This document shows positions 1 to 30,303 of a stretch of DNA of 30,303 bases, piece by piece. Origin of the DNA: Candidatus Cloacimonadota bacterium (GTDB lineage: Bacteria; Cloacimonadota; Cloacimonadia; Cloacimonadales; TCS61). A model generated the notes under the pieces. The model was not told the DNA's origin and made no database searches. It saw nothing but the letters and a program-made list of their open reading frames with translations. Each line of letters starts with the position of its first letter. Positions within the stretch are counted from its first letter, which is position 1. A program made the translations under genes and the position numbers. The stretch lies in the NCBI GenBank assembly GCA_023137125.1, contig JAGLPW010000012.1, positions 1 to 30,303 on the forward strand, read 5' to 3'.

Positions 1-486
1 ATTTGCCTTAGATTTTGGGATCTTATCAGATTTTGTGGCGGCAACCATGAATGGAATATTCATAGATTGCAACATTTGAATCATGAGAATATCTTTGGGA
101 TCTGCTTTATGCCTAATATCAACTAAGCAGACAACGCCTCTTAATTGTAGTCTGTTCTCAAAGAATGTAAGGATCATTTTCTTCCAAGAATCACGTTGGG
201 TTTTACTTACCTTTGCATATCCATAACCGGGCAGATCAACAAAACTGAAAAAACCATCCAGCTCTTTTTCATCAATTTTGAATCTGATCTCAAAGAAATT
301 GATCAATCGTGTTTTACCTGGTTTATTACTAACTTTAGCAATTCCTTTTCTATTAAGTAACATATTTATCAAAGTAGATTTCCCTACATTAGATTTTCCT
401 GCAAAGGCAATTTCTGCAAAAGCTGTTGGATGATAATCTACAGGTTTTACAGCACTTTTAACAAATTTTGATTCTACAATTCTCAT
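1..486 (-). CDS. engB: Ribosome-biogenesis GTPase EngB/YsxC/YihA (3' end cut by window edge)
   Basis: Absent from the ORF track because it runs off the window edge. Reverse complement of 1..486 reads MRIVESKFVKSAVKPVDYHPTAFAEIAFAGKSNVGKSTLINMLL...FVDLPGYGYAKVSK...MVAATKSDK. This gives the P-loop GKSNVGKS, the EngB-typical DLPGYGYA and a TKxD G4 motif. ATG at 486..484. Confidence 0.85.
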   Translation of the reverse strand, partial: MRIVESKFVKSAVKPVDYHPTAFAEIAFAGKSNVGKSTLINMLLNRKGIAKVSNKPGKTRLINFFEIRFKIDEKELDGFFSFVDLPGYGYAKVSKTQRDSWKKMILTFFENRLQLRGVVCLVDIRHKADPKDILMIQMLQSMNIPFMVAATKSDKIPKSKAN

Positions 487-508
487 TTATTTTTCCAAAT
501 TGTTGTGA

Positions 509-880
509 TTATTCAAAATAAACCATCGAAGTCATATCAGATTCCCAAACTTCTACGTCAGCCATTTTGCAATCAGGAACTTCAATGCGATTTTTCATTT
601 CATGATAAATGAATTTTGCAATATTTTCGGAAGTTGGATTAATCCCTTTAAAATGTTCTAATTCGTTCAAATATGTATGATCGAGTAGCAACATTATTTC
701 ATTTAAACTTTTCTTTACTTCACCAAAATCTATTGTCATTCCAATTTCATCTATTTTCTCACACAAAATTCCAATACGTACTTTCCAGTTGTGACCATGA
801 AGGTTCTTACATAATCCTTCGTATCCATCTAATTTGTGCGCCGATGAAAAATTTGAGGTTACATTCAGCTTAAACATCAC
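509..880 (-). CDS. queD: 6-carboxy-5,6,7,8-tetrahydropterin synthase (QueD / PTPS family)
   Basis: 123 aa of typical QueD size. Motifs SAHKL..GY.G.C.NLHGHNWKV and C-terminal VEVWES resemble the QueD/6-pyruvoyl-tetrahydropterin synthase Zn-His signature. GAGGAGGGG RBS just upstream. Lies 22 nt upstream of engB on the same strand. Confidence 0.85.
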   Translation of the reverse strand: MMFKLNVTSNFSSAHKLDGYEGLCKNLHGHNWKVRIGILCEKIDEIGMTIDFGEVKKSLNEIMLLLDHTYLNELEHFKGINPTSENIAKFIYHEMKNRIEVPDCKMADVEVWESDMTSMVYFE

Positions 881-1001
881 CCCTCCTCACTTCGTATTCA
901 AAGCAACCTCGAATAAATTTTGAGTGCTTTATTTGTAAAGAACTTTAATAATTGACAAAATGAGTGCTCACCAGAATTTTCCTAGCATTAATAAATGATA
1001 A

Positions 1002-1823
1002 ATGAGGAAATTTATGAAATGTAATGGTATGAGAAAAGAAAAAACAAAAAATGGCAGGAAAATAGATGTTAGATGCAACACTGAATTTGATAAACATGCT
1101 CTTTTCTGCAAAGTGTGTGGTCACTCAACCGATGCTCTTTCCGGTCAACTTTCTGCAAAAGTGAATTACCAAGATGTGTGGGAAAAATTCAAACCTATTA
1201 AATCTAAATATTATTCATTCTCTATTTTTATTATTCTCACATCTTTTTTACTTATTGGTTTAGGAATATTCTTCAGTAAAGATCTAGCAGAGAGTTTCAA
1301 GATAGATCATTATCTTTTTACAAATCTCATGCTGCTGATATTAGTCCCATTTACATTGATCCCATTTGGATTCAAAGAGAATTTTACTAACGAGCCTTTT
1401 AAAATATCAAAGTACTTTCAGGCATTAAAATCCTATCCCAAGTTCTTTTTGCTGACGCTTGTAAATATTCTTTTTTTCTTACTTCTAAAGATACTTTGTA
1501 CAGGTTATATTTTGGGAATTACCGTAGATCCCATACTGCATCCTGTTAGATTTATTTTGGTTCTTTATTGGATAACAATAACTTTCCCGGCAATTCTTCT
1601 TATTATAAGGAAGAAAATGAATCCTATAAAAGCTGTAGTTAAATGCTACACAGCAAGTGCAGAAACACGTTGGCAGCAATTCTTCATTGTGTTCAGGCTG
1701 TTTGTGATGAATATTATAGGAGCCGCATTTGCAGGGTTAGGGCTACTTGTAACGATCCCATTCTCATATATTCTAATTGAAAAATATTACCAGAGTTTAG
1801 ATGAATTTGAGCTTTTTGAATAA
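1002..1823 (+). CDS. Polytopic membrane protein with N-terminal Cys-rich zinc-ribbon-like segment, function unknown
   Basis: N-terminus has KCNG...RCNTEF...FCKVCGH (4 Cys in 2 pairs), followed by about 5-6 long hydrophobic helices. The ATG at 1014 (MKCNG) has a better GAGGA RBS than the ATG at 1002, so the true start may be 1014. Confidence 0.6.
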   Translation: MRKFMKCNGMRKEKTKNGRKIDVRCNTEFDKHALFCKVCGHSTDALSGQLSAKVNYQDVWEKFKPIKSKYYSFSIFIILTSFLLIGLGIFFSKDLAESFKIDHYLFTNLMLLILVPFTLIPFGFKENFTNEPFKISKYFQALKSYPKFFLLTLVNILFFLLLKILCTGYILGITVDPILHPVRFILVLYWITITFPAILLIIRKKMNPIKAVVKCYTASAETRWQQFFIVFRLFVMNIIGAAFAGLGLLVTIPFSYILIEKYYQSLDEFELFE

Positions 1824-1844
1824 ACAAAATAAACAACGGCAAAA

Positions 1845-3245
1845 ATGGAACATTTAAGAATTGGAATCGTAGGAAATATCGGAGTTGGAAAGTCTACATT
1901 AGTAGATGCAGCAAGTAAAAAACCCTTTAGTGAAATATTGCTTTCAACAATTCCCAATAAAATTGGGGATGAAAAAGTTTATGCCTTTCAAGAAAAATTT
2001 AATCCTAAAGTTTTAGATGCATTCTATGAAGACCCTATAGGAAATGCATTCATGGCACAGATCGAATTCTTCAATGGTAGATTAGACAGGCAGCGACAGA
2101 TAGAAAATAGGAAGGGAATTGTTTTAGAAGATAGAACTTTAGCTGAAGATTATCATATTTTCGGTATGGCGCAAAAGATCATGGGGAACATGACAGAAGA
2201 AGAATTCCTGGCTTATCAGCGTAATTATGATCTGATGACTCAAGAGATAACGTTGCCGGACCTTATCGTTTACTTAAAAGCAGATGTTCCTGTTCTATTA
2301 GAAAGGATCAAAGAACGTGGGAGAAAAAGTGAAGCAGGAATTCCAAGAGAATATCTTGAACAATTGAATCAGCTTTACGACCAATTTGTTAATCGCCACG
2401 TTACTTGCCCCGTGCTTGTTATAGACGCAAATGTGGATACTCCAATTGATAAATATATAGAAACGACGATCAATAAAATTGCTGAAAAAATTAGATCTCT
2501 TGATTTGCGTGTAACAACTCCGGGGATCAGTAAATGGGTAACTTTACCAGAAACAGCCGCAACTCTTAAGGCAATAGATGCAGAAACAAAATTGGAAAAG
2601 TTCTTACTAGAAAATCCAAGACTTATCTCTGTAGCAGGAAATGTAGGTTTGGGTAAATCAACTTTAACGGCGATCATGCAACGGAGCTTGAAGATAAATG
2701 GATTATATGAAAATCCTGAAGAAAATCCGCTTCTGGAGAAATTTCTTAAAGATAAGAAAACCTATTGTTACGATCTTCAGCTTCACTTTTTAAATATGCG
2801 AAAAGAGCTTCAAGTAAAGGGAACCAGTGGAAAAGAGAGTTATGTATTAGATAGATCGTTGCCGGAAGATCTATTGGTTTTTTGCTATCAATTTCATAAA
2901 GATGGGTTTTTGAATCGCGATGAACTTGATCTGCTAACTGCAAAATTTAAAACAGTATGTAATGAAATTCCTTCATCTGATCTTTTAATAGTATTAAAAG
3001 GCAGAACTGATCTTGCTTGGAGCCGAATCCAACAACGTGGAAGAGAGATGGAGATGGAAGGTGGTTGGAGCAGAAGTGATATTGATGCATTGAACGGATG
3101 GTATAGAACTTATGCCAATGATGTTTGCCGATTTGGATATCATAAAGGTAGAATAATTGAGATAAATGTTGAGAAGATAGATTTTACGAACCGTATTCAT
3201 GTGGGATATATTTTTGAGATCATTTACAATGCACTCTTAAACTAG
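1845..3245 (+). CDS. Fused tandem deoxynucleoside kinase (two complete dNK domains)
   Basis: Two P-loops (GNIGVGKST near residue 10, GNVGLGKST near residue 266). Each is followed by the dNK-type (E/D)R(T/S) motif (LEDRTLAEDYHIF; LDRSLPEDLLVF) and an Arg-rich lid (RIKERGRKSE; RIQQRGREMEMEG). Confidence 0.8.
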   Translation: MEHLRIGIVGNIGVGKSTLVDAASKKPFSEILLSTIPNKIGDEKVYAFQEKFNPKVLDAFYEDPIGNAFMAQIEFFNGRLDRQRQIENRKGIVLEDRTLAEDYHIFGMAQKIMGNMTEEEFLAYQRNYDLMTQEITLPDLIVYLKADVPVLLERIKERGRKSEAGIPREYLEQLNQLYDQFVNRHVTCPVLVIDANVDTPIDKYIETTINKIAEKIRSLDLRVTTPGISKWVTLPETAATLKAIDAETKLEKFLLENPRLISVAGNVGLGKSTLTAIMQRSLKINGLYENPEENPLLEKFLKDKKTYCYDLQLHFLNMRKELQVKGTSGKESYVLDRSLPEDLLVFCYQFHKDGFLNRDELDLLTAKFKTVCNEIPSSDLLIVLKGRTDLAWSRIQQRGREMEMEGGWSRSDIDALNGWYRTYANDVCRFGYHKGRIIEINVEKIDFTNRIHVGYIFEIIYNALLN

Positions 3246-3254
3246 GAGATTCAA

Positions 3255-4034
3255 ATGAAAAAATCAATATTTTTTCTGGTTATTTTAATATTTGTTAGCT
3301 CAACATTTGCAGAAGATATCGGATTAATGCGAAAATCAATTATTATGTCAACTCTGTGGCAGACAACATCAGCCGAATATAAAGCTCTTGCCTATCAGGC
3401 TTATAATATTGCCAGATTGCGTTTGGATGAAGATCTTAAAATTAAGCGAACACAAAAAAGAGCAATAATTGTAGATGCAGATGAAACAGTTATAGATAAT
3501 TCTGCTTTCCAAGTAAGAATGATAGTAGATGATGCGCAATATTACGGGGATTTTGATAATTGGGTGAAAAGTGCAGAAGGTAAGGCAATACCTGGCTCAT
3601 TGGATTTTCTTAATTATGCTCATGAGAATGGCTGTGATATATATTATATTTCTAATAGAAAGTTACATCATATGGAAGGAACCCTTAAAAACCTTAAGAT
3701 CTTGGGTTTCCCGCAAGCCGAAGTATCTCACATCCTTCTAAAAAATGATACTTCCAATAAGGGGATCAGAAGAGATCAGGTGGCAGAAGATCATTTTATT
3801 GTTATGCTTATTGGAGATAATTTAATTGATTTCGAAGATGTTTTTCGTCAAAAAAATATTGAAGAAAGATTCTCATCAGTAGAGAAATTTAAAGATGAAT
3901 TTGGAAAGAGATTCATCATTCTTCCAAATCCTATGTATGGTGAATGGGAAAAAACTCTTTATGGCGGAACCAGACAAATTCCGGAGAAAGAAAAAGAAAA
4001 AAAATTGTGGGAACATTTAAATAATAATAAATAA
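3255..4034 (+). CDS. Secreted HAD-superfamily acid phosphatase / 5'-nucleotidase, e(P4)/class C-like
   Basis: N-terminal signal peptide (MKKSIFFLVILIFVSSTFA). HAD motif I is IVDADETVIDNS and the late acidic motif is GDNLIDF. Overall length and the W..TSAEY.AL..QAYN segment are typical of the e(P4) family. No lipobox Cys, so probably soluble periplasmic. Confidence 0.7.
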   Translation: MKKSIFFLVILIFVSSTFAEDIGLMRKSIIMSTLWQTTSAEYKALAYQAYNIARLRLDEDLKIKRTQKRAIIVDADETVIDNSAFQVRMIVDDAQYYGDFDNWVKSAEGKAIPGSLDFLNYAHENGCDIYYISNRKLHHMEGTLKNLKILGFPQAEVSHILLKNDTSNKGIRRDQVAEDHFIVMLIGDNLIDFEDVFRQKNIEERFSSVEKFKDEFGKRFIILPNPMYGEWEKTLYGGTRQIPEKEKEKKLWEHLNNNK

Positions 4035-4223
4035 TAGAAGTACGCAATTACAATTCTTATAAGTAGTTAAATTTAAAAAACATGAAATAATAAATAGTCT
4101 TAATAATAAAATACAATTAAATTCTCCATTTAAATACAAATATTATTTTTTTCAACTTGACATTTCAAGAGCACAAAACAACTTTTTCGCATAGCCGTTT
4201 TAAATATTACAAAGGGGGAAGTT

Positions 4224-7037
4224 ATGAAAAAAATCGGTTTGATTATTATTCTTACAGTTTTGTTGATCCTGCCAGTTTATGCACAAGTTGGAAAAATTGC
4301 CGGGCGGGTTACTATCGAGGACAGTGGACAACCACTTGCTAATGCTGCAGTAATATTAGTTGATGCAGAACAAGGTACTTATACAAAAGGTAATGGTACT
4401 TTTACATTAACAGATGTTCCTGTTGGTATCGTTGAAGTTCAATTTCGTTATATGGGTTACGGAACCAAAACCCTTGAAGTTGAAGTTATTGAAAATGAAA
4501 CCGCAATTATTAATGTTAAGCTTGTTGTTGAATCGATTGGGATTGAAGGAATAAAGATCGTTTCTGATCGAGCTAAAGAAAGACAAACTCCTGTTGCTTT
4601 TACAGATATGGATAAAGAAGAGATGGAATCTAAACTTGGATCTAGAGATATTCCATTAGCATTAATTACTACACCTAGTGTTTATGCTACTAATCAAGGT
4701 GGCGGAGCTGGTGATGCCAGAGTTAATGTTCGAGGTTTTGACCAACGTAACGTTGCTATTATGATCAATGGTGTACCTGTTAATGATATGGAAAACGGCT
4801 GGGTATATTGGTCAAACTGGGATGGAGTTGGTGATGCAACTTCCTCAATTCAGATGCAGAGAGGTCTTAGTGCTGTTAACCTTGCTACACCATCTATTGG
4901 TGGAACTATGAACATCATTACTGATCCTACTGCTATGGAATCAGGTACAAAATTTAAACAAGAATTTGGTACTGGTGGTTTCTTAAAATCTACCGTTATG
5001 GCAGGTACAGGTCTTATTGATAATAAATTTGCCATTAGCGCTGTAGGTGTAAGAAAAACTGGTGAAGGTCTCATTGATAAAACATGGACTGATTCTTGGG
5101 CATACTATCTTGCCACAGGTTGGAATGTGAGTTCTAACAACAAACTTGAACTATACGTTGTTGGAGCTCCTCAAAGACACGGTCAGAATCTTTACAAACA
5201 AAATATTGCAACATATGATCAAGAATATGCTGATGACCTGGATGATTATTATTCAAATGTAGATACTGCTTATGTTAAATTCCCAGAGCAAGGTTATGAT
5301 TTTAATCAGAACTGGAGTCCTGTAAGCAATTATTATGATGGAAAGCAATTTTGGAATGGAGAAGAGCATGATCGTCATGATGAAAATTTCATTAATGAGA
5401 GAGAAAACTTCTATCATAAACCACAGGTTAACTTGAACTGGTATACTAAACTTAACGAAGATTTCAATATTTATTCAATTCTTTATTATTCTGGTGGTGA
5501 AGGTGGTGGAACAGGCACTTATGGTTCTATCTTCCGTCGTGATGCTAATGGTGAACTCGGTGATGACGATTACAAATTCTATTATGGACCATCGCCATGG
5601 GCTTGGGATTGGGATGAAACTATCGCAATGAATTCAGGTCCTGCTGGTGACTACTGGGTTGATAAAGACAGTCTTTACAAAGAAGACGGAGAGGCTTTAG
5701 GAATATTACGTAATAGCCGTAACAATCAATGGACTATTGGCGCAATTTCAAAAGCATACTTTACAATCAATGAAAATTTCACAACATCTGTAGGTATTGA
5801 TTGGAGAACTGCTACAATAGATCACTTCAGAGAAGTAAGAGATTTGCTTGGTGGAGATTATTACGATCCACGTTCTGATGAAGATAACGATTTAAGTGAT
5901 TTCTGGACCATTGAAGAAGACTTTAAAAGAGAACTCGGTGATAAAATTGATTACTACAATACTAATTCTGTAGATTGGATAGGTGGATATTGGCAAGGTG
6001 AATATTCATTAAATGCTCTAACTGCTTATCTTATGGGTGGTTATTCCACAATCAAATATTCTTATGAAGATCATTTTTCAACTGCTGATACACTTGCTAA
6101 TGGAGAGCCCGATATCGACAGTGGTGAATTAACTACTGAGACTGATATGTTAGGTGGTTATCAAGTAAAAGGTGGATCCAGCTTTATAATTAATGACTAT
6201 TTAGATATCTTTGGAAACGTCGGTATGGTAAGTAAGTGCCCAATATTTGATGAAGTTATAAATGACTGGACTGGTGAAAAATTCGATAATCCAAAAAATG
6301 AAGAATTCCTTGCTTTTGAAGCAGGAATAAATTTCAAAGGATTGGATGGAAAATTGGCAACAAAAGCTAATTTCTATTTCACAGATAGAAAGAACGAATC
6401 ACAAAGCTTTGAGCATGATACACTAGAAGGAGATGAGATTAAGATCTTTGTAAGTGGTCTTGATTCAAGACATCTTGGTTTTGAGTTGGAAGCTAGCTAT
6501 ATGCCTTTATATCTTCTAAGATTTGATGCATCATTTGCTAAAGGTGACTGGAAATACTTAAATAATGTTGAGGATACTCCATATGATGTTCCTGGTGGTG
6601 GAATTGAAACTATTGATATATATGTTAAAGATATTAAAGTTGGTGATGCACCACAAACACAATTATCATTTGGAACATCAATTTTTCCACTTGAAGGAAT
6701 GAAAGCTCAACTTATAGTACAGCACTATCGTGATCATTATTCTGCTTTCAATGCATTTAGTAGAAATGATCCGGATGATACAACTCAAAGTTGGAAAATT
6801 CCGGATTACACTAAGCTGAATTTCCACTTGAATTATATACTTCCTGTGAAAGTTAATGGTTTAGGTGTTTCAGTATTTGCTCACATGTTTAATCTCCTTG
6901 ATACGACTTTTATTCAAGATGCAACAGATAATAGTGAATACAACAGTTGGGGTGATAAAGAGCATAATGCCAATAATGCAGAAGTTTACTTAGGCATGCC
7001 ACGAACATTTAATGCTGGAGTATCAGTTACTTTCTAA
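4224..7037 (+). CDS. TonB-dependent outer-membrane receptor with N-terminal carboxypeptidase-regulatory-like domain
   Basis: Signal peptide, then a CarboxypepD_reg-like segment (GRVTIEDSGQPLANAAVILVD...GTFTLTDVPVG). Plug motifs (RVNVRGFDQRNVAIMINGVPVNDMENG) follow, then a long Gly/Tyr/Asp-rich barrel ending in aromatic F (GVSVTF). AGGGGGA RBS. Confidence 0.85.
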   Translation: MKKIGLIIILTVLLILPVYAQVGKIAGRVTIEDSGQPLANAAVILVDAEQGTYTKGNGTFTLTDVPVGIVEVQFRYMGYGTKTLEVEVIENETAIINVKLVVESIGIEGIKIVSDRAKERQTPVAFTDMDKEEMESKLGSRDIPLALITTPSVYATNQGGGAGDARVNVRGFDQRNVAIMINGVPVNDMENGWVYWSNWDGVGDATSSIQMQRGLSAVNLATPSIGGTMNIITDPTAMESGTKFKQEFGTGGFLKSTVMAGTGLIDNKFAISAVGVRKTGEGLIDKTWTDSWAYYLATGWNVSSNNKLELYVVGAPQRHGQNLYKQNIATYDQEYADDLDDYYSNVDTAYVKFPEQGYDFNQNWSPVSNYYDGKQFWNGEEHDRHDENFINERENFYHKPQVNLNWYTKLNEDFNIYSILYYSGGEGGGTGTYGSIFRRDANGELGDDDYKFYYGPSPWAWDWDETIAMNSGPAGDYWVDKDSLYKEDGEALGILRNSRNNQWTIGAISKAYFTINENFTTSVGIDWRTATIDHFREVRDLLGGDYYDPRSDEDNDLSDFWTIEEDFKRELGDKIDYYNTNSVDWIGGYWQGEYSLNALTAYLMGGYSTIKYSYEDHFSTADTLANGEPDIDSGELTTETDMLGGYQVKGGSSFIINDYLDIFGNVGMVSKCPIFDEVINDWTGEKFDNPKNEEFLAFEAGINFKGLDGKLATKANFYFTDRKNESQSFEHDTLEGDEIKIFVSGLDSRHLGFELEASYMPLYLLRFDASFAKGDWKYLNNVEDTPYDVPGGGIETIDIYVKDIKVGDAPQTQLSFGTSIFPLEGMKAQLIVQHYRDHYSAFNAFSRNDPDDTTQSWKIPDYTKLNFHLNYILPVKVNGLGVSVFAHMFNLLDTTFIQDATDNSEYNSWGDKEHNANNAEVYLGMPRTFNAGVSVTF

Positions 7038-7060
7038 ATAGATATCCATCATTGTGCTTT

Positions 7061-7091
7061 GGGGAAACCTTTATTGGTTTCCCCTTTTTTT
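7061..7091 (+). terminator. Rho-independent terminator downstream of the TonB-dependent receptor gene
   Basis: Perfect 9-bp stem ggggaaacc (7061-7069) / ggtttcccc (7076-7084) with a 6-nt loop, followed directly by a T7 run (7085-7091). Confidence 0.75.
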
Positions 7092-7468
7092 ATGCTCTCC
7101 TTGGCAAGGGGAGATATCCGTTGTTTGACGGGCAGAGGGGTTTTAAAAGGAAATTCACAATTAATCCCCTTATATTCCCCCTTACGAAGGGGACGAGACA
7201 AATTTCAACCTTGCAAGCGTTTCTCTCAAAATTTTCATGCTATTTGACGCTTTCAAGGTATGTTTGAAAATGTCAGATTTCTTTCGACAGTTATAGTTTT
7301 ACACACCCTGGAAGAGTCAAAATTGGAGAGTGTCTGAAAGAAACCCTTACAGGGTGTTGAAAACCAACGAGCAATATAGAATCTTTTATTTGACTAATTA
7401 CTAAACAATTAAATTTATTCTCTGGAATGTATAATGCATTATATTAAGGAAAAAATGGAATAAAAAAT

Positions 7469-9370
7469 ATGGAGGAAAAAATGTTAAAAAATTTATTTGT
7501 GGTCTTATTAATTATGTGCTCATTGCTTCTGATGGCAGATGCATATGACCTGCGTAATGTGAATGGTGAGAATTATGTTCCCGGTATCAGGAATCAGGGT
7601 CCTTACGGAACTTGCTGGACCTTTGGGGCCTATGCATCTATGGAAGGAAATATGATGATTACAGGCGCTTGGACTGCTGCCGGGGAAACAGGAGAACCCA
7701 ATCTTGCAGAAGCACATCTAGATTGGTGGAACGGATTTAACCAACATAACAATGACGATACCGACCCACCTACAGGTGGTGGTTTGGAAGTTCATATGGG
7801 TGGAGATTACCGTGTTACAACTGCCTATCTTTCCCGTGTGGAAGGTGCAGTTCGTGAAATAGATGCACCTTACACCAATATTTCTTCACCTCCCGATAGA
7901 TGGTTAGCAAGTTATCACTATTTTTATCCAAGAGATGTGGAATGGTATAAATTGGAAGATGATCTTTCGAATATAGATGTTATTAAACAGGCAATTATTG
8001 ATTATGGAATTATGGGAACTTGCATATCATATAATGGTGCATTTATTTCAAATTACAATCACTATCAGCCACCAACTAATCCGGATGATCCAAACCATGC
8101 AGTATCTATTATTGGCTGGGATGATGCACATGCAACTCAAGCCCCATTACCAGGAGCATGGCTTGCGAGAAATAGTTGGGGCTCAAATTGGGGCAACAGT
8201 GGTTATTTCTGGATCTCCTACTATGATAAACACTCCTGCCGTAATATTGAGATGGGTGCAATTTCCTTTCAAAATGTAGAACCAATGGCATACGATAATG
8301 TTTATTATCACGATTATCATGGCTGGCGAGATACATTAGCAGTTGCTACCGAAGCGTTCAATGCTTTTGAAGCAACCGGAACTCAAGTTATAGAGGCTGT
8401 GAGTTTCTTTACTGCTGTAGATAACGTTGACTATATAATAAGGATATATGATGATTTTGATGGAACCGATCTTACAAACGAACTTTCTACGGTTTCGGGT
8501 GATTATGATCATGCAGGACTTCATACCGTAGACCTTACTACAAGTATTTCGTTAACAGCGGGAGAAGATTTCTATGTTTACTTATCTCTTTCATCTGGAG
8601 GTCATCCTTATGACAGAACTTCTGATGTACCAGTATTATTGGGAGCTGCTTATCGTACAATTGTAGAATCTTCTGCCAATCCTGAAGAAAGCTATTACAA
8701 AAATGGCGAAGACTGGCTTGATTTCTATGATTATGACGATCCATCCGGTTTTCAAAATACAGGAAATTTCTGCATAAAAGTTCTTTCTATAGGCGGTGTA
8801 CAACTTGATCCTCCTACAAATATAAACATTGATGATGAAACAGGGCTTCTCTCTTGGGATGCTCCTACCTCAAGAGAACTTACCGGATATAATGTTTATC
8901 TAGATGATATGAATACTGTTCTCACTTTCACAACAGATCTACAATGCTTGCTTACGGATTATGAAGAATTAGTGTCAGGGCAAGAATATGTAGCCGGTGT
9001 TTCTGCAGTTTATGATGATCCAGGTGAATCAACAATAATTACTATCAACTTTATATATGCTGGAACAGAAGCCGATGATGCTCTTGTTGATGCAACAATT
9101 CTTAATGGTAATTATCCTAATCCTTTCAATCCTGAAACTACAATTTCTTTTTCAGTAGTACAAACATCTTCGTTAGTGAATCTTGATATCTACAATTTAA
9201 AAGGTCAGAAGATAAAGACTCTGGTTAATGAAATATTGTCTGCAGGAAATCATTCGTATATTTGGAACGGAACAGATGAAAAAGGAAAATCTGTTGCTTC
9301 CGGAGTTTACCTGTACAAAATGAAAACAGGAAATTATGTTTTAACTAAAAAGATGATCCTTATGAAATAA
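7469..9370 (+). CDS. Secreted papain-family (C1) cysteine peptidase with Fn3-like module and T9SS-type C-terminal sorting domain
   Basis: Signal peptide. Catalytic Cys context NQGPYGTCWTFGA, His context NHAVSIIGWDD, Asn/Trp context NSWGSNWGNSGYFWISYY. Fn3-like LDPPTNINIDDETGLLSWDAP..LTGYNVYLDD. C-terminal about 80 aa (NYPNPFNPETTISF...GVYLYKMKTGNYVLTKKMILMK) matches the type A Por/T9SS sorting domain pattern. Confidence 0.85.
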   Translation: MEEKMLKNLFVVLLIMCSLLLMADAYDLRNVNGENYVPGIRNQGPYGTCWTFGAYASMEGNMMITGAWTAAGETGEPNLAEAHLDWWNGFNQHNNDDTDPPTGGGLEVHMGGDYRVTTAYLSRVEGAVREIDAPYTNISSPPDRWLASYHYFYPRDVEWYKLEDDLSNIDVIKQAIIDYGIMGTCISYNGAFISNYNHYQPPTNPDDPNHAVSIIGWDDAHATQAPLPGAWLARNSWGSNWGNSGYFWISYYDKHSCRNIEMGAISFQNVEPMAYDNVYYHDYHGWRDTLAVATEAFNAFEATGTQVIEAVSFFTAVDNVDYIIRIYDDFDGTDLTNELSTVSGDYDHAGLHTVDLTTSISLTAGEDFYVYLSLSSGGHPYDRTSDVPVLLGAAYRTIVESSANPEESYYKNGEDWLDFYDYDDPSGFQNTGNFCIKVLSIGGVQLDPPTNINIDDETGLLSWDAPTSRELTGYNVYLDDMNTVLTFTTDLQCLLTDYEELVSGQEYVAGVSAVYDDPGESTIITINFIYAGTEADDALVDATILNGNYPNPFNPETTISFSVVQTSSLVNLDIYNLKGQKIKTLVNEILSAGNHSYIWNGTDEKGKSVASGVYLYKMKTGNYVLTKKMILMK

Positions 9371-9457
9371 GGGAATTAGCCCCGACGGTTTTTTCTGAAG
9401 GGGCAACTTCTCCTTATCTAATGAAATAGTAAAAATTTGGAAAAACTATAATGTCTG

Positions 9458-9485
9458 TCAGGGTGCATGTTTTCATGCACCCTGA
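9458..9485. repeat. Perfect 12-bp-stem hairpin (tcagggtgcatg-tttt-catgcaccctga), function unknown
   Basis: Read directly from the sequence. Lies between the peptidase stop (9370) and the EEP gene start (9512). No T-run follows on either strand, so it is not a canonical intrinsic terminator. Confidence 0.5.
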
Positions 9486-9511
9486 ATAGTATAAGCTAAC
9501 AAAGAGGAATT

Positions 9512-10282
9512 ATGAAAATCATATCTTGGAATATTGCAAATTATGATGATCATCCAAAATGGATTACAAGGAAGAATTTGATCACAGATGAAATAATAAA
9601 GGCAGATGCTGACATTATTGCTCTGCAGGAAGTGCGATTTAATAGAGATCATCCTAGCACAAAAGCCACAAATTTGAATACTTCTGAACAGCTTCTTGTG
9701 CAGCTTCAAAGCAAGAATAAATTTATAGGAGCAAAAATTATTACACAACCTGCAATGCATTATCAATCAACTGGTTTTTGGGAAGGTCTTTCAATTATTT
9801 CTAATGATGATATCATGGAAACGGGAGCAATGTTCCATTCTTATATCCAAAATCCTACAGACTCGAATAAAAGAGTAACACAATACTCAGTTGCAGTTTC
9901 AGACAATTTTGTTTTCTTTCTGTTTAATACACATTTCTCAAATGATGAGATGAATTTAAGATCAAATATTGGTGAGGTGATGAGCTATACAGAAAGGTTT
10001 GCTGGATATCCTCTTATATTGGTAGGAGATATGAATGCAACACCTCAGAACGAGAGTATTCATAAACTCACAATGCAGGGATTTATTGATATTTGGAATA
10101 AACTTAATCCTGAGAATAATGGTTTTACTTATCCAAGTTCTAATCCTGCAAAACGAATTGATCATTGTTGGGCAAATGAAGCTTTTGGACAAAAAATAAA
10201 AAGCATAAAACTAATAGGAAATAAACCAAATAAAGATGGAATTTATCCGTCTGATCATTTGGGTTTGGTAATAGAAATATAG
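9512..10282 (+). CDS. Endonuclease/exonuclease/phosphatase (EEP) family protein
   Basis: EEP landmarks in order: MKIISWNI, DIIALQEV, LVGDMNATP, RIDHCWAN, PSDHLGLVIEI. Confidence 0.8.
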   Translation: MKIISWNIANYDDHPKWITRKNLITDEIIKADADIIALQEVRFNRDHPSTKATNLNTSEQLLVQLQSKNKFIGAKIITQPAMHYQSTGFWEGLSIISNDDIMETGAMFHSYIQNPTDSNKRVTQYSVAVSDNFVFFLFNTHFSNDEMNLRSNIGEVMSYTERFAGYPLILVGDMNATPQNESIHKLTMQGFIDIWNKLNPENNGFTYPSSNPAKRIDHCWANEAFGQKIKSIKLIGNKPNKDGIYPSDHLGLVIEI

Positions 10283-10290
10283 GATAAGTT

Positions 10291-10989
10291 ATGCTTTTAG
10301 CATTCAACACAATAATCACTGAAAAATACAAGATTAGTTTTGATGAGAAAACACTACCATTCATCATGAATGGTTTCCCATATGAAATTATCCATTTGGG
10401 TGATGATAAGTTAAATGATTTCAGAGTTGATGACAAAGTATTTTCTAAATACACGCATCTCTTGGTTACGGGTTCATCGCTTTCTGCATCACAAGGAAGT
10501 GAATTTGATGAAATAATTATAAAAGTAATTCAATATTTCATAAAAATTCAAAAACCAATTTTGGGAATTTGTCACGGACATCAAATGCTTGCCAGAGCAA
10601 TTCTAGGTAATTCTGCTTGTAGAAAAGCAATAACTCCTGAATTCGGTTGGAAGAAAATGCAAATCAAAGCCAATTCGCTTTTCAAAGGTATTTTAAATCC
10701 AGTATTTCTTGAATCTCATTATGATGAAGTTTGTAATTTACCGGAGGAATTTATAATAATTGCTACAAACAACGAATGCGAAGTTCAAGCGTTTCAATAT
10801 AAAAATTTACCTGTTTGGGGAGTTCAGTTTCACCCGGAAATGCAGTTTGAAAATGGAACAGAAATGCTGCAAGACCATATCAAAGAATATTCACATGACA
10901 AAGAATTCTACAGAAATGAATTAGATACCAAACTTCAGATCAAACAGAATTTTCTTATCTTTAAGAATTTTATTAATTCAGTAAAATAG
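10291..10989 (+). CDS. Class I glutamine amidotransferase-like protein
   Basis: Nucleophile elbow GICHGHQMLA and His-Glu pair in GVQFHPE. Starts 8 nt after the EEP gene. Confidence 0.8.
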   Translation: MLLAFNTIITEKYKISFDEKTLPFIMNGFPYEIIHLGDDKLNDFRVDDKVFSKYTHLLVTGSSLSASQGSEFDEIIIKVIQYFIKIQKPILGICHGHQMLARAILGNSACRKAITPEFGWKKMQIKANSLFKGILNPVFLESHYDEVCNLPEEFIIIATNNECEVQAFQYKNLPVWGVQFHPEMQFENGTEMLQDHIKEYSHDKEFYRNELDTKLQIKQNFLIFKNFINSVK

Positions 10990-11054
10990 AGGGATTAACG
11001 CTGGATAAATTGCTGCTCTTGATTGCTGAATTAAAACGTAATTAGTTTTCTGTA

Positions 11055-11627
11055 TTATTTCTTGCTAAGTTCAAGTTGTAGATTTTGCAGAAATAATTCT
11101 GCTTCTTTTGGATTATTAAGTTGGATGATTTCCAAATGTGAAAGATCGTTCCTATTTGATAACTGACCATATTCTTTCTTGCGCCTTTTATATGTTTTTA
11201 TCACCCACCAGAGCATGGAATCTGAAGTGAAAAATGATGTGAGAAATTTTTCCCGATTACCGGCATATAATTCCTTCTGAGAAAAAATGCGATATAAAGT
11301 ACGCTTTAAAGCTCTCCAGAAAACGATGGGAAAAGAATAGTTCAACCAGATAATAACATCCACTTTTTCCCAGATAATATCACGGACTTTGCGATAATTA
11401 CCATCGATCACCCATTGTGGATTTTGAATAGCCAGTATTACATTATCTGCAAAATCTTCTCTACTGGTCCAATTCGGACCCCAATGTAATTCATCAAGTT
11501 CGAAATGTTGGATATCGAGAATACCGGCAATATTGCCAGCAAGAGTAGTTTTACCGGAACAACTTGTTCCAACTACTACAATTCTCAAACCTGTTTTTTC
11601 AATTTTTTTAGATTCCATGGCTTTCAA
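11055..11627 (-). CDS. Small P-loop NTPase, adenylate-kinase-like / topology-modulation-type kinase
   Basis: Walker A in RIVVVGTSCSGKTTLA. Size of 190 aa and the WVIDGNY segment are typical of the small AAA/adenylate-kinase-related family. Substrate unknown. Confidence 0.65.
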   Translation of the reverse strand: MKAMESKKIEKTGLRIVVVGTSCSGKTTLAGNIAGILDIQHFELDELHWGPNWTSREDFADNVILAIQNPQWVIDGNYRKVRDIIWEKVDVIIWLNYSFPIVFWRALKRTLYRIFSQKELYAGNREKFLTSFFTSDSMLWWVIKTYKRRKKEYGQLSNRNDLSHLEIIQLNNPKEAELFLQNLQLELSKK

Positions 11628-11724
11628 AGGGAATTATGTCTGTATTATTGTCAATTTGTTCACAAAAATCTTGCCTGAAATAGTAATTATCGAATATATG
11701 ATTTCATCAACATAAGGAGATATT

Positions 11725-12537
11725 ATGGCTCATTTAAAAAGTTTTAGAGCAGGATGGGAAAACGAACATGTTGCAAAATATATAATCTCTAAATTTTCAT
11801 TTATCAGTTCACCAAATACAATTGGAGATGATTTAGGAGTAGATTTCTTTTGTACAATTTTCGATGTTCAAATGAAAAATAAAAAAAAATATTTATTTCC
11901 AACTAAAAATTCTTTTGCTATCCAAATTAAAAGTAATCGTAGCGACATAAATTTTACAAAAAAAATAAACTATTTATACTTACTACATTTCCCATTTTTT
12001 GTTGGTGTTGTTAGTCAAAAGAAGAAAAAACTAACTTTTTATTCGAATATATATTTTGATAAAGAAATAACAATAAAATGGCCTAAAGAGAAACTGTTAT
12101 TGAAACTATCAGATGAAAAACGAATTAACAAACCATATTATTATAACGAAAACAAAAAAGCCAGAATATTAACATTGCAAAAATGTGCTCAAATAACATT
12201 TACAGATGATGATGAATCAATTATTGAAAGTGTCGAATTAATTAAAAAGAACTGTTCTACAATGCAAAAGAACATATTAAATAGATTAACTGAACATTAT
12301 GTTTTTTTTAATCCTAATACTCCTACTCAAGCTGATGTAGTAACAGGAAAGGATTCTTATAACGGAATAAGAAAACACTTCTTTAATAGATTTGGTGAAC
12401 TACTTAGCAATCTAGAATGGTTTCTAAAGTCCAATCCAGAAAATCAGAAAGCAAGACATGAGCTTGATTATTTTAAAGAATTCTATAATAAAACTATTAA
12501 ATTATGGGATTCTTTAGGAATGATAAAAAGAAAGTAA
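11725..12537 (+). CDS. Hypothetical protein with N-terminal DUF4365-like PD-(D/E)xK nuclease-fold motif
   Basis: GGAGA RBS. The N-terminal pattern G.ENEHVAKYIISKF....IGDDLGVDFFCTIFD....FAIQIKSN matches my recollection of the DUF4365 signature (D.G.D ... QxK). Lys-rich and visibly more AT-rich than its neighbours. The helical C-terminal half is unrecognised. Confidence 0.45.
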   Translation: MAHLKSFRAGWENEHVAKYIISKFSFISSPNTIGDDLGVDFFCTIFDVQMKNKKKYLFPTKNSFAIQIKSNRSDINFTKKINYLYLLHFPFFVGVVSQKKKKLTFYSNIYFDKEITIKWPKEKLLLKLSDEKRINKPYYYNENKKARILTLQKCAQITFTDDDESIIESVELIKKNCSTMQKNILNRLTEHYVFFNPNTPTQADVVTGKDSYNGIRKHFFNRFGELLSNLEWFLKSNPENQKARHELDYFKEFYNKTIKLWDSLGMIKRK

Positions 12538-12555
12538 ATAAAAAGGAATATAATT

Positions 12556-13251
12556 ATGCATTTATATCTTGAACCATTAGTAAAAATATTCAAAGCAAAT
12601 GCAAACCAAACTAACGCCGAACCAATGGCAAAATATATGAAGAATCTTTTTCCCTATCTAGGAATAAAGACACCATTACGAAAAGAGCTTTTCAGAGATT
12701 TTATTAAAGAAAATGGTTTGCCGGAAATAACAGAATTGAAGCAGATCATATTAGATCTGTGGGATCTACCAGAACGGGAATTTCAATACATTGCAATTGG
12801 TATCTTGAAGAAATTCACCAAAAAATGGGATGAAGACTTTATTGATCTATTTGAGCAGCTGATTATCACAAAATCGTGGTGGGACAGTGTGGATGGATTA
12901 GCCAGTTGGATGGTAGGAGAGCATTTTATAAGGTTCCCTCATCTTCGTGATAAATACATCGATAGATGGATGAGAAGTGGAAATATGTGGCTGCAGCGAA
13001 CTTGTTTATTATTCCAGTTAGGTTATAAAGATAAAACAGATGAAATGCTTATGGGAAGTATCATTATGAGCTTAAATGGTAATAAAGAATTTTTTATTAA
13101 TAAAGCAATTGGTTGGATATTACGTGAATATTCCAAAACAGATTCTCAGGCCGTTATAAAGTTTGTGGAAAATAATAAACTTGCCCCTCTCAGTAAAAGA
13201 GAAGCTCTAAAGTGGTTGAAGAATCAAAGGAAATTAGGAATTAAGAATTAG
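12556..13251 (+). CDS. DNA alkylation repair protein family (AlkC/AlkD-like HEAT-repeat protein)
   Basis: A.PMAKYMKN.FPYLGIKTP.RKE at the N-terminus, then WWDSVD, MWLQRTCLLFQL and NKAIGWILREYSK. These are characteristic segments of the DNA_alkylation family. Confidence 0.75.
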   Translation: MHLYLEPLVKIFKANANQTNAEPMAKYMKNLFPYLGIKTPLRKELFRDFIKENGLPEITELKQIILDLWDLPEREFQYIAIGILKKFTKKWDEDFIDLFEQLIITKSWWDSVDGLASWMVGEHFIRFPHLRDKYIDRWMRSGNMWLQRTCLLFQLGYKDKTDEMLMGSIIMSLNGNKEFFINKAIGWILREYSKTDSQAVIKFVENNKLAPLSKREALKWLKNQRKLGIKN

Positions 13252-13259
13252 GAGATATT

Positions 13260-13778
13260 ATGAAAAAAGTTATTTTATTATTTATAATATTTGTTACTAT
13301 TTCCTGTGCAGTTAATAAGAAGGTCACACCCACAATACCTGTATGGTGGAATATACAAAAAGAAGGCTATATTCTTAGTTATGCAGAAGCAGAGAGTTAT
13401 GAAGAGTACCTGGCAAAACTTGCTGCAAATAATATTGCATTCCAAACTTATCCAATTAAGATAAATAAATACCTCAATAACTATGTGGCAGTGAATTGCA
13501 TTACTCCCGGAGATGAAGATATCCAGAAAGAACTCGATAAAGTATTTAATCACTTCACGAATTACCTGATGAATGTTGCAGATGTTCAAATGGAATTGGG
13601 TGAAATCTACATAATCCCTATCAGAGGGAAGAGCGTTAGATGTTTTGTACAATTAAAAATAGAACAAAAATATCTGCATGGCAAATTTGTGGAATTTCTG
13701 GAAACCAGTGATCTGTATATTAATCTCAAACTAAGAGCCGTATTAAAGAAATGTTTTAAGGATGAGATTAAAGAGTGA
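13260..13778 (+). CDS. Putative lipoprotein, unknown function
   Basis: Signal peptide with a lipobox-like VTISC. No recognisable domain. Starts 8 nt after the preceding gene. Confidence 0.55.
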   Translation: MKKVILLFIIFVTISCAVNKKVTPTIPVWWNIQKEGYILSYAEAESYEEYLAKLAANNIAFQTYPIKINKYLNNYVAVNCITPGDEDIQKELDKVFNHFTNYLMNVADVQMELGEIYIIPIRGKSVRCFVQLKIEQKYLHGKFVEFLETSDLYINLKLRAVLKKCFKDEIKE

Positions 13779-13943
13779 ATTCTATACTACTTGATAATTC
13801 ATTCTCAATTATAGTTTGACAATTAAGTTTGTATTTAGGTATTTGTTCACCTAAATGCGTGTAAGGTCGTAAAAGTTATATGTTTTGTGAATTTTATTGA
13901 GATAGAGAGCTAATATAAAAGTTCTAACCGGGAGGTTTTATTA

Positions 13944-14660
13944 ATGAAGATCAAGATACCATCAATCATTAAAAAACAGATCATTGCCTTAACGGGATTT
14001 CTGTTAAGCGGGTTCGTTGCGGCACATTTGCTGGGAAATATAATGATATTTTTTGGACCTGACGCCTATAATAGTTATGCAAAAAAACTAATGAGCTTAG
14101 GCCCGATACTATATTTAATGGAAGCAGGGCTTATTATAATATTTTTGATCCACATGGGTTTTACAATAACCTTGGTTATAGAGAACAGAAAAGCCCGTCC
14201 AATAGCTTATAAGAAAACTCCCAGTACAAAAAAGCGATCAATTGCAACGCGAATAATGCCCTATACCGGCACTTTGATCTTTGCATTTGTGGTCTTGCAT
14301 CTTCTAGATTTCAAATACAATAATCACTATGGTATGGTGGCGGGAAAACTGCAAGAAGGTTTATACGCTCGTGTTTATGAATCATTTACAGATCCTCTGC
14401 ATTCCCTTTTATATATAATTGCAATTTGTGCAGTTTCGTTTCATCTTACTCATGCTATACAAAGTATGTTCCAAACGTTCGGTCTCAGCAGTGCAAAATC
14501 CCACCCGTATCTAGTGAAAATAAGTATTACAATTGGTGTTCTGATAGCTCTTATTTTTGGTTCACTTCCAATTTTTGTAATGGTGAAAGAGAAAGCTGCC
14601 CAGAAACCAAAAGTCAGTTTTTATGATACTTCAAAGGAGGTAATGCATAATGAAACTTAA
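13944..14660 (+). CDS. sdhC: Succinate dehydrogenase/fumarate reductase cytochrome b subunit (single-subunit, 5-TM b558 type)
   Basis: Five hydrophobic helices with conserved His in [22 protein letters not shown] and SFHLTHAIQ. Immediately precedes and overlaps the flavoprotein gene. Confidence 0.8.
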
Positions 14661-16563
14661 TTCCAATGTACCCAAAGGTAAATTGAAAGATAAATGGACG
14701 CAATATAAATTTGATATGAAACTTGTGAATCCGGCCAATAAAAGAAAATATAATATTATCGTTGTGGGAACGGGACTCGCCGGAGCTTCAGCTGCTGCAT
14801 CATATTCAGAACTTGGTTACAATGTAAAAGTATTTTGTATACAAGACAGCCCCAGACGAGCTCACAGTATTGCAGCTCAAGGCGGTATTAATGCTGCCAA
14901 AAATTATCCTAATGACGGCGATAGTATTTACAGATTATTTTATGATACAATAAAGGGGGGAGACTATCGTTCACGAGAAGCAAATGTATATAGATTAGCA
15001 GAAGTAAGCAATAATATTATCGACCAATGTGTGGCACAAGGAGTTCCTTTTGCTCGCGATTACGACGGCACACTTTCAAACCGATCTTTCGGTGGTGCAT
15101 TAGTTTCAAGAACATTTTATGCTCGTGGACAAACCGGCCAGCAACTTCATTTAGGAGCATGTGGAGCACTTATGAAAGAGGCTTCCAAACCGAATTTGGA
15201 AATATTCCCGCGACGTGAAATGATGGAATTGGTAATTCATGAAGGAAAAGCACGCGGGATCGTGGTTCGAAATTTGATAAACGGTGAATTGGAATCCTAT
15301 ACCGCAGACATGGTGGTTTTAGCATCGGGTGGATATGGAAATATTTATTTCCTTTCAACAAATGCAATGTCCACTAATTCTTCAGCAATATGGGCAGCAC
15401 ACAAAAAAGGTGCTTTCTTTGCTAATCCCTGTTTCGTTCAAATTCATCCCACATGTATGCCTGTGCATGGTGAGTATCAATCTAAACTTACTCTTATGAG
15501 CGAAAGTCTGCGAAATGACGGACGTGTTTGGGTTCCCCAAAAGAAAGGTGACAAACGTCATCCCAACGATATTCCTGAAAACGAACGAGATTATTATTTG
15601 GAAAATAAATATCCAACCTTTGGAAATCTTGTTCCCAGAGACGTAGCATCCAGAAATGCAAAAGAGCAATGCGATCTTGGTAAGGGAGTTGGCAATACAG
15701 GGCTTGCGGTTTATCTGGATTTCAAAGAAGCTACGAAGAGAATTGGTTTGGAAGCAATAAAAGCAAAATATGGAAATCTGTTTGATATGTATAAACAGAT
15801 CACCGGAAAAGATCCGTACTCCGAGCCGATGATGATCTTCCCGGCTATTCATTACACTATGGGCGGTTTGTGGGTAGATTATAATCTGATGAGTAATCTT
15901 CCCGGTCTTTTTGTGCTGGGAGAAGCTAATTTCTCTGATCATGGAGCAAATCGTTTGGGAGCCAGTGCGTTGATGCAGGGTCTTGCAGACGGCTATTTTG
16001 TGGCTCCTTATACTGCAGGAAACTACTTGGCTCAAGTAAATAACAACGAACTTACAACTGATCACGAAGTATTCCAAGAAGCAGAAAAAGCAGCAAAAGA
16101 TAAAATAGAAAAACTTTTAGCAATAAAAGGGAATCGAACTGTCGATGATTTCCATAAAGAATTGGGGAAACTACTTTGGGATAATTGCGGGATAGCTCGC
16201 AACGAAACCGACTTAAAAAAAGCACTAAAAGAAATTCCAAGGATACGCGAGGAATTCTGGAAAAATGTATTGATTCCGGGAACTACAGACAGTTTCAACC
16301 AAACTTTGGAGCGTGCAATGCGAGTTGCAGATTTTCTGGAAATGGCGGAGCTTATGATCCATGATGCCTCGGACAGAAAAGAATCTTGCGGATGCCATTT
16401 GAGAGAAGAAAGTCAAACTGAAGAAGGCGAAGCTCTTCGTAAGGATAATGAATACAGTTATGTCTCTGCCTGGGAATTCAAAGGTGTAGGAAAAGAACCG
16501 GAGCTTCATAAAGAGGAGCTTACTTTTGAAGAAGTAGAACTTACCCAAAGGAGCTATAAATAA
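14650..16563 (+). CDS. sdhA: Succinate dehydrogenase/fumarate reductase flavoprotein subunit
   Basis: FAD fold [13 protein letters not shown], covalent-FAD His context [17 protein letters not shown] and [18 protein letters not shown] motifs. 637 aa. Confidence 0.95.
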
Positions 16564-17324
16564 TGAAAACTATAAATATTACAGTAAAAGTATGGCGCCA
16601 GGAAAATGCCGTTGCTAAGGGTCATTTTGAAGATTATAAATTAACTGAAATTGATACCGATATGTCGTTTTTGGAAATGCTGGATGTACTGAATGAAGGG
16701 CTTACACTTTCCGGGGAGTTACCTTTGGCTTTTGATAGTGATTGCCGCGAAGGAATATGTGGGATGTGTGGAGCTGTGGTAAATGGGGAACCACACGGTC
16801 CAGTAAAAGCGGTAACAATTTGCCAGCTTCATATGAGAAGTTTTACAGATGGTCAGACCCTTGTAATTGAATCCTGGCGTTCAAAAGCATTTCCTGTTAT
16901 AAAAGATATTGTTGTAGATCGTTCTGCTTTTGATAGAATTATGATGGCTGGTGGTTATATTTCCGTGAAAACCGGTACTACCACAGATGCAAATGCAAAT
17001 CTAATAACCAGTGATATTGCTGAAGAAGCAATGGATGCAGCGCAATGTATTGGCTGCGGAGCCTGCGTGGCTGCTTGTCCAAATGCTTCGGCAATGCTGT
17101 TTGTAGGAGCAAAAGTAAGCCATTTGTCTTTGCTTCCTCAAGGGAAAATAGAATGTGTGGAACGTGTTAGAAAAATGGTAACACAAATGGATAAAGAAGG
17201 TTTTGGTTCCTGTTCAAATGAATATGAATGTTCTGTTTCCTGCCCGAAAGAGATAAATATTTCGCATATTGCCAGAATGAACAGGAAGATGATAAAGGCT
17301 ACTATAAAATCTGTGGTAGGATAA
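16563..17324 (+). CDS. sdhB: Succinate dehydrogenase/fumarate reductase iron-sulfur subunit
   Basis: 2Fe-2S motif [10 protein letters not shown] plus Cys clusters [12 protein letters not shown] and [14 protein letters not shown] stop/start overlap with sdhA. Confidence 0.9.
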
Positions 17325-17344
17325 ACAGTTGCAGAAATTTTCTC

Positions 17345-17683
17345 TTACAGCCCGTATCTTTCCTTCATAGATTTAGAGCGAAAAACCAAAGCAGTTGCAA
17401 AATTAAGAAATGCTACAACTCCCAAAATAATAGCTAAACGAGACCAGTCTTCACCATTATTTGTTCGTATGCGTGCATAATAAAATATAGTTCTGATCCA
17501 TTCAAAACCATATATAATCAAGGATACTTGAACTACTCTTGCAGAAAGTTTGTTTTTCCAAATTAGAATAAATGGAATTAATAAAGTTATAATTTGTAAA
17601 ATGAACATATTTGCTCGACCTAGATGTGCAGCCATGATCAATGAGCATAAGATTATCGGTAAGATCTTCATGAAATTTTTCAT
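17345..17683 (-). CDS. Small integral membrane protein, unknown function
   Basis: 112 aa with 3-4 hydrophobic helices and an AAGGAGAA RBS upstream. No recognisable family. Confidence 0.5.
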   Translation of the reverse strand: MKNFMKILPIILCSLIMAAHLGRANMFILQIITLLIPFILIWKNKLSARVVQVSLIIYGFEWIRTIFYYARIRTNNGEDWSRLAIILGVVAFLNFATALVFRSKSMKERYGL

Positions 17684-17822
17684 AATATTTTCTCCTTTTT
17701 TATCCTTCGACTCCGCTCAGGATGACAATTTCTTTTGCTATGTCAATTGCTAACAGCCAATTCCTAATAGCTTTTTTCTCATTGTTCTCCGTGTGCTCTG
17801 TGGTGAAATTTCTTTTCTGAAA

Positions 17823-20309
17823 TCATTTATACAATAAATCCCAATTCCCCTCAAAGATCTTCCATTTATCTTTCTCTTTATCATAATAGAAGGTGATGAG
17901 TCTGTTTTTCAATTCGGGATTTTCATCCAGGAACTCGTTGTATTTTGTCGAATCAGTATAGTTAGAAACATGATTTATAGATTTTTTATCTCCAATCCAA
18001 ACAAATTTCTGATCTACCATCTTATCCCTGGTTTTCGTAGCGAGTCTTTGCGGTGGTTCATGATCGTAATTTCCCAACAAAACTACCCAATCTGTTTCTT
18101 TATCAGTGAATTCAGAAATAAATTCATAATATTTTTTATCAGCATTTTTCCAATTACGTTTGAAATCTTTAAAGATGAGTGTTTGTACGATCTCTTCTTG
18201 TTCGTCTAAATTCAACGCAACAATTTTCGTTTTGGAAATTTCACCACTTTCACGAATGCAGAACTGCACTTGATAATCACCTTTGTCCAATTCACCTGTG
18301 AGCGTACTAAATTCTTTATCATAATCCAGCTGGCGATCGTTATAATAGAATCTACCTTCTTGAAAGATCGTTACAGAGATGTTATCAGAATTCATGGTTA
18401 TCGGGTCTCCAGCTTCATCGACCAATGTGAATTCTATCGGGATCAGTCTTCCATGTTCTTTATCTTGAGGTTTAACAAAATCATTTTTCTCCACATCATA
18501 ATTTTGCCAAACACTGTCTGCTTTTACCATTATTACAGATGGAATTCTCGTGTATTCTGCCGGGATTAGATTCGCTCGCAAGGCGTAACAGCTAAGTGTT
18601 TTAAAATGGAAATCCTGCAAGTATTCAGCTTGTAGCATTTTGTCCAAAGACAGTATTCCTCTCACAGCTTTATCTTCATCGATCTTGTGTTTGGAATGAA
18701 TATATTCAATAATTTTATTAATTTTTTCTTTGGGATCTTCTGTATTTTCAAAGATATAGTTTTCAGGTATGAAAATCTGCGGTAGTATCTCATAGAAGAT
18801 ACTTGGAGAAAGCAGATTTTGGAAGTTATCATCAGAAATTTCTGCCTGTTTCAAACGAAGAAATGTATCGTAAATATTTTGGAATTGCAGCTTATTTGCC
18901 TGCCACAAGAATTTTTTATCAATTTCCAACAACTTACTCCAAAAGTCTATCGGGATATTTTCATTCTCCTTTATGAAATCCAAAAGAGGTTGTTTGTTAT
19001 TCCTGCATTCTTTAAATACATCCGCAAAAACAGAATCGGAAGGAACATAGTCGGGAATTTCTTTCTCGTCAAAACTTTTGATTAAAACATCATATTTTCT
19101 TTCTGCTTGTTTTTTCAATTCCGCAAAGAATTCGGGATTTTCTTTGTTATCGGCACTTCCTTTAGGATATTCTAAAGTATAATCTAAGCTTTTCCATTTT
19201 TGATCTTTCAATATCAGATCGTAAGATGTAGAAATCGAATTCTCATCATAGGGAACAAGCGCATAATCAAACAAACTGTCTTTGAAAGCTATTGCCAGAA
19301 ATCCACCCTGACCGATCGTGAATTTACTGATTCCGGTGCTATCAGCTTCCAAAGTAAGCAGCGGACGGAACATCGAAAAATTGAAGGCACAAATATTTAC
19401 TTTAGCATCTTTAACAGGCTTATTTTCTTTGTCAAAAATGTTCAAAGTGATCTCTCTTGCGTTTTGATAATAGCGTGTTGAATTCACATAATTATTGTTT
19501 TTCCCCTTTGAAACCACATCATCGGTACTGTCCGGGAAACTACTGCGAGCCAATATTAGAAGTGCTTTCTGCGAAGATGCACTGAACCAGGCAGAATTCA
19601 AATTGTAGGTTGGTGAAGTGTTCTCTGCATATTGCCATTTTCCGTCCAAATACATTTCCGTCCAAGCGTGATTATTATCTGTGTGAGCCCACCACGGCGT
19701 CCAAGCCGGACGGGCAGGAATTCCTACAGTCCGCAAAGCAGCAATATAAAAAACCTGCATTTCACCACATCTTCCAATCTTGCTTTTTTGTAAGACAGAT
19801 AGCGGATCCTGCGTTCTGCCGGATGTGGACACAAAAGTCATATTTTCGCGTGTCCACAAAGTTATTTGGCGTATCCTCTCAGCAAGATCTGGATATTTCG
19901 TCACATAATTCATAAGTCCCAGATCAGAGAAAGCTTTTCGATAATTTGTTATCTTTTCGTGAGAGACAGTAGTTTTGGCTATATAAGAAAGTACAAATTC
20001 ATCAGGATATTTTTCGTAATCTTCCAGGGCAAAAAGTTCTTTCAAAACCAGGTAATTTTCTTTTAAGTCATTTGGATCAGCATCCCATAAAGCACCACTT
20101 CTTTCAGTAGAAATCAGATAAGCCATCAATCCGTCTGGATATGTTTCCAAAAAGGAATTATAAACTAACTGTACATCTTCAGGAAGATTTTCCAAATTTT
20201 CCATAGCCCGCACCGTGAGCGTATCAATCAAGCTTTGTTCAATTGTGAAATCTGCCGATAAAGTAATGGTAAATAAAATTAATATTATAAAGCTGTAAAA
20301 TTTAATCAT
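17823..20309 (-). CDS. Large secreted transglutaminase-like (Cys-His-Asp core) protein
   Basis: Signal peptide. Transglutaminase-core segment GRCGEMQVFYIAALRTVGIPARP....HAWTEMYLDGKW (nucleophile Cys, His and downstream Asp). Confidence 0.8.
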   Translation of the reverse strand: MIKFYSFIILILFTITLSADFTIEQSLIDTLTVRAMENLENLPEDVQLVYNSFLETYPDGLMAYLISTERSGALWDADPNDLKENYLVLKELFALEDYEKYPDEFVLSYIAKTTVSHEKITNYRKAFSDLGLMNYVTKYPDLAERIRQITLWTRENMTFVSTSGRTQDPLSVLQKSKIGRCGEMQVFYIAALRTVGIPARPAWTPWWAHTDNNHAWTEMYLDGKWQYAENTSPTYNLNSAWFSASSQKALLILARSSFPDSTDDVVSKGKNNNYVNSTRYYQNAREITLNIFDKENKPVKDAKVNICAFNFSMFRPLLTLEADSTGISKFTIGQGGFLAIAFKDSLFDYALVPYDENSISTSYDLILKDQKWKSLDYTLEYPKGSADNKENPEFFAELKKQAERKYDVLIKSFDEKEIPDYVPSDSVFADVFKECRNNKQPLLDFIKENENIPIDFWSKLLEIDKKFLWQANKLQFQNIYDTFLRLKQAEISDDNFQNLLSPSIFYEILPQIFIPENYIFENTEDPKEKINKIIEYIHSKHKIDEDKAVRGILSLDKMLQAEYLQDFHFKTLSCYALRANLIPAEYTRIPSVIMVKADSVWQNYDVEKNDFVKPQDKEHGRLIPIEFTLVDEAGDPITMNSDNISVTIFQEGRFYYNDRQLDYDKEFSTLTGELDKGDYQVQFCIRESGEISKTKIVALNLDEQEEIVQTLIFKDFKRNWKNADKKYYEFISEFTDKETDWVVLLGNYDHEPPQRLATKTRDKMVDQKFVWIGDKKSINHVSNYTDSTKYNEFLDENPELKNRLITFYYDKEKDKWKIFEGNWDLLYK

Positions 20310-20429
20310 CTGTTTTCTCCTACAAACTCTTCTCTGATTCTAAAGAACCTATTGTAAAATTAAAACAGAATTAATATTGTCAACAAGGATGTGGATTTCT
20401 TGCATCAGAAGGTCAATTCTATAAGTTTT

Positions 20430-21374
20430 TTATCTTTTCTTATTTTCTTTTTTCCTGTGTTTTAGCCAATACTTAATTGTAACTCGTCTCCATTTGCTTC
20501 TTATTTTATAAAAATCCTGCCAGTAAATTTCTTTAAATCCATTTGATGCTTTTTCAAATAGTTTATCTTTAACTTTGATCGTATATCTATTAGGACCTTC
20601 TGTAAGTTTACCAAATGATATTGCAAATTGAGGGCAATGATGCATACAACGTAAACAATGTAAACAAGCGAAATCATCGACTATTTTTATATTATCATTC
20701 ATCTTTATTAGATTACTTTCAGGACAATTTTTTGCACACAATCCACAAACATTACATTTTTCTCGGTCAATTTCCAATTTGGGATATTTTGTTCGCTCTA
20801 TATCTTTTACGATCTTCAATCTGAGAGAATCTAAGAAATTACCACGATGTTTTATTCTGAAATCTTTGTTTTGATATTTAAAAGAATTGTCTATGATTTC
20901 ATTGGTAAATTGATCAAGTTTATCAGTTATATTATCCTCGAAAAACATTACAGAACTATATTCATAACTATCAGAAGATTTCATCGAAGCAATTCCATTT
21001 GAAGGAGATTTAAAACTTTCTTTTGCAATTAATCGAAATGCCATTTTTTCTAATTTTTGTGCGAAATTATGTAAACTATCTGCTTCAAACCTTGTATATG
21101 AGCAGTATAAGAAAAATGGAGTAACTTCCTTTTTTCCTTTGAATATTGGAAATATATTTTCCATTATATGGGGATATGTAAATTTATAAACAGGAAAGCC
21201 AATTCCAACGATTTTGTTTTTAAGATCGAGCTTTTTTATTTTATCTAAAGATTCGATAGAAATGAGATCAACTTTGTGATGATCTTTCTCTAAACGCTTT
21301 TGTATCTCTTCGCTAATTAATTTTGTATTTCCGGTTCCGGAAAAATATAATAAAACAAATTCCATAAATTTCAA
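20430..21374 (-). CDS. Flavodoxin-like domain fused to 2x[4Fe-4S] ferredoxin domain (EFR1-like architecture)
   Basis: N-terminal LLYFSGTGNTKLISEEI (flavodoxin phosphate loop). C-terminal CNVCGLCAKNCP and CLHCLRCMHHCP. Same architecture as 27459..28274. Confidence 0.8.
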   Translation of the reverse strand: MKFMEFVLLYFSGTGNTKLISEEIQKRLEKDHHKVDLISIESLDKIKKLDLKNKIVGIGFPVYKFTYPHIMENIFPIFKGKKEVTPFFLYCSYTRFEADSLHNFAQKLEKMAFRLIAKESFKSPSNGIASMKSSDSYEYSSVMFFEDNITDKLDQFTNEIIDNSFKYQNKDFRIKHRGNFLDSLRLKIVKDIERTKYPKLEIDREKCNVCGLCAKNCPESNLIKMNDNIKIVDDFACLHCLRCMHHCPQFAISFGKLTEGPNRYTIKVKDKLFEKASNGFKEIYWQDFYKIRSKWRRVTIKYWLKHRKKENKKR

Positions 21375-21397
21375 AATTCCTTTAATAGTTCATTTAT

Positions 21398-21904
21398 TTA
21401 TTGGTTAATGTTATTGGAAGAACTCTCTACGATCTTACCTGTTGATTTATCGATGATCTCGTAGGAAATTGGAAAAGGATCGGATCTTCTTTTCATAAAC
21501 TTAATTGCATAAGATCTAGCATAATTCTTCGCCATTTCTACAGTTTCCCATTCATATTTACCAGAAAATGTTCTTTCTTCCTTATTAACCATAAACTGTT
21601 TTGTACAAAAACCAGGAAGACCAGAGAAGAATGGGATTGTTAATTTCGTTCGTTTAATAATAATTTCGGGGGAGATTTTAGGAGAATGAAATATTATCTT
21701 AAAAATTGCATTTCCAGATTTTGGTTCCCCGCTTTTTGATAAAATATCAATTTCAAGGAAAATTCTATTTTTATTCGAATCTTTTAATAGAATTTCCTTC
21801 CCAATATTTTTCCTTGGAAATTGAATTCTTCTCATTGTTTTTAAATGTGAATATCGCATAATAGAATATAATGGATTGTACTTTATCACATTCATTTTTT
21901 TCAC
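21398..21904 (-). CDS. Hypothetical protein; C-terminal half resembles a YdhR/ABM-type alpha+beta barrel
   Basis: The ORF sits between tetR (6-nt gap) and the flavodoxin-ferredoxin gene (23-nt gap). PGFCTKQFMVN....FSGKYEWETVEMAKNYARSY is reminiscent of the YdhR pattern (GL..K.W....G.Y.W.....A..Y). Weak assignment. Confidence 0.4.
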   Translation of the reverse strand: MKKMNVIKYNPLYSIMRYSHLKTMRRIQFPRKNIGKEILLKDSNKNRIFLEIDILSKSGEPKSGNAIFKIIFHSPKISPEIIIKRTKLTIPFFSGLPGFCTKQFMVNKEERTFSGKYEWETVEMAKNYARSYAIKFMKRRSDPFPISYEIIDKSTGKIVESSSNNINQ

Positions 21905-21910
21905 CTATTC

Positions 21911-22531
21911 TTATTCTCTCTTTTGTTGTAGTGCGTTGTGAACGAATTTCTTGATAAAATTTTCTTGTTCATCAAAGAAATGCTGAATTTCTTCTTGAGA
22001 GAATTGTGTTATCTCCATTATCAATGGCTTTGCAATAAAAGGAAAAATGCACATTGAAATAATGTTTATGAGCAAATGATTGGGATTGATTTTTTTTATC
22101 GTTCCTTTTTCCATTTCTAAATGCAATTCTTCAAAAATTTCATCAAAGAATTTCACTTTCATCGAATTAGTTTCCATATTCTTTTGGATGAAAGCCAGAT
22201 TATTTTCAATTTCATTCAAGATGAATTTTATGTTTTGTGTATTTGTTTTTATAAAATCTAAATATTTTTCAATTATCACATCTATCTTCTCTATAATGGG
22301 CATATTAGAATTTACAACTTTGTCGAATGAGATAAATAAATTCTTGAAACTATTTAACAAGACTACTTCAAAGAGTTCTTGTTTGGAACTGAAATAGTAA
22401 TGCAGTGCAGCTTTATTTACATTTGCGAGATTTGCAATTTCCTGCATTCGAGCACCATTAAACCCCTTATTATAGAATATTTCTGTCGCTACTGTAAGAA
22501 TTTTGTCTTTTGTTTTCAGCTTTTCTCCCAT
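21911..22531 (-). CDS. TetR/AcrR family transcriptional regulator
   Basis: N-terminal HTH ILTVATEIFYNKGFNGARMQEIANLANVNKAALHYYFSSKQELFEVV. AAAGGAGAA RBS. Confidence 0.9.
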   Translation of the reverse strand: MGEKLKTKDKILTVATEIFYNKGFNGARMQEIANLANVNKAALHYYFSSKQELFEVVLLNSFKNLFISFDKVVNSNMPIIEKIDVIIEKYLDFIKTNTQNIKFILNEIENNLAFIQKNMETNSMKVKFFDEIFEELHLEMEKGTIKKINPNHLLINIISMCIFPFIAKPLIMEITQFSQEEIQHFFDEQENFIKKFVHNALQQKRE

Positions 22532-22546
22532 TATAAGTTCTCCTTT

Positions 22547-22561
22547 TTAACCATTTGGTTA
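22547..22561. promoter_or_regulatory. Candidate TetR operator O1 (inverted repeat TTAACCA-tt-TGGTTA)
   Basis: 7-bp arms with a 2-nt spacer, 16 nt upstream of the tetR ATG and just upstream of its RBS. A near-identical copy lies 52 nt away. Confidence 0.55.
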
Positions 22562-22598
22562 GATTTCTTATTGTAGTGATATTCTGTCAAATAATATT

Positions 22599-22628
22599 TT
22601 AACCATTTGGTTAAATCGATTGGTTAAA
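22599..22628. promoter_or_regulatory. Candidate TetR operator O2 (TTAACCA-tt-TGGTTAA) plus an extra TTGGTTAAA half-site
   Basis: Full palindrome at 22599-22614 and a further half-site at 22620-22628. TTGACA and TACAAT hexamers (tetR sense strand) lie between O1 and O2. Confidence 0.5.
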
Positions 22629-22685
22629 TTTAGGAACGAAGAGTTAAGTCTGTTTGAATTCTTGTTTCCAAAACAAAATCAACTC

Positions 22686-22745
22686 CTAAACATCTTCTAA
22701 TAATTTCTTTAATGGTTTTGTCATCTGCGAACTCATCTGATTATT
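22686..22745 (-). pseudogene. 3'-terminal remnant (19 codons + stop) of a paralogue of the 23723..25105 gene
   Basis: The minus strand reads NNQMSSQMTKPLKKLLEDV*, against NNQMSSQMVKPLKKLLEKI* at the end of the 23723..25105 gene. The 24 nt at 22722-22745 are identical to 23759-23782. The remainder differs mostly at synonymous positions. An in-frame TGA sits immediately upstream of the remnant. Confidence 0.65.
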
Positions 22746-22948
22746 TCATGAACCGGAGTACTCTTTTTTTACCATAAATCCTCGCAAATATACTGATATT
22801 ACATTGCGAAGATTTTTTATATCGCTCTTTTTGGCATAATATTTATTTTGTTGACATTCAAATATCAAAATAACGATTGTATTCAACGTAGAATAAATAG
22901 ATCAGGAATAATTCATGACGATGTTATTGAGTGAAGATATAAGATTAT

Positions 22949-22971
22949 TATACTGCGAGTTTCGCAGTATA
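22949..22971. repeat. Perfect inverted repeat, 10-bp arms (tatactgcga / tcgcagtata), 3-nt spacer
   Basis: Read directly from the sequence. It ends 8 nt before the GTTAGCA heptamer at 22979 and about 38 nt upstream of the SRPBCC ATG. Confidence 0.5.
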
Positions 22972-22979
22972 TTACGATG

Positions 22980-23683
22980 TTAGCACTCCCATACCAAAAG
23001 AGGTTAAAATGAAACGAAAATCTTACACATATCAAGTCCAATCTACCTTAGAAGCTTCCTGTGAAGAGGTATGGACACAGGTATTTCAAATGGAAGGGGT
23101 GAATGCTGAACTTTCACCGTGGATGAAAATGACTTATCCATTAGAGATGAATCGATTCGATCCTGAAATGACTCCTATTGGAAAGCTTGTTTTTCGTAGC
23201 ACCATATTAGTATTTGGGCTAATCCCAATAGATTACTATAATTTGTCTTTTGTCAAAATTGATTCTCCCACTCAATTTCATGAGCAATCAAGCTCAATAG
23301 GATTCAAAAAATGGACGCATATCCGTACACTGGAAACCGTAGAGAGAGGTTGCAGATTGACTGACAAGGTGGAATATGAACCCCGTATCCCCATATTAGG
23401 AGGTGCGTTACATCCTGTTTTTTTGGGATTATTTAAACATCGTCAAAAATACTTGAGAAAAAAGTTTGGTTATTTGAACGAACCAGGCGATACTGAAATT
23501 TGAATGTTCTATCGTAAAAAATGTTAAACAATATATTCTCTTCCGAACTTATAGGTGCTAACAAAAGGATGAACGCGGACCCAAAAAGGCTTGGCTTCGA
23601 GTAAATCTGTCATAAGGGTCAAGCATTCGCTATTTTAAAGGGTACCACAACCTATCGGCGTTTTTGGGCCGGTTATCCATACG
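22980..23683 (+). mobile_element. Candidate integron-type gene cassette (SRPBCC ORF + attC-like site)
   Basis: The heptamer GTTAGCA at 22979-22985 is the exact reverse complement of TGCTAAC (23556-23562) at the left end of the downstream folded repeat. That repeat ends in GTTATCC (23683-23689). One compact ORF starts 29 nt after the putative G|TT boundary. It is the only plus-strand gene in 17.3-30.3 kb and is visibly GC-richer. Confidence 0.35.
23009..23503 (+). CDS. SRPBCC (START/Bet v 1-like) ligand-binding superfamily protein
   Basis: 164 aa. The N-terminal pattern V.STLEAS.EEVW..V....GVN.EL.PWMKM, the central W.H.R.LE....GC.L.D.V.Y.P segment and the C-terminal F.HRQKYLRKKFG resemble SRPBCC/cyclase-dehydrase-like proteins. 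AAGAGG RBS. Confidence 0.6.
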   Translation: MKRKSYTYQVQSTLEASCEEVWTQVFQMEGVNAELSPWMKMTYPLEMNRFDPEMTPIGKLVFRSTILVFGLIPIDYYNLSFVKIDSPTQFHEQSSSIGFKKWTHIRTLETVERGCRLTDKVEYEPRIPILGGALHPVFLGLFKHRQKYLRKKFGYLNEPGDTEI

Positions 23684-23689
23684 TTATCC
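23556..23689 (+). repeat. attC-like imperfect inverted repeat (about 134 nt)
   Basis: Outer boxes gctaac (23557-62) and gttatc (23683-88) pair at 5 of 6 positions. A 4-nt largely unpaired spacer follows. The stem 23567-23587 / 23661-23678 has 18 Watson-Crick pairs interrupted by three single-nt bulges (G23571, G23575, A23579). All three bulges are on the left arm and each is 3 bp from the next. The central 66 nt are variable. Confidence 0.4.
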
Positions 23690-23722
23690 TACAAATATCA
23701 TCCTATTCGCTACAATATAACC

Positions 23723-25105
23723 TTAAATCTTCTCCAACAACTTCTTCAGCGGTTTCACCATCTGCGAACTCATCTGATTATTGTAAATCTCCTTTCGTAT
23801 CTTTGGGATTTTGATGAGTTGATATAAAATAAAATTCACCATTTTTATTTTAAATTTTGTATTGTAAGATTTAAAAATCCCCAGCTTCTTAAAAGCTTTA
23901 TAATCAGCAACAAAAGGAAAGCGAAGCGGTCCGTATATATCATCGCGGAAAACTTTCATTCCACCCACACCGAGGAAATTATCTTCTTTCTTCAGTTTTT
24001 GATCTGCATAGCGGATTGTCTTTTGGGCAGTTGCGGAAATGATATTATCCAATTCTGCTGAATCTTTGTATTCATCAGTAACAAAATCAACCAGGTTTCC
24101 TCTTTGAATTTGCGCCCACGCCTCGAATATCTGCCTGATATTCGGAATTTGTTTCAGTGGTCCAGAAACAAGATAGACAAGTTGTTTACCGGTAAATACG
24201 GGAACATGATTGTTATAAAAGCTGCGATCTATGAACATCTTCCAACGAGCAGAAAAAAACCTGTCTTTGATCTTAGCAGCATAAACAATAATATCTGCTG
24301 TTTTAAGTTTGGAATCAAAGAATTTATTGTACTCATCTTTCCCTTCGTAAATGCAGGTATTGTCGTATCCGCAATGAATACAACCCAGGCATCCACCTTT
24401 AATATCTAGATCATGAATATTATATTCTTCGATTTCCTCACTGAAATTTGCTTTGAATTGTGCTGTCATTTTTGCAAGATTCCCTTCTGGATCAGTGCTG
24501 TCTGTTAGAAGTAATATCTTTTTTCCTCTTGTGGAAATCTTGTTTATAATTTCTTCTGGTTTGTATTGGAAATTAGAATATTTAAGAGGAGAATAATAAC
24601 GAATAACGGGCAGATCATTCTCGATTGCATTGAAGAAATTTTCTGCAAACAATAGAAGCTCATTCTGTCCTTCTTGGTTGGAAAGACTGCTCATACCGGC
24701 AGAGATAAATTCAGCATATTTCATGTTCAGATCTTCGCAGATCGCTCTCATATAATTGTGGGCAGTATGATCGTAAAAGTGAATGGATGTAGAAAGAACT
24801 GCTGTATATTTATTTTGGAATACACTTTGAACATTTCTTTCAGAAATCAGTTCGATAAATCGTTTGTATTGAGCCGCAACGAGAAACACATAAAGCGGAA
24901 ACGCCCAGATCACGGCATCTGCCGACTTAACTTTCTCTATAATGCCATTAAAAACTTTTTCATCTTTTTCTATTCGCTTGATTTGCTGCGAGATATTTTC
25001 AAATTCATATTCGTGATCTGGAAAGTTCTTTTGAATAAATTTTACGTAATGTAAAGTTACGCTTTCTTTACCTTTCGGGCTACCGTTTAAAACTATTATT
25101 TTCAT
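23723..25105 (-). CDS. Tandem FMN-reductase/flavodoxin-fold protein; second domain carries an iron-sulfur-flavoprotein (Isf)-type Cys motif
   Basis: Domain 1 is MKIIVLNGSPKGKESVT...AVIWAFPLYVF. Domain 2 is KKILLLTDS...GGCLGCIHCGYDNTCIY (CX2CX2CX5C)...ADIIVYAAKI. I place the start at 25105 (AGGAGA RBS 8 nt upstream, 11 nt after the upstream stop) rather than at the track's 25171, which would overlap the upstream gene. Confidence 0.8.
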   Translation of the reverse strand: MKIIVLNGSPKGKESVTLHYVKFIQKNFPDHEYEFENISQQIKRIEKDEKVFNGIIEKVKSADAVIWAFPLYVFLVAAQYKRFIELISERNVQSVFQNKYTAVLSTSIHFYDHTAHNYMRAICEDLNMKYAEFISAGMSSLSNQEGQNELLLFAENFFNAIENDLPVIRYYSPLKYSNFQYKPEEIINKISTRGKKILLLTDSTDPEGNLAKMTAQFKANFSEEIEEYNIHDLDIKGGCLGCIHCGYDNTCIYEGKDEYNKFFDSKLKTADIIVYAAKIKDRFFSARWKMFIDRSFYNNHVPVFTGKQLVYLVSGPLKQIPNIRQIFEAWAQIQRGNLVDFVTDEYKDSAELDNIISATAQKTIRYADQKLKKEDNFLGVGGMKVFRDDIYGPLRFPFVADYKAFKKLGIFKSYNTKFKIKMVNFILYQLIKIPKIRKEIYNNQMSSQMVKPLKKLLEKI

Positions 25106-25116
25106 TTTGTCTTCTC

Positions 25117-26862
25117 CTAAAATTTCGGTGCTTCCTTCAAATAAGATTTCTTTCCATCCAGAGTCTTCCAAAAATTATCTGCCTGACTTTGGAAAGTCTC
25201 TTTAGAAAAACCTATGTTAGTGATAGCCATCATCAGATCGACGTCAATCTTTCCTTCATTAACAATTTGTTTTCCAGCTGTTTCACAAATCTCAGCAATT
25301 TTATCTCTTCTCTTCTTATAAACCGGATATACAATAGATTCAGCGGCGGGAAGAAAAAATTCTCCCATCAACGAAGTTTTTTCCATATGACTACTGAAAC
25401 AGCGGAAAGAGTATTTCAAACCATCAAAATTATGTTCCACTTCCGGAAATCCTGATGCGCTGAAAACTACAAAACCTTGTCCTTTATCTTCTTCGTAGCG
25501 GTGCGGATGCTGGGTTTGACCATTTTTTATAAGCATATAGGGTTTCATATTCGGTAAAAGTCTGTCTAAGAAATTCTTCATAATTCCCGTTACATTGAAT
25601 ATGTATAATGGAGAAGAATAAATTACCAGATCTGCTTCCCGAAGTTTGATTCTTAATTCAGTCATATCATCTTTATAAATGCATTCTCCTGGAGTTTGCG
25701 TCCAACATTGATAACAACCGGAACAGGGATTTATCTTTTTGTTCTTTAGTTTAATGAATTCAATTTCTGCTCCAGCTTCCTGCAAACCTTTGCAAAAGTT
25801 ATTAACCATAAAAGTGGTTTTACTCAATTTTTCGCTTCGTGGTCCACCATCTAAAACAATCACTTTTTTTATTCTTTTAGGTTCAAATGTTTTATACTCG
25901 AGAGTTGTATTTACAGGTTGTTTTATTTCCGGTGCAGGTTGATCATTTTCAGGTGAAAAGAGAGAACCGAGATTCAGCAAAATGGAAGCATCACCTTCCA
26001 CAGAATATTCTTTATTCATAAAAGCAGCATCACCGGAAACTTCATTATTAGAAATTTTCAACCATAATTCCGAATTTGAAATAATTGTTGTTTTAGGATT
26101 TTCAGCAATTCCTTCCGTGTAAGTGCACTCTTTATTTTTTATTTGAAGATAACCGTTTGTCGGCTCTTTTCCCGAAAGTTTAAATTGAATCAATTCATCT
26201 AAACCTTCTGCTTTTTTGGCATTCAAACCATACGGCATTGCCTGAAAAAGTTTCTTGATTGAAGTGAAGTGTAATTGCTCTCCTTTCACTTTTTGCATCA
26301 AGATTTTCGGAAGTTTCAATGTTAACGGAATTCCGATAATTACCTGCAATAAAATCGGAACAACAGTTGAAGCAATCATTTGAATTCCGCTATCGCTTGA
26401 ATATTGTACTTTGGTCAAAACAATTGCAACAGCAAAAAGAAATACCCAAATATAATTGATAATTAGATTTATCTTTAAGAATTGCTGACCTTCTGTAATT
26501 GCTTTCGGGTAATCTTTTACTGAAAACTCAAAAGTAAAAGGTTTCATCTTGAAGAGTGGTGGGAAAGCAGCGACAATGAACAATCCGAGATACAATCCCA
26601 CGATGATATTATGGAGATAAATTTCTCCCAAAAGTGGGAATACTAAAACCGAAATTCCACCGAGAACTGCAACTCCGGTGAGTCCAAACATAAAGTAAGT
26701 TGAGATCTTCATTTTCATTGCCAACAGCAAATTCAATATCAAAATAATATTGATTATCAGCACAAACGGTTTCATCGCTTCCAAGCTGTGCATACTTGCT
26801 TCCGATAAAACATTTAAAGCAATTACACCGGCGAACGGTAAGTTTTTGATTATAGCTTTCAC
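25117..26862 (-). CDS. Fusion protein: about 6-TM membrane domain + SCP2 lipid-binding domain + Isf-like FMN-reductase-fold domain
   Basis: About six hydrophobic helices in residues 1-190. SCP2 pattern ELIQFKLSG....GYLQIKN.ECTYTEG......TIISNSELWLKI.....SGDAAFMNKEYSVEGDASILLNLGSLF. Then KKVIVLDGGPRSEKLSKT...INPCSGCYQCWTQTPGECIY (CX2CX2CX7C)...ADLVIYSSPLY. GTG start overlaps the upstream stop (GTGA). Confidence 0.75.
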   Translation of the reverse strand: MKAIIKNLPFAGVIALNVLSEASMHSLEAMKPFVLIINIILILNLLLAMKMKISTYFMFGLTGVAVLGGISVLVFPLLGEIYLHNIIVGLYLGLFIVAAFPPLFKMKPFTFEFSVKDYPKAITEGQQFLKINLIINYIWVFLFAVAIVLTKVQYSSDSGIQMIASTVVPILLQVIIGIPLTLKLPKILMQKVKGEQLHFTSIKKLFQAMPYGLNAKKAEGLDELIQFKLSGKEPTNGYLQIKNKECTYTEGIAENPKTTIISNSELWLKISNNEVSGDAAFMNKEYSVEGDASILLNLGSLFSPENDQPAPEIKQPVNTTLEYKTFEPKRIKKVIVLDGGPRSEKLSKTTFMVNNFCKGLQEAGAEIEFIKLKNKKINPCSGCYQCWTQTPGECIYKDDMTELRIKLREADLVIYSSPLYIFNVTGIMKNFLDRLLPNMKPYMLIKNGQTQHPHRYEEDKGQGFVVFSASGFPEVEHNFDGLKYSFRCFSSHMEKTSLMGEFFLPAAESIVYPVYKKRRDKIAEICETAGKQIVNEGKIDVDLMMAITNIGFSKETFQSQADNFWKTLDGKKSYLKEAPKF

Positions 26863-27443
26863 TCTTTAGTTCCAACCTTGTAAGCTTTTTCTAACCATTG
26901 CTTTCTCTGTTTCTTGGAAGACGTTCTAACAGAACCGAAATAATGTTTCCCTACAAATTTCATTCCAGTAAAAGTGATAATATCTTTCATCATTTTTCCA
27001 CCCGGATCACCGACAATTAAATTCATATAAAATGGCGGGGAATCCATTGTAGAAAGAACCCTTGTCGTTCTGCCGGTTAGTAGTTTATCCCATTTGGGGA
27101 TTGATCCTTTTGATTCAAGATACTTAAATGCAAATCCGGGTTCCCAGATTCTTTCAATAAATAGTTTTAAAATTGCCGGTGGAGTTGCCCACCATGTAGG
27201 ATATGTAAAAGTTAGATGATCTGCCCAAGAAATAAGTTCTTGAGCATTTTGCAGATCTGAGGTTAATTCAGGGCTTGGATTGTGTCCATTTTTTAGAAAT
27301 CCCTCTAAATCCAATTTTCTTAAATCTATAGCTTTAATTTCATTTCCCGATCTCTTTGCTCCTGTAATATACTTGTATGTTAGTGCATTACAAAAACTAT
27401 CTTCTCTGGGATGAGCTTTGATTACTAATATTTTCTTCATCAA
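26859..27443 (-). CDS. NAD(P)H dehydrogenase (quinone)-type flavoprotein (Flavodoxin_2 / NQO-MdaB-KefF-like)
   Basis: MMKKILVIKAHPREDSFCNAL at the N-terminus and ADHLTFTYPTWWATPPAILKLFIERIW. Both are hallmark segments of the Flavodoxin_2 family. AGGAGA RBS. Confidence 0.85.
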   Translation of the reverse strand: MMKKILVIKAHPREDSFCNALTYKYITGAKRSGNEIKAIDLRKLDLEGFLKNGHNPSPELTSDLQNAQELISWADHLTFTYPTWWATPPAILKLFIERIWEPGFAFKYLESKGSIPKWDKLLTGRTTRVLSTMDSPPFYMNLIVGDPGGKMMKDIITFTGMKFVGKHYFGSVRTSSKKQRKQWLEKAYKVGTKE

Positions 27444-27458
27444 ATTCTCCTGATATTT

Positions 27459-28274
27459 TTAGTTTAAAATATTTCTTTTTAATTCATTATAGAAGGAAAT
27501 GTTCAATCTTCTGTTATCTTTCATTTTATCGGAAAAAATTATGGCGTTCTGTGGACAGTTATGAATACATTTAAGACAGAACTCACAATTATGCGGATCG
27601 AAAGCAGGAATTATTTCTCTACTTTCCCAACAATTTCTAGGACAGTTATTTACGCAAATATTGCAATTAATACATCTCTCTTTGATAATATGCATCCTGC
27701 TTTTGTATTTCTTATAAGATAACTCTCCAAAATACAAAAGGATATTATTAAGCGGAACATACCATTTATAAGCTGGAATTCTCAATTTAGCTTTAGAAGA
27801 ATTTAAGGTTTTGGATATTACATTAACTGCTTTCAGGATCTTTGCATTGATCTTTTTCTCATATTGGAAAATTCTTGAGCTTAATTTTGGAAACAGTAAT
27901 GCTCCATCGCTTGCCGGTCCGATGAACTGAAAATAATTAATAGTTACTACGTTTTTTTTATCTAGTTTTTTAATAAGAATACGCAGAGTATTTCCAGAGT
28001 ATAAAGCACAAGTTGTGAACACAAGCGCTTTTACTTGTTTTTGGAAAAACGGCATTCTATCCACAAATTCTTTCATTGATAGTGAAGGTTGGCAACTATA
28101 AGTAGGGAAGCCAAAGATCAGAAGATCATAATTCTCTATTTGTTGATAATCGAAAGAGCTGCTGATCTGAGAGATGTCAATTTCACAAGTTTCAGATAAT
28201 CTCTCAGATAAAACTTCTGAGATCAGTTTTGTGCTTCCAGAACCTGAATGATACAGAACAAGGACTTTTTTCAT
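27459..28274 (-). CDS. Flavodoxin-like domain fused to 2x[4Fe-4S] ferredoxin domain (EFR1-like architecture)
   Basis: KKVLVLYHSGSGSTKLISEVL at the N-terminus. CINCNICVNNCP and CEFCLKCIHNCP at the C-terminus. Paralogous in architecture to 20430..21374. Confidence 0.8.
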   Translation of the reverse strand: MKKVLVLYHSGSGSTKLISEVLSERLSETCEIDISQISSSFDYQQIENYDLLIFGFPTYSCQPSLSMKEFVDRMPFFQKQVKALVFTTCALYSGNTLRILIKKLDKKNVVTINYFQFIGPASDGALLFPKLSSRIFQYEKKINAKILKAVNVISKTLNSSKAKLRIPAYKWYVPLNNILLYFGELSYKKYKSRMHIIKERCINCNICVNNCPRNCWESREIIPAFDPHNCEFCLKCIHNCPQNAIIFSDKMKDNRRLNISFYNELKRNILN

Positions 28275-28297
28275 AGCAATTTCCTGCTTTTACCTCA

Positions 28298-28723
28298 CTA
28301 ATACTTTAGTTTAATTTCAAGTATCATATCTTCTTTCACTTCAAATTTCGCTTTATCAAATTTCGGCGGACCGAATGTTCCAAAAACATTATTAGAAAAT
28401 GCATAACCTTCTTTTGGAATACCTAGGAAATTTCTATCCATTTTTACATTGGAGTTTTCATCATGATAAATTGCGATTGCATATACACCCTCCGGGATAT
28501 TTTCAAAAGTGTGTGTAATTGACTCTTGGTCTGCCTGAATAAATGCTCCAGCAATAACATCACCTTTTGGATAGCTTTCTTCACCCTGGAATAACCCGAT
28601 AGAAATTTCACCTTCCAAATTTGTAATATCTGTTATGGTAACCTTTATCAAATATCCTGCTTCCTGTGCAAAGCATAAACTTGCTAATACAATTAAAATG
28701 ATCATTAAGAATAACTTTTTCAT
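28298..28723 (-). CDS. Secreted DUF2141 family protein
   Basis: Signal peptide. GEISIGLF......YPKGD, YAIAIYHDENSNVKMDRNFLGIPKEGYAFSNN and GPPKFDKAKFEV fit the DUF2141 pattern. Confidence 0.7.
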   Translation of the reverse strand: MKKLFLMIILIVLASLCFAQEAGYLIKVTITDITNLEGEISIGLFQGEESYPKGDVIAGAFIQADQESITHTFENIPEGVYAIAIYHDENSNVKMDRNFLGIPKEGYAFSNNVFGTFGPPKFDKAKFEVKEDMILEIKLKY

Positions 28724-28724
28724 T

Positions 28725-29243
28725 TTAAATTTCTCCTTTTATTTGCTTTAAATAATTAGTGTACCAACCCAAAATAAATGAATAATAACCAATTCCAAAT
28801 TCTAAAGTGGCCATTTCATATTTATTACAATTTTCTCTCACTTGAGGCACATCCCCTAAGTTATGCATCGTCTCAATATGCATTTTTAATTCTGATAAGT
28901 AGTTTTCCAATATCTGAATTTTTTCATCTTTAGAAACATATGGAAAGAAAAACAATCGCAATAACATATCGTTTTTTACTTTAGAAACTCCAACTTTGCT
29001 GTTCAACCATTCTTTAAAGGCAGATCTACCAGATTCTGTAATTGTATAGATTTTGTGCAATCGTCCATTTGATACTTCTTCTTCAGTTGTCACAAGTCCA
29101 TTTCTCTCCAACTTTTTAAATGCTGGATTTATGCTGCCCTGGCTTGTACTGAAGAAGAACTTTGTACTAAGTTCCATTTTTTTTCTGATATCATATCCAG
29201 TATATGGTTTTTGCATTAACATTCCGAGTAGAATTTTTTCCAT
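28725..29243 (-). CDS. PadR family transcriptional regulator
   Basis: LLGMLMQKPYTGYDIRKKME....SQGSINPAFKKLERNGLVTTEEEVSNGRLHKIYTITESGRSAFKEWL is a classic PadR winged helix. AAGGAGA RBS. Confidence 0.9.
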   Translation of the reverse strand: MEKILLGMLMQKPYTGYDIRKKMELSTKFFFSTSQGSINPAFKKLERNGLVTTEEEVSNGRLHKIYTITESGRSAFKEWLNSKVGVSKVKNDMLLRLFFFPYVSKDEKIQILENYLSELKMHIETMHNLGDVPQVRENCNKYEMATLEFGIGYYSFILGWYTNYLKQIKGEI

Positions 29244-29253
29244 ATTATCTCCT

Positions 29254-30303
29254 TTAAAATTTTATTCCGAAACCAACACTTAGTGAATTTATTATTTCAA
29301 ATTCTTTAGCAAATATCATGTCGCTGCGATAGGTTACAAATGGGAGGAATCCAATACTGTTATCCGGTTCCCAGCCAAGGTTGGTAGAATATCCAATTAC
29401 ATTTTCTTCATCTTCTCCATAGCCAAAATACCCGATAGTTCCCATACTTGCGTTAAACCAGTTAAATGGTTTGGCTTCTAAAATTACTCCGATAGATGTA
29501 TATGGATTTTCAGTGTTGAAATATGTTACATCAAGACCCCATTTTTTATCTCCGGCGTTAAGTAAAAACCTGCCGCCAATATGTGCAACAGTTTCTCCAT
29601 TTGTTGTTAGAATTCCATAACCGAAATGCGGACGGAACATATAATTACTCTTTTTAGCAGAGTATTCTATTTCCTCTCTACCTTGAATTTCTTCAAGTTT
29701 ATAACCGTGTTTCCCTTTGCCGATCTCCTCTAAAATATTTATCTCTACTATTGGAGTTTGTTTGTTATCAATTGAAAGAGTCATATTGCTCAAGTCATAC
29801 ACATTTGACCAAACTGTGGATTTCTGCGATACTTTATTTAAGATATTATGAATATCTGCGATGGAATAATTTTCACTTTTTTGTAATTCCTCGCTGGCAA
29901 TATCAAACCTTGTAAATGAGGTTTTGCTATCTTGCTCCAACGAAGGATCGGTGAGAAAATGATTTGTGATTATTTGATTCTTTTTCTCATCACGAATGAC
30001 GATAATTTCCTTATTAAAATATTCGACAACTGCCGATTCACCAGATATATCCACGATTTTGTAATGAACAACCGGATTTCCCAGGAACATTCCGAACAGA
30101 TTGGAGTATTTGGAGAATATCTTAATTGCTTCATCCACAGTAGAAGCATTCTGCAAAATCACTTCTACCATTTCAAGACTTTTTCTCATCGGTTTGAAAA
30201 GTGAAAGTGGTGTTTTGGTGTTTGGAACAGCAGCAATGCCGATGAACAGGCCTTTGTTATTAACTCCTTCGTAGGGCATTGTTTCACTAATTATTTCCAC
30301 AAT
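29254..30303 (-). CDS. Ntn-hydrolase (choloylglycine hydrolase/linear amide C-N hydrolase-like) domain fused to a C-terminal 8-strand beta-barrel; N-terminus outside window
   Basis: The ORF is open to the window edge. YEGVNNKGLFIGIAAVP, QIITNHF and STVWSNVYDLSNMTLSI resemble CBAH/Ntn-hydrolase segments. The last about 130 aa show eight amphipathic beta-strand-like segments rich in G/Y/F, ending in SVGFGIKF (terminal Phe, outer-membrane barrel signature). Confidence 0.6.
   Translation of the reverse strand: MVEIISETMPYEGVNNKGLFIGIAAVPNTKTPLSLFKPMRKSLEMVEVILQNASTVDEAIKIFSKYSNLFGMFLGNPVVHYKIVDISGESAVVEYFNKEIIVIRDEKKNQIITNHFLTDPSLEQDSKTSFTRFDIASEELQKSENYSIADIHNILNKVSQKSTVWSNVYDLSNMTLSIDNKQTPIVEINILEEIGKGKHGYKLEEIQGREEIEYSAKKSNYMFRPHFGYGILTTNGETVAHIGGRFLLNAGDKKWGLDVTYFNTENPYTSIGVILEAKPFNWFNASMGTIGYFGYGEDEENVIGYSTNLGWEPDNSIGFLPFVTYRSDMIFAKEFEIINSLSVGFGIKF

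Follow-up and report, generated by a model that had tools for sequence, protein, structure and literature searches.

Gene content around the candidate cassette

The DNA analysed here (the window, 30,303 nt in all) comes from a chromosomal region, with the sdh operon (sdhCAB) on one side and alaS a few kb past the right end of the window. Proteins at least 90% identical to its SdhB, TonB-dependent receptor and deoxynucleoside kinase are found in Candidatus Cloacimonadota or Ca. Tenebribacter mawsonii, and the initial annotation, which had called the genome FCB-like, was right in this since proteins of such high identity are those of Cloacimonadota. An assignment to Marinimicrobia, suggested by a single protein name at 63% identity, was rejected on these grounds. 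Between a TetR-headed operon on the left and a flavodoxin-like / FMN-reductase cluster on the right, which extends up to a PadR-type regulator gene (28725-29243), lies an ORF on the plus strand followed by an attC-like site (Table 1). This ORF had been described as the only plus-strand gene between 17.3 and 30.3 kb, which holds in the sense that it is the only sizeable one not embedded in a minus-strand gene. Direct reading of 22700-24000 bore out the coordinates first proposed for both the ORF and the site and placed the boxes at 22979-22985 (GTTAGCA), 23556-23562 (TGCTAAC) and 23683-23689 (GTTATCC), with an additional copy of GTTATCC at 23672-23678. The layout is the usual architecture of a gene cassette, that is a short leader with a ribosome-binding site, a single ORF and then attC, here with 52 nt between the stop codon and TGCTAAC.

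Table 1. Features of the cassette locus and the three best attC-model matches (window positions unless a contig is named; R2, covariance model described in the text; L007 and L019, related contigs)
Feature	Position	Strand	Remarks
Relic, 3' end of a second flavodoxin-like gene, ...NNQMSSQMTKPLKKLLEDV and stop	22685..22843	-	blastx 44% over 52 aa; direct repeat
Near-perfect 13-bp hairpin, TATTATACTGCGA-GTT-TCGCAGTATATTA	22946..22974		4 nt left of the cassette junction
Left junction G|TTAGCA	22979..22985	+	perfect reverse complement of R'' TGCTAAC
Gene cassette proper, 704 bp	22980..23683	+	TTAGCAC... to ...ATACG; ends are homology breakpoints with L007 (left) and L019 (right)
Shine-Dalgarno-like AAGAGG	22998..23003	+	5 nt before the ATG; read directly, putative function
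ORF, 164 aa, DUF8410 (PF28469)	23009..23503	+	SRPBCC / Bet v 1-like helix-grip fold (predicted)
attC-like site, 134 nt	23556..23689	+	best R2 match in the window, plus strand only; stem seen in folds
R'' TGCTAAC	23556-62	+	followed by spacer AAAAG
L'' arm GAT(G)AAC(G)CGG(A)CCCAAAAA	from 23568	+	followed by the variable centre
L' arm	ends 23677	+	followed by spacer CATAC and R' GTTATCC (23683-89)
3' flank of flavodoxin-like gene, 45 nt	23684..23728		to stop codon plus one codon; 100% with L007
Flavodoxin-like NAD(P)H oxidoreductase gene	23723..25105	-	convergent with the cassette ORF; homologues 460 aa
R2 match, rank 1	window 23556-23689	+	13.7 bits, E 0.21; exact interval of the initial annotation
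R2 match, rank 2	L019 1846-1904	-	10.5 bits, E 1.5; ends at the GTTATCC breakpoint
R2 match, rank 3	L007 336-467	+	10.4 bits, E 1.6; ends at the GTTAGCA breakpoint

The assignment of the ORF to DUF8410 was taken from precomputed annotation (686 representatives at E <=0.001). A Pfam search of the ORF with a local copy gave no match, and a word-based homologue search with its protein found only the protein itself. Weak matches to Polyketide_cyc2 were present in 15 of 51 relatives, the AlphaFold2 model (pLDDT 96.5) has the beta-alpha-alpha-beta6-alpha topology of a helix-grip fold, and Foldseek matched it at E values of about 1e-6 to 1z94, 7wa9, Ara h 8, the CoxG-like 2ns9 and START 3put. The SRPBCC label first given to the ORF is borne out by all of these, and the cassette product is, by its predicted structure, a member of the SRPBCC superfamily with a helix-grip fold. 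An R2 search for attC near 15 distant DUF8410 loci gave no match, hence DUF8410 is not generally a cassette gene.

Base composition does not help to define the unit. The initial annotation had contrasted about 43% G+C in the ORF with about 15-30% in the neighbouring gene; the ORF actually has 37.6% and its neighbours 28-35% (28.5% for the TetR gene and 35.2% for the flavodoxin-like gene). The value is 38.4% for the cassette and 45.5% for the attC-like site. With 34.3% for the window and a range of 25.5-40.4% over its genes, the argument from G+C content fails.

On the right, the flavodoxin-like gene was called mechanically as a 482-aa ORF (23723-25171, minus strand) that starts at TTG and overlaps the upstream gene (25117-26862, minus strand); because homologues are about 460 aa long, translation probably begins at the ATG whose last base is 25105. 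On the left, the hairpin next to the cassette junction has no adjoining R''-like box, no R2 match and no counterpart in the related contigs L007, L019 and L051 described below; it may represent a truncated attC or belong to the target site. Further left, the relic is what remains, in decayed form, of about 50 codons from the end of a flavodoxin-like gene. Over its final 20 codons, which come after an in-frame stop, it matches 23724-23782 at 78% DNA identity, and it has a stop codon of its own. The presence of this relic points to an older duplication or rearrangement at the spot.

The attC-like site and its covariance model

An imperfect inverted repeat of about 134 nt, with an 18-bp stem and three one-sided bulges, had been noted downstream of the ORF, and both folding and model alignment confirmed it. 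The arms GGATGAACGCGGACCCAAAAA and TTTTTGGGCCGGTTATCC pair over 18 bp and the three single-base bulges all lie on the 5' (R''-side) arm. Spacers of about 4-5 nt (AAAA / ATAC between the stem and CTAAC / GTTAT, from the fold and the model alignment) separate the stem from the outer boxes. The geometry is the same in all 14 known attC sites that we extracted: the 7-nt R'' and a 5-nt spacer are followed by 3 bp, then by a bulge on the L'' arm and a long stem, and a second 5-nt spacer leads to R'. The R2 alignment puts every element in register, with the bulged G 3 bp past the spacer. Minimum-energy folds reproduce the attC stem, at an unexceptional fold energy (z of -1.0 for bottom-strand DNA, and of -1.4 and -2.2 for the two strands as RNA). 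A search of the whole window against Rfam at gathering thresholds gave no match.

The boundary heptamers GTTAGCA and TGCTAAC, first proposed as matching, are indeed complementary at 7 of 7 positions, so that a circularised cassette would restore a fully paired R box. GTTAGCA or its complement occurs five times in the window against 2.7 expected, which makes a copy at one prescribed position a rare event, with a chance of about 1e-4. We also considered an attC on the minus strand (R'' GGATAAC ... R' GTTAGCA) and rejected it, as the homology breakpoints described below fit the plus orientation only and R2 matches the plus strand only.

In several respects the site resembles known attC sites (59-base elements such as those of aadA1, dfrA12, IMP-1 and the VCR type). 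Like them it has an R'' ending in AAC and an R' beginning with GTT, and its R boxes are complementary once the cassette is circular. The spacers, about 5 nt long, are unpaired, the L'' arm has its extra base 3 bp away from the spacer, and the centre is variable, again as in known sites. The length of the site falls in the range of long ones such as those of IMP-1 (127 nt) and arr-3 (114 nt), and GTTAGCA is identical to R' at the dfrA12-gcuF junction of a class 1 array. Unlike the usual attC it is AT-rich and carries three bulges (top strand G, G, A) rather than two, and while the invariant AAC and GTT are kept, the outer positions of TGCTAAC and GTTATCC depart from the consensus RYYYAAC and GTTRRRY.

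For a quantitative comparison, we used a covariance model (R2) trained on 14 attC sites from class 1 plasmid arrays, namely those of aadA1, aadA2, psp, qacL, gcuF, estX, cmlA1, VIM, aac(6')-31, aac(6')-Ib4, IMP-1, arr-3, dfrA27 and dfrA12, with the candidate sites excluded. R2 was built on the R box, spacer and L box; the variable centre was N-masked and treated as an insert whose length was learnt, a design that follows the one published for IntegronFinder (PMC4889954). The model, trained on class 1 cassettes, serves as a surrogate for the IntegronFinder attc_4 model. An earlier model with a short fixed loop (R1) was dropped as it misses long attC sites, even IMP-1 and arr-3 of its own training set, and MAFFT on full-length attC sites misaligned their right ends. 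As a positive control, every attC of seven class 1 arrays was recovered by R2 at 30-72 bits, including one that had been held out.

When R2 was run with filters off on the window, L007 and L019 together (69 kb), the top match was exactly the interval proposed from the sequence, on the plus strand. Its 13.7 bits are marginal, as an E value of 0.21 in 69 kb would exceed 1 genome-wide; IntegronFinder keeps matches with E <1 (PMC4889954). The window holds no other match of 13 bits or more and, in all control DNA outside the cassette array L024 (see below), only the window site and its copies in contigs L001, L007 and L032 reach at least 13.7 bits. The sites ranked second and third, in L019 and upstream in L007, have noise-level scores (10.4-10.5 bits, with an unrelated match in L016 at 10.6) and count because of where they lie: a match of such strength ending on the prescribed base and strand is expected at about 1e-5 per site, and this occurred twice. 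AT-rich attC sites from the environment score close to noise when the model has been trained on class 1 cassettes, and they are probably undercounted.

Cassette junctions in related contigs

The contigs that encode exactly the same protein all come from one study, and of the eight that were retrieved all but one are collinear with the window. The exception, L007, is a single 1510-nt scaffold of low abundance from one sample. It matches the window over 22979-23728 only (750 nt, one mismatch), between unrelated flanks that have no match in the other fetched contigs, and it carries the same cassette in a second context. Homology begins exactly at G|TTAGCA: the left junction reads ...TATATTACGAT G|TTAGCACTCC in the window and ...AGCTACCTC G|TTAGCACTCC in L007. 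Upstream of this breakpoint L007 has a different gene and then an attC-like site of canonical geometry and 132 nt (336-467), ACCTAAC-ACCC-GCT(G)CTACGG...CCGCAG-AGC-TACCTC-GTTAGCA. Free-energy folding of L007 325-475 showed no attC, whereas the covariance model did.

The closest homologue of the upstream ORF of L007 is P0272 (54%), a cassette gene in L024 that lies between attC sites scoring 26.5 and 11.3 bits, and the gene that follows P0272 is in turn followed by an attC of 40.7 bits (E 4e-8). The position of P0272 inside an attC array indicates that the family of the L007 upstream gene is cassette-borne elsewhere, and L007 itself looks like an attC array. L024 (environmental contig, JGI 3300046484) is a genuine cassette array with attC sites at 42-97, 576-631 and 1513-1572; the last of these, which comes after an RNase_T/BRCT gene, is near-identical to a clinical aadA-type attC (GGCTAACAATTCATTCAAACCAACGCCGCTTCGCGGCGCGGCTTAATTTAGACGTTGCAC).

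On the right, L007 shares 45 nt past G|TTATCC (to 23728), one codon into the flavodoxin-like gene, and its breakpoint there has no GTT and no G|WT in the expected orientation. This overshoot could reflect a second rearrangement, imprecise excision or an assembly error, and as the contig is short and of low abundance an assembly error could underlie either of its junctions.

The right end of the cassette is marked by another contig. Relatives of the flavodoxin-like protein were found at 86% (L019), 81%, 77%, 75% and 72% (L051) identity; a contig scan with the same protein gave relatives of at most 49% identity, from other phyla only, and no orthologous loci. The orthologous flavodoxin-like gene is present in L019, as is the 45-nt flank 23684-23728, which has diverged there and differs by a 12-nt indel; the similarity extends up to ...TACAAATACCATCC / GTTATCC, where homology with the window is lost exactly at G|TTATCC (23683|23684). 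Past the breakpoint L019 has a different convergent gene (138 aa) and an attC-like hairpin of 59 nt that ends there; the stem of this hairpin has 9 bp and its R'' reads AAT rather than AAC. The 138-aa product (1941-2357, minus strand) is a membrane protein with an HEFGH motif, possibly a minimal metalloprotease, and has no Pfam match.

Both crossover points predicted in the initial annotation, 22979|22980 and 23683|23684, therefore turned out to be real breakpoints, the left one in L007 (G|TTAGCA) and the right one in L019 (G|TTATCC); what did not conform was the right end of L007 with its overshoot of 45 nt.

In L051 the site is unoccupied. Its MGMT protein is 90% identical to that of L019, and its MGMT and flavodoxin-like genes are 18 nt apart (6384-6401) with no gene between them. 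The L051 junction reads ...AAAGAACG|TTAAAAC (AACG|TTAAAAC). In window orientation the L051 spacer is ...CAAAGAACG|TTAAAACTC, and L019 on the MGMT side of its extra gene reads ...AAAGAAGTGTG|TTAGTATG. In these alignments three apparent states of one locus are seen, with junctions at G|TT: empty in L051, occupied by gene A in L019 and by the DUF8410 gene in the window. The empty site first predicted for relatives, ...tattacgatG|TTATCC, was not found; that of L051 matches the left flank of L019 and not that of the window. Indeed the window left flank differs from those of both L019 and L051, and no attC, attI or empty-site counterpart is recognisable in it. In the population of the window an empty site would read ...TATTACGATG joined to TTATCCTAC, and the junction of the circular cassette would read ...CCATACG|TTAGCACTCC.

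As for the wider arrangement, convergent flavodoxin-like and MGMT genes seem to be ancestral in the clade. L050 retains only a truncated MGMT relic (about 3560-3700), some 270 nt downstream. The window locus has lost MGMT altogether, and no relic of it was found in the left flank.

A probable lone attC cassette at a genomic G|TT site

We consider it probable that 22980-23683 is an integron-type gene cassette with a single attC and without an integrase (SALIN), placed at a genomic G|TT site. A lone attC cassette, perhaps at a secondary GTT site, had been the original suggestion, and it is supported by the L007 and L019 breakpoints as well as by the R2 ranking. The locus has one attC-associated CDS, no other att site or integrase nearby and housekeeping neighbours (sdhCAB, alaS). 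The window had been noted to lack an integrase; no tyrosine recombinase is present among its ORFs, and neither such a recombinase nor an integrase was found in the 9 kb examined beyond the right end of the window; the combination of intI, attI and Pc beside an array that characterises a complete integron is absent from the locus.

What the sequences show is the structure of the unit, its exact boundaries and its presence in a second context; an integrase, the direction of events and the expression of the cassette gene are inferred. The bottom strand of attC would fold into a hairpin with the R box, an unpaired spacer of about 5 nt and the L box with its extrahelical bases. Cleavage between G and TT of the R' box would be due to an integron integrase whose gene lies elsewhere or belonged to a past donor, and the partner of the circular cassette in the exchange would be either a different attC or an attG-like genomic G|TT located downstream of the flavodoxin-like gene.

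Experiments have shown that SALINs form when an integrase catalyses attC x attG insertion at GWT sites; excision at sites close by was reported as an occasional event, and SALINs have been reported in 2469 genomes across phyla (bioRxiv 10.1101/2022.09.11.507474). Like a SALIN, the window has one ORF and one attC with neither an integrase nor a second att site nearby, and in accordance with the GWT consensus of attG sites its junctions lie at G|TT, with an empty G|TT in the relative L051. A further likeness is a weak promoter-like match in the left flank (TTGAGT-16-TATACT, 22927-22954), which could drive the cassette ORF. The 45 nt of flanking chromosome carried by L007 resemble the reported ‘excision outside the insertion point’, with the difference that its right breakpoint lacks G|WT in the expected orientation. 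Unlike the experimental SALINs, the present one is known from sequence alone and its host phylum is Cloacimonadota. The system of PMC4889954 (2016) is closer to L007, where two attC-like sites 570 nt apart surround the cassette and no integrase occurs in 1.5 kb, a length too short to exclude a neighbouring one; the window differs in having one site only.

The main alternative is that the locus is simply a variable intergenic hotspot, in which the hairpin is a structured 3' end or bidirectional terminator, genes were swapped by illegitimate or homologous recombination and the G|TT junctions arose by chance. The weak fold z-scores, the marginal attC-model score and the lack of an integrase in the window or the 9 kb to its right would all be at home in such an account, as would the TTTTGTT that follows the stem on the minus strand, the neighbourhood of the flavodoxin-like gene, which is different in every relative examined, and the right breakpoint of L007, which is not at GTT. 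It leaves to coincidence, however, that two independent breakpoints fall to the base on the predicted G|TT points, that each breakpoint has one of the top three model matches beside it, on the correct strand, and that GTTAGCA and TGCTAAC are complementary at 7 of 7 positions in mirrored places. A terminator scan was negative here, the loop of about 80 nt is far beyond terminator norms, and the family of the L007 neighbour gene occurs in a true attC array. We find this explanation unlikely.

Two other explanations seem to us less probable still. The unit might be a non-autonomous element moved not by an integron integrase but by another hairpin-recognising system, for example an IS200/IS605-type HUH transposase. 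Such an element would account for a subterminal hairpin with neither terminal inverted repeats nor target-site duplication and for a unit found in two contexts; it fits poorly with a left end that has no hairpin, with ends that follow the integron consensus (AAC ... GTT, crossover at G|TT) and with a geometry of R box, spacer, L box and bulge that is specific to attC, and no HUH transposase was seen in any locus. Just as improbable, in our view, is that L007 is an assembly chimera, which would turn the evidence for mobility into an artefact and the cassette into a resident gene with a hairpin. That L007 is one 1510-nt scaffold from one sample, and that its right junction sits at a near-palindrome (CCTTAAAT|ATTTTAAGG), would be expected of a chimera. 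A k-mer chimera, on the other hand, needs a shared repeat, and none is present at the left junction of L007, which adjoins instead an attC-like site of canonical geometry; moreover L019 and L051, compared with each other, show gene insertion at G|TT independently of L007.

A lone attC is usually set aside as a possible false positive, since a single covariance-model match cannot be validated. Here, validation of our preferred reading as a SALIN comes from population variation in metagenomes: the same cassette in two contexts, a different cassette at the junction in a sister genome, and an empty site. The SALIN class is already known, and what the window adds is a new example, and one whose validation is unusually good by the standards of a lone attC, as each of the two crossover points is marked by a natural variant. 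It supports a natural spread of integron cassettes into ordinary chromosomal G|TT sites and extends this to an uncultured anaerobic phylum.

More speculatively, Cloacimonadota might host an active integron system, for which the G|TT beside the flavodoxin-like gene would be a natural attG-type hotspot; L051, L019 and the window would then be three of its states and L007 an array. We hold this only as a tentative idea. If it were true, the locus would document in the field the cassette-to-genome route that has up to now been demonstrated in E. coli. In the literature that we searched, no paper links integrons or attC with Cloacimonadota or Marinimicrobia.

Some further features surround the cassette. 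The palindrome TTTAACCATTTGGTTAAA, or a close variant of it, occurs three times at 22545-22629, in the 150 nt that precede the TetR-family gene (21911-22531, minus strand). These copies are probably TetR operators; as they read TAAC...GTTA they give spurious low-scoring matches to the attC model. Finally, 20430-30300 is unusually rich in paralogous flavodoxin-like / FMN-reductase and 4Fe-4S proteins (314, 482, 581, 194 and 271 aa), which are encoded to the left and to the right of the cassette, beside the genes for the TetR-type and PadR-type regulators; one of these paralogues carries a fused SCP2 domain and a membrane region at its N terminus.

Follow-up and report, generated by a model that had tools for sequence, protein, structure and literature searches.

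A PadR-associated redox operon in a Cloacimonadota bacterium, predicted to carry variable cargo around a membrane-tethered SCP2-flavoprotein

Organization of the locus

Seven genes (g1 to g7; Table 1) lie on the minus strand of the window, the stretch of 30,303 nucleotides of Candidatus Cloacimonadota bacterium contig JAGLPW010000012.1 that was analysed, and all of them were found where the original prediction had placed them. The tight packing that it described was also borne out when the gaps were re-read from the sequence, since they are short or overlapping: 10 nt between g1 and g2, 1 nt between g2 and g3, 23 nt between g3 and g4, a 4-nt GTGA overlap of g5 with g6, and 11 nt between g6 and g7 if g7 starts at the ATG at 25105, which has AGGAG 8 nt upstream and from which homologue alignments run from residue 1. 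Between g4 and g5 the gap is 15 nt for a TTG start of g5 but 18 nt for the ATG at 27440, and the latter is preferred for the AGGAG found 6 nt before it. The GTG start of g6 is confirmed by homologues that start MK(F/A)IIK. The proposed AGGAG-type ribosome-binding sites precede g1, g2, g3, g5 and g7; those of g4 and g6 are weaker. A search for intergenic terminators within the seven-gene run found none, and, together with the gaps and a conserved promoter/operator-like element upstream, this leaves co-transcription as the simplest reading: the seven genes are probably one transcript. The remnant of another g7-like 3' end is found 1 kb further downstream. The domain content assigned earlier agrees with Pfam and NCBIfam profile matches, the putative barrel of g1 excepted.

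Table 1. Features of the locus and their positions in the window
Feature	Position	Strand	Description and basis
sdhCAB-type complex	13944-17324		Fumarate reductase, on the same contig
g7	23723..25105	-	460 aa, two FMN_red-type halves; profile matches, homologue alignment
g7 Isf-type Cys motif	24353-24391	-	C239-x2-C242-x2-C245-x5-C251; CX2CX2CX5C invariant
g6	25117..26862	-	Core gene: 6-TM + SCP2 + FMN_red; profile matches, homologue alignments
g6 Cys motif	25681..25725	-	C380-x2-C383-x2-C386-x7-C394; invariant in 22 sequences
g5	26859..27440	-	NQO/MdaB-type Flavodoxin_2 NAD(P)H oxidoreductase, 193 aa from ATG; Flavodoxin_2 111.6 bits
g4	27459..28274	-	EFR1-family flavodoxin + 2x[4Fe-4S] ferredoxin; NF038196 (EFR1) 115.8 bits, cut-off 75
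g3	28298..28723	-	Secreted DUF2141 beta-sandwich protein; DUF2141 profile 115.6 bits
g2	28725..29243	-	PadR-family regulator, Vir_act_alpha_C subfamily; PadR 60.2 bits, Vir_act_alpha_C 25.4 bits, both above cut-off
g1, 3' part	29254..30303	-	First operon gene, residues 65-412 of 412 aa; CBAH/AAT Ntn-hydrolase profile

Envelope proteins and regulator

The window ends within g1, and therefore the promoter region of the operon lies outside it; the complete gene of 412 aa is present on a longer copy of the contig (L001:7783-9021). Its product is predicted to be a secreted Cys-Ntn amidohydrolase (CBAH/C45-like): the CBAH profile matches the full protein with 43.1 bits and aligns its position 1 with Cys21, which directly follows the signal peptide, exactly at the predicted cleavage site, and is conserved in an orthologue with 61% identity at locus L078. 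The hydrolase had been described as fused to an outer-membrane-type beta-barrel, for which no profile match was obtained, and the conserved C-terminal domain of approximately 125 aa, ending in Phe, matched nothing in Pfam. An OMP-like nature of this domain is supported only indirectly, by its alternating hydrophobicity and by a stand-alone secreted form that ends in Phe; as a stand-alone gene the domain adjoins g6 at loci L022, L045, L046, L051 and L062. The g1 of a second assembly of this strain (L002) is without residues 30-127, which may mean that the hydrolase can be dispensed with or else that the L002 assembly contains an error.

The PadR regulator g2 has orthologues at loci L007 (85% identity) and L073 (83% identity). 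The operon's first gene is preceded by an operator-like element, TTGACGA(T/A)ATATGTCG-N7-ATATGTCG, built on a TTGACG hexamer, which is conserved in L001, L002, L007 and L073/L074 and partly so in L078.

The secreted protein g3 has an invariant loop (H-D-x-N-x-N-x3-D ... E ... S-N) and an AF2 model with pLDDT 89, for which Foldseek returned no informative structural match (best E=9e-3); the acidic/Asn loop resembles a metal site more than it does a lipid pocket.

The membrane SCP2-flavoprotein

The product of g6 consists of a novel domain of six transmembrane segments (residues 1-190), a lipid-binding SCP2 domain (approximately 198-303) and an FMN_red domain resembling Isf and FLR (approximately 331-581). 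Lysines and arginines number 12 inside versus 2 outside, so that the positive-inside rule predicts a cytoplasmic location for the two termini and the SCP2-flavoprotein portion. In the homologue alignment, no His or Cys that could ligate a redox cofactor is invariant in the transmembrane domain. In the flavoprotein domain, CX2CX2CX7C is predicted to be a compact [4Fe-4S] motif of the iron-sulfur-flavoprotein type, and its counterpart in flavone reductase 7D38 is, by alignment, the CTGCTAC...C stretch. For g6 as a whole, AF2 gave a model of moderate quality (pLDDT 70.8) that is poor in the flavoprotein domain.

Full-length homologues number more than 260, with 45-61% identity across more than ten phyla. 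In 84 representative clusters, the novel transmembrane domain always stands by itself or is combined with SCP2, FMN_red or both (architectures TM, TM-SCP2, TM-FMN_red, TM-SCP2-FMN_red and TM-SCP2-FMN_red-SCP2), which argues that the three domains function jointly. Thus g6 is predicted to be an inner-membrane protein with a cytoplasmic SCP2 domain and an FMN/[4Fe-4S] reductase of the iron-sulfur-flavoprotein/flavone-reductase type, a previously uncharacterised, widely transferred membrane reductase unit. The lipophilic substrate proposed for it earlier is a reasonable inference, and would be a quinone, an enone or another lipophilic electrophile.

Conserved core and variable cargo

Across 67 other genomes of more than ten phyla, g6 is the constant element; its hosts include Desulfobacterales, Bacteroidota, Campylobacterota, Fermentibacteria, Izemoplasma, Firmicutes and Asgard archaea. 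It usually adjoins a local regulator, and because the family of that regulator changes with lineage (PadR at 15 loci, membrane LytTR at 8, Crp/Fnr at 6, TetR at 4, Lrp/AsnC at 3), the pattern is that of an inducible accessory gene. A DUF2141 gene immediately precedes the g6 homologue, in the same orientation, at 37 of 68 loci. When only well-flanked loci are counted, it does so in 21 of 26 diderm loci (being absent from the other 5) versus 0 of 10 monoderm or archaeal loci (Fisher p=1.2e-5), and this diderm-restricted adjacency fits an accessory role in the envelope. A small secreted OMP-like protein sometimes adjoins g6 in diderms.

Five related Cloacimonadota loci have in common an orthologous PadR (83-85% identity where measured) and/or the operator-like element, and differ in cargo. 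The order g1-PadR-DUF2141-g6 was seen twice (P0004 contig and L078), PadR-DUF2141-FMN_bind-EFR1-g6 at L007, and 68aa-PadR-56aa-DUF2461-SDR-GNAT-143aa-g7 homologue at L073; the complete seven-gene set occurs only here (window/L001). Four of the seven genes (g1, PadR, DUF2141 and g6) are thus the only ones that recur together in related bacteria. The proposal that all seven form one system did not survive this comparison, in which co-occurrence failed for three of the four redox proteins: g4, g5 and g7 rarely or never adjoin g6 elsewhere, so the set is not one conserved system, and the link drawn between envelope proteins and four redox proteins stands for g6 only. Among the 67 other loci, g4, a candidate low-potential electron donor, adjoins g6 at just two, those of the Cloacimonadota relatives L007 and L008 (neither the P0004 contig nor L078 carries it), a g5 homologue adjoins g6 at none, and g7 does so only in one Bacteroidales contig. 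The g7 family is large and independent (more than 3,800 matches), and its members are found at the end of an operon under the orthologous PadR (L073), in a PadR-g7 pair (L076) and as a solitary gene (L075). Since the L073 orthologue (77% identity) accompanies the orthologous PadR and operator where g6 is absent, g7 is probably a genuine member of the PadR regulon in this lineage. From these distributions, g4 appears to be a lineage-specific addition and g5 and g7 strain-specific additions, accreted at the strain level under a single regulator.

Interpretation

The explanation favoured here, with moderate confidence, is a stress or detoxification operon under PadR control, its variable cargo grouped around a membrane-tethered reductase for a lipophilic substrate, rather than a fixed seven-step pathway. 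Its conserved core would be a horizontally spread module of a local one-component regulator, DUF2141, g6 and, depending on lineage, a small secreted OMP-like protein, which in this strain appears to be fused to the periplasmic Cys-Ntn amidohydrolase as g1. A lipophilic, membrane-partitioning compound would arrive at the envelope, where, in diderms, the OMP-like domain and DUF2141 would deal with it at the outer membrane and in the periplasm, possibly after g1 has removed an N-acyl or amide group. The compound, or damage resulting from it, would release PadR from the promoter-overlapping operator; the TM/SCP2 portion of g6 would extract the compound from the inner membrane, and the flavin would reduce it, with the [4Fe-4S] cluster as the point of electron entry. 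The flavodoxin-ferredoxin g4 is the likely low-potential donor in this strain, and the NQO-like g5 and the double FMN_red protein g7 may be additional soluble reductases recruited under the same PadR.

It is unlikely, though the strongest of the alternatives, that there is no system beyond g1-g2-g3-g6 and that g4, g5 and g7 are unrelated flavoprotein genes in a recombination-prone spot, sharing a transcript by accident with no functional coupling to g6. Their absence from otherwise syntenic operons of close relatives, the relic downstream as a sign of local rearrangement, and the unrelated contexts in which g7 homologues work all speak for this view; however, g4 recurs beside g6 in two relatives, the orthologous PadR and operator at L073 are predicted to control a g7 orthologue where there is no g6, and every inserted gene is a redox flavoprotein, a non-random sample of functions.

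An oxidative-stress defence is distinctly unlikely. By this account, g6 and g7 would shield strict anaerobes from oxygen like the Methanosarcina iron-sulfur flavoprotein that reduces O2 and H2O2, an activity of the Isf family, and the TM/SCP2 portion would steer g6 to lipid hydroperoxides or keep membrane antioxidants reduced. The invariant compact Cys motifs in the FMN_red domains of both proteins are typical of Isf, the hosts are anaerobes as judged from taxonomic assignments, and a membrane tether combined with lipid binding would equip g6 for an oxidant carried in lipids. However, the adjoining regulators are ligand-sensing PadR, TetR, membrane LytTR and Lrp rather than PerR, OxyR or Rex types, genes for rubrerythrin, peroxiredoxin and SOR are not recurrent in the g6 neighbourhoods examined, and the periplasmic DUF2141 and OMP-like partners have no obvious role in oxygen scavenging.

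Modification of the cell's own envelope lipids is less probable again. In this reading, g6 would act on an endogenous membrane lipid or isoprenoid, reducing it (for example by saturation), and the product would be placed or handled in the outer membrane with the help of DUF2141 and the OMP-like protein. DUF2141 genes adjoin the carotenoid hydroxylase gene crtG in many Sphingomonadales (PMC5989583), genes for an Lnt-like acyltransferase, a fatty-aldehyde-type ALDH and an SDR recur beside g6 at a few loci, and among solved structures the flavoprotein domain is most closely related to a C=C ene-reductase. Against these points, the module is spread patchily, as if by horizontal transfer, across bacteria and archaea with fundamentally different membrane lipids, a dedicated local regulator of changing family adjoins it, and close relatives vary in its presence; because of this pattern, an accessory response is favoured over core lipid biosynthesis.

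It is highly improbable that g6 serves energy metabolism as a membrane-bound ferredoxin/flavodoxin:quinone oxidoreductase supplying the menaquinone pool, despite its membrane anchor and Fe-S flavoprotein domain, its position beside EFR1, the sdhCAB-type complex on the same contig and the resemblance (backed by a Foldseek match to 6h6p) to SCP2 proteins such as UbiJ that bind quinone intermediates, given that its transmembrane domain lacks an invariant His or Cys to hold a redox cofactor, that it is accessory, under xenobiotic-type regulators, and missing from some close relatives, and that it is found in MAGs of Izemoplasma and Asgard archaea, which are probably fermenters for the most part.

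Comparison with known systems

The earlier judgement that no characterised pathway has this combination of genes held, none matching in profile, database and literature comparison. The operator-like element is a direct repeat, whereas the PadR operators characterised so far are known as inverted repeats. In sequence, the solved structure nearest to the g6 flavoprotein domain is that of the flavone ene-reductase FLR (7D38; profile E=4e-16), with NQO2 quinone reductases next; in fold, this domain is similar to azo- and quinone-reductases, and the SCP2 part to the alkyl-chain-binding C-domain of alkylsulfatases (PMC7862272).

Organization and regulation of the operon

All seven of the predicted minus-strand genes (g1 to g7, Table) are present as originally described, and the domains named for them are matched by Pfam and NCBIfam in every gene product, the beta-barrel of g1 apart. 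The intergenic distances are also as first given, except that g5 had been placed 15 nt from g4 and lies 18 nt from it if translation begins at the ATG codon. Homologue alignments back the GTG start of g6 and the ATG start of g7. The g6 and g7 proteins match, at 100% identity, NCBI entries from a Candidatus Cloacimonetes/Cloacimonadota MAG. The 5' end of g1 lies past the window edge; the complete protein (412 aa) was read from L001, a longer assembly (46,972 nt) of this sequence that reaches past the window end. Terminator-like sites are absent from the intergenic gaps, all matches in the region falling within coding sequence, and therefore the simplest reading is that the seven genes would share one transcript. 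Scans of the whole window with Rfam (gathering thresholds) and for tRNA gave no matches, leaving no riboswitch or other RNA element to account for regulation.

Table. Positions of features in the window (or in the locus named), distance from each operon gene to the next, and occurrence near g6 among 68 loci
Feature	Position	Gap to next gene	Adjoining g6
Operon g1 to g7, minus strand	23723-30303		
g1, Cys-Ntn amidohydrolase with OMP-like C-terminal domain		10 nt	C-terminal domain near g6 in 7/68: 5 stand-alone secreted (~160 aa), 1 full g1 (Sulfurospirillum), window contig
g2, PadR		1 nt	15/68
g3, DUF2141		23 nt	37/68, same strand, mostly directly upstream
g4, EFR1		18 nt with ATG start of g5 (AGGAG 6 nt upstream); 15 nt only with TTG start	two close relatives only
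g5, Flavodoxin_2/NQO-like		-4 nt (GTGA overlap)	0
g6, six-TM, SCP2 and Isf-type FMN_red		11 nt	
g7, double FMN_red			one Bacteroidales contig
59-nt direct repeat, two copies	22687-22745; 23724-23782		
DUF8410 gene, opposite strand	23009-23503		
Second redox module, minus strand	20430-22531		
TetR gene of second module	21911-22531		
20-nt boxes upstream of TetR gene	22545-22564; 22597-22616		
sdhCAB-type genes	13944-17324		
Papain-like protease gene	7469-9370		
FMN_bind gene	L007 8690-9148		
g1 with internal deletion	L002 1602-2647		
Sulfurospirillum g1 homologue	L048 2803-4014		

The candidate regulator is g2, in which matches to the PadR winged-helix-turn-helix domain (PF03551, 60.2 bits versus a cut-off of 27) and to Vir_act_alpha_C (PF10400, 25.4 bits versus 22.4) indicate a member of the long PadR subfamily with a C-terminal dimerisation domain. 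The 243 nt upstream of g1 in L001 include TTGACGATATATGTCGATACGAAATATGTCGTC, and an element ATATGTCG-N7-ATATGTCG overlaps a TTGACG hexamer upstream of the operon. The same element is found immediately 5' of the PadR gene in L007, a Cloacimonadota relative without g1, in L073/L074 ahead of the operon with the PadR orthologue, and in another sample of the window strain (L002); a partial element lies upstream of the g1 orthologue in the relative L078, and there is no other occurrence in the window. Because the element recurs at differing first genes, it appears to follow the beginning of the transcription unit from locus to locus, which supports g1 as the first gene of the putatively PadR-controlled operon.

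Conservation of the gene set

A scan of one genome per species with the g6 alignment yielded 67 loci (68 with the window), most of them full length and 45-61% identical to g6, in Cloacimonadota, Desulfobacterales, Syntrophales, Bacteroidales, Flavobacteriaceae, Fermentibacteria, Campylobacterota, Izemoplasma, Vallitaleaceae, Leptospirae-type spirochaetes, Chloroflexi and four Asgard lineages. Neighbourhoods were compared by tblastn of all window proteins against these loci and by de novo clustering of neighbouring ORFs. The idea of a conserved seven-gene system did not survive this comparison: g4, g5 and g7 are mostly missing beside g6, and the operon is a composite peculiar to this strain, in which the real interest lies with g6 and its envelope partners. 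In loci flanked by 1.5 kb or more on each side, DUF2141 accompanies g6 in 21 of 26 from diderms and none of 10 from monoderms or archaea (Fisher p=1.2e-5), as would be predicted for an accessory protein of the periplasm. Loci that lack PadR have another regulator beside g6: a membrane LytTR protein (Bacteroidota), Crp/Fnr (Campylobacterota), TetR (Izemoplasma and others) or Lrp/AsnC (Asgard archaea). A split form of g6 occurs in Anaerolineae and Aneurinibacillus (L067-L070), as PadR, a soluble FMN_red gene and one to three separate SCP2 or TM-SCP2 genes, in that order. The plasmids matched by tblastn with g6 were all Clostridium megaplasmids, whose homologues, soluble 'flavodoxin family' proteins, correspond to residues 333-565 and lie in an uninformative context.

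Among the Cloacimonadota loci compared, all seven genes occur together only in the window strain. The contig P0004 (g6 87% identical) and L078 (70%) have g1-PadR-DUF2141-g6 alone, and L007 (87%) has PadR-DUF2141-FMN_bind lipoprotein-EFR1-g6, flanked as in the window by M1 peptidase and transglutaminase genes. In L073, where the PadR orthologue is 83% identical to g2 and has the same operator-like element, the order is 68aa-PadR-56aa-DUF2461-SDR-GNAT-143aa-g7 orthologue (77% identical), with neither g6 nor DUF2141. As judged from these sequences, PadR and its putative operator are the constant anchor and the cargo is exchanged. The FMN_bind protein of L007, the closest relative, is encoded between DUF2141 and EFR1 and is a lipoprotein-like protein of 152 aa with a flavinylation-type motif (DIITGATNS), a hint that the L007 operon may include a flavin component outside the cytosol; the gene has no counterpart in the window. 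In L002, g1 is without residues 30-127 of the Ntn-hydrolase domain and identity over the remainder of the operon is 99-100%, so that either the hydrolase is dispensable and variable in the population or the assembly is faulty.

The window has a direct repeat of 59 nt (78% identical), of which the distal copy, 1 kb downstream of g7, is what remains of another g7-like gene at its 3' end and points to recent insertion or replacement at this site. The relic sits just upstream of the TetR promoter, and the ~1 kb between the copies contains the DUF8410 gene. Accidental co-location of g4, g5 and g7 is judged unlikely.

The neighbouring second redox module is separately regulated and encodes TetR, a 168-aa protein with a weak ydhR-like match and a 314-aa paralogue of g4 (flavodoxin plus 2x[4Fe-4S]), with gaps of 6 and 23 nt; this entire block is missing from L007. 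Directly upstream of the TetR gene are two near-identical 20-nt boxes, TTTTAACCATTTGGTTA(G/A)AT, 52 nt apart and each with the palindrome AACCA-TT-TGGTT, which are probably TetR operators. Genes for an sdhCAB-type succinate dehydrogenase/fumarate reductase are found in the window and, in L073, at a distance of ~4 kb from the PadR operon, which places the operon in a conserved chromosomal neighbourhood. The window also encodes a papain-like protease that carries lectin and T9SS sorting domains.

Domain structure of g6 and the other redox proteins

The first 190 residues of g6 form six predicted helices, modelled with good confidence, and the Lys/Arg count of alternate loops (12 versus 2) would place both termini of this domain in the cytoplasm. 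No His or Cys of the domain is invariant in the alignment, and for that reason a transmembrane electron-transfer role was rejected. Foldseek with the g6 model gave no match to it, and a Pfam scan of five homologues (E<=10) gave no consistent family. Searched for exhaustively, the domain came up in no more than 84 representative clusters, always solo or joined to SCP2 and/or FMN_red (TM, TM-SCP2, TM-FMN_red, TM-SCP2-FMN_red and TM-SCP2-FMN_red-SCP2). That the three parts act together is argued most strongly by their recurrent reshuffling with one another.

The middle domain matches SCP2 (PF02036, 40.4 bits versus a cut-off of 21.3), with sequence matches in the PDB to 3cnu and 3bn8 and structural matches by Foldseek to SCP2 proteins, UbiJ-SCP2 and alkylsulfatase C-domains (TM-score relative to target 0.6-0.68). 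It is a domain of the sterol/lipid carrier type, predicted to bind lipid, and resembles archaeal SCP2, UbiJ-SCP2 and, in alkylsulfatases, the C-domain that binds the alkyl chain. The flavoprotein part matches FMN_red (PF03358, 64.8 bits versus 24) and has the motif C380-x2-C383-x2-C386-x7-C394, invariant in 22 sequences; by Foldseek the g6 model resembles NQO2 as well as azoreductases, with a TM-score relative to target of 0.5-0.6.

The FMN_red match of g7 is stronger (78.2 bits versus 24), and its motif C239-x2-C242-x2-C245-x5-C251 is invariant in 16 sequences. The g7 family (460 aa) is very large and tightly conserved, with more than 3,800 matches that are 53-56% identical, in hosts such as Marinimicrobia, Dehalococcoidia, WOR-3 and Thermodesulfobacteriota; elsewhere its members form a PadR-g7 pair or are solitary, and a PDB sequence search with g7 gave no matches. 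EFR1 (g4) matches NF038196 over profile positions 1-240 of 242 (115.8 bits versus 75), its architecture of an N-terminal flavodoxin and C-terminal 2x[4Fe-4S] agreeing with the Pfam Flavodoxin and Fer4 assignments. The g5 protein matches Flavodoxin_2 over its full length (PF02525, 111.6 bits versus 27) and reaches 63.5 bits against the NCBIfam equivalog NF007280, whose cut-off is 162; its profile matches assign it to the Flavodoxin_2 superfamily.

Envelope proteins

The proposal that g1 joins an Ntn hydrolase to an outer-membrane beta-barrel is borne out for the hydrolase, which matches CBAH (PF02275, 43.1 bits versus a cut-off of 20.4) and also AAT, and finds no counterpart in Pfam for the barrel. 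Cys21 directly follows a predicted signal peptide (...ALNA/C) and is aligned with CBAH profile position 1, as it is in L078; removal of the signal peptide would therefore expose the Ntn nucleophile. Modification of the LNAC sequence as a lipobox was judged less likely because a lipid would block the alpha-amino group of that nucleophile. Against the C45 autoproteolytic acyltransferase/hydrolase profile (NF040521), the part of g1 within the window scores 48.7, below the cut-off of 85. The sole full-length g1 homologue outside Cloacimonadota, from Sulfurospirillum, has Ser at the position of Cys21.

The C-terminal domain of g1 (~125 aa) is strongly conserved (RPxxGxG, WFNxSxG, NLGWEP and a terminal Phe) and occurs beside g6 as a separate secreted protein in Fermentibacteria and Arcobacteraceae. 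Neither this domain nor a stand-alone homologue has a Pfam match at E<=0.1; the signal peptide of the stand-alone forms, the terminal Phe and alternating hydrophobicity are indirect signs of a possible barrel. The g3 protein is a DUF2141 protein of the secreted ~140-aa type (PF09912, 115.6 bits versus 24.4), modelled (pLDDT 89) as an N-terminal signal-like helix followed by a beta-sandwich, with an invariant loop H-D-x-N-x-N-x3-D...E...S-N that resembles a metal-binding loop and may act as one. Foldseek with this model found only generic Ig, transthyretin and CBM-like sandwiches (best E=9e-3), which is uninformative, and a PDB sequence search gave no matches. The only literature context found for DUF2141 is as a neighbour of crtG in Sphingomonadales (PMC5989583).

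Proposed function and alternatives

Tentatively, and with low confidence, g6, DUF2141 and the OMP-like protein (the C-terminal domain of g1 and its stand-alone homologues) are proposed to be an undescribed trans-envelope device for capture and reduction of a lipophilic compound. A protein for entry or retention at the outer membrane, together with a carrier in the periplasm, would pass the compound to a dedicated six-TM/SCP2 portal and on to a cytoplasmic Fe-S flavoprotein. The device would have spread horizontally among anaerobes of more than ten phyla, with a g6-only form in monoderms and Asgard archaea, and would have been connected to a different local sensor in each lineage. Gene order, domains, motifs, conservation statistics and conservation of the operator-like element are observed directly; the substrate, cofactors, direction of flow and transcription that we infer are as follows. 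The local regulator would sense a lipophilic, membrane-partitioning compound, which in the diderm envelope would be handled by the OMP-like protein and DUF2141, and in Cloacimonadota and Sulfurospirillum the Ntn amidohydrolase may act on it first. The TM/SCP2 portion of g6 would draw the compound out of the inner membrane for reduction at the FMN site, with electrons arriving via the [4Fe-4S] cluster; by analogy with Isf, ferredoxin-type donors are expected to supply g6 and g7. In the window strain, g4 could be the low-potential electron supply and g5 and g7 added soluble reductase capacity.

Isf, which reduces O2/H2O2 with ferredoxin as donor, is also the precedent for a role of g6 and g7 in oxidative-stress defence or lipid-hydroperoxide reduction, which is considered quite unlikely. 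Modification of an endogenous lipid or isoprenoid by g6 is an improbable alternative. An inducible accessory function is favoured over these rivals because the ligand-type regulators change from lineage to lineage and the distribution is patchy, in the manner of horizontal transfer. A respiratory ferredoxin:quinone role of g6 is very improbable.

Should the core module prove to be a membrane-tethered, lipid-domain-guided Fe-S flavoprotein reductase, it would be a new architecture in the FMN_red/Isf superfamily, and DUF2141 and the small OMP-like protein, both orphan families, would gain a first functional context. The spread of g6 over many anaerobic phyla and Asgard archaea under differing regulators suggests a common lipophilic stressor or substrate, and the names of the host MAGs hint at marine sediments and hydrothermal sites. 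For experiments, the seven genes reduce to one protein (g6), a single regulator/operator pair and DUF2141 as partner. The operon also illustrates that a tidy-looking gene set can be a recent composite of cargo genes under one regulator.

Comparison with known systems

The PadR-PadC phenolic acid response and LmrR-LmrCD likewise combine a PadR-family repressor with detoxification-type cargo, and the operon resembles PadR stress operons in having padR inside it and a conserved repeat overlapping a promoter-like hexamer upstream. Their cargo is a decarboxylase or an efflux pump, whereas here it consists of reductases and envelope proteins, and the candidate operator is a direct repeat, unlike the operators in the promoters of autoregulated PadR genes, which are usually inverted repeats. 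With the periplasmic acylases of the choloylglycine hydrolase family (penicillin V and AHL acylases of Gram-negative bacteria, MEROPS C59) and with C45 acyltransferases, g1 shares the CBAH/AAT match and a nucleophile Cys predicted to be exposed by signal-peptide cleavage; it differs in its fused OMP-like C-terminal domain of ~125 aa and falls below the C45 cut-off.

The Isf proteins of Methanosarcina thermophila and its relatives are FMN_red proteins with a compact CX2CX2CX4-7C [4Fe-4S] motif, and the same fold with an invariant motif is found in residues ~331-581 of g6 (CX2CX2CX7C) and in the second half of g7 (CX2CX2CX5C). By fold and by a Cys motif close to the N-terminal end of the flavodoxin-like domain, g6 and g7 belong to the Isf class, with FMN and [4Fe-4S] as predicted cofactors. 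Isf is a small soluble protein; g6 instead is fused to a novel six-TM domain and SCP2, g7 has two FMN_red-type halves in tandem, and both are in regulator-linked accessory operons.

NQO/AzoR-type enzymes, controlled by stress regulators, are the classic means of detoxifying quinones and dyes by two-electron reduction, and NQO1, NQO2, MdaB, KefF and AzoR are similar to g5 (Flavodoxin_2) and to the fold of g6; NQO2 is the second-best solved sequence match to its flavoprotein part. To our knowledge, these enzymes are neither embedded in a membrane nor fused to SCP2, and none has envelope proteins as partners. The best solved match by sequence is FLR of Flavonifractor plautii (PDB 7D38, deposited as 'Cd1'; profile E=4e-16, single-sequence E=9e-13), an FMN-dependent flavone ene-reductase with a hydrophobic planar substrate (PMC7862272). 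The match covers ~90-107 residues including the Cys-rich stretch (FLR residues 3-110 by profile and 18-110 by single sequence, of 310 aa) and does not extend to the C-terminal substrate-binding subdomains and 'tail' of FLR, which is soluble and, unlike g6, has no SCP2 or TM part. Among the papers of the library searched, none describes the g6/DUF2141/OMP-like module. All of the proteins belong to known superfamilies, and PadR-controlled reductase operons are a familiar theme; the new part is a membrane- and SCP2-fused Fe-S flavoprotein with DUF2141 and OMP-like partners.

Follow-up and report, generated by a model that had tools for sequence, protein, structure and literature searches.

Quinone, azo and ene reductases of the flavodoxin fold are well known, and so are SCP2 carriers, both always as soluble proteins. 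One gene in the window (the whole stretch of 30,303 nucleotides that was analysed) encodes both kinds of domain in a single polypeptide, behind a membrane domain. The questions that this locus raises are whether the three parts make up one enzyme and what such an enzyme would act on. The gene and the parts of its product were mapped as follows:

25117..26862, minus strand: fusion gene, 581 aa (MCK5050265.1), GTG start and TAG stop
26290..26862, minus strand: N-terminal membrane domain, residues 1-191, six helices, predicted N-in/C-in
25954..26271, minus strand: SCP2 lipid-carrier domain, residues 198-303, right behind TM6 and predicted on the cytoplasmic side
25870..25953, minus strand: flexible, low-confidence linker of about 28 residues (304-331), with a conserved EYKTFEP shortly ahead of the flavodoxin fold
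25120..25869, minus strand: flavodoxin-fold FMN reductase domain, residues 332-581 (Pfam FMN_red and Flavodoxin_2)
25681..25725, minus strand: compact Cys motif CSGCYQCWTQTPGEC with C380, C383, C386 and C394, putative [4Fe-4S] site

The original prediction of a three-part fusion of membrane, SCP2 and FMN reductase domains was borne out by Pfam, hydropathy and the homologues. The domain HMM scan with Pfam supported SCP2 (PF02036, residues 213-302, E = 3.9e-10, 40.4 bits with the cut-off at 21.3, covering model positions 11-100 of 101) as well as FMN_red (residues 333-436, E = 8.5e-18), and Flavodoxin_2 also matched (residues 332-474, E = 1.4e-11), the last two above the gathering score. The N-terminal part, described as about six hydrophobic helices, contained six between residues 4 and 182 by hydropathy and AF2 secondary structure. 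The string quoted as an SCP2 signature was located at residues 277-302, within the Pfam SCP2 match, and C380 lies 47 residues after the domain start at residue 333, where the CX2CX2CX7C motif had been placed. The SCP2 domain begins about 10 residues past TM6 and its fold is present in the AF2 model (pLDDT ~85-96, residues 200-300), and the linker drops to pLDDT <50 at residues 311-316. The overlap of the GTG start with the upstream stop was also found, the start at 26862 sharing 4 nt (GTGA) with the TGA of the upstream Flavodoxin_2 gene. When 69 sequences were aligned, the N-terminus was conserved from residue 1 and P9 and F10 were invariant, in support of GTG as the start codon.

More than 110 full-length orthologues were found, with 55-89% identity. 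Among the best 120 homologues, 114 had a length of 570-605 aa and the same domain set, a recurrence that chance would not produce, so these are not separate genes joined by a sequencing or assembly frameshift, an error that the original prediction had considered. Mean column identity was 0.72-0.80, and the TM, SCP2 and FMN_red regions were equally conserved. The family occupies 63 genomic loci spread over many phyla, in hosts labelled by the depositors as Cloacimonadota, Desulfobacterota, Bacteroidota, Campylobacterota, Firmicutes, Izemoplasma, and Asgard and Thermoplasmatales archaea. These hosts are overwhelmingly anaerobes from sediments and nearly all are MAGs, and the full-length members found were all from uncultured organisms. 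The neighbours of the archaeal loci were not diagnostic of archaeal origin, and thus the host taxonomy rests on the depositors' MAG labels. The homologue in the P0112 genome is isolated among housekeeping genes, and the full-length fusion was absent from the plasmids of PLSDB. The architecture had been presented as undescribed, and this agreed with generic public names ('NAD(P)H-dependent oxidoreductase' or 'putative NADPH-quinone reductase/putative sterol carrier protein', in which 'NAD(P)H-dependent' is automatic annotation) and with a literature search that returned no paper joining an SCP2 domain to an FMN reductase.

The same modules were also found in other arrangements. A MerR gene is followed either by two split genes with a 4-nt overlap, one for TM+SCP2 and the other for FMN_red+SCP2 (L070/L071), or by a TM+FMN_red gene and a separate SCP2 gene (L072), and the Cys motif is kept in the split forms. 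SCP2 is duplicated in some members (TM+SCP2+FMN_red+SCP2), TM+SCP2 occurs as a complete protein alone, and TM-less and SCP2-less variants also exist. As judged from these sequences, the three modules have been fused, split and re-fused repeatedly in evolution. Such permutations, with the split forms co-encoded, indicated that TM, SCP2 and FMN_red are one functional unit, and they strongly support that the membrane domain, SCP2 and the reductase work together. On this comparative evidence, the fusion is a real, widespread and uncharacterised enzyme family.

The conserved core of the membrane domain is TM4-loop-TM5 (LY..LFL.AALPPLFG..PFT..F....YP...W....F..INLI), and the residues Y91, L94, P101, F109, P119, W139, P169 and G177 are invariant. 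The domain had zero Pfam matches when 17 members were scanned at E<=5 and no match to the TM part in the best 50 whole-model Foldseek results. The search of PDB profiles gave only a marginal single-helix match to the BK channel beta subunit (E = 0.006), which was judged to be chance. The domain was present in 85 representatives among 1.84 billion, and each variant examined has SCP2 and/or FMN_red. The one 'TM alone' protein that was checked among the representative matches turned out to be a contig-end fragment, so a standalone TM form is not established. By the outcome of these searches, the TM domain is a new family. A heme-binding or ion-translocating role is unlikely, since no His and no charged residue is conserved within the membrane. 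The K/R-rich loops 2-3 and 4-5 and the segment after helix 6 all lie on one side, which by the positive-inside rule places SCP2 and the flavoprotein in the cytoplasm.

The genes surrounding the fusion in the present genome were as follows:

29254..30303, minus strand: Ntn amidohydrolase (CBAH/AAT-like) fused to a putative outer-membrane barrel module of ~135 aa, cut by the window end
28725..29243, minus strand: PadR-family regulator (Pfam), first gene of the operon, 1-nt gap to DUF2141
28298..28723, minus strand: DUF2141, secreted beta-sandwich, conserved partner gene (Pfam E = 1.4e-33)
27459..28274, minus strand: EFR1-family flavodoxin with 2x[4Fe-4S] ferredoxin, candidate electron donor (NCBIfam NF038196, E = 3.2e-33)
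26859..27443, minus strand: NQO/MdaB-type Flavodoxin_2 gene (Pfam), its stop overlapping the fusion start
23723..25105, minus strand: tandem FMN_red protein of 460 aa, 11 nt 3' of the fusion, CX2CX2CX5C in the second domain, accessory

The order regulator, secreted DUF2141 and fusion is a conserved cassette in which the regulator differs by lineage (PadR, LytTR, Crp-like or MerR), and the PadR-DUF2141-fusion order was seen again in Cloacimonadota and Desulfobacterota. DUF2141 was adjacent to the fusion at 40 of 56 diderm loci versus 0 of 10 archaeal or monoderm loci (Fisher p = 2.5e-5). The secreted DUF2141 and a dedicated regulator are the truly conserved partners, which the original prediction had overlooked. 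It had instead pointed to translational coupling with the NQO-type gene; the overlap is present here but not conserved, as this gene is specific to the present genome and the close relatives have DUF2141 directly upstream. The EFR1 gene is accessory and present in the close relatives L005 and L006 only. A conserved coupling of the fusion with the NQO, EFR1 or tandem FMN_red genes was rejected because it is limited to the present genome or its closest relatives. The putative outer-membrane barrel module adjoins the fusion gene in other phyla too. An Sdh/Frd complex with a membrane anchor is also encoded in the window, which implies a quinone pool. PADLOC gave no matches and the reading as an anti-phage defence system was dropped. 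Scans for promoters and terminators gave no useful signal, shuffled sequences having more promoter-like sites than the real one. A 'BRAMP domain protein' lead (5mji) yielded no usable literature.

The TM-less SCP2-flavoprotein variants L040, L057 and L058 retain DUF2141, and therefore any DUF2141 coupling would not be via the TM domain. The AF2 model of DUF2141 was a confident beta-sandwich (pLDDT 89.8), with no PDB structure matching at E<=1e-3 (best E = 0.014) and no sequence relative in PDB. A recognisable lipid-binding fold was unsupported for such a generic beta-sandwich, and so is, from the fold, a role as periplasmic ligand handler. Together with the architecture, its conservation and the module triad, the gene cassette and the cytoplasmic topology by the positive-inside rule are demonstrated features of this family.

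In the catalytic domain, all four Cys of C380-x2-C383-x2-C386-x7-C394 were invariant in 69 sequences, and so were the flavin-site residues G339, G340, R342, S347 and T349 of the N-terminal G-x-x-R...S-x-T loop and P418, L419, G426, K429, D433 and R434 of the SPxY...G..K..D segment. The latter flavin-site segment of the fusion (SPLY..V.G..K.F.DR) aligned to NQO2 with E = 1e-7. The nearest folds by Foldseek were azoreductases (including paAzoR1 bound to ubiquinone-1), NQO1/2 and an archaeal NQO. The NQO1/NQO2, AzoR, MdaB and WrbA-type reductases, the closest structural neighbours (E ~1e-6, TMt 0.57-0.65), typically act on hydrophobic quinones, but they are soluble, NAD(P)H- or NRH-dependent and without the Fe-S motif, and no fusion with SCP2 or with a polytopic membrane domain is known among them. 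A standalone homologue, WP_058372092.1 of Clostridium butyricum ('flavodoxin family protein'), showed 36% identity over residues 333-565 and the same CSGCFTCWTKTPGSC signature; it differs from the fusion in being a soluble protein of 235 aa without TM, SCP2 or DUF2141 neighbour, and is itself uncharacterised. The catalytic module probably descends from the family of this homologue. The fusion presumably carries a [4Fe-4S] cluster at the compact four-Cys motif, and we infer that it is most likely inducible and reduces, at the cytoplasmic face, a membrane-partitioned compound that is quinone-like or an enone.

The best characterised relative of this domain is the flavone ene-reductase FLR of Flavonifractor plautii (PDB 7d38, 'Cd1'; PMC7862272), a flavodoxin-fold FMN enzyme with a hydrophobic planar substrate. 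It was also the best sequence match (E = 4.7e-12 with the single sequence and 1.2e-17 with the profile, FLR residues 2-109, through the Cys motif). The fusion might therefore be a lipid ene-reductase or biohydrogenase that saturates C=C bonds of an exogenous lipid entering through the envelope (a sterol, a carotenoid or polyene, an enone or an unsaturated fatty acid), for detoxification or as an electron sink. The SCP2 'sterol carrier' domain, the Ntn lipid-amide-type hydrolase with the putative outer-membrane barrel and the secreted DUF2141 of some loci, and the spread of the gene over bacterial and archaeal lineages that share the sediment habitat, a pattern that an environment-specific trait would show, are consistent with this reading, and DUF2141 adjoins the carotenoid gene crtG in Sphingomonadales (PMC5989583). 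However, the FLR alignment ends at FLR residue ~110, so the homology covers this first part of the flavodoxin fold and not the substrate tail. The C-terminal 140 residues of the fusion domain gave no match in this search, and the residues of the flavone pocket in the FLR tail (His271, Ile275, Thr279 and Lys282; roles in PMC7862272) are without counterpart in the alignment; thus, ene-reductase chemistry cannot be carried over to the fusion. FLR also differs in being a soluble protein of 310 aa without TM or SCP2, and in its aligned Cys cluster (CTGCTACx11C) the last spacing is 11 as against 7. The paper on it describes no Fe-S cluster, and FLR was reported not to use NAD(P)H directly (PMC7862272). 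Because, in addition, the putative barrel or amidase stands beside the fusion in only ~8 loci and the DUF2141 fold is uninformative, we regard this reading as unlikely, albeit worth keeping in view.

The Cys motif itself was the ground on which the domain had been likened to the archaeal Isf family. The Isf of Methanosarcina, Archaeoglobus and Entamoeba are proteins of anaerobes with a flavodoxin-like fold and CX2CX2CX5-7C ~47-50 residues in (the Isf motif being defined as compact CX2CX2CX4-7C; PMC3164229). The motif is present and invariant, but Isf membership by homology was not established: no solved Isf was named among the PDB sequence matches even at E<=10, no Isf-specific model of NCBIfam matched the fusion, and the nearest characterised relative is FLR. 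Isf proteins are, unlike the fusion, small and soluble (~190 aa), without SCP2 and membrane domains. An Isf-like oxidative-stress enzyme at the membrane would pass ferredoxin electrons to O2, H2O2 or, via SCP2, lipid hydroperoxides, and so guard the membranes of strict anaerobes. The position of the invariant motif, the sediment anaerobes as hosts, the stress-type regulators (PadR, MerR, Crp/Fnr-like) flanking the gene, the ferredoxin-type genes of the operon in the present genome and a KatG-type peroxidase 3.4 kb from the Promethearchaeota copy would agree with such a function. Since a sequence relationship to solved Isf was not detectable, the nearest relatives are FLR and the quinone/azo reductases, the KatG neighbour is one case and the secreted DUF2141 partner is left unexplained, it appears quite doubtful.

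The contribution of SCP2 bears on a further alternative. C246 of this domain is invariant, and its Foldseek matches were AF_1534 (3bn8, 3cnu; TMt 0.62-0.64) and the C-terminal domains of SdsA1/YjcS, the alkyl-chain-binding domain of the alkylsulfatase SdsA1 resembling the SCP2 fold of the fusion. In SdsA1/YjcS, UbiJ/UbiT and SCPx/MFE-2, SCP2 is likewise joined to or serves a catalytic unit and holds a hydrophobic chain or isoprenoid, but the partners are a metallo-beta-lactamase, Ubi hydroxylases or a thiolase/dehydrogenase, and none is integral-membrane. UbiJ/UbiT act in a ubi context, whereas the fusion gene lies outside it, with no ubi genes in 64 neighbourhoods and DUF2141 and regulators as the conserved neighbours. 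SCP2 could act in membrane association or oligomerisation and not in ligand transfer. The only task of TM and SCP2 would then be to bring a generic NAD(P)H quinone/azo reductase of the soluble type to the membrane or to make it oligomerise there, and SCP2 would carry no substrate. Quinone reductases of the flavodoxin fold accept many substrates and work as dimers, the catalytic domain often occurs by itself in Clostridia, and the TM-less and SCP2-less variants would fit as well. But SCP2 is conserved as strongly as the catalytic domain, is duplicated in some members, is kept as a separate gene when split off and forms a complete protein with TM alone, which makes this reading improbable.

An assembly or frameshift artefact was ruled out, and a lineage-specific accident joining unrelated genes without joint function is hardly conceivable, for although the gene comes from a metagenome-assembled genome and its TM domain is unannotated, the 114 full-length homologues from independent assemblies have three equally conserved parts, and the 63 loci in many phyla include alternative fusion and fission arrangements.

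The cytoplasmic-face reductase of a membrane-partitioned compound is thus retained as the preferred reading, and for the cofactors, the substrate class, the direction of electron flow and the role of DUF2141 we infer the following. The six-helix membrane domain would hold SCP2 at the cytoplasmic membrane surface, and the flexible ~28-residue linker would tether to it the flavodoxin-fold FMN reductase with its Isf-type four-Cys motif. The TM/SCP2 pair may lift a hydrophobic, membrane-partitioned electron acceptor from the bilayer and offer it to the flavin. Quinones, quinone-like compounds and lipophilic alpha,beta-unsaturated (enone) compounds would be the likeliest acceptors. Electrons would pass from a low-potential donor to the Fe-S cluster, to FMN and to the substrate; the co-transcribed EFR1 ferredoxin/flavodoxin is a plausible donor in the present genome, and NAD(P)H is another candidate. 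The fusion would be the inner-membrane part of an inducible cassette of one-component regulator, secreted DUF2141 and fusion gene, to which some diderms add the putative small outer-membrane barrel, at times fused to the Ntn amidohydrolase.

This make-up of the cassette points to an exogenous or envelope-derived hydrophobic compound, and to detoxification or an electron sink and not core respiration. Izemoplasma and some Asgard archaea live by fermentation and lack respiratory quinones, which speaks against the native quinone pool being what the enzyme reduces in every host. A self-contained inner-membrane redox enzyme with lipid-carrier hand-off, encoded in an inducible cassette, is the best explanation of the whole, and we give it about an even chance of being right. 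A wider and much more speculative proposal, which we consider a long shot, is an envelope-spanning pathway for 'lipid hydrogenation' or a lipophilic electron sink in anoxic sediments. Here, the putative outer-membrane barrel (at times with the lipid-amide hydrolase), DUF2141 and the TM-SCP2-Fe-S flavoprotein would capture an environmental lipid and transform it reductively at the cytoplasmic face, the TM domain serving as a lipid portal to SCP2. Sterol-to-stanol, polyene, enone or quinone reduction would be the candidate reactions, and horizontal transfer would have carried the core enzyme between Bacteria and Asgard/Thermoplasmatales archaea.

What is new here is that a reductase brings along both a lipid carrier and a polytopic membrane domain, the latter of an undescribed family. 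If the preferred mechanism is true, it would be a compact answer to how a cytoplasmic redox cofactor reaches a bilayer-buried substrate, and the TM domain and DUF2141, both orphan families, would each be given a function. The standalone homologue in the cultured Clostridium butyricum renders the Fe-S/FMN question directly testable. The presence of the enzyme in many uncultured sediment lineages, including Asgard archaea by the depositors' labels, together with its dedicated regulators suggests that it probably meets a common and unrecognised chemical challenge or resource in anoxic sediments.

The fusion gene occupies 25117-26862 on the minus strand and encodes 581 aa from a GTG start, as the original prediction had it, and its product is identical to MCK5050265.1, named 'NAD(P)H-dependent oxidoreductase' in a Candidatus Cloacimonadota MAG. 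The proposed order of about six N-terminal hydrophobic helices, an SCP2 domain and an FMN-reductase-fold domain was borne out. Kyte-Doolittle analysis and AlphaFold2 (AF2) secondary structure both gave six helices at residues 4-182 (the TM domain), and the Pfam scan found SCP2 at residues 213-302 (E 3.9e-10, exceeding the gathering score) and, in the C-terminal catalytic domain, FMN_red at 333-436 (E 8.5e-18) and Flavodoxin_2 at 332-474; residues 1-195 had no Pfam match. The CX2CX2CX7C motif reads C380-x2-C383-x2-C386-x7-C394, its first cysteine lying 47 residues into the flavodoxin-like domain as had been noticed. Conservation in the family begins at residue 1, P9 and F10 never varying, in support of the GTG start.

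A homologue search of 5.8 billion proteins gave 261 matches. Among the best 120 of these, 114 were 570-605 aa long, nearly all with the same Pfam set and at 55-89% identity, and the fusion is thus genuine and conserved. The TM, SCP2 and FMN_red regions were equally conserved (mean column identity 0.72-0.80), and all four motif cysteines were invariant in a 69-sequence alignment. JGI names relatives 'putative NADPH-quinone reductase/putative sterol carrier protein'. The literature searched contained no description of SCP2 and an FMN reductase in one protein, and the databases gave automatic names alone, in agreement with the original statement that no described protein was known to have this architecture. 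Scanning GTDB with each species represented by one genome located the family at 63 loci, nearly all in MAGs. The bacterial hosts, by label, were Cloacimonadota, Desulfobacterales, Bacteroidales, Flavobacteriaceae, Campylobacterota, Fermentibacterota, Krumholzibacteriia, Spirochaetes, one Vallitaleaceae firmicute and Izemoplasma, and the archaeal MAG labels were Thermoplasmatales, Heimdall-, Loki- (Promethearchaeota), Odin- and Hermodarchaeota. The archaeal-labelled copies came from seven independent MAGs, two of them on contigs of about 180-190 kb; their neighbouring genes gave no confirmation of the labels.

The TM domain was found in the architectures TM+SCP2, TM+FMN_red, TM+SCP2+FMN_red and TM+SCP2+FMN_red+SCP2, and complete TM+SCP2 proteins occur on their own at loci L067 and L069. 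In a divergent branch the modules lie in separate genes that are still co-encoded: at L070/L071 a MerR gene is followed by TM+SCP2 (319 aa) and FMN_red+SCP2 (356 aa) genes overlapping by 4 nt, and at L072 by TM+FMN_red (494 aa) and SCP2 (97 aa) genes. Both split forms retain the compact cysteine motif (CQGCFTCWTKTPGQC from residue 50; CTGCAVCLEKGSC). TM-less SCP2+FMN_red proteins of ~400 aa also occur. That the modules have fused and split repeatedly is the strongest sign of joint action by the membrane domain, the carrier and the reductase. The single 'TM only' match checked was a contig-end fragment. B12-binding radical SAM genes were seen near two TM+SCP2 split-type loci, one adjoining and convergent (L067:1320-2714) and one ~3 kb away with three genes between (L070:10142-11680), which could be coincidence or a lipid-modification link. 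In a Promethearchaeota MAG, a KatG-type catalase-peroxidase of 731 aa (L063:2379-4574) lies 3.4 kb upstream of a TM-less SCP2-flavoprotein, one isolated case that hints at a connection with oxidative stress.

When all ORFs within 5 kb at 64 loci were clustered without bias, the recurrent neighbours were DUF2141 (38 loci; 40 by tblastn) and regulators, with no others. The cassette order is regulator-DUF2141-fusion, and the regulator type varies by lineage.

Cassette regulators by lineage
PadR: Cloacimonadota and Desulfobacterota
Membrane-anchored LytTR protein: Bacteroidota
cNMP-binding Crp/Fnr-like protein: Campylobacterota
MerR: split-gene branch

DUF2141 is a conserved orphan partner of the fusion. 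It has a signal peptide and a confident beta-sandwich model (pLDDT 89.8), and PDB yielded no significant relative for it by structure or by sequence. It was present in 40/56 diderm bacterial loci and in 0/10 archaeal, Gram-positive or wall-less loci (Fisher p 2.5e-5), as would suit a periplasmic role that only cells with two membranes require. The sole literature mention places it beside the carotenoid hydroxylase gene crtG in Sphingomonadales (PMC5989583). In the window copy (28298-28723, minus strand), the beta-sandwich, generic in other respects, has an invariant polar cluster within residues 87-111 (H87, D88, N90, D96, E105, S110, N111) that suggests a metal- or ligand-binding site. Another recurrent neighbour is a ~135-aa module that carries a signal peptide and ends in an aromatic residue; it belongs to no Pfam family and looks like a putative small outer-membrane beta-barrel.

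Occurrences of the ~135-aa module
L020:4098-4571, L043:7502-8011, L049:7469-7978 and L061:9739-10269, standalone, directly beside the fusion
L046:2803-4017, fused to a CBAH/AAT-type Ntn amidohydrolase
Window 29254-30303, minus strand, C-terminal to a CBAH/AAT-like Ntn amidohydrolase, truncated by the window end

In the window, the fusion is the fifth gene of a tightly packed minus-strand run of six, namely PadR, DUF2141, an EFR1-family flavodoxin/ferredoxin, an NQO-type Flavodoxin_2, the fusion and a tandem FMN_red protein, with intergenic gaps of 1, 23, 15, -4 and 11 nt. The contig of P0004, a close Cloacimonadota relative, reads CBAH-PadR-DUF2141-fusion-transglutaminase-...-DNA_alkylation. 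Compared with it, window 20430-29243 carries in addition EFR1, NQO, tandem FMN_red, orf164, TetR, orf168 and a second EFR1-like gene around the fusion. This makes EFR1, NQO and tandem FMN_red insertions specific to the lineage, and the inserted redox and regulator genes are a local flavoprotein accumulation. The proposed translational coupling held in part: the fusion GTG does share 4 nt with the TGA of the upstream NQO-type gene, but the relative's gene order indicates that coupling is no feature of the family.

Other genes of the window
27459-28274, minus strand, flavodoxin + 2x[4Fe-4S] protein, NCBIfam EFR1 (NF038196), inside the PadR operon
20430-21374, minus strand, paralogous flavodoxin + 2x[4Fe-4S] protein, typed by Pfam alone, in the neighbouring TetR-led operon
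23723-25105, minus strand, 460-aa protein of two FMN_red-like halves, the second with CLGCIHCGYDNTC (CX2CX2CX5C) aligning with the fusion motif
23009-23503, plus strand, orf164 (164 aa) of the redox island, no significant Pfam match
21398-21904, minus strand, orf168 (168 aa) of the redox island, weak ydhR-like Pfam match alone (E 0.009)
13944-17324, plus strand, Sdh/Frd operon of SdhC-like membrane anchor, flavoprotein and Fe-S subunit

The two flavodoxin + 2x[4Fe-4S] paralogues are possible dedicated electron donors for the window flavoproteins. The tandem FMN_red protein probably starts at ATG 25105, with AGGAG upstream, rather than at TTG 25171. The Sdh/Frd operon indicates that the organism probably has a membrane quinone pool, and with such a pool a link of the fusion to respiration is conceivable here.

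An exhaustive search with the TM domain alone against 1.84 billion cluster representatives gave 85 matching proteins in total. No Pfam family was found for 17 diverse members scanned at E<=5, nor was there a solved relative, and the domain constitutes one new family of membrane domains. Conservation is centred on TM4, a cytoplasmic loop and TM5 (consensus LY..LFL.AALPPLFG..PFT..F....YP...W....F..INLI.T..WA.LF), and the short 3-helix TM domain of Campylobacterota is exactly this TM4-loop-TM5 half. A conserved His or intramembrane charge was absent, which speaks against a part in binding heme or translocating ions and would favour a structural or ligand-portal role. Across 69 sequences, loops 2-3 (1.9) and 4-5 (3.7) and the segment following H6 (2.5) were rich in K+R, and loops 3-4 and 5-6 were poor in them, indicating that the topology is N-in/C-in and that SCP2 and the flavoprotein are cytoplasmic; this predicted location is consistent with cofactor insertion without an export signal. 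In the AF2 model (mean pLDDT 80.8, pTM 0.69), TM6 extends as a long helix to residue 191, SCP2 begins ~10 residues on, and a low-confidence linker of ~28 residues precedes the flavodoxin fold. The low confidence of the Cys loop 387-393 is as expected where a cluster is left out of the model.

Among solved proteins, the nearest by sequence was 7d38 'Cd1', which is flavone reductase (FLR) from Flavonifractor plautii (E 4.7e-12 for the single sequence, 1.2e-17 for a profile). FLR residues 2-109 align with the catalytic domain through a related Cys cluster, whereas the FLR substrate-binding tail lies outside the alignment. FLR is a dimeric FMN ene-reductase assayed with FMNH2 from Fre, is not NAD(P)H-dependent according to its authors, and was described with no discussion of an Fe-S cluster (PMC7862272). 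A dedicated lipid ene-reductase is accordingly one rival reading of the fusion. NQO2 came next by sequence (E 1e-7), and the best fold matches were azoreductases (including paAzoR1 with ubiquinone-1), NQO1/2 and an archaeal NQO. Another rival reading is a generic quinone reductase that is merely localised at the membrane. The C380-C394 spacing agrees with the CX2CX2CX5-7C definition of the iron-sulfur flavoprotein (Isf) motif, which ligates a [4Fe-4S] (PMC3164229). Solved Isf was absent from the sequence matches even at E<=10, so shared descent with Isf is no more than a possibility. A third rival reading is an Isf-like membrane peroxide or oxygen reductase. Cultured Clostridium butyricum has a 235-aa 'flavodoxin family protein' that stands alone (WP_058372092.1); it matches the entire catalytic domain at 36% identity and shares the CSGCFTCWTKTPGSC signature, indicating that the catalytic module stems from a broader family that is uncharacterised. 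The SCP2 domain is similar to AF_1534 and to the C-terminal domains with which the alkylsulfatases SdsA1 and YjcS bind alkyl chains.

The original prediction, extraction of a membrane lipid or quinone and its delivery to the reductase, is partly supported, as the architecture and the functional linkage of the modules hold. Beyond the established architecture, module triad, predicted cytoplasmic location, conserved motifs and inducible gene cassette, the TM/SCP2 pair would extract a hydrophobic acceptor from the bilayer, and electrons would pass from a low-potential donor through the putative [4Fe-4S] and FMN to reduce it. The most likely substrate would be a lipophilic compound, quinone-like or of the enone type, that is exogenous or comes from the envelope. 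It is ranked first because of the NQO/AzoR fold and FLR relationship of the catalytic domain, the ligand-responsive regulators and envelope-located partners, and the presence of the family also in lineages that are not known to have respiratory quinones. The individual domain classes are already known and the fusion is no new category; it nevertheless adds one membrane domain family that is new, together with DUF2141 as a conserved partner from an orphan family and an architecture of unusual design.
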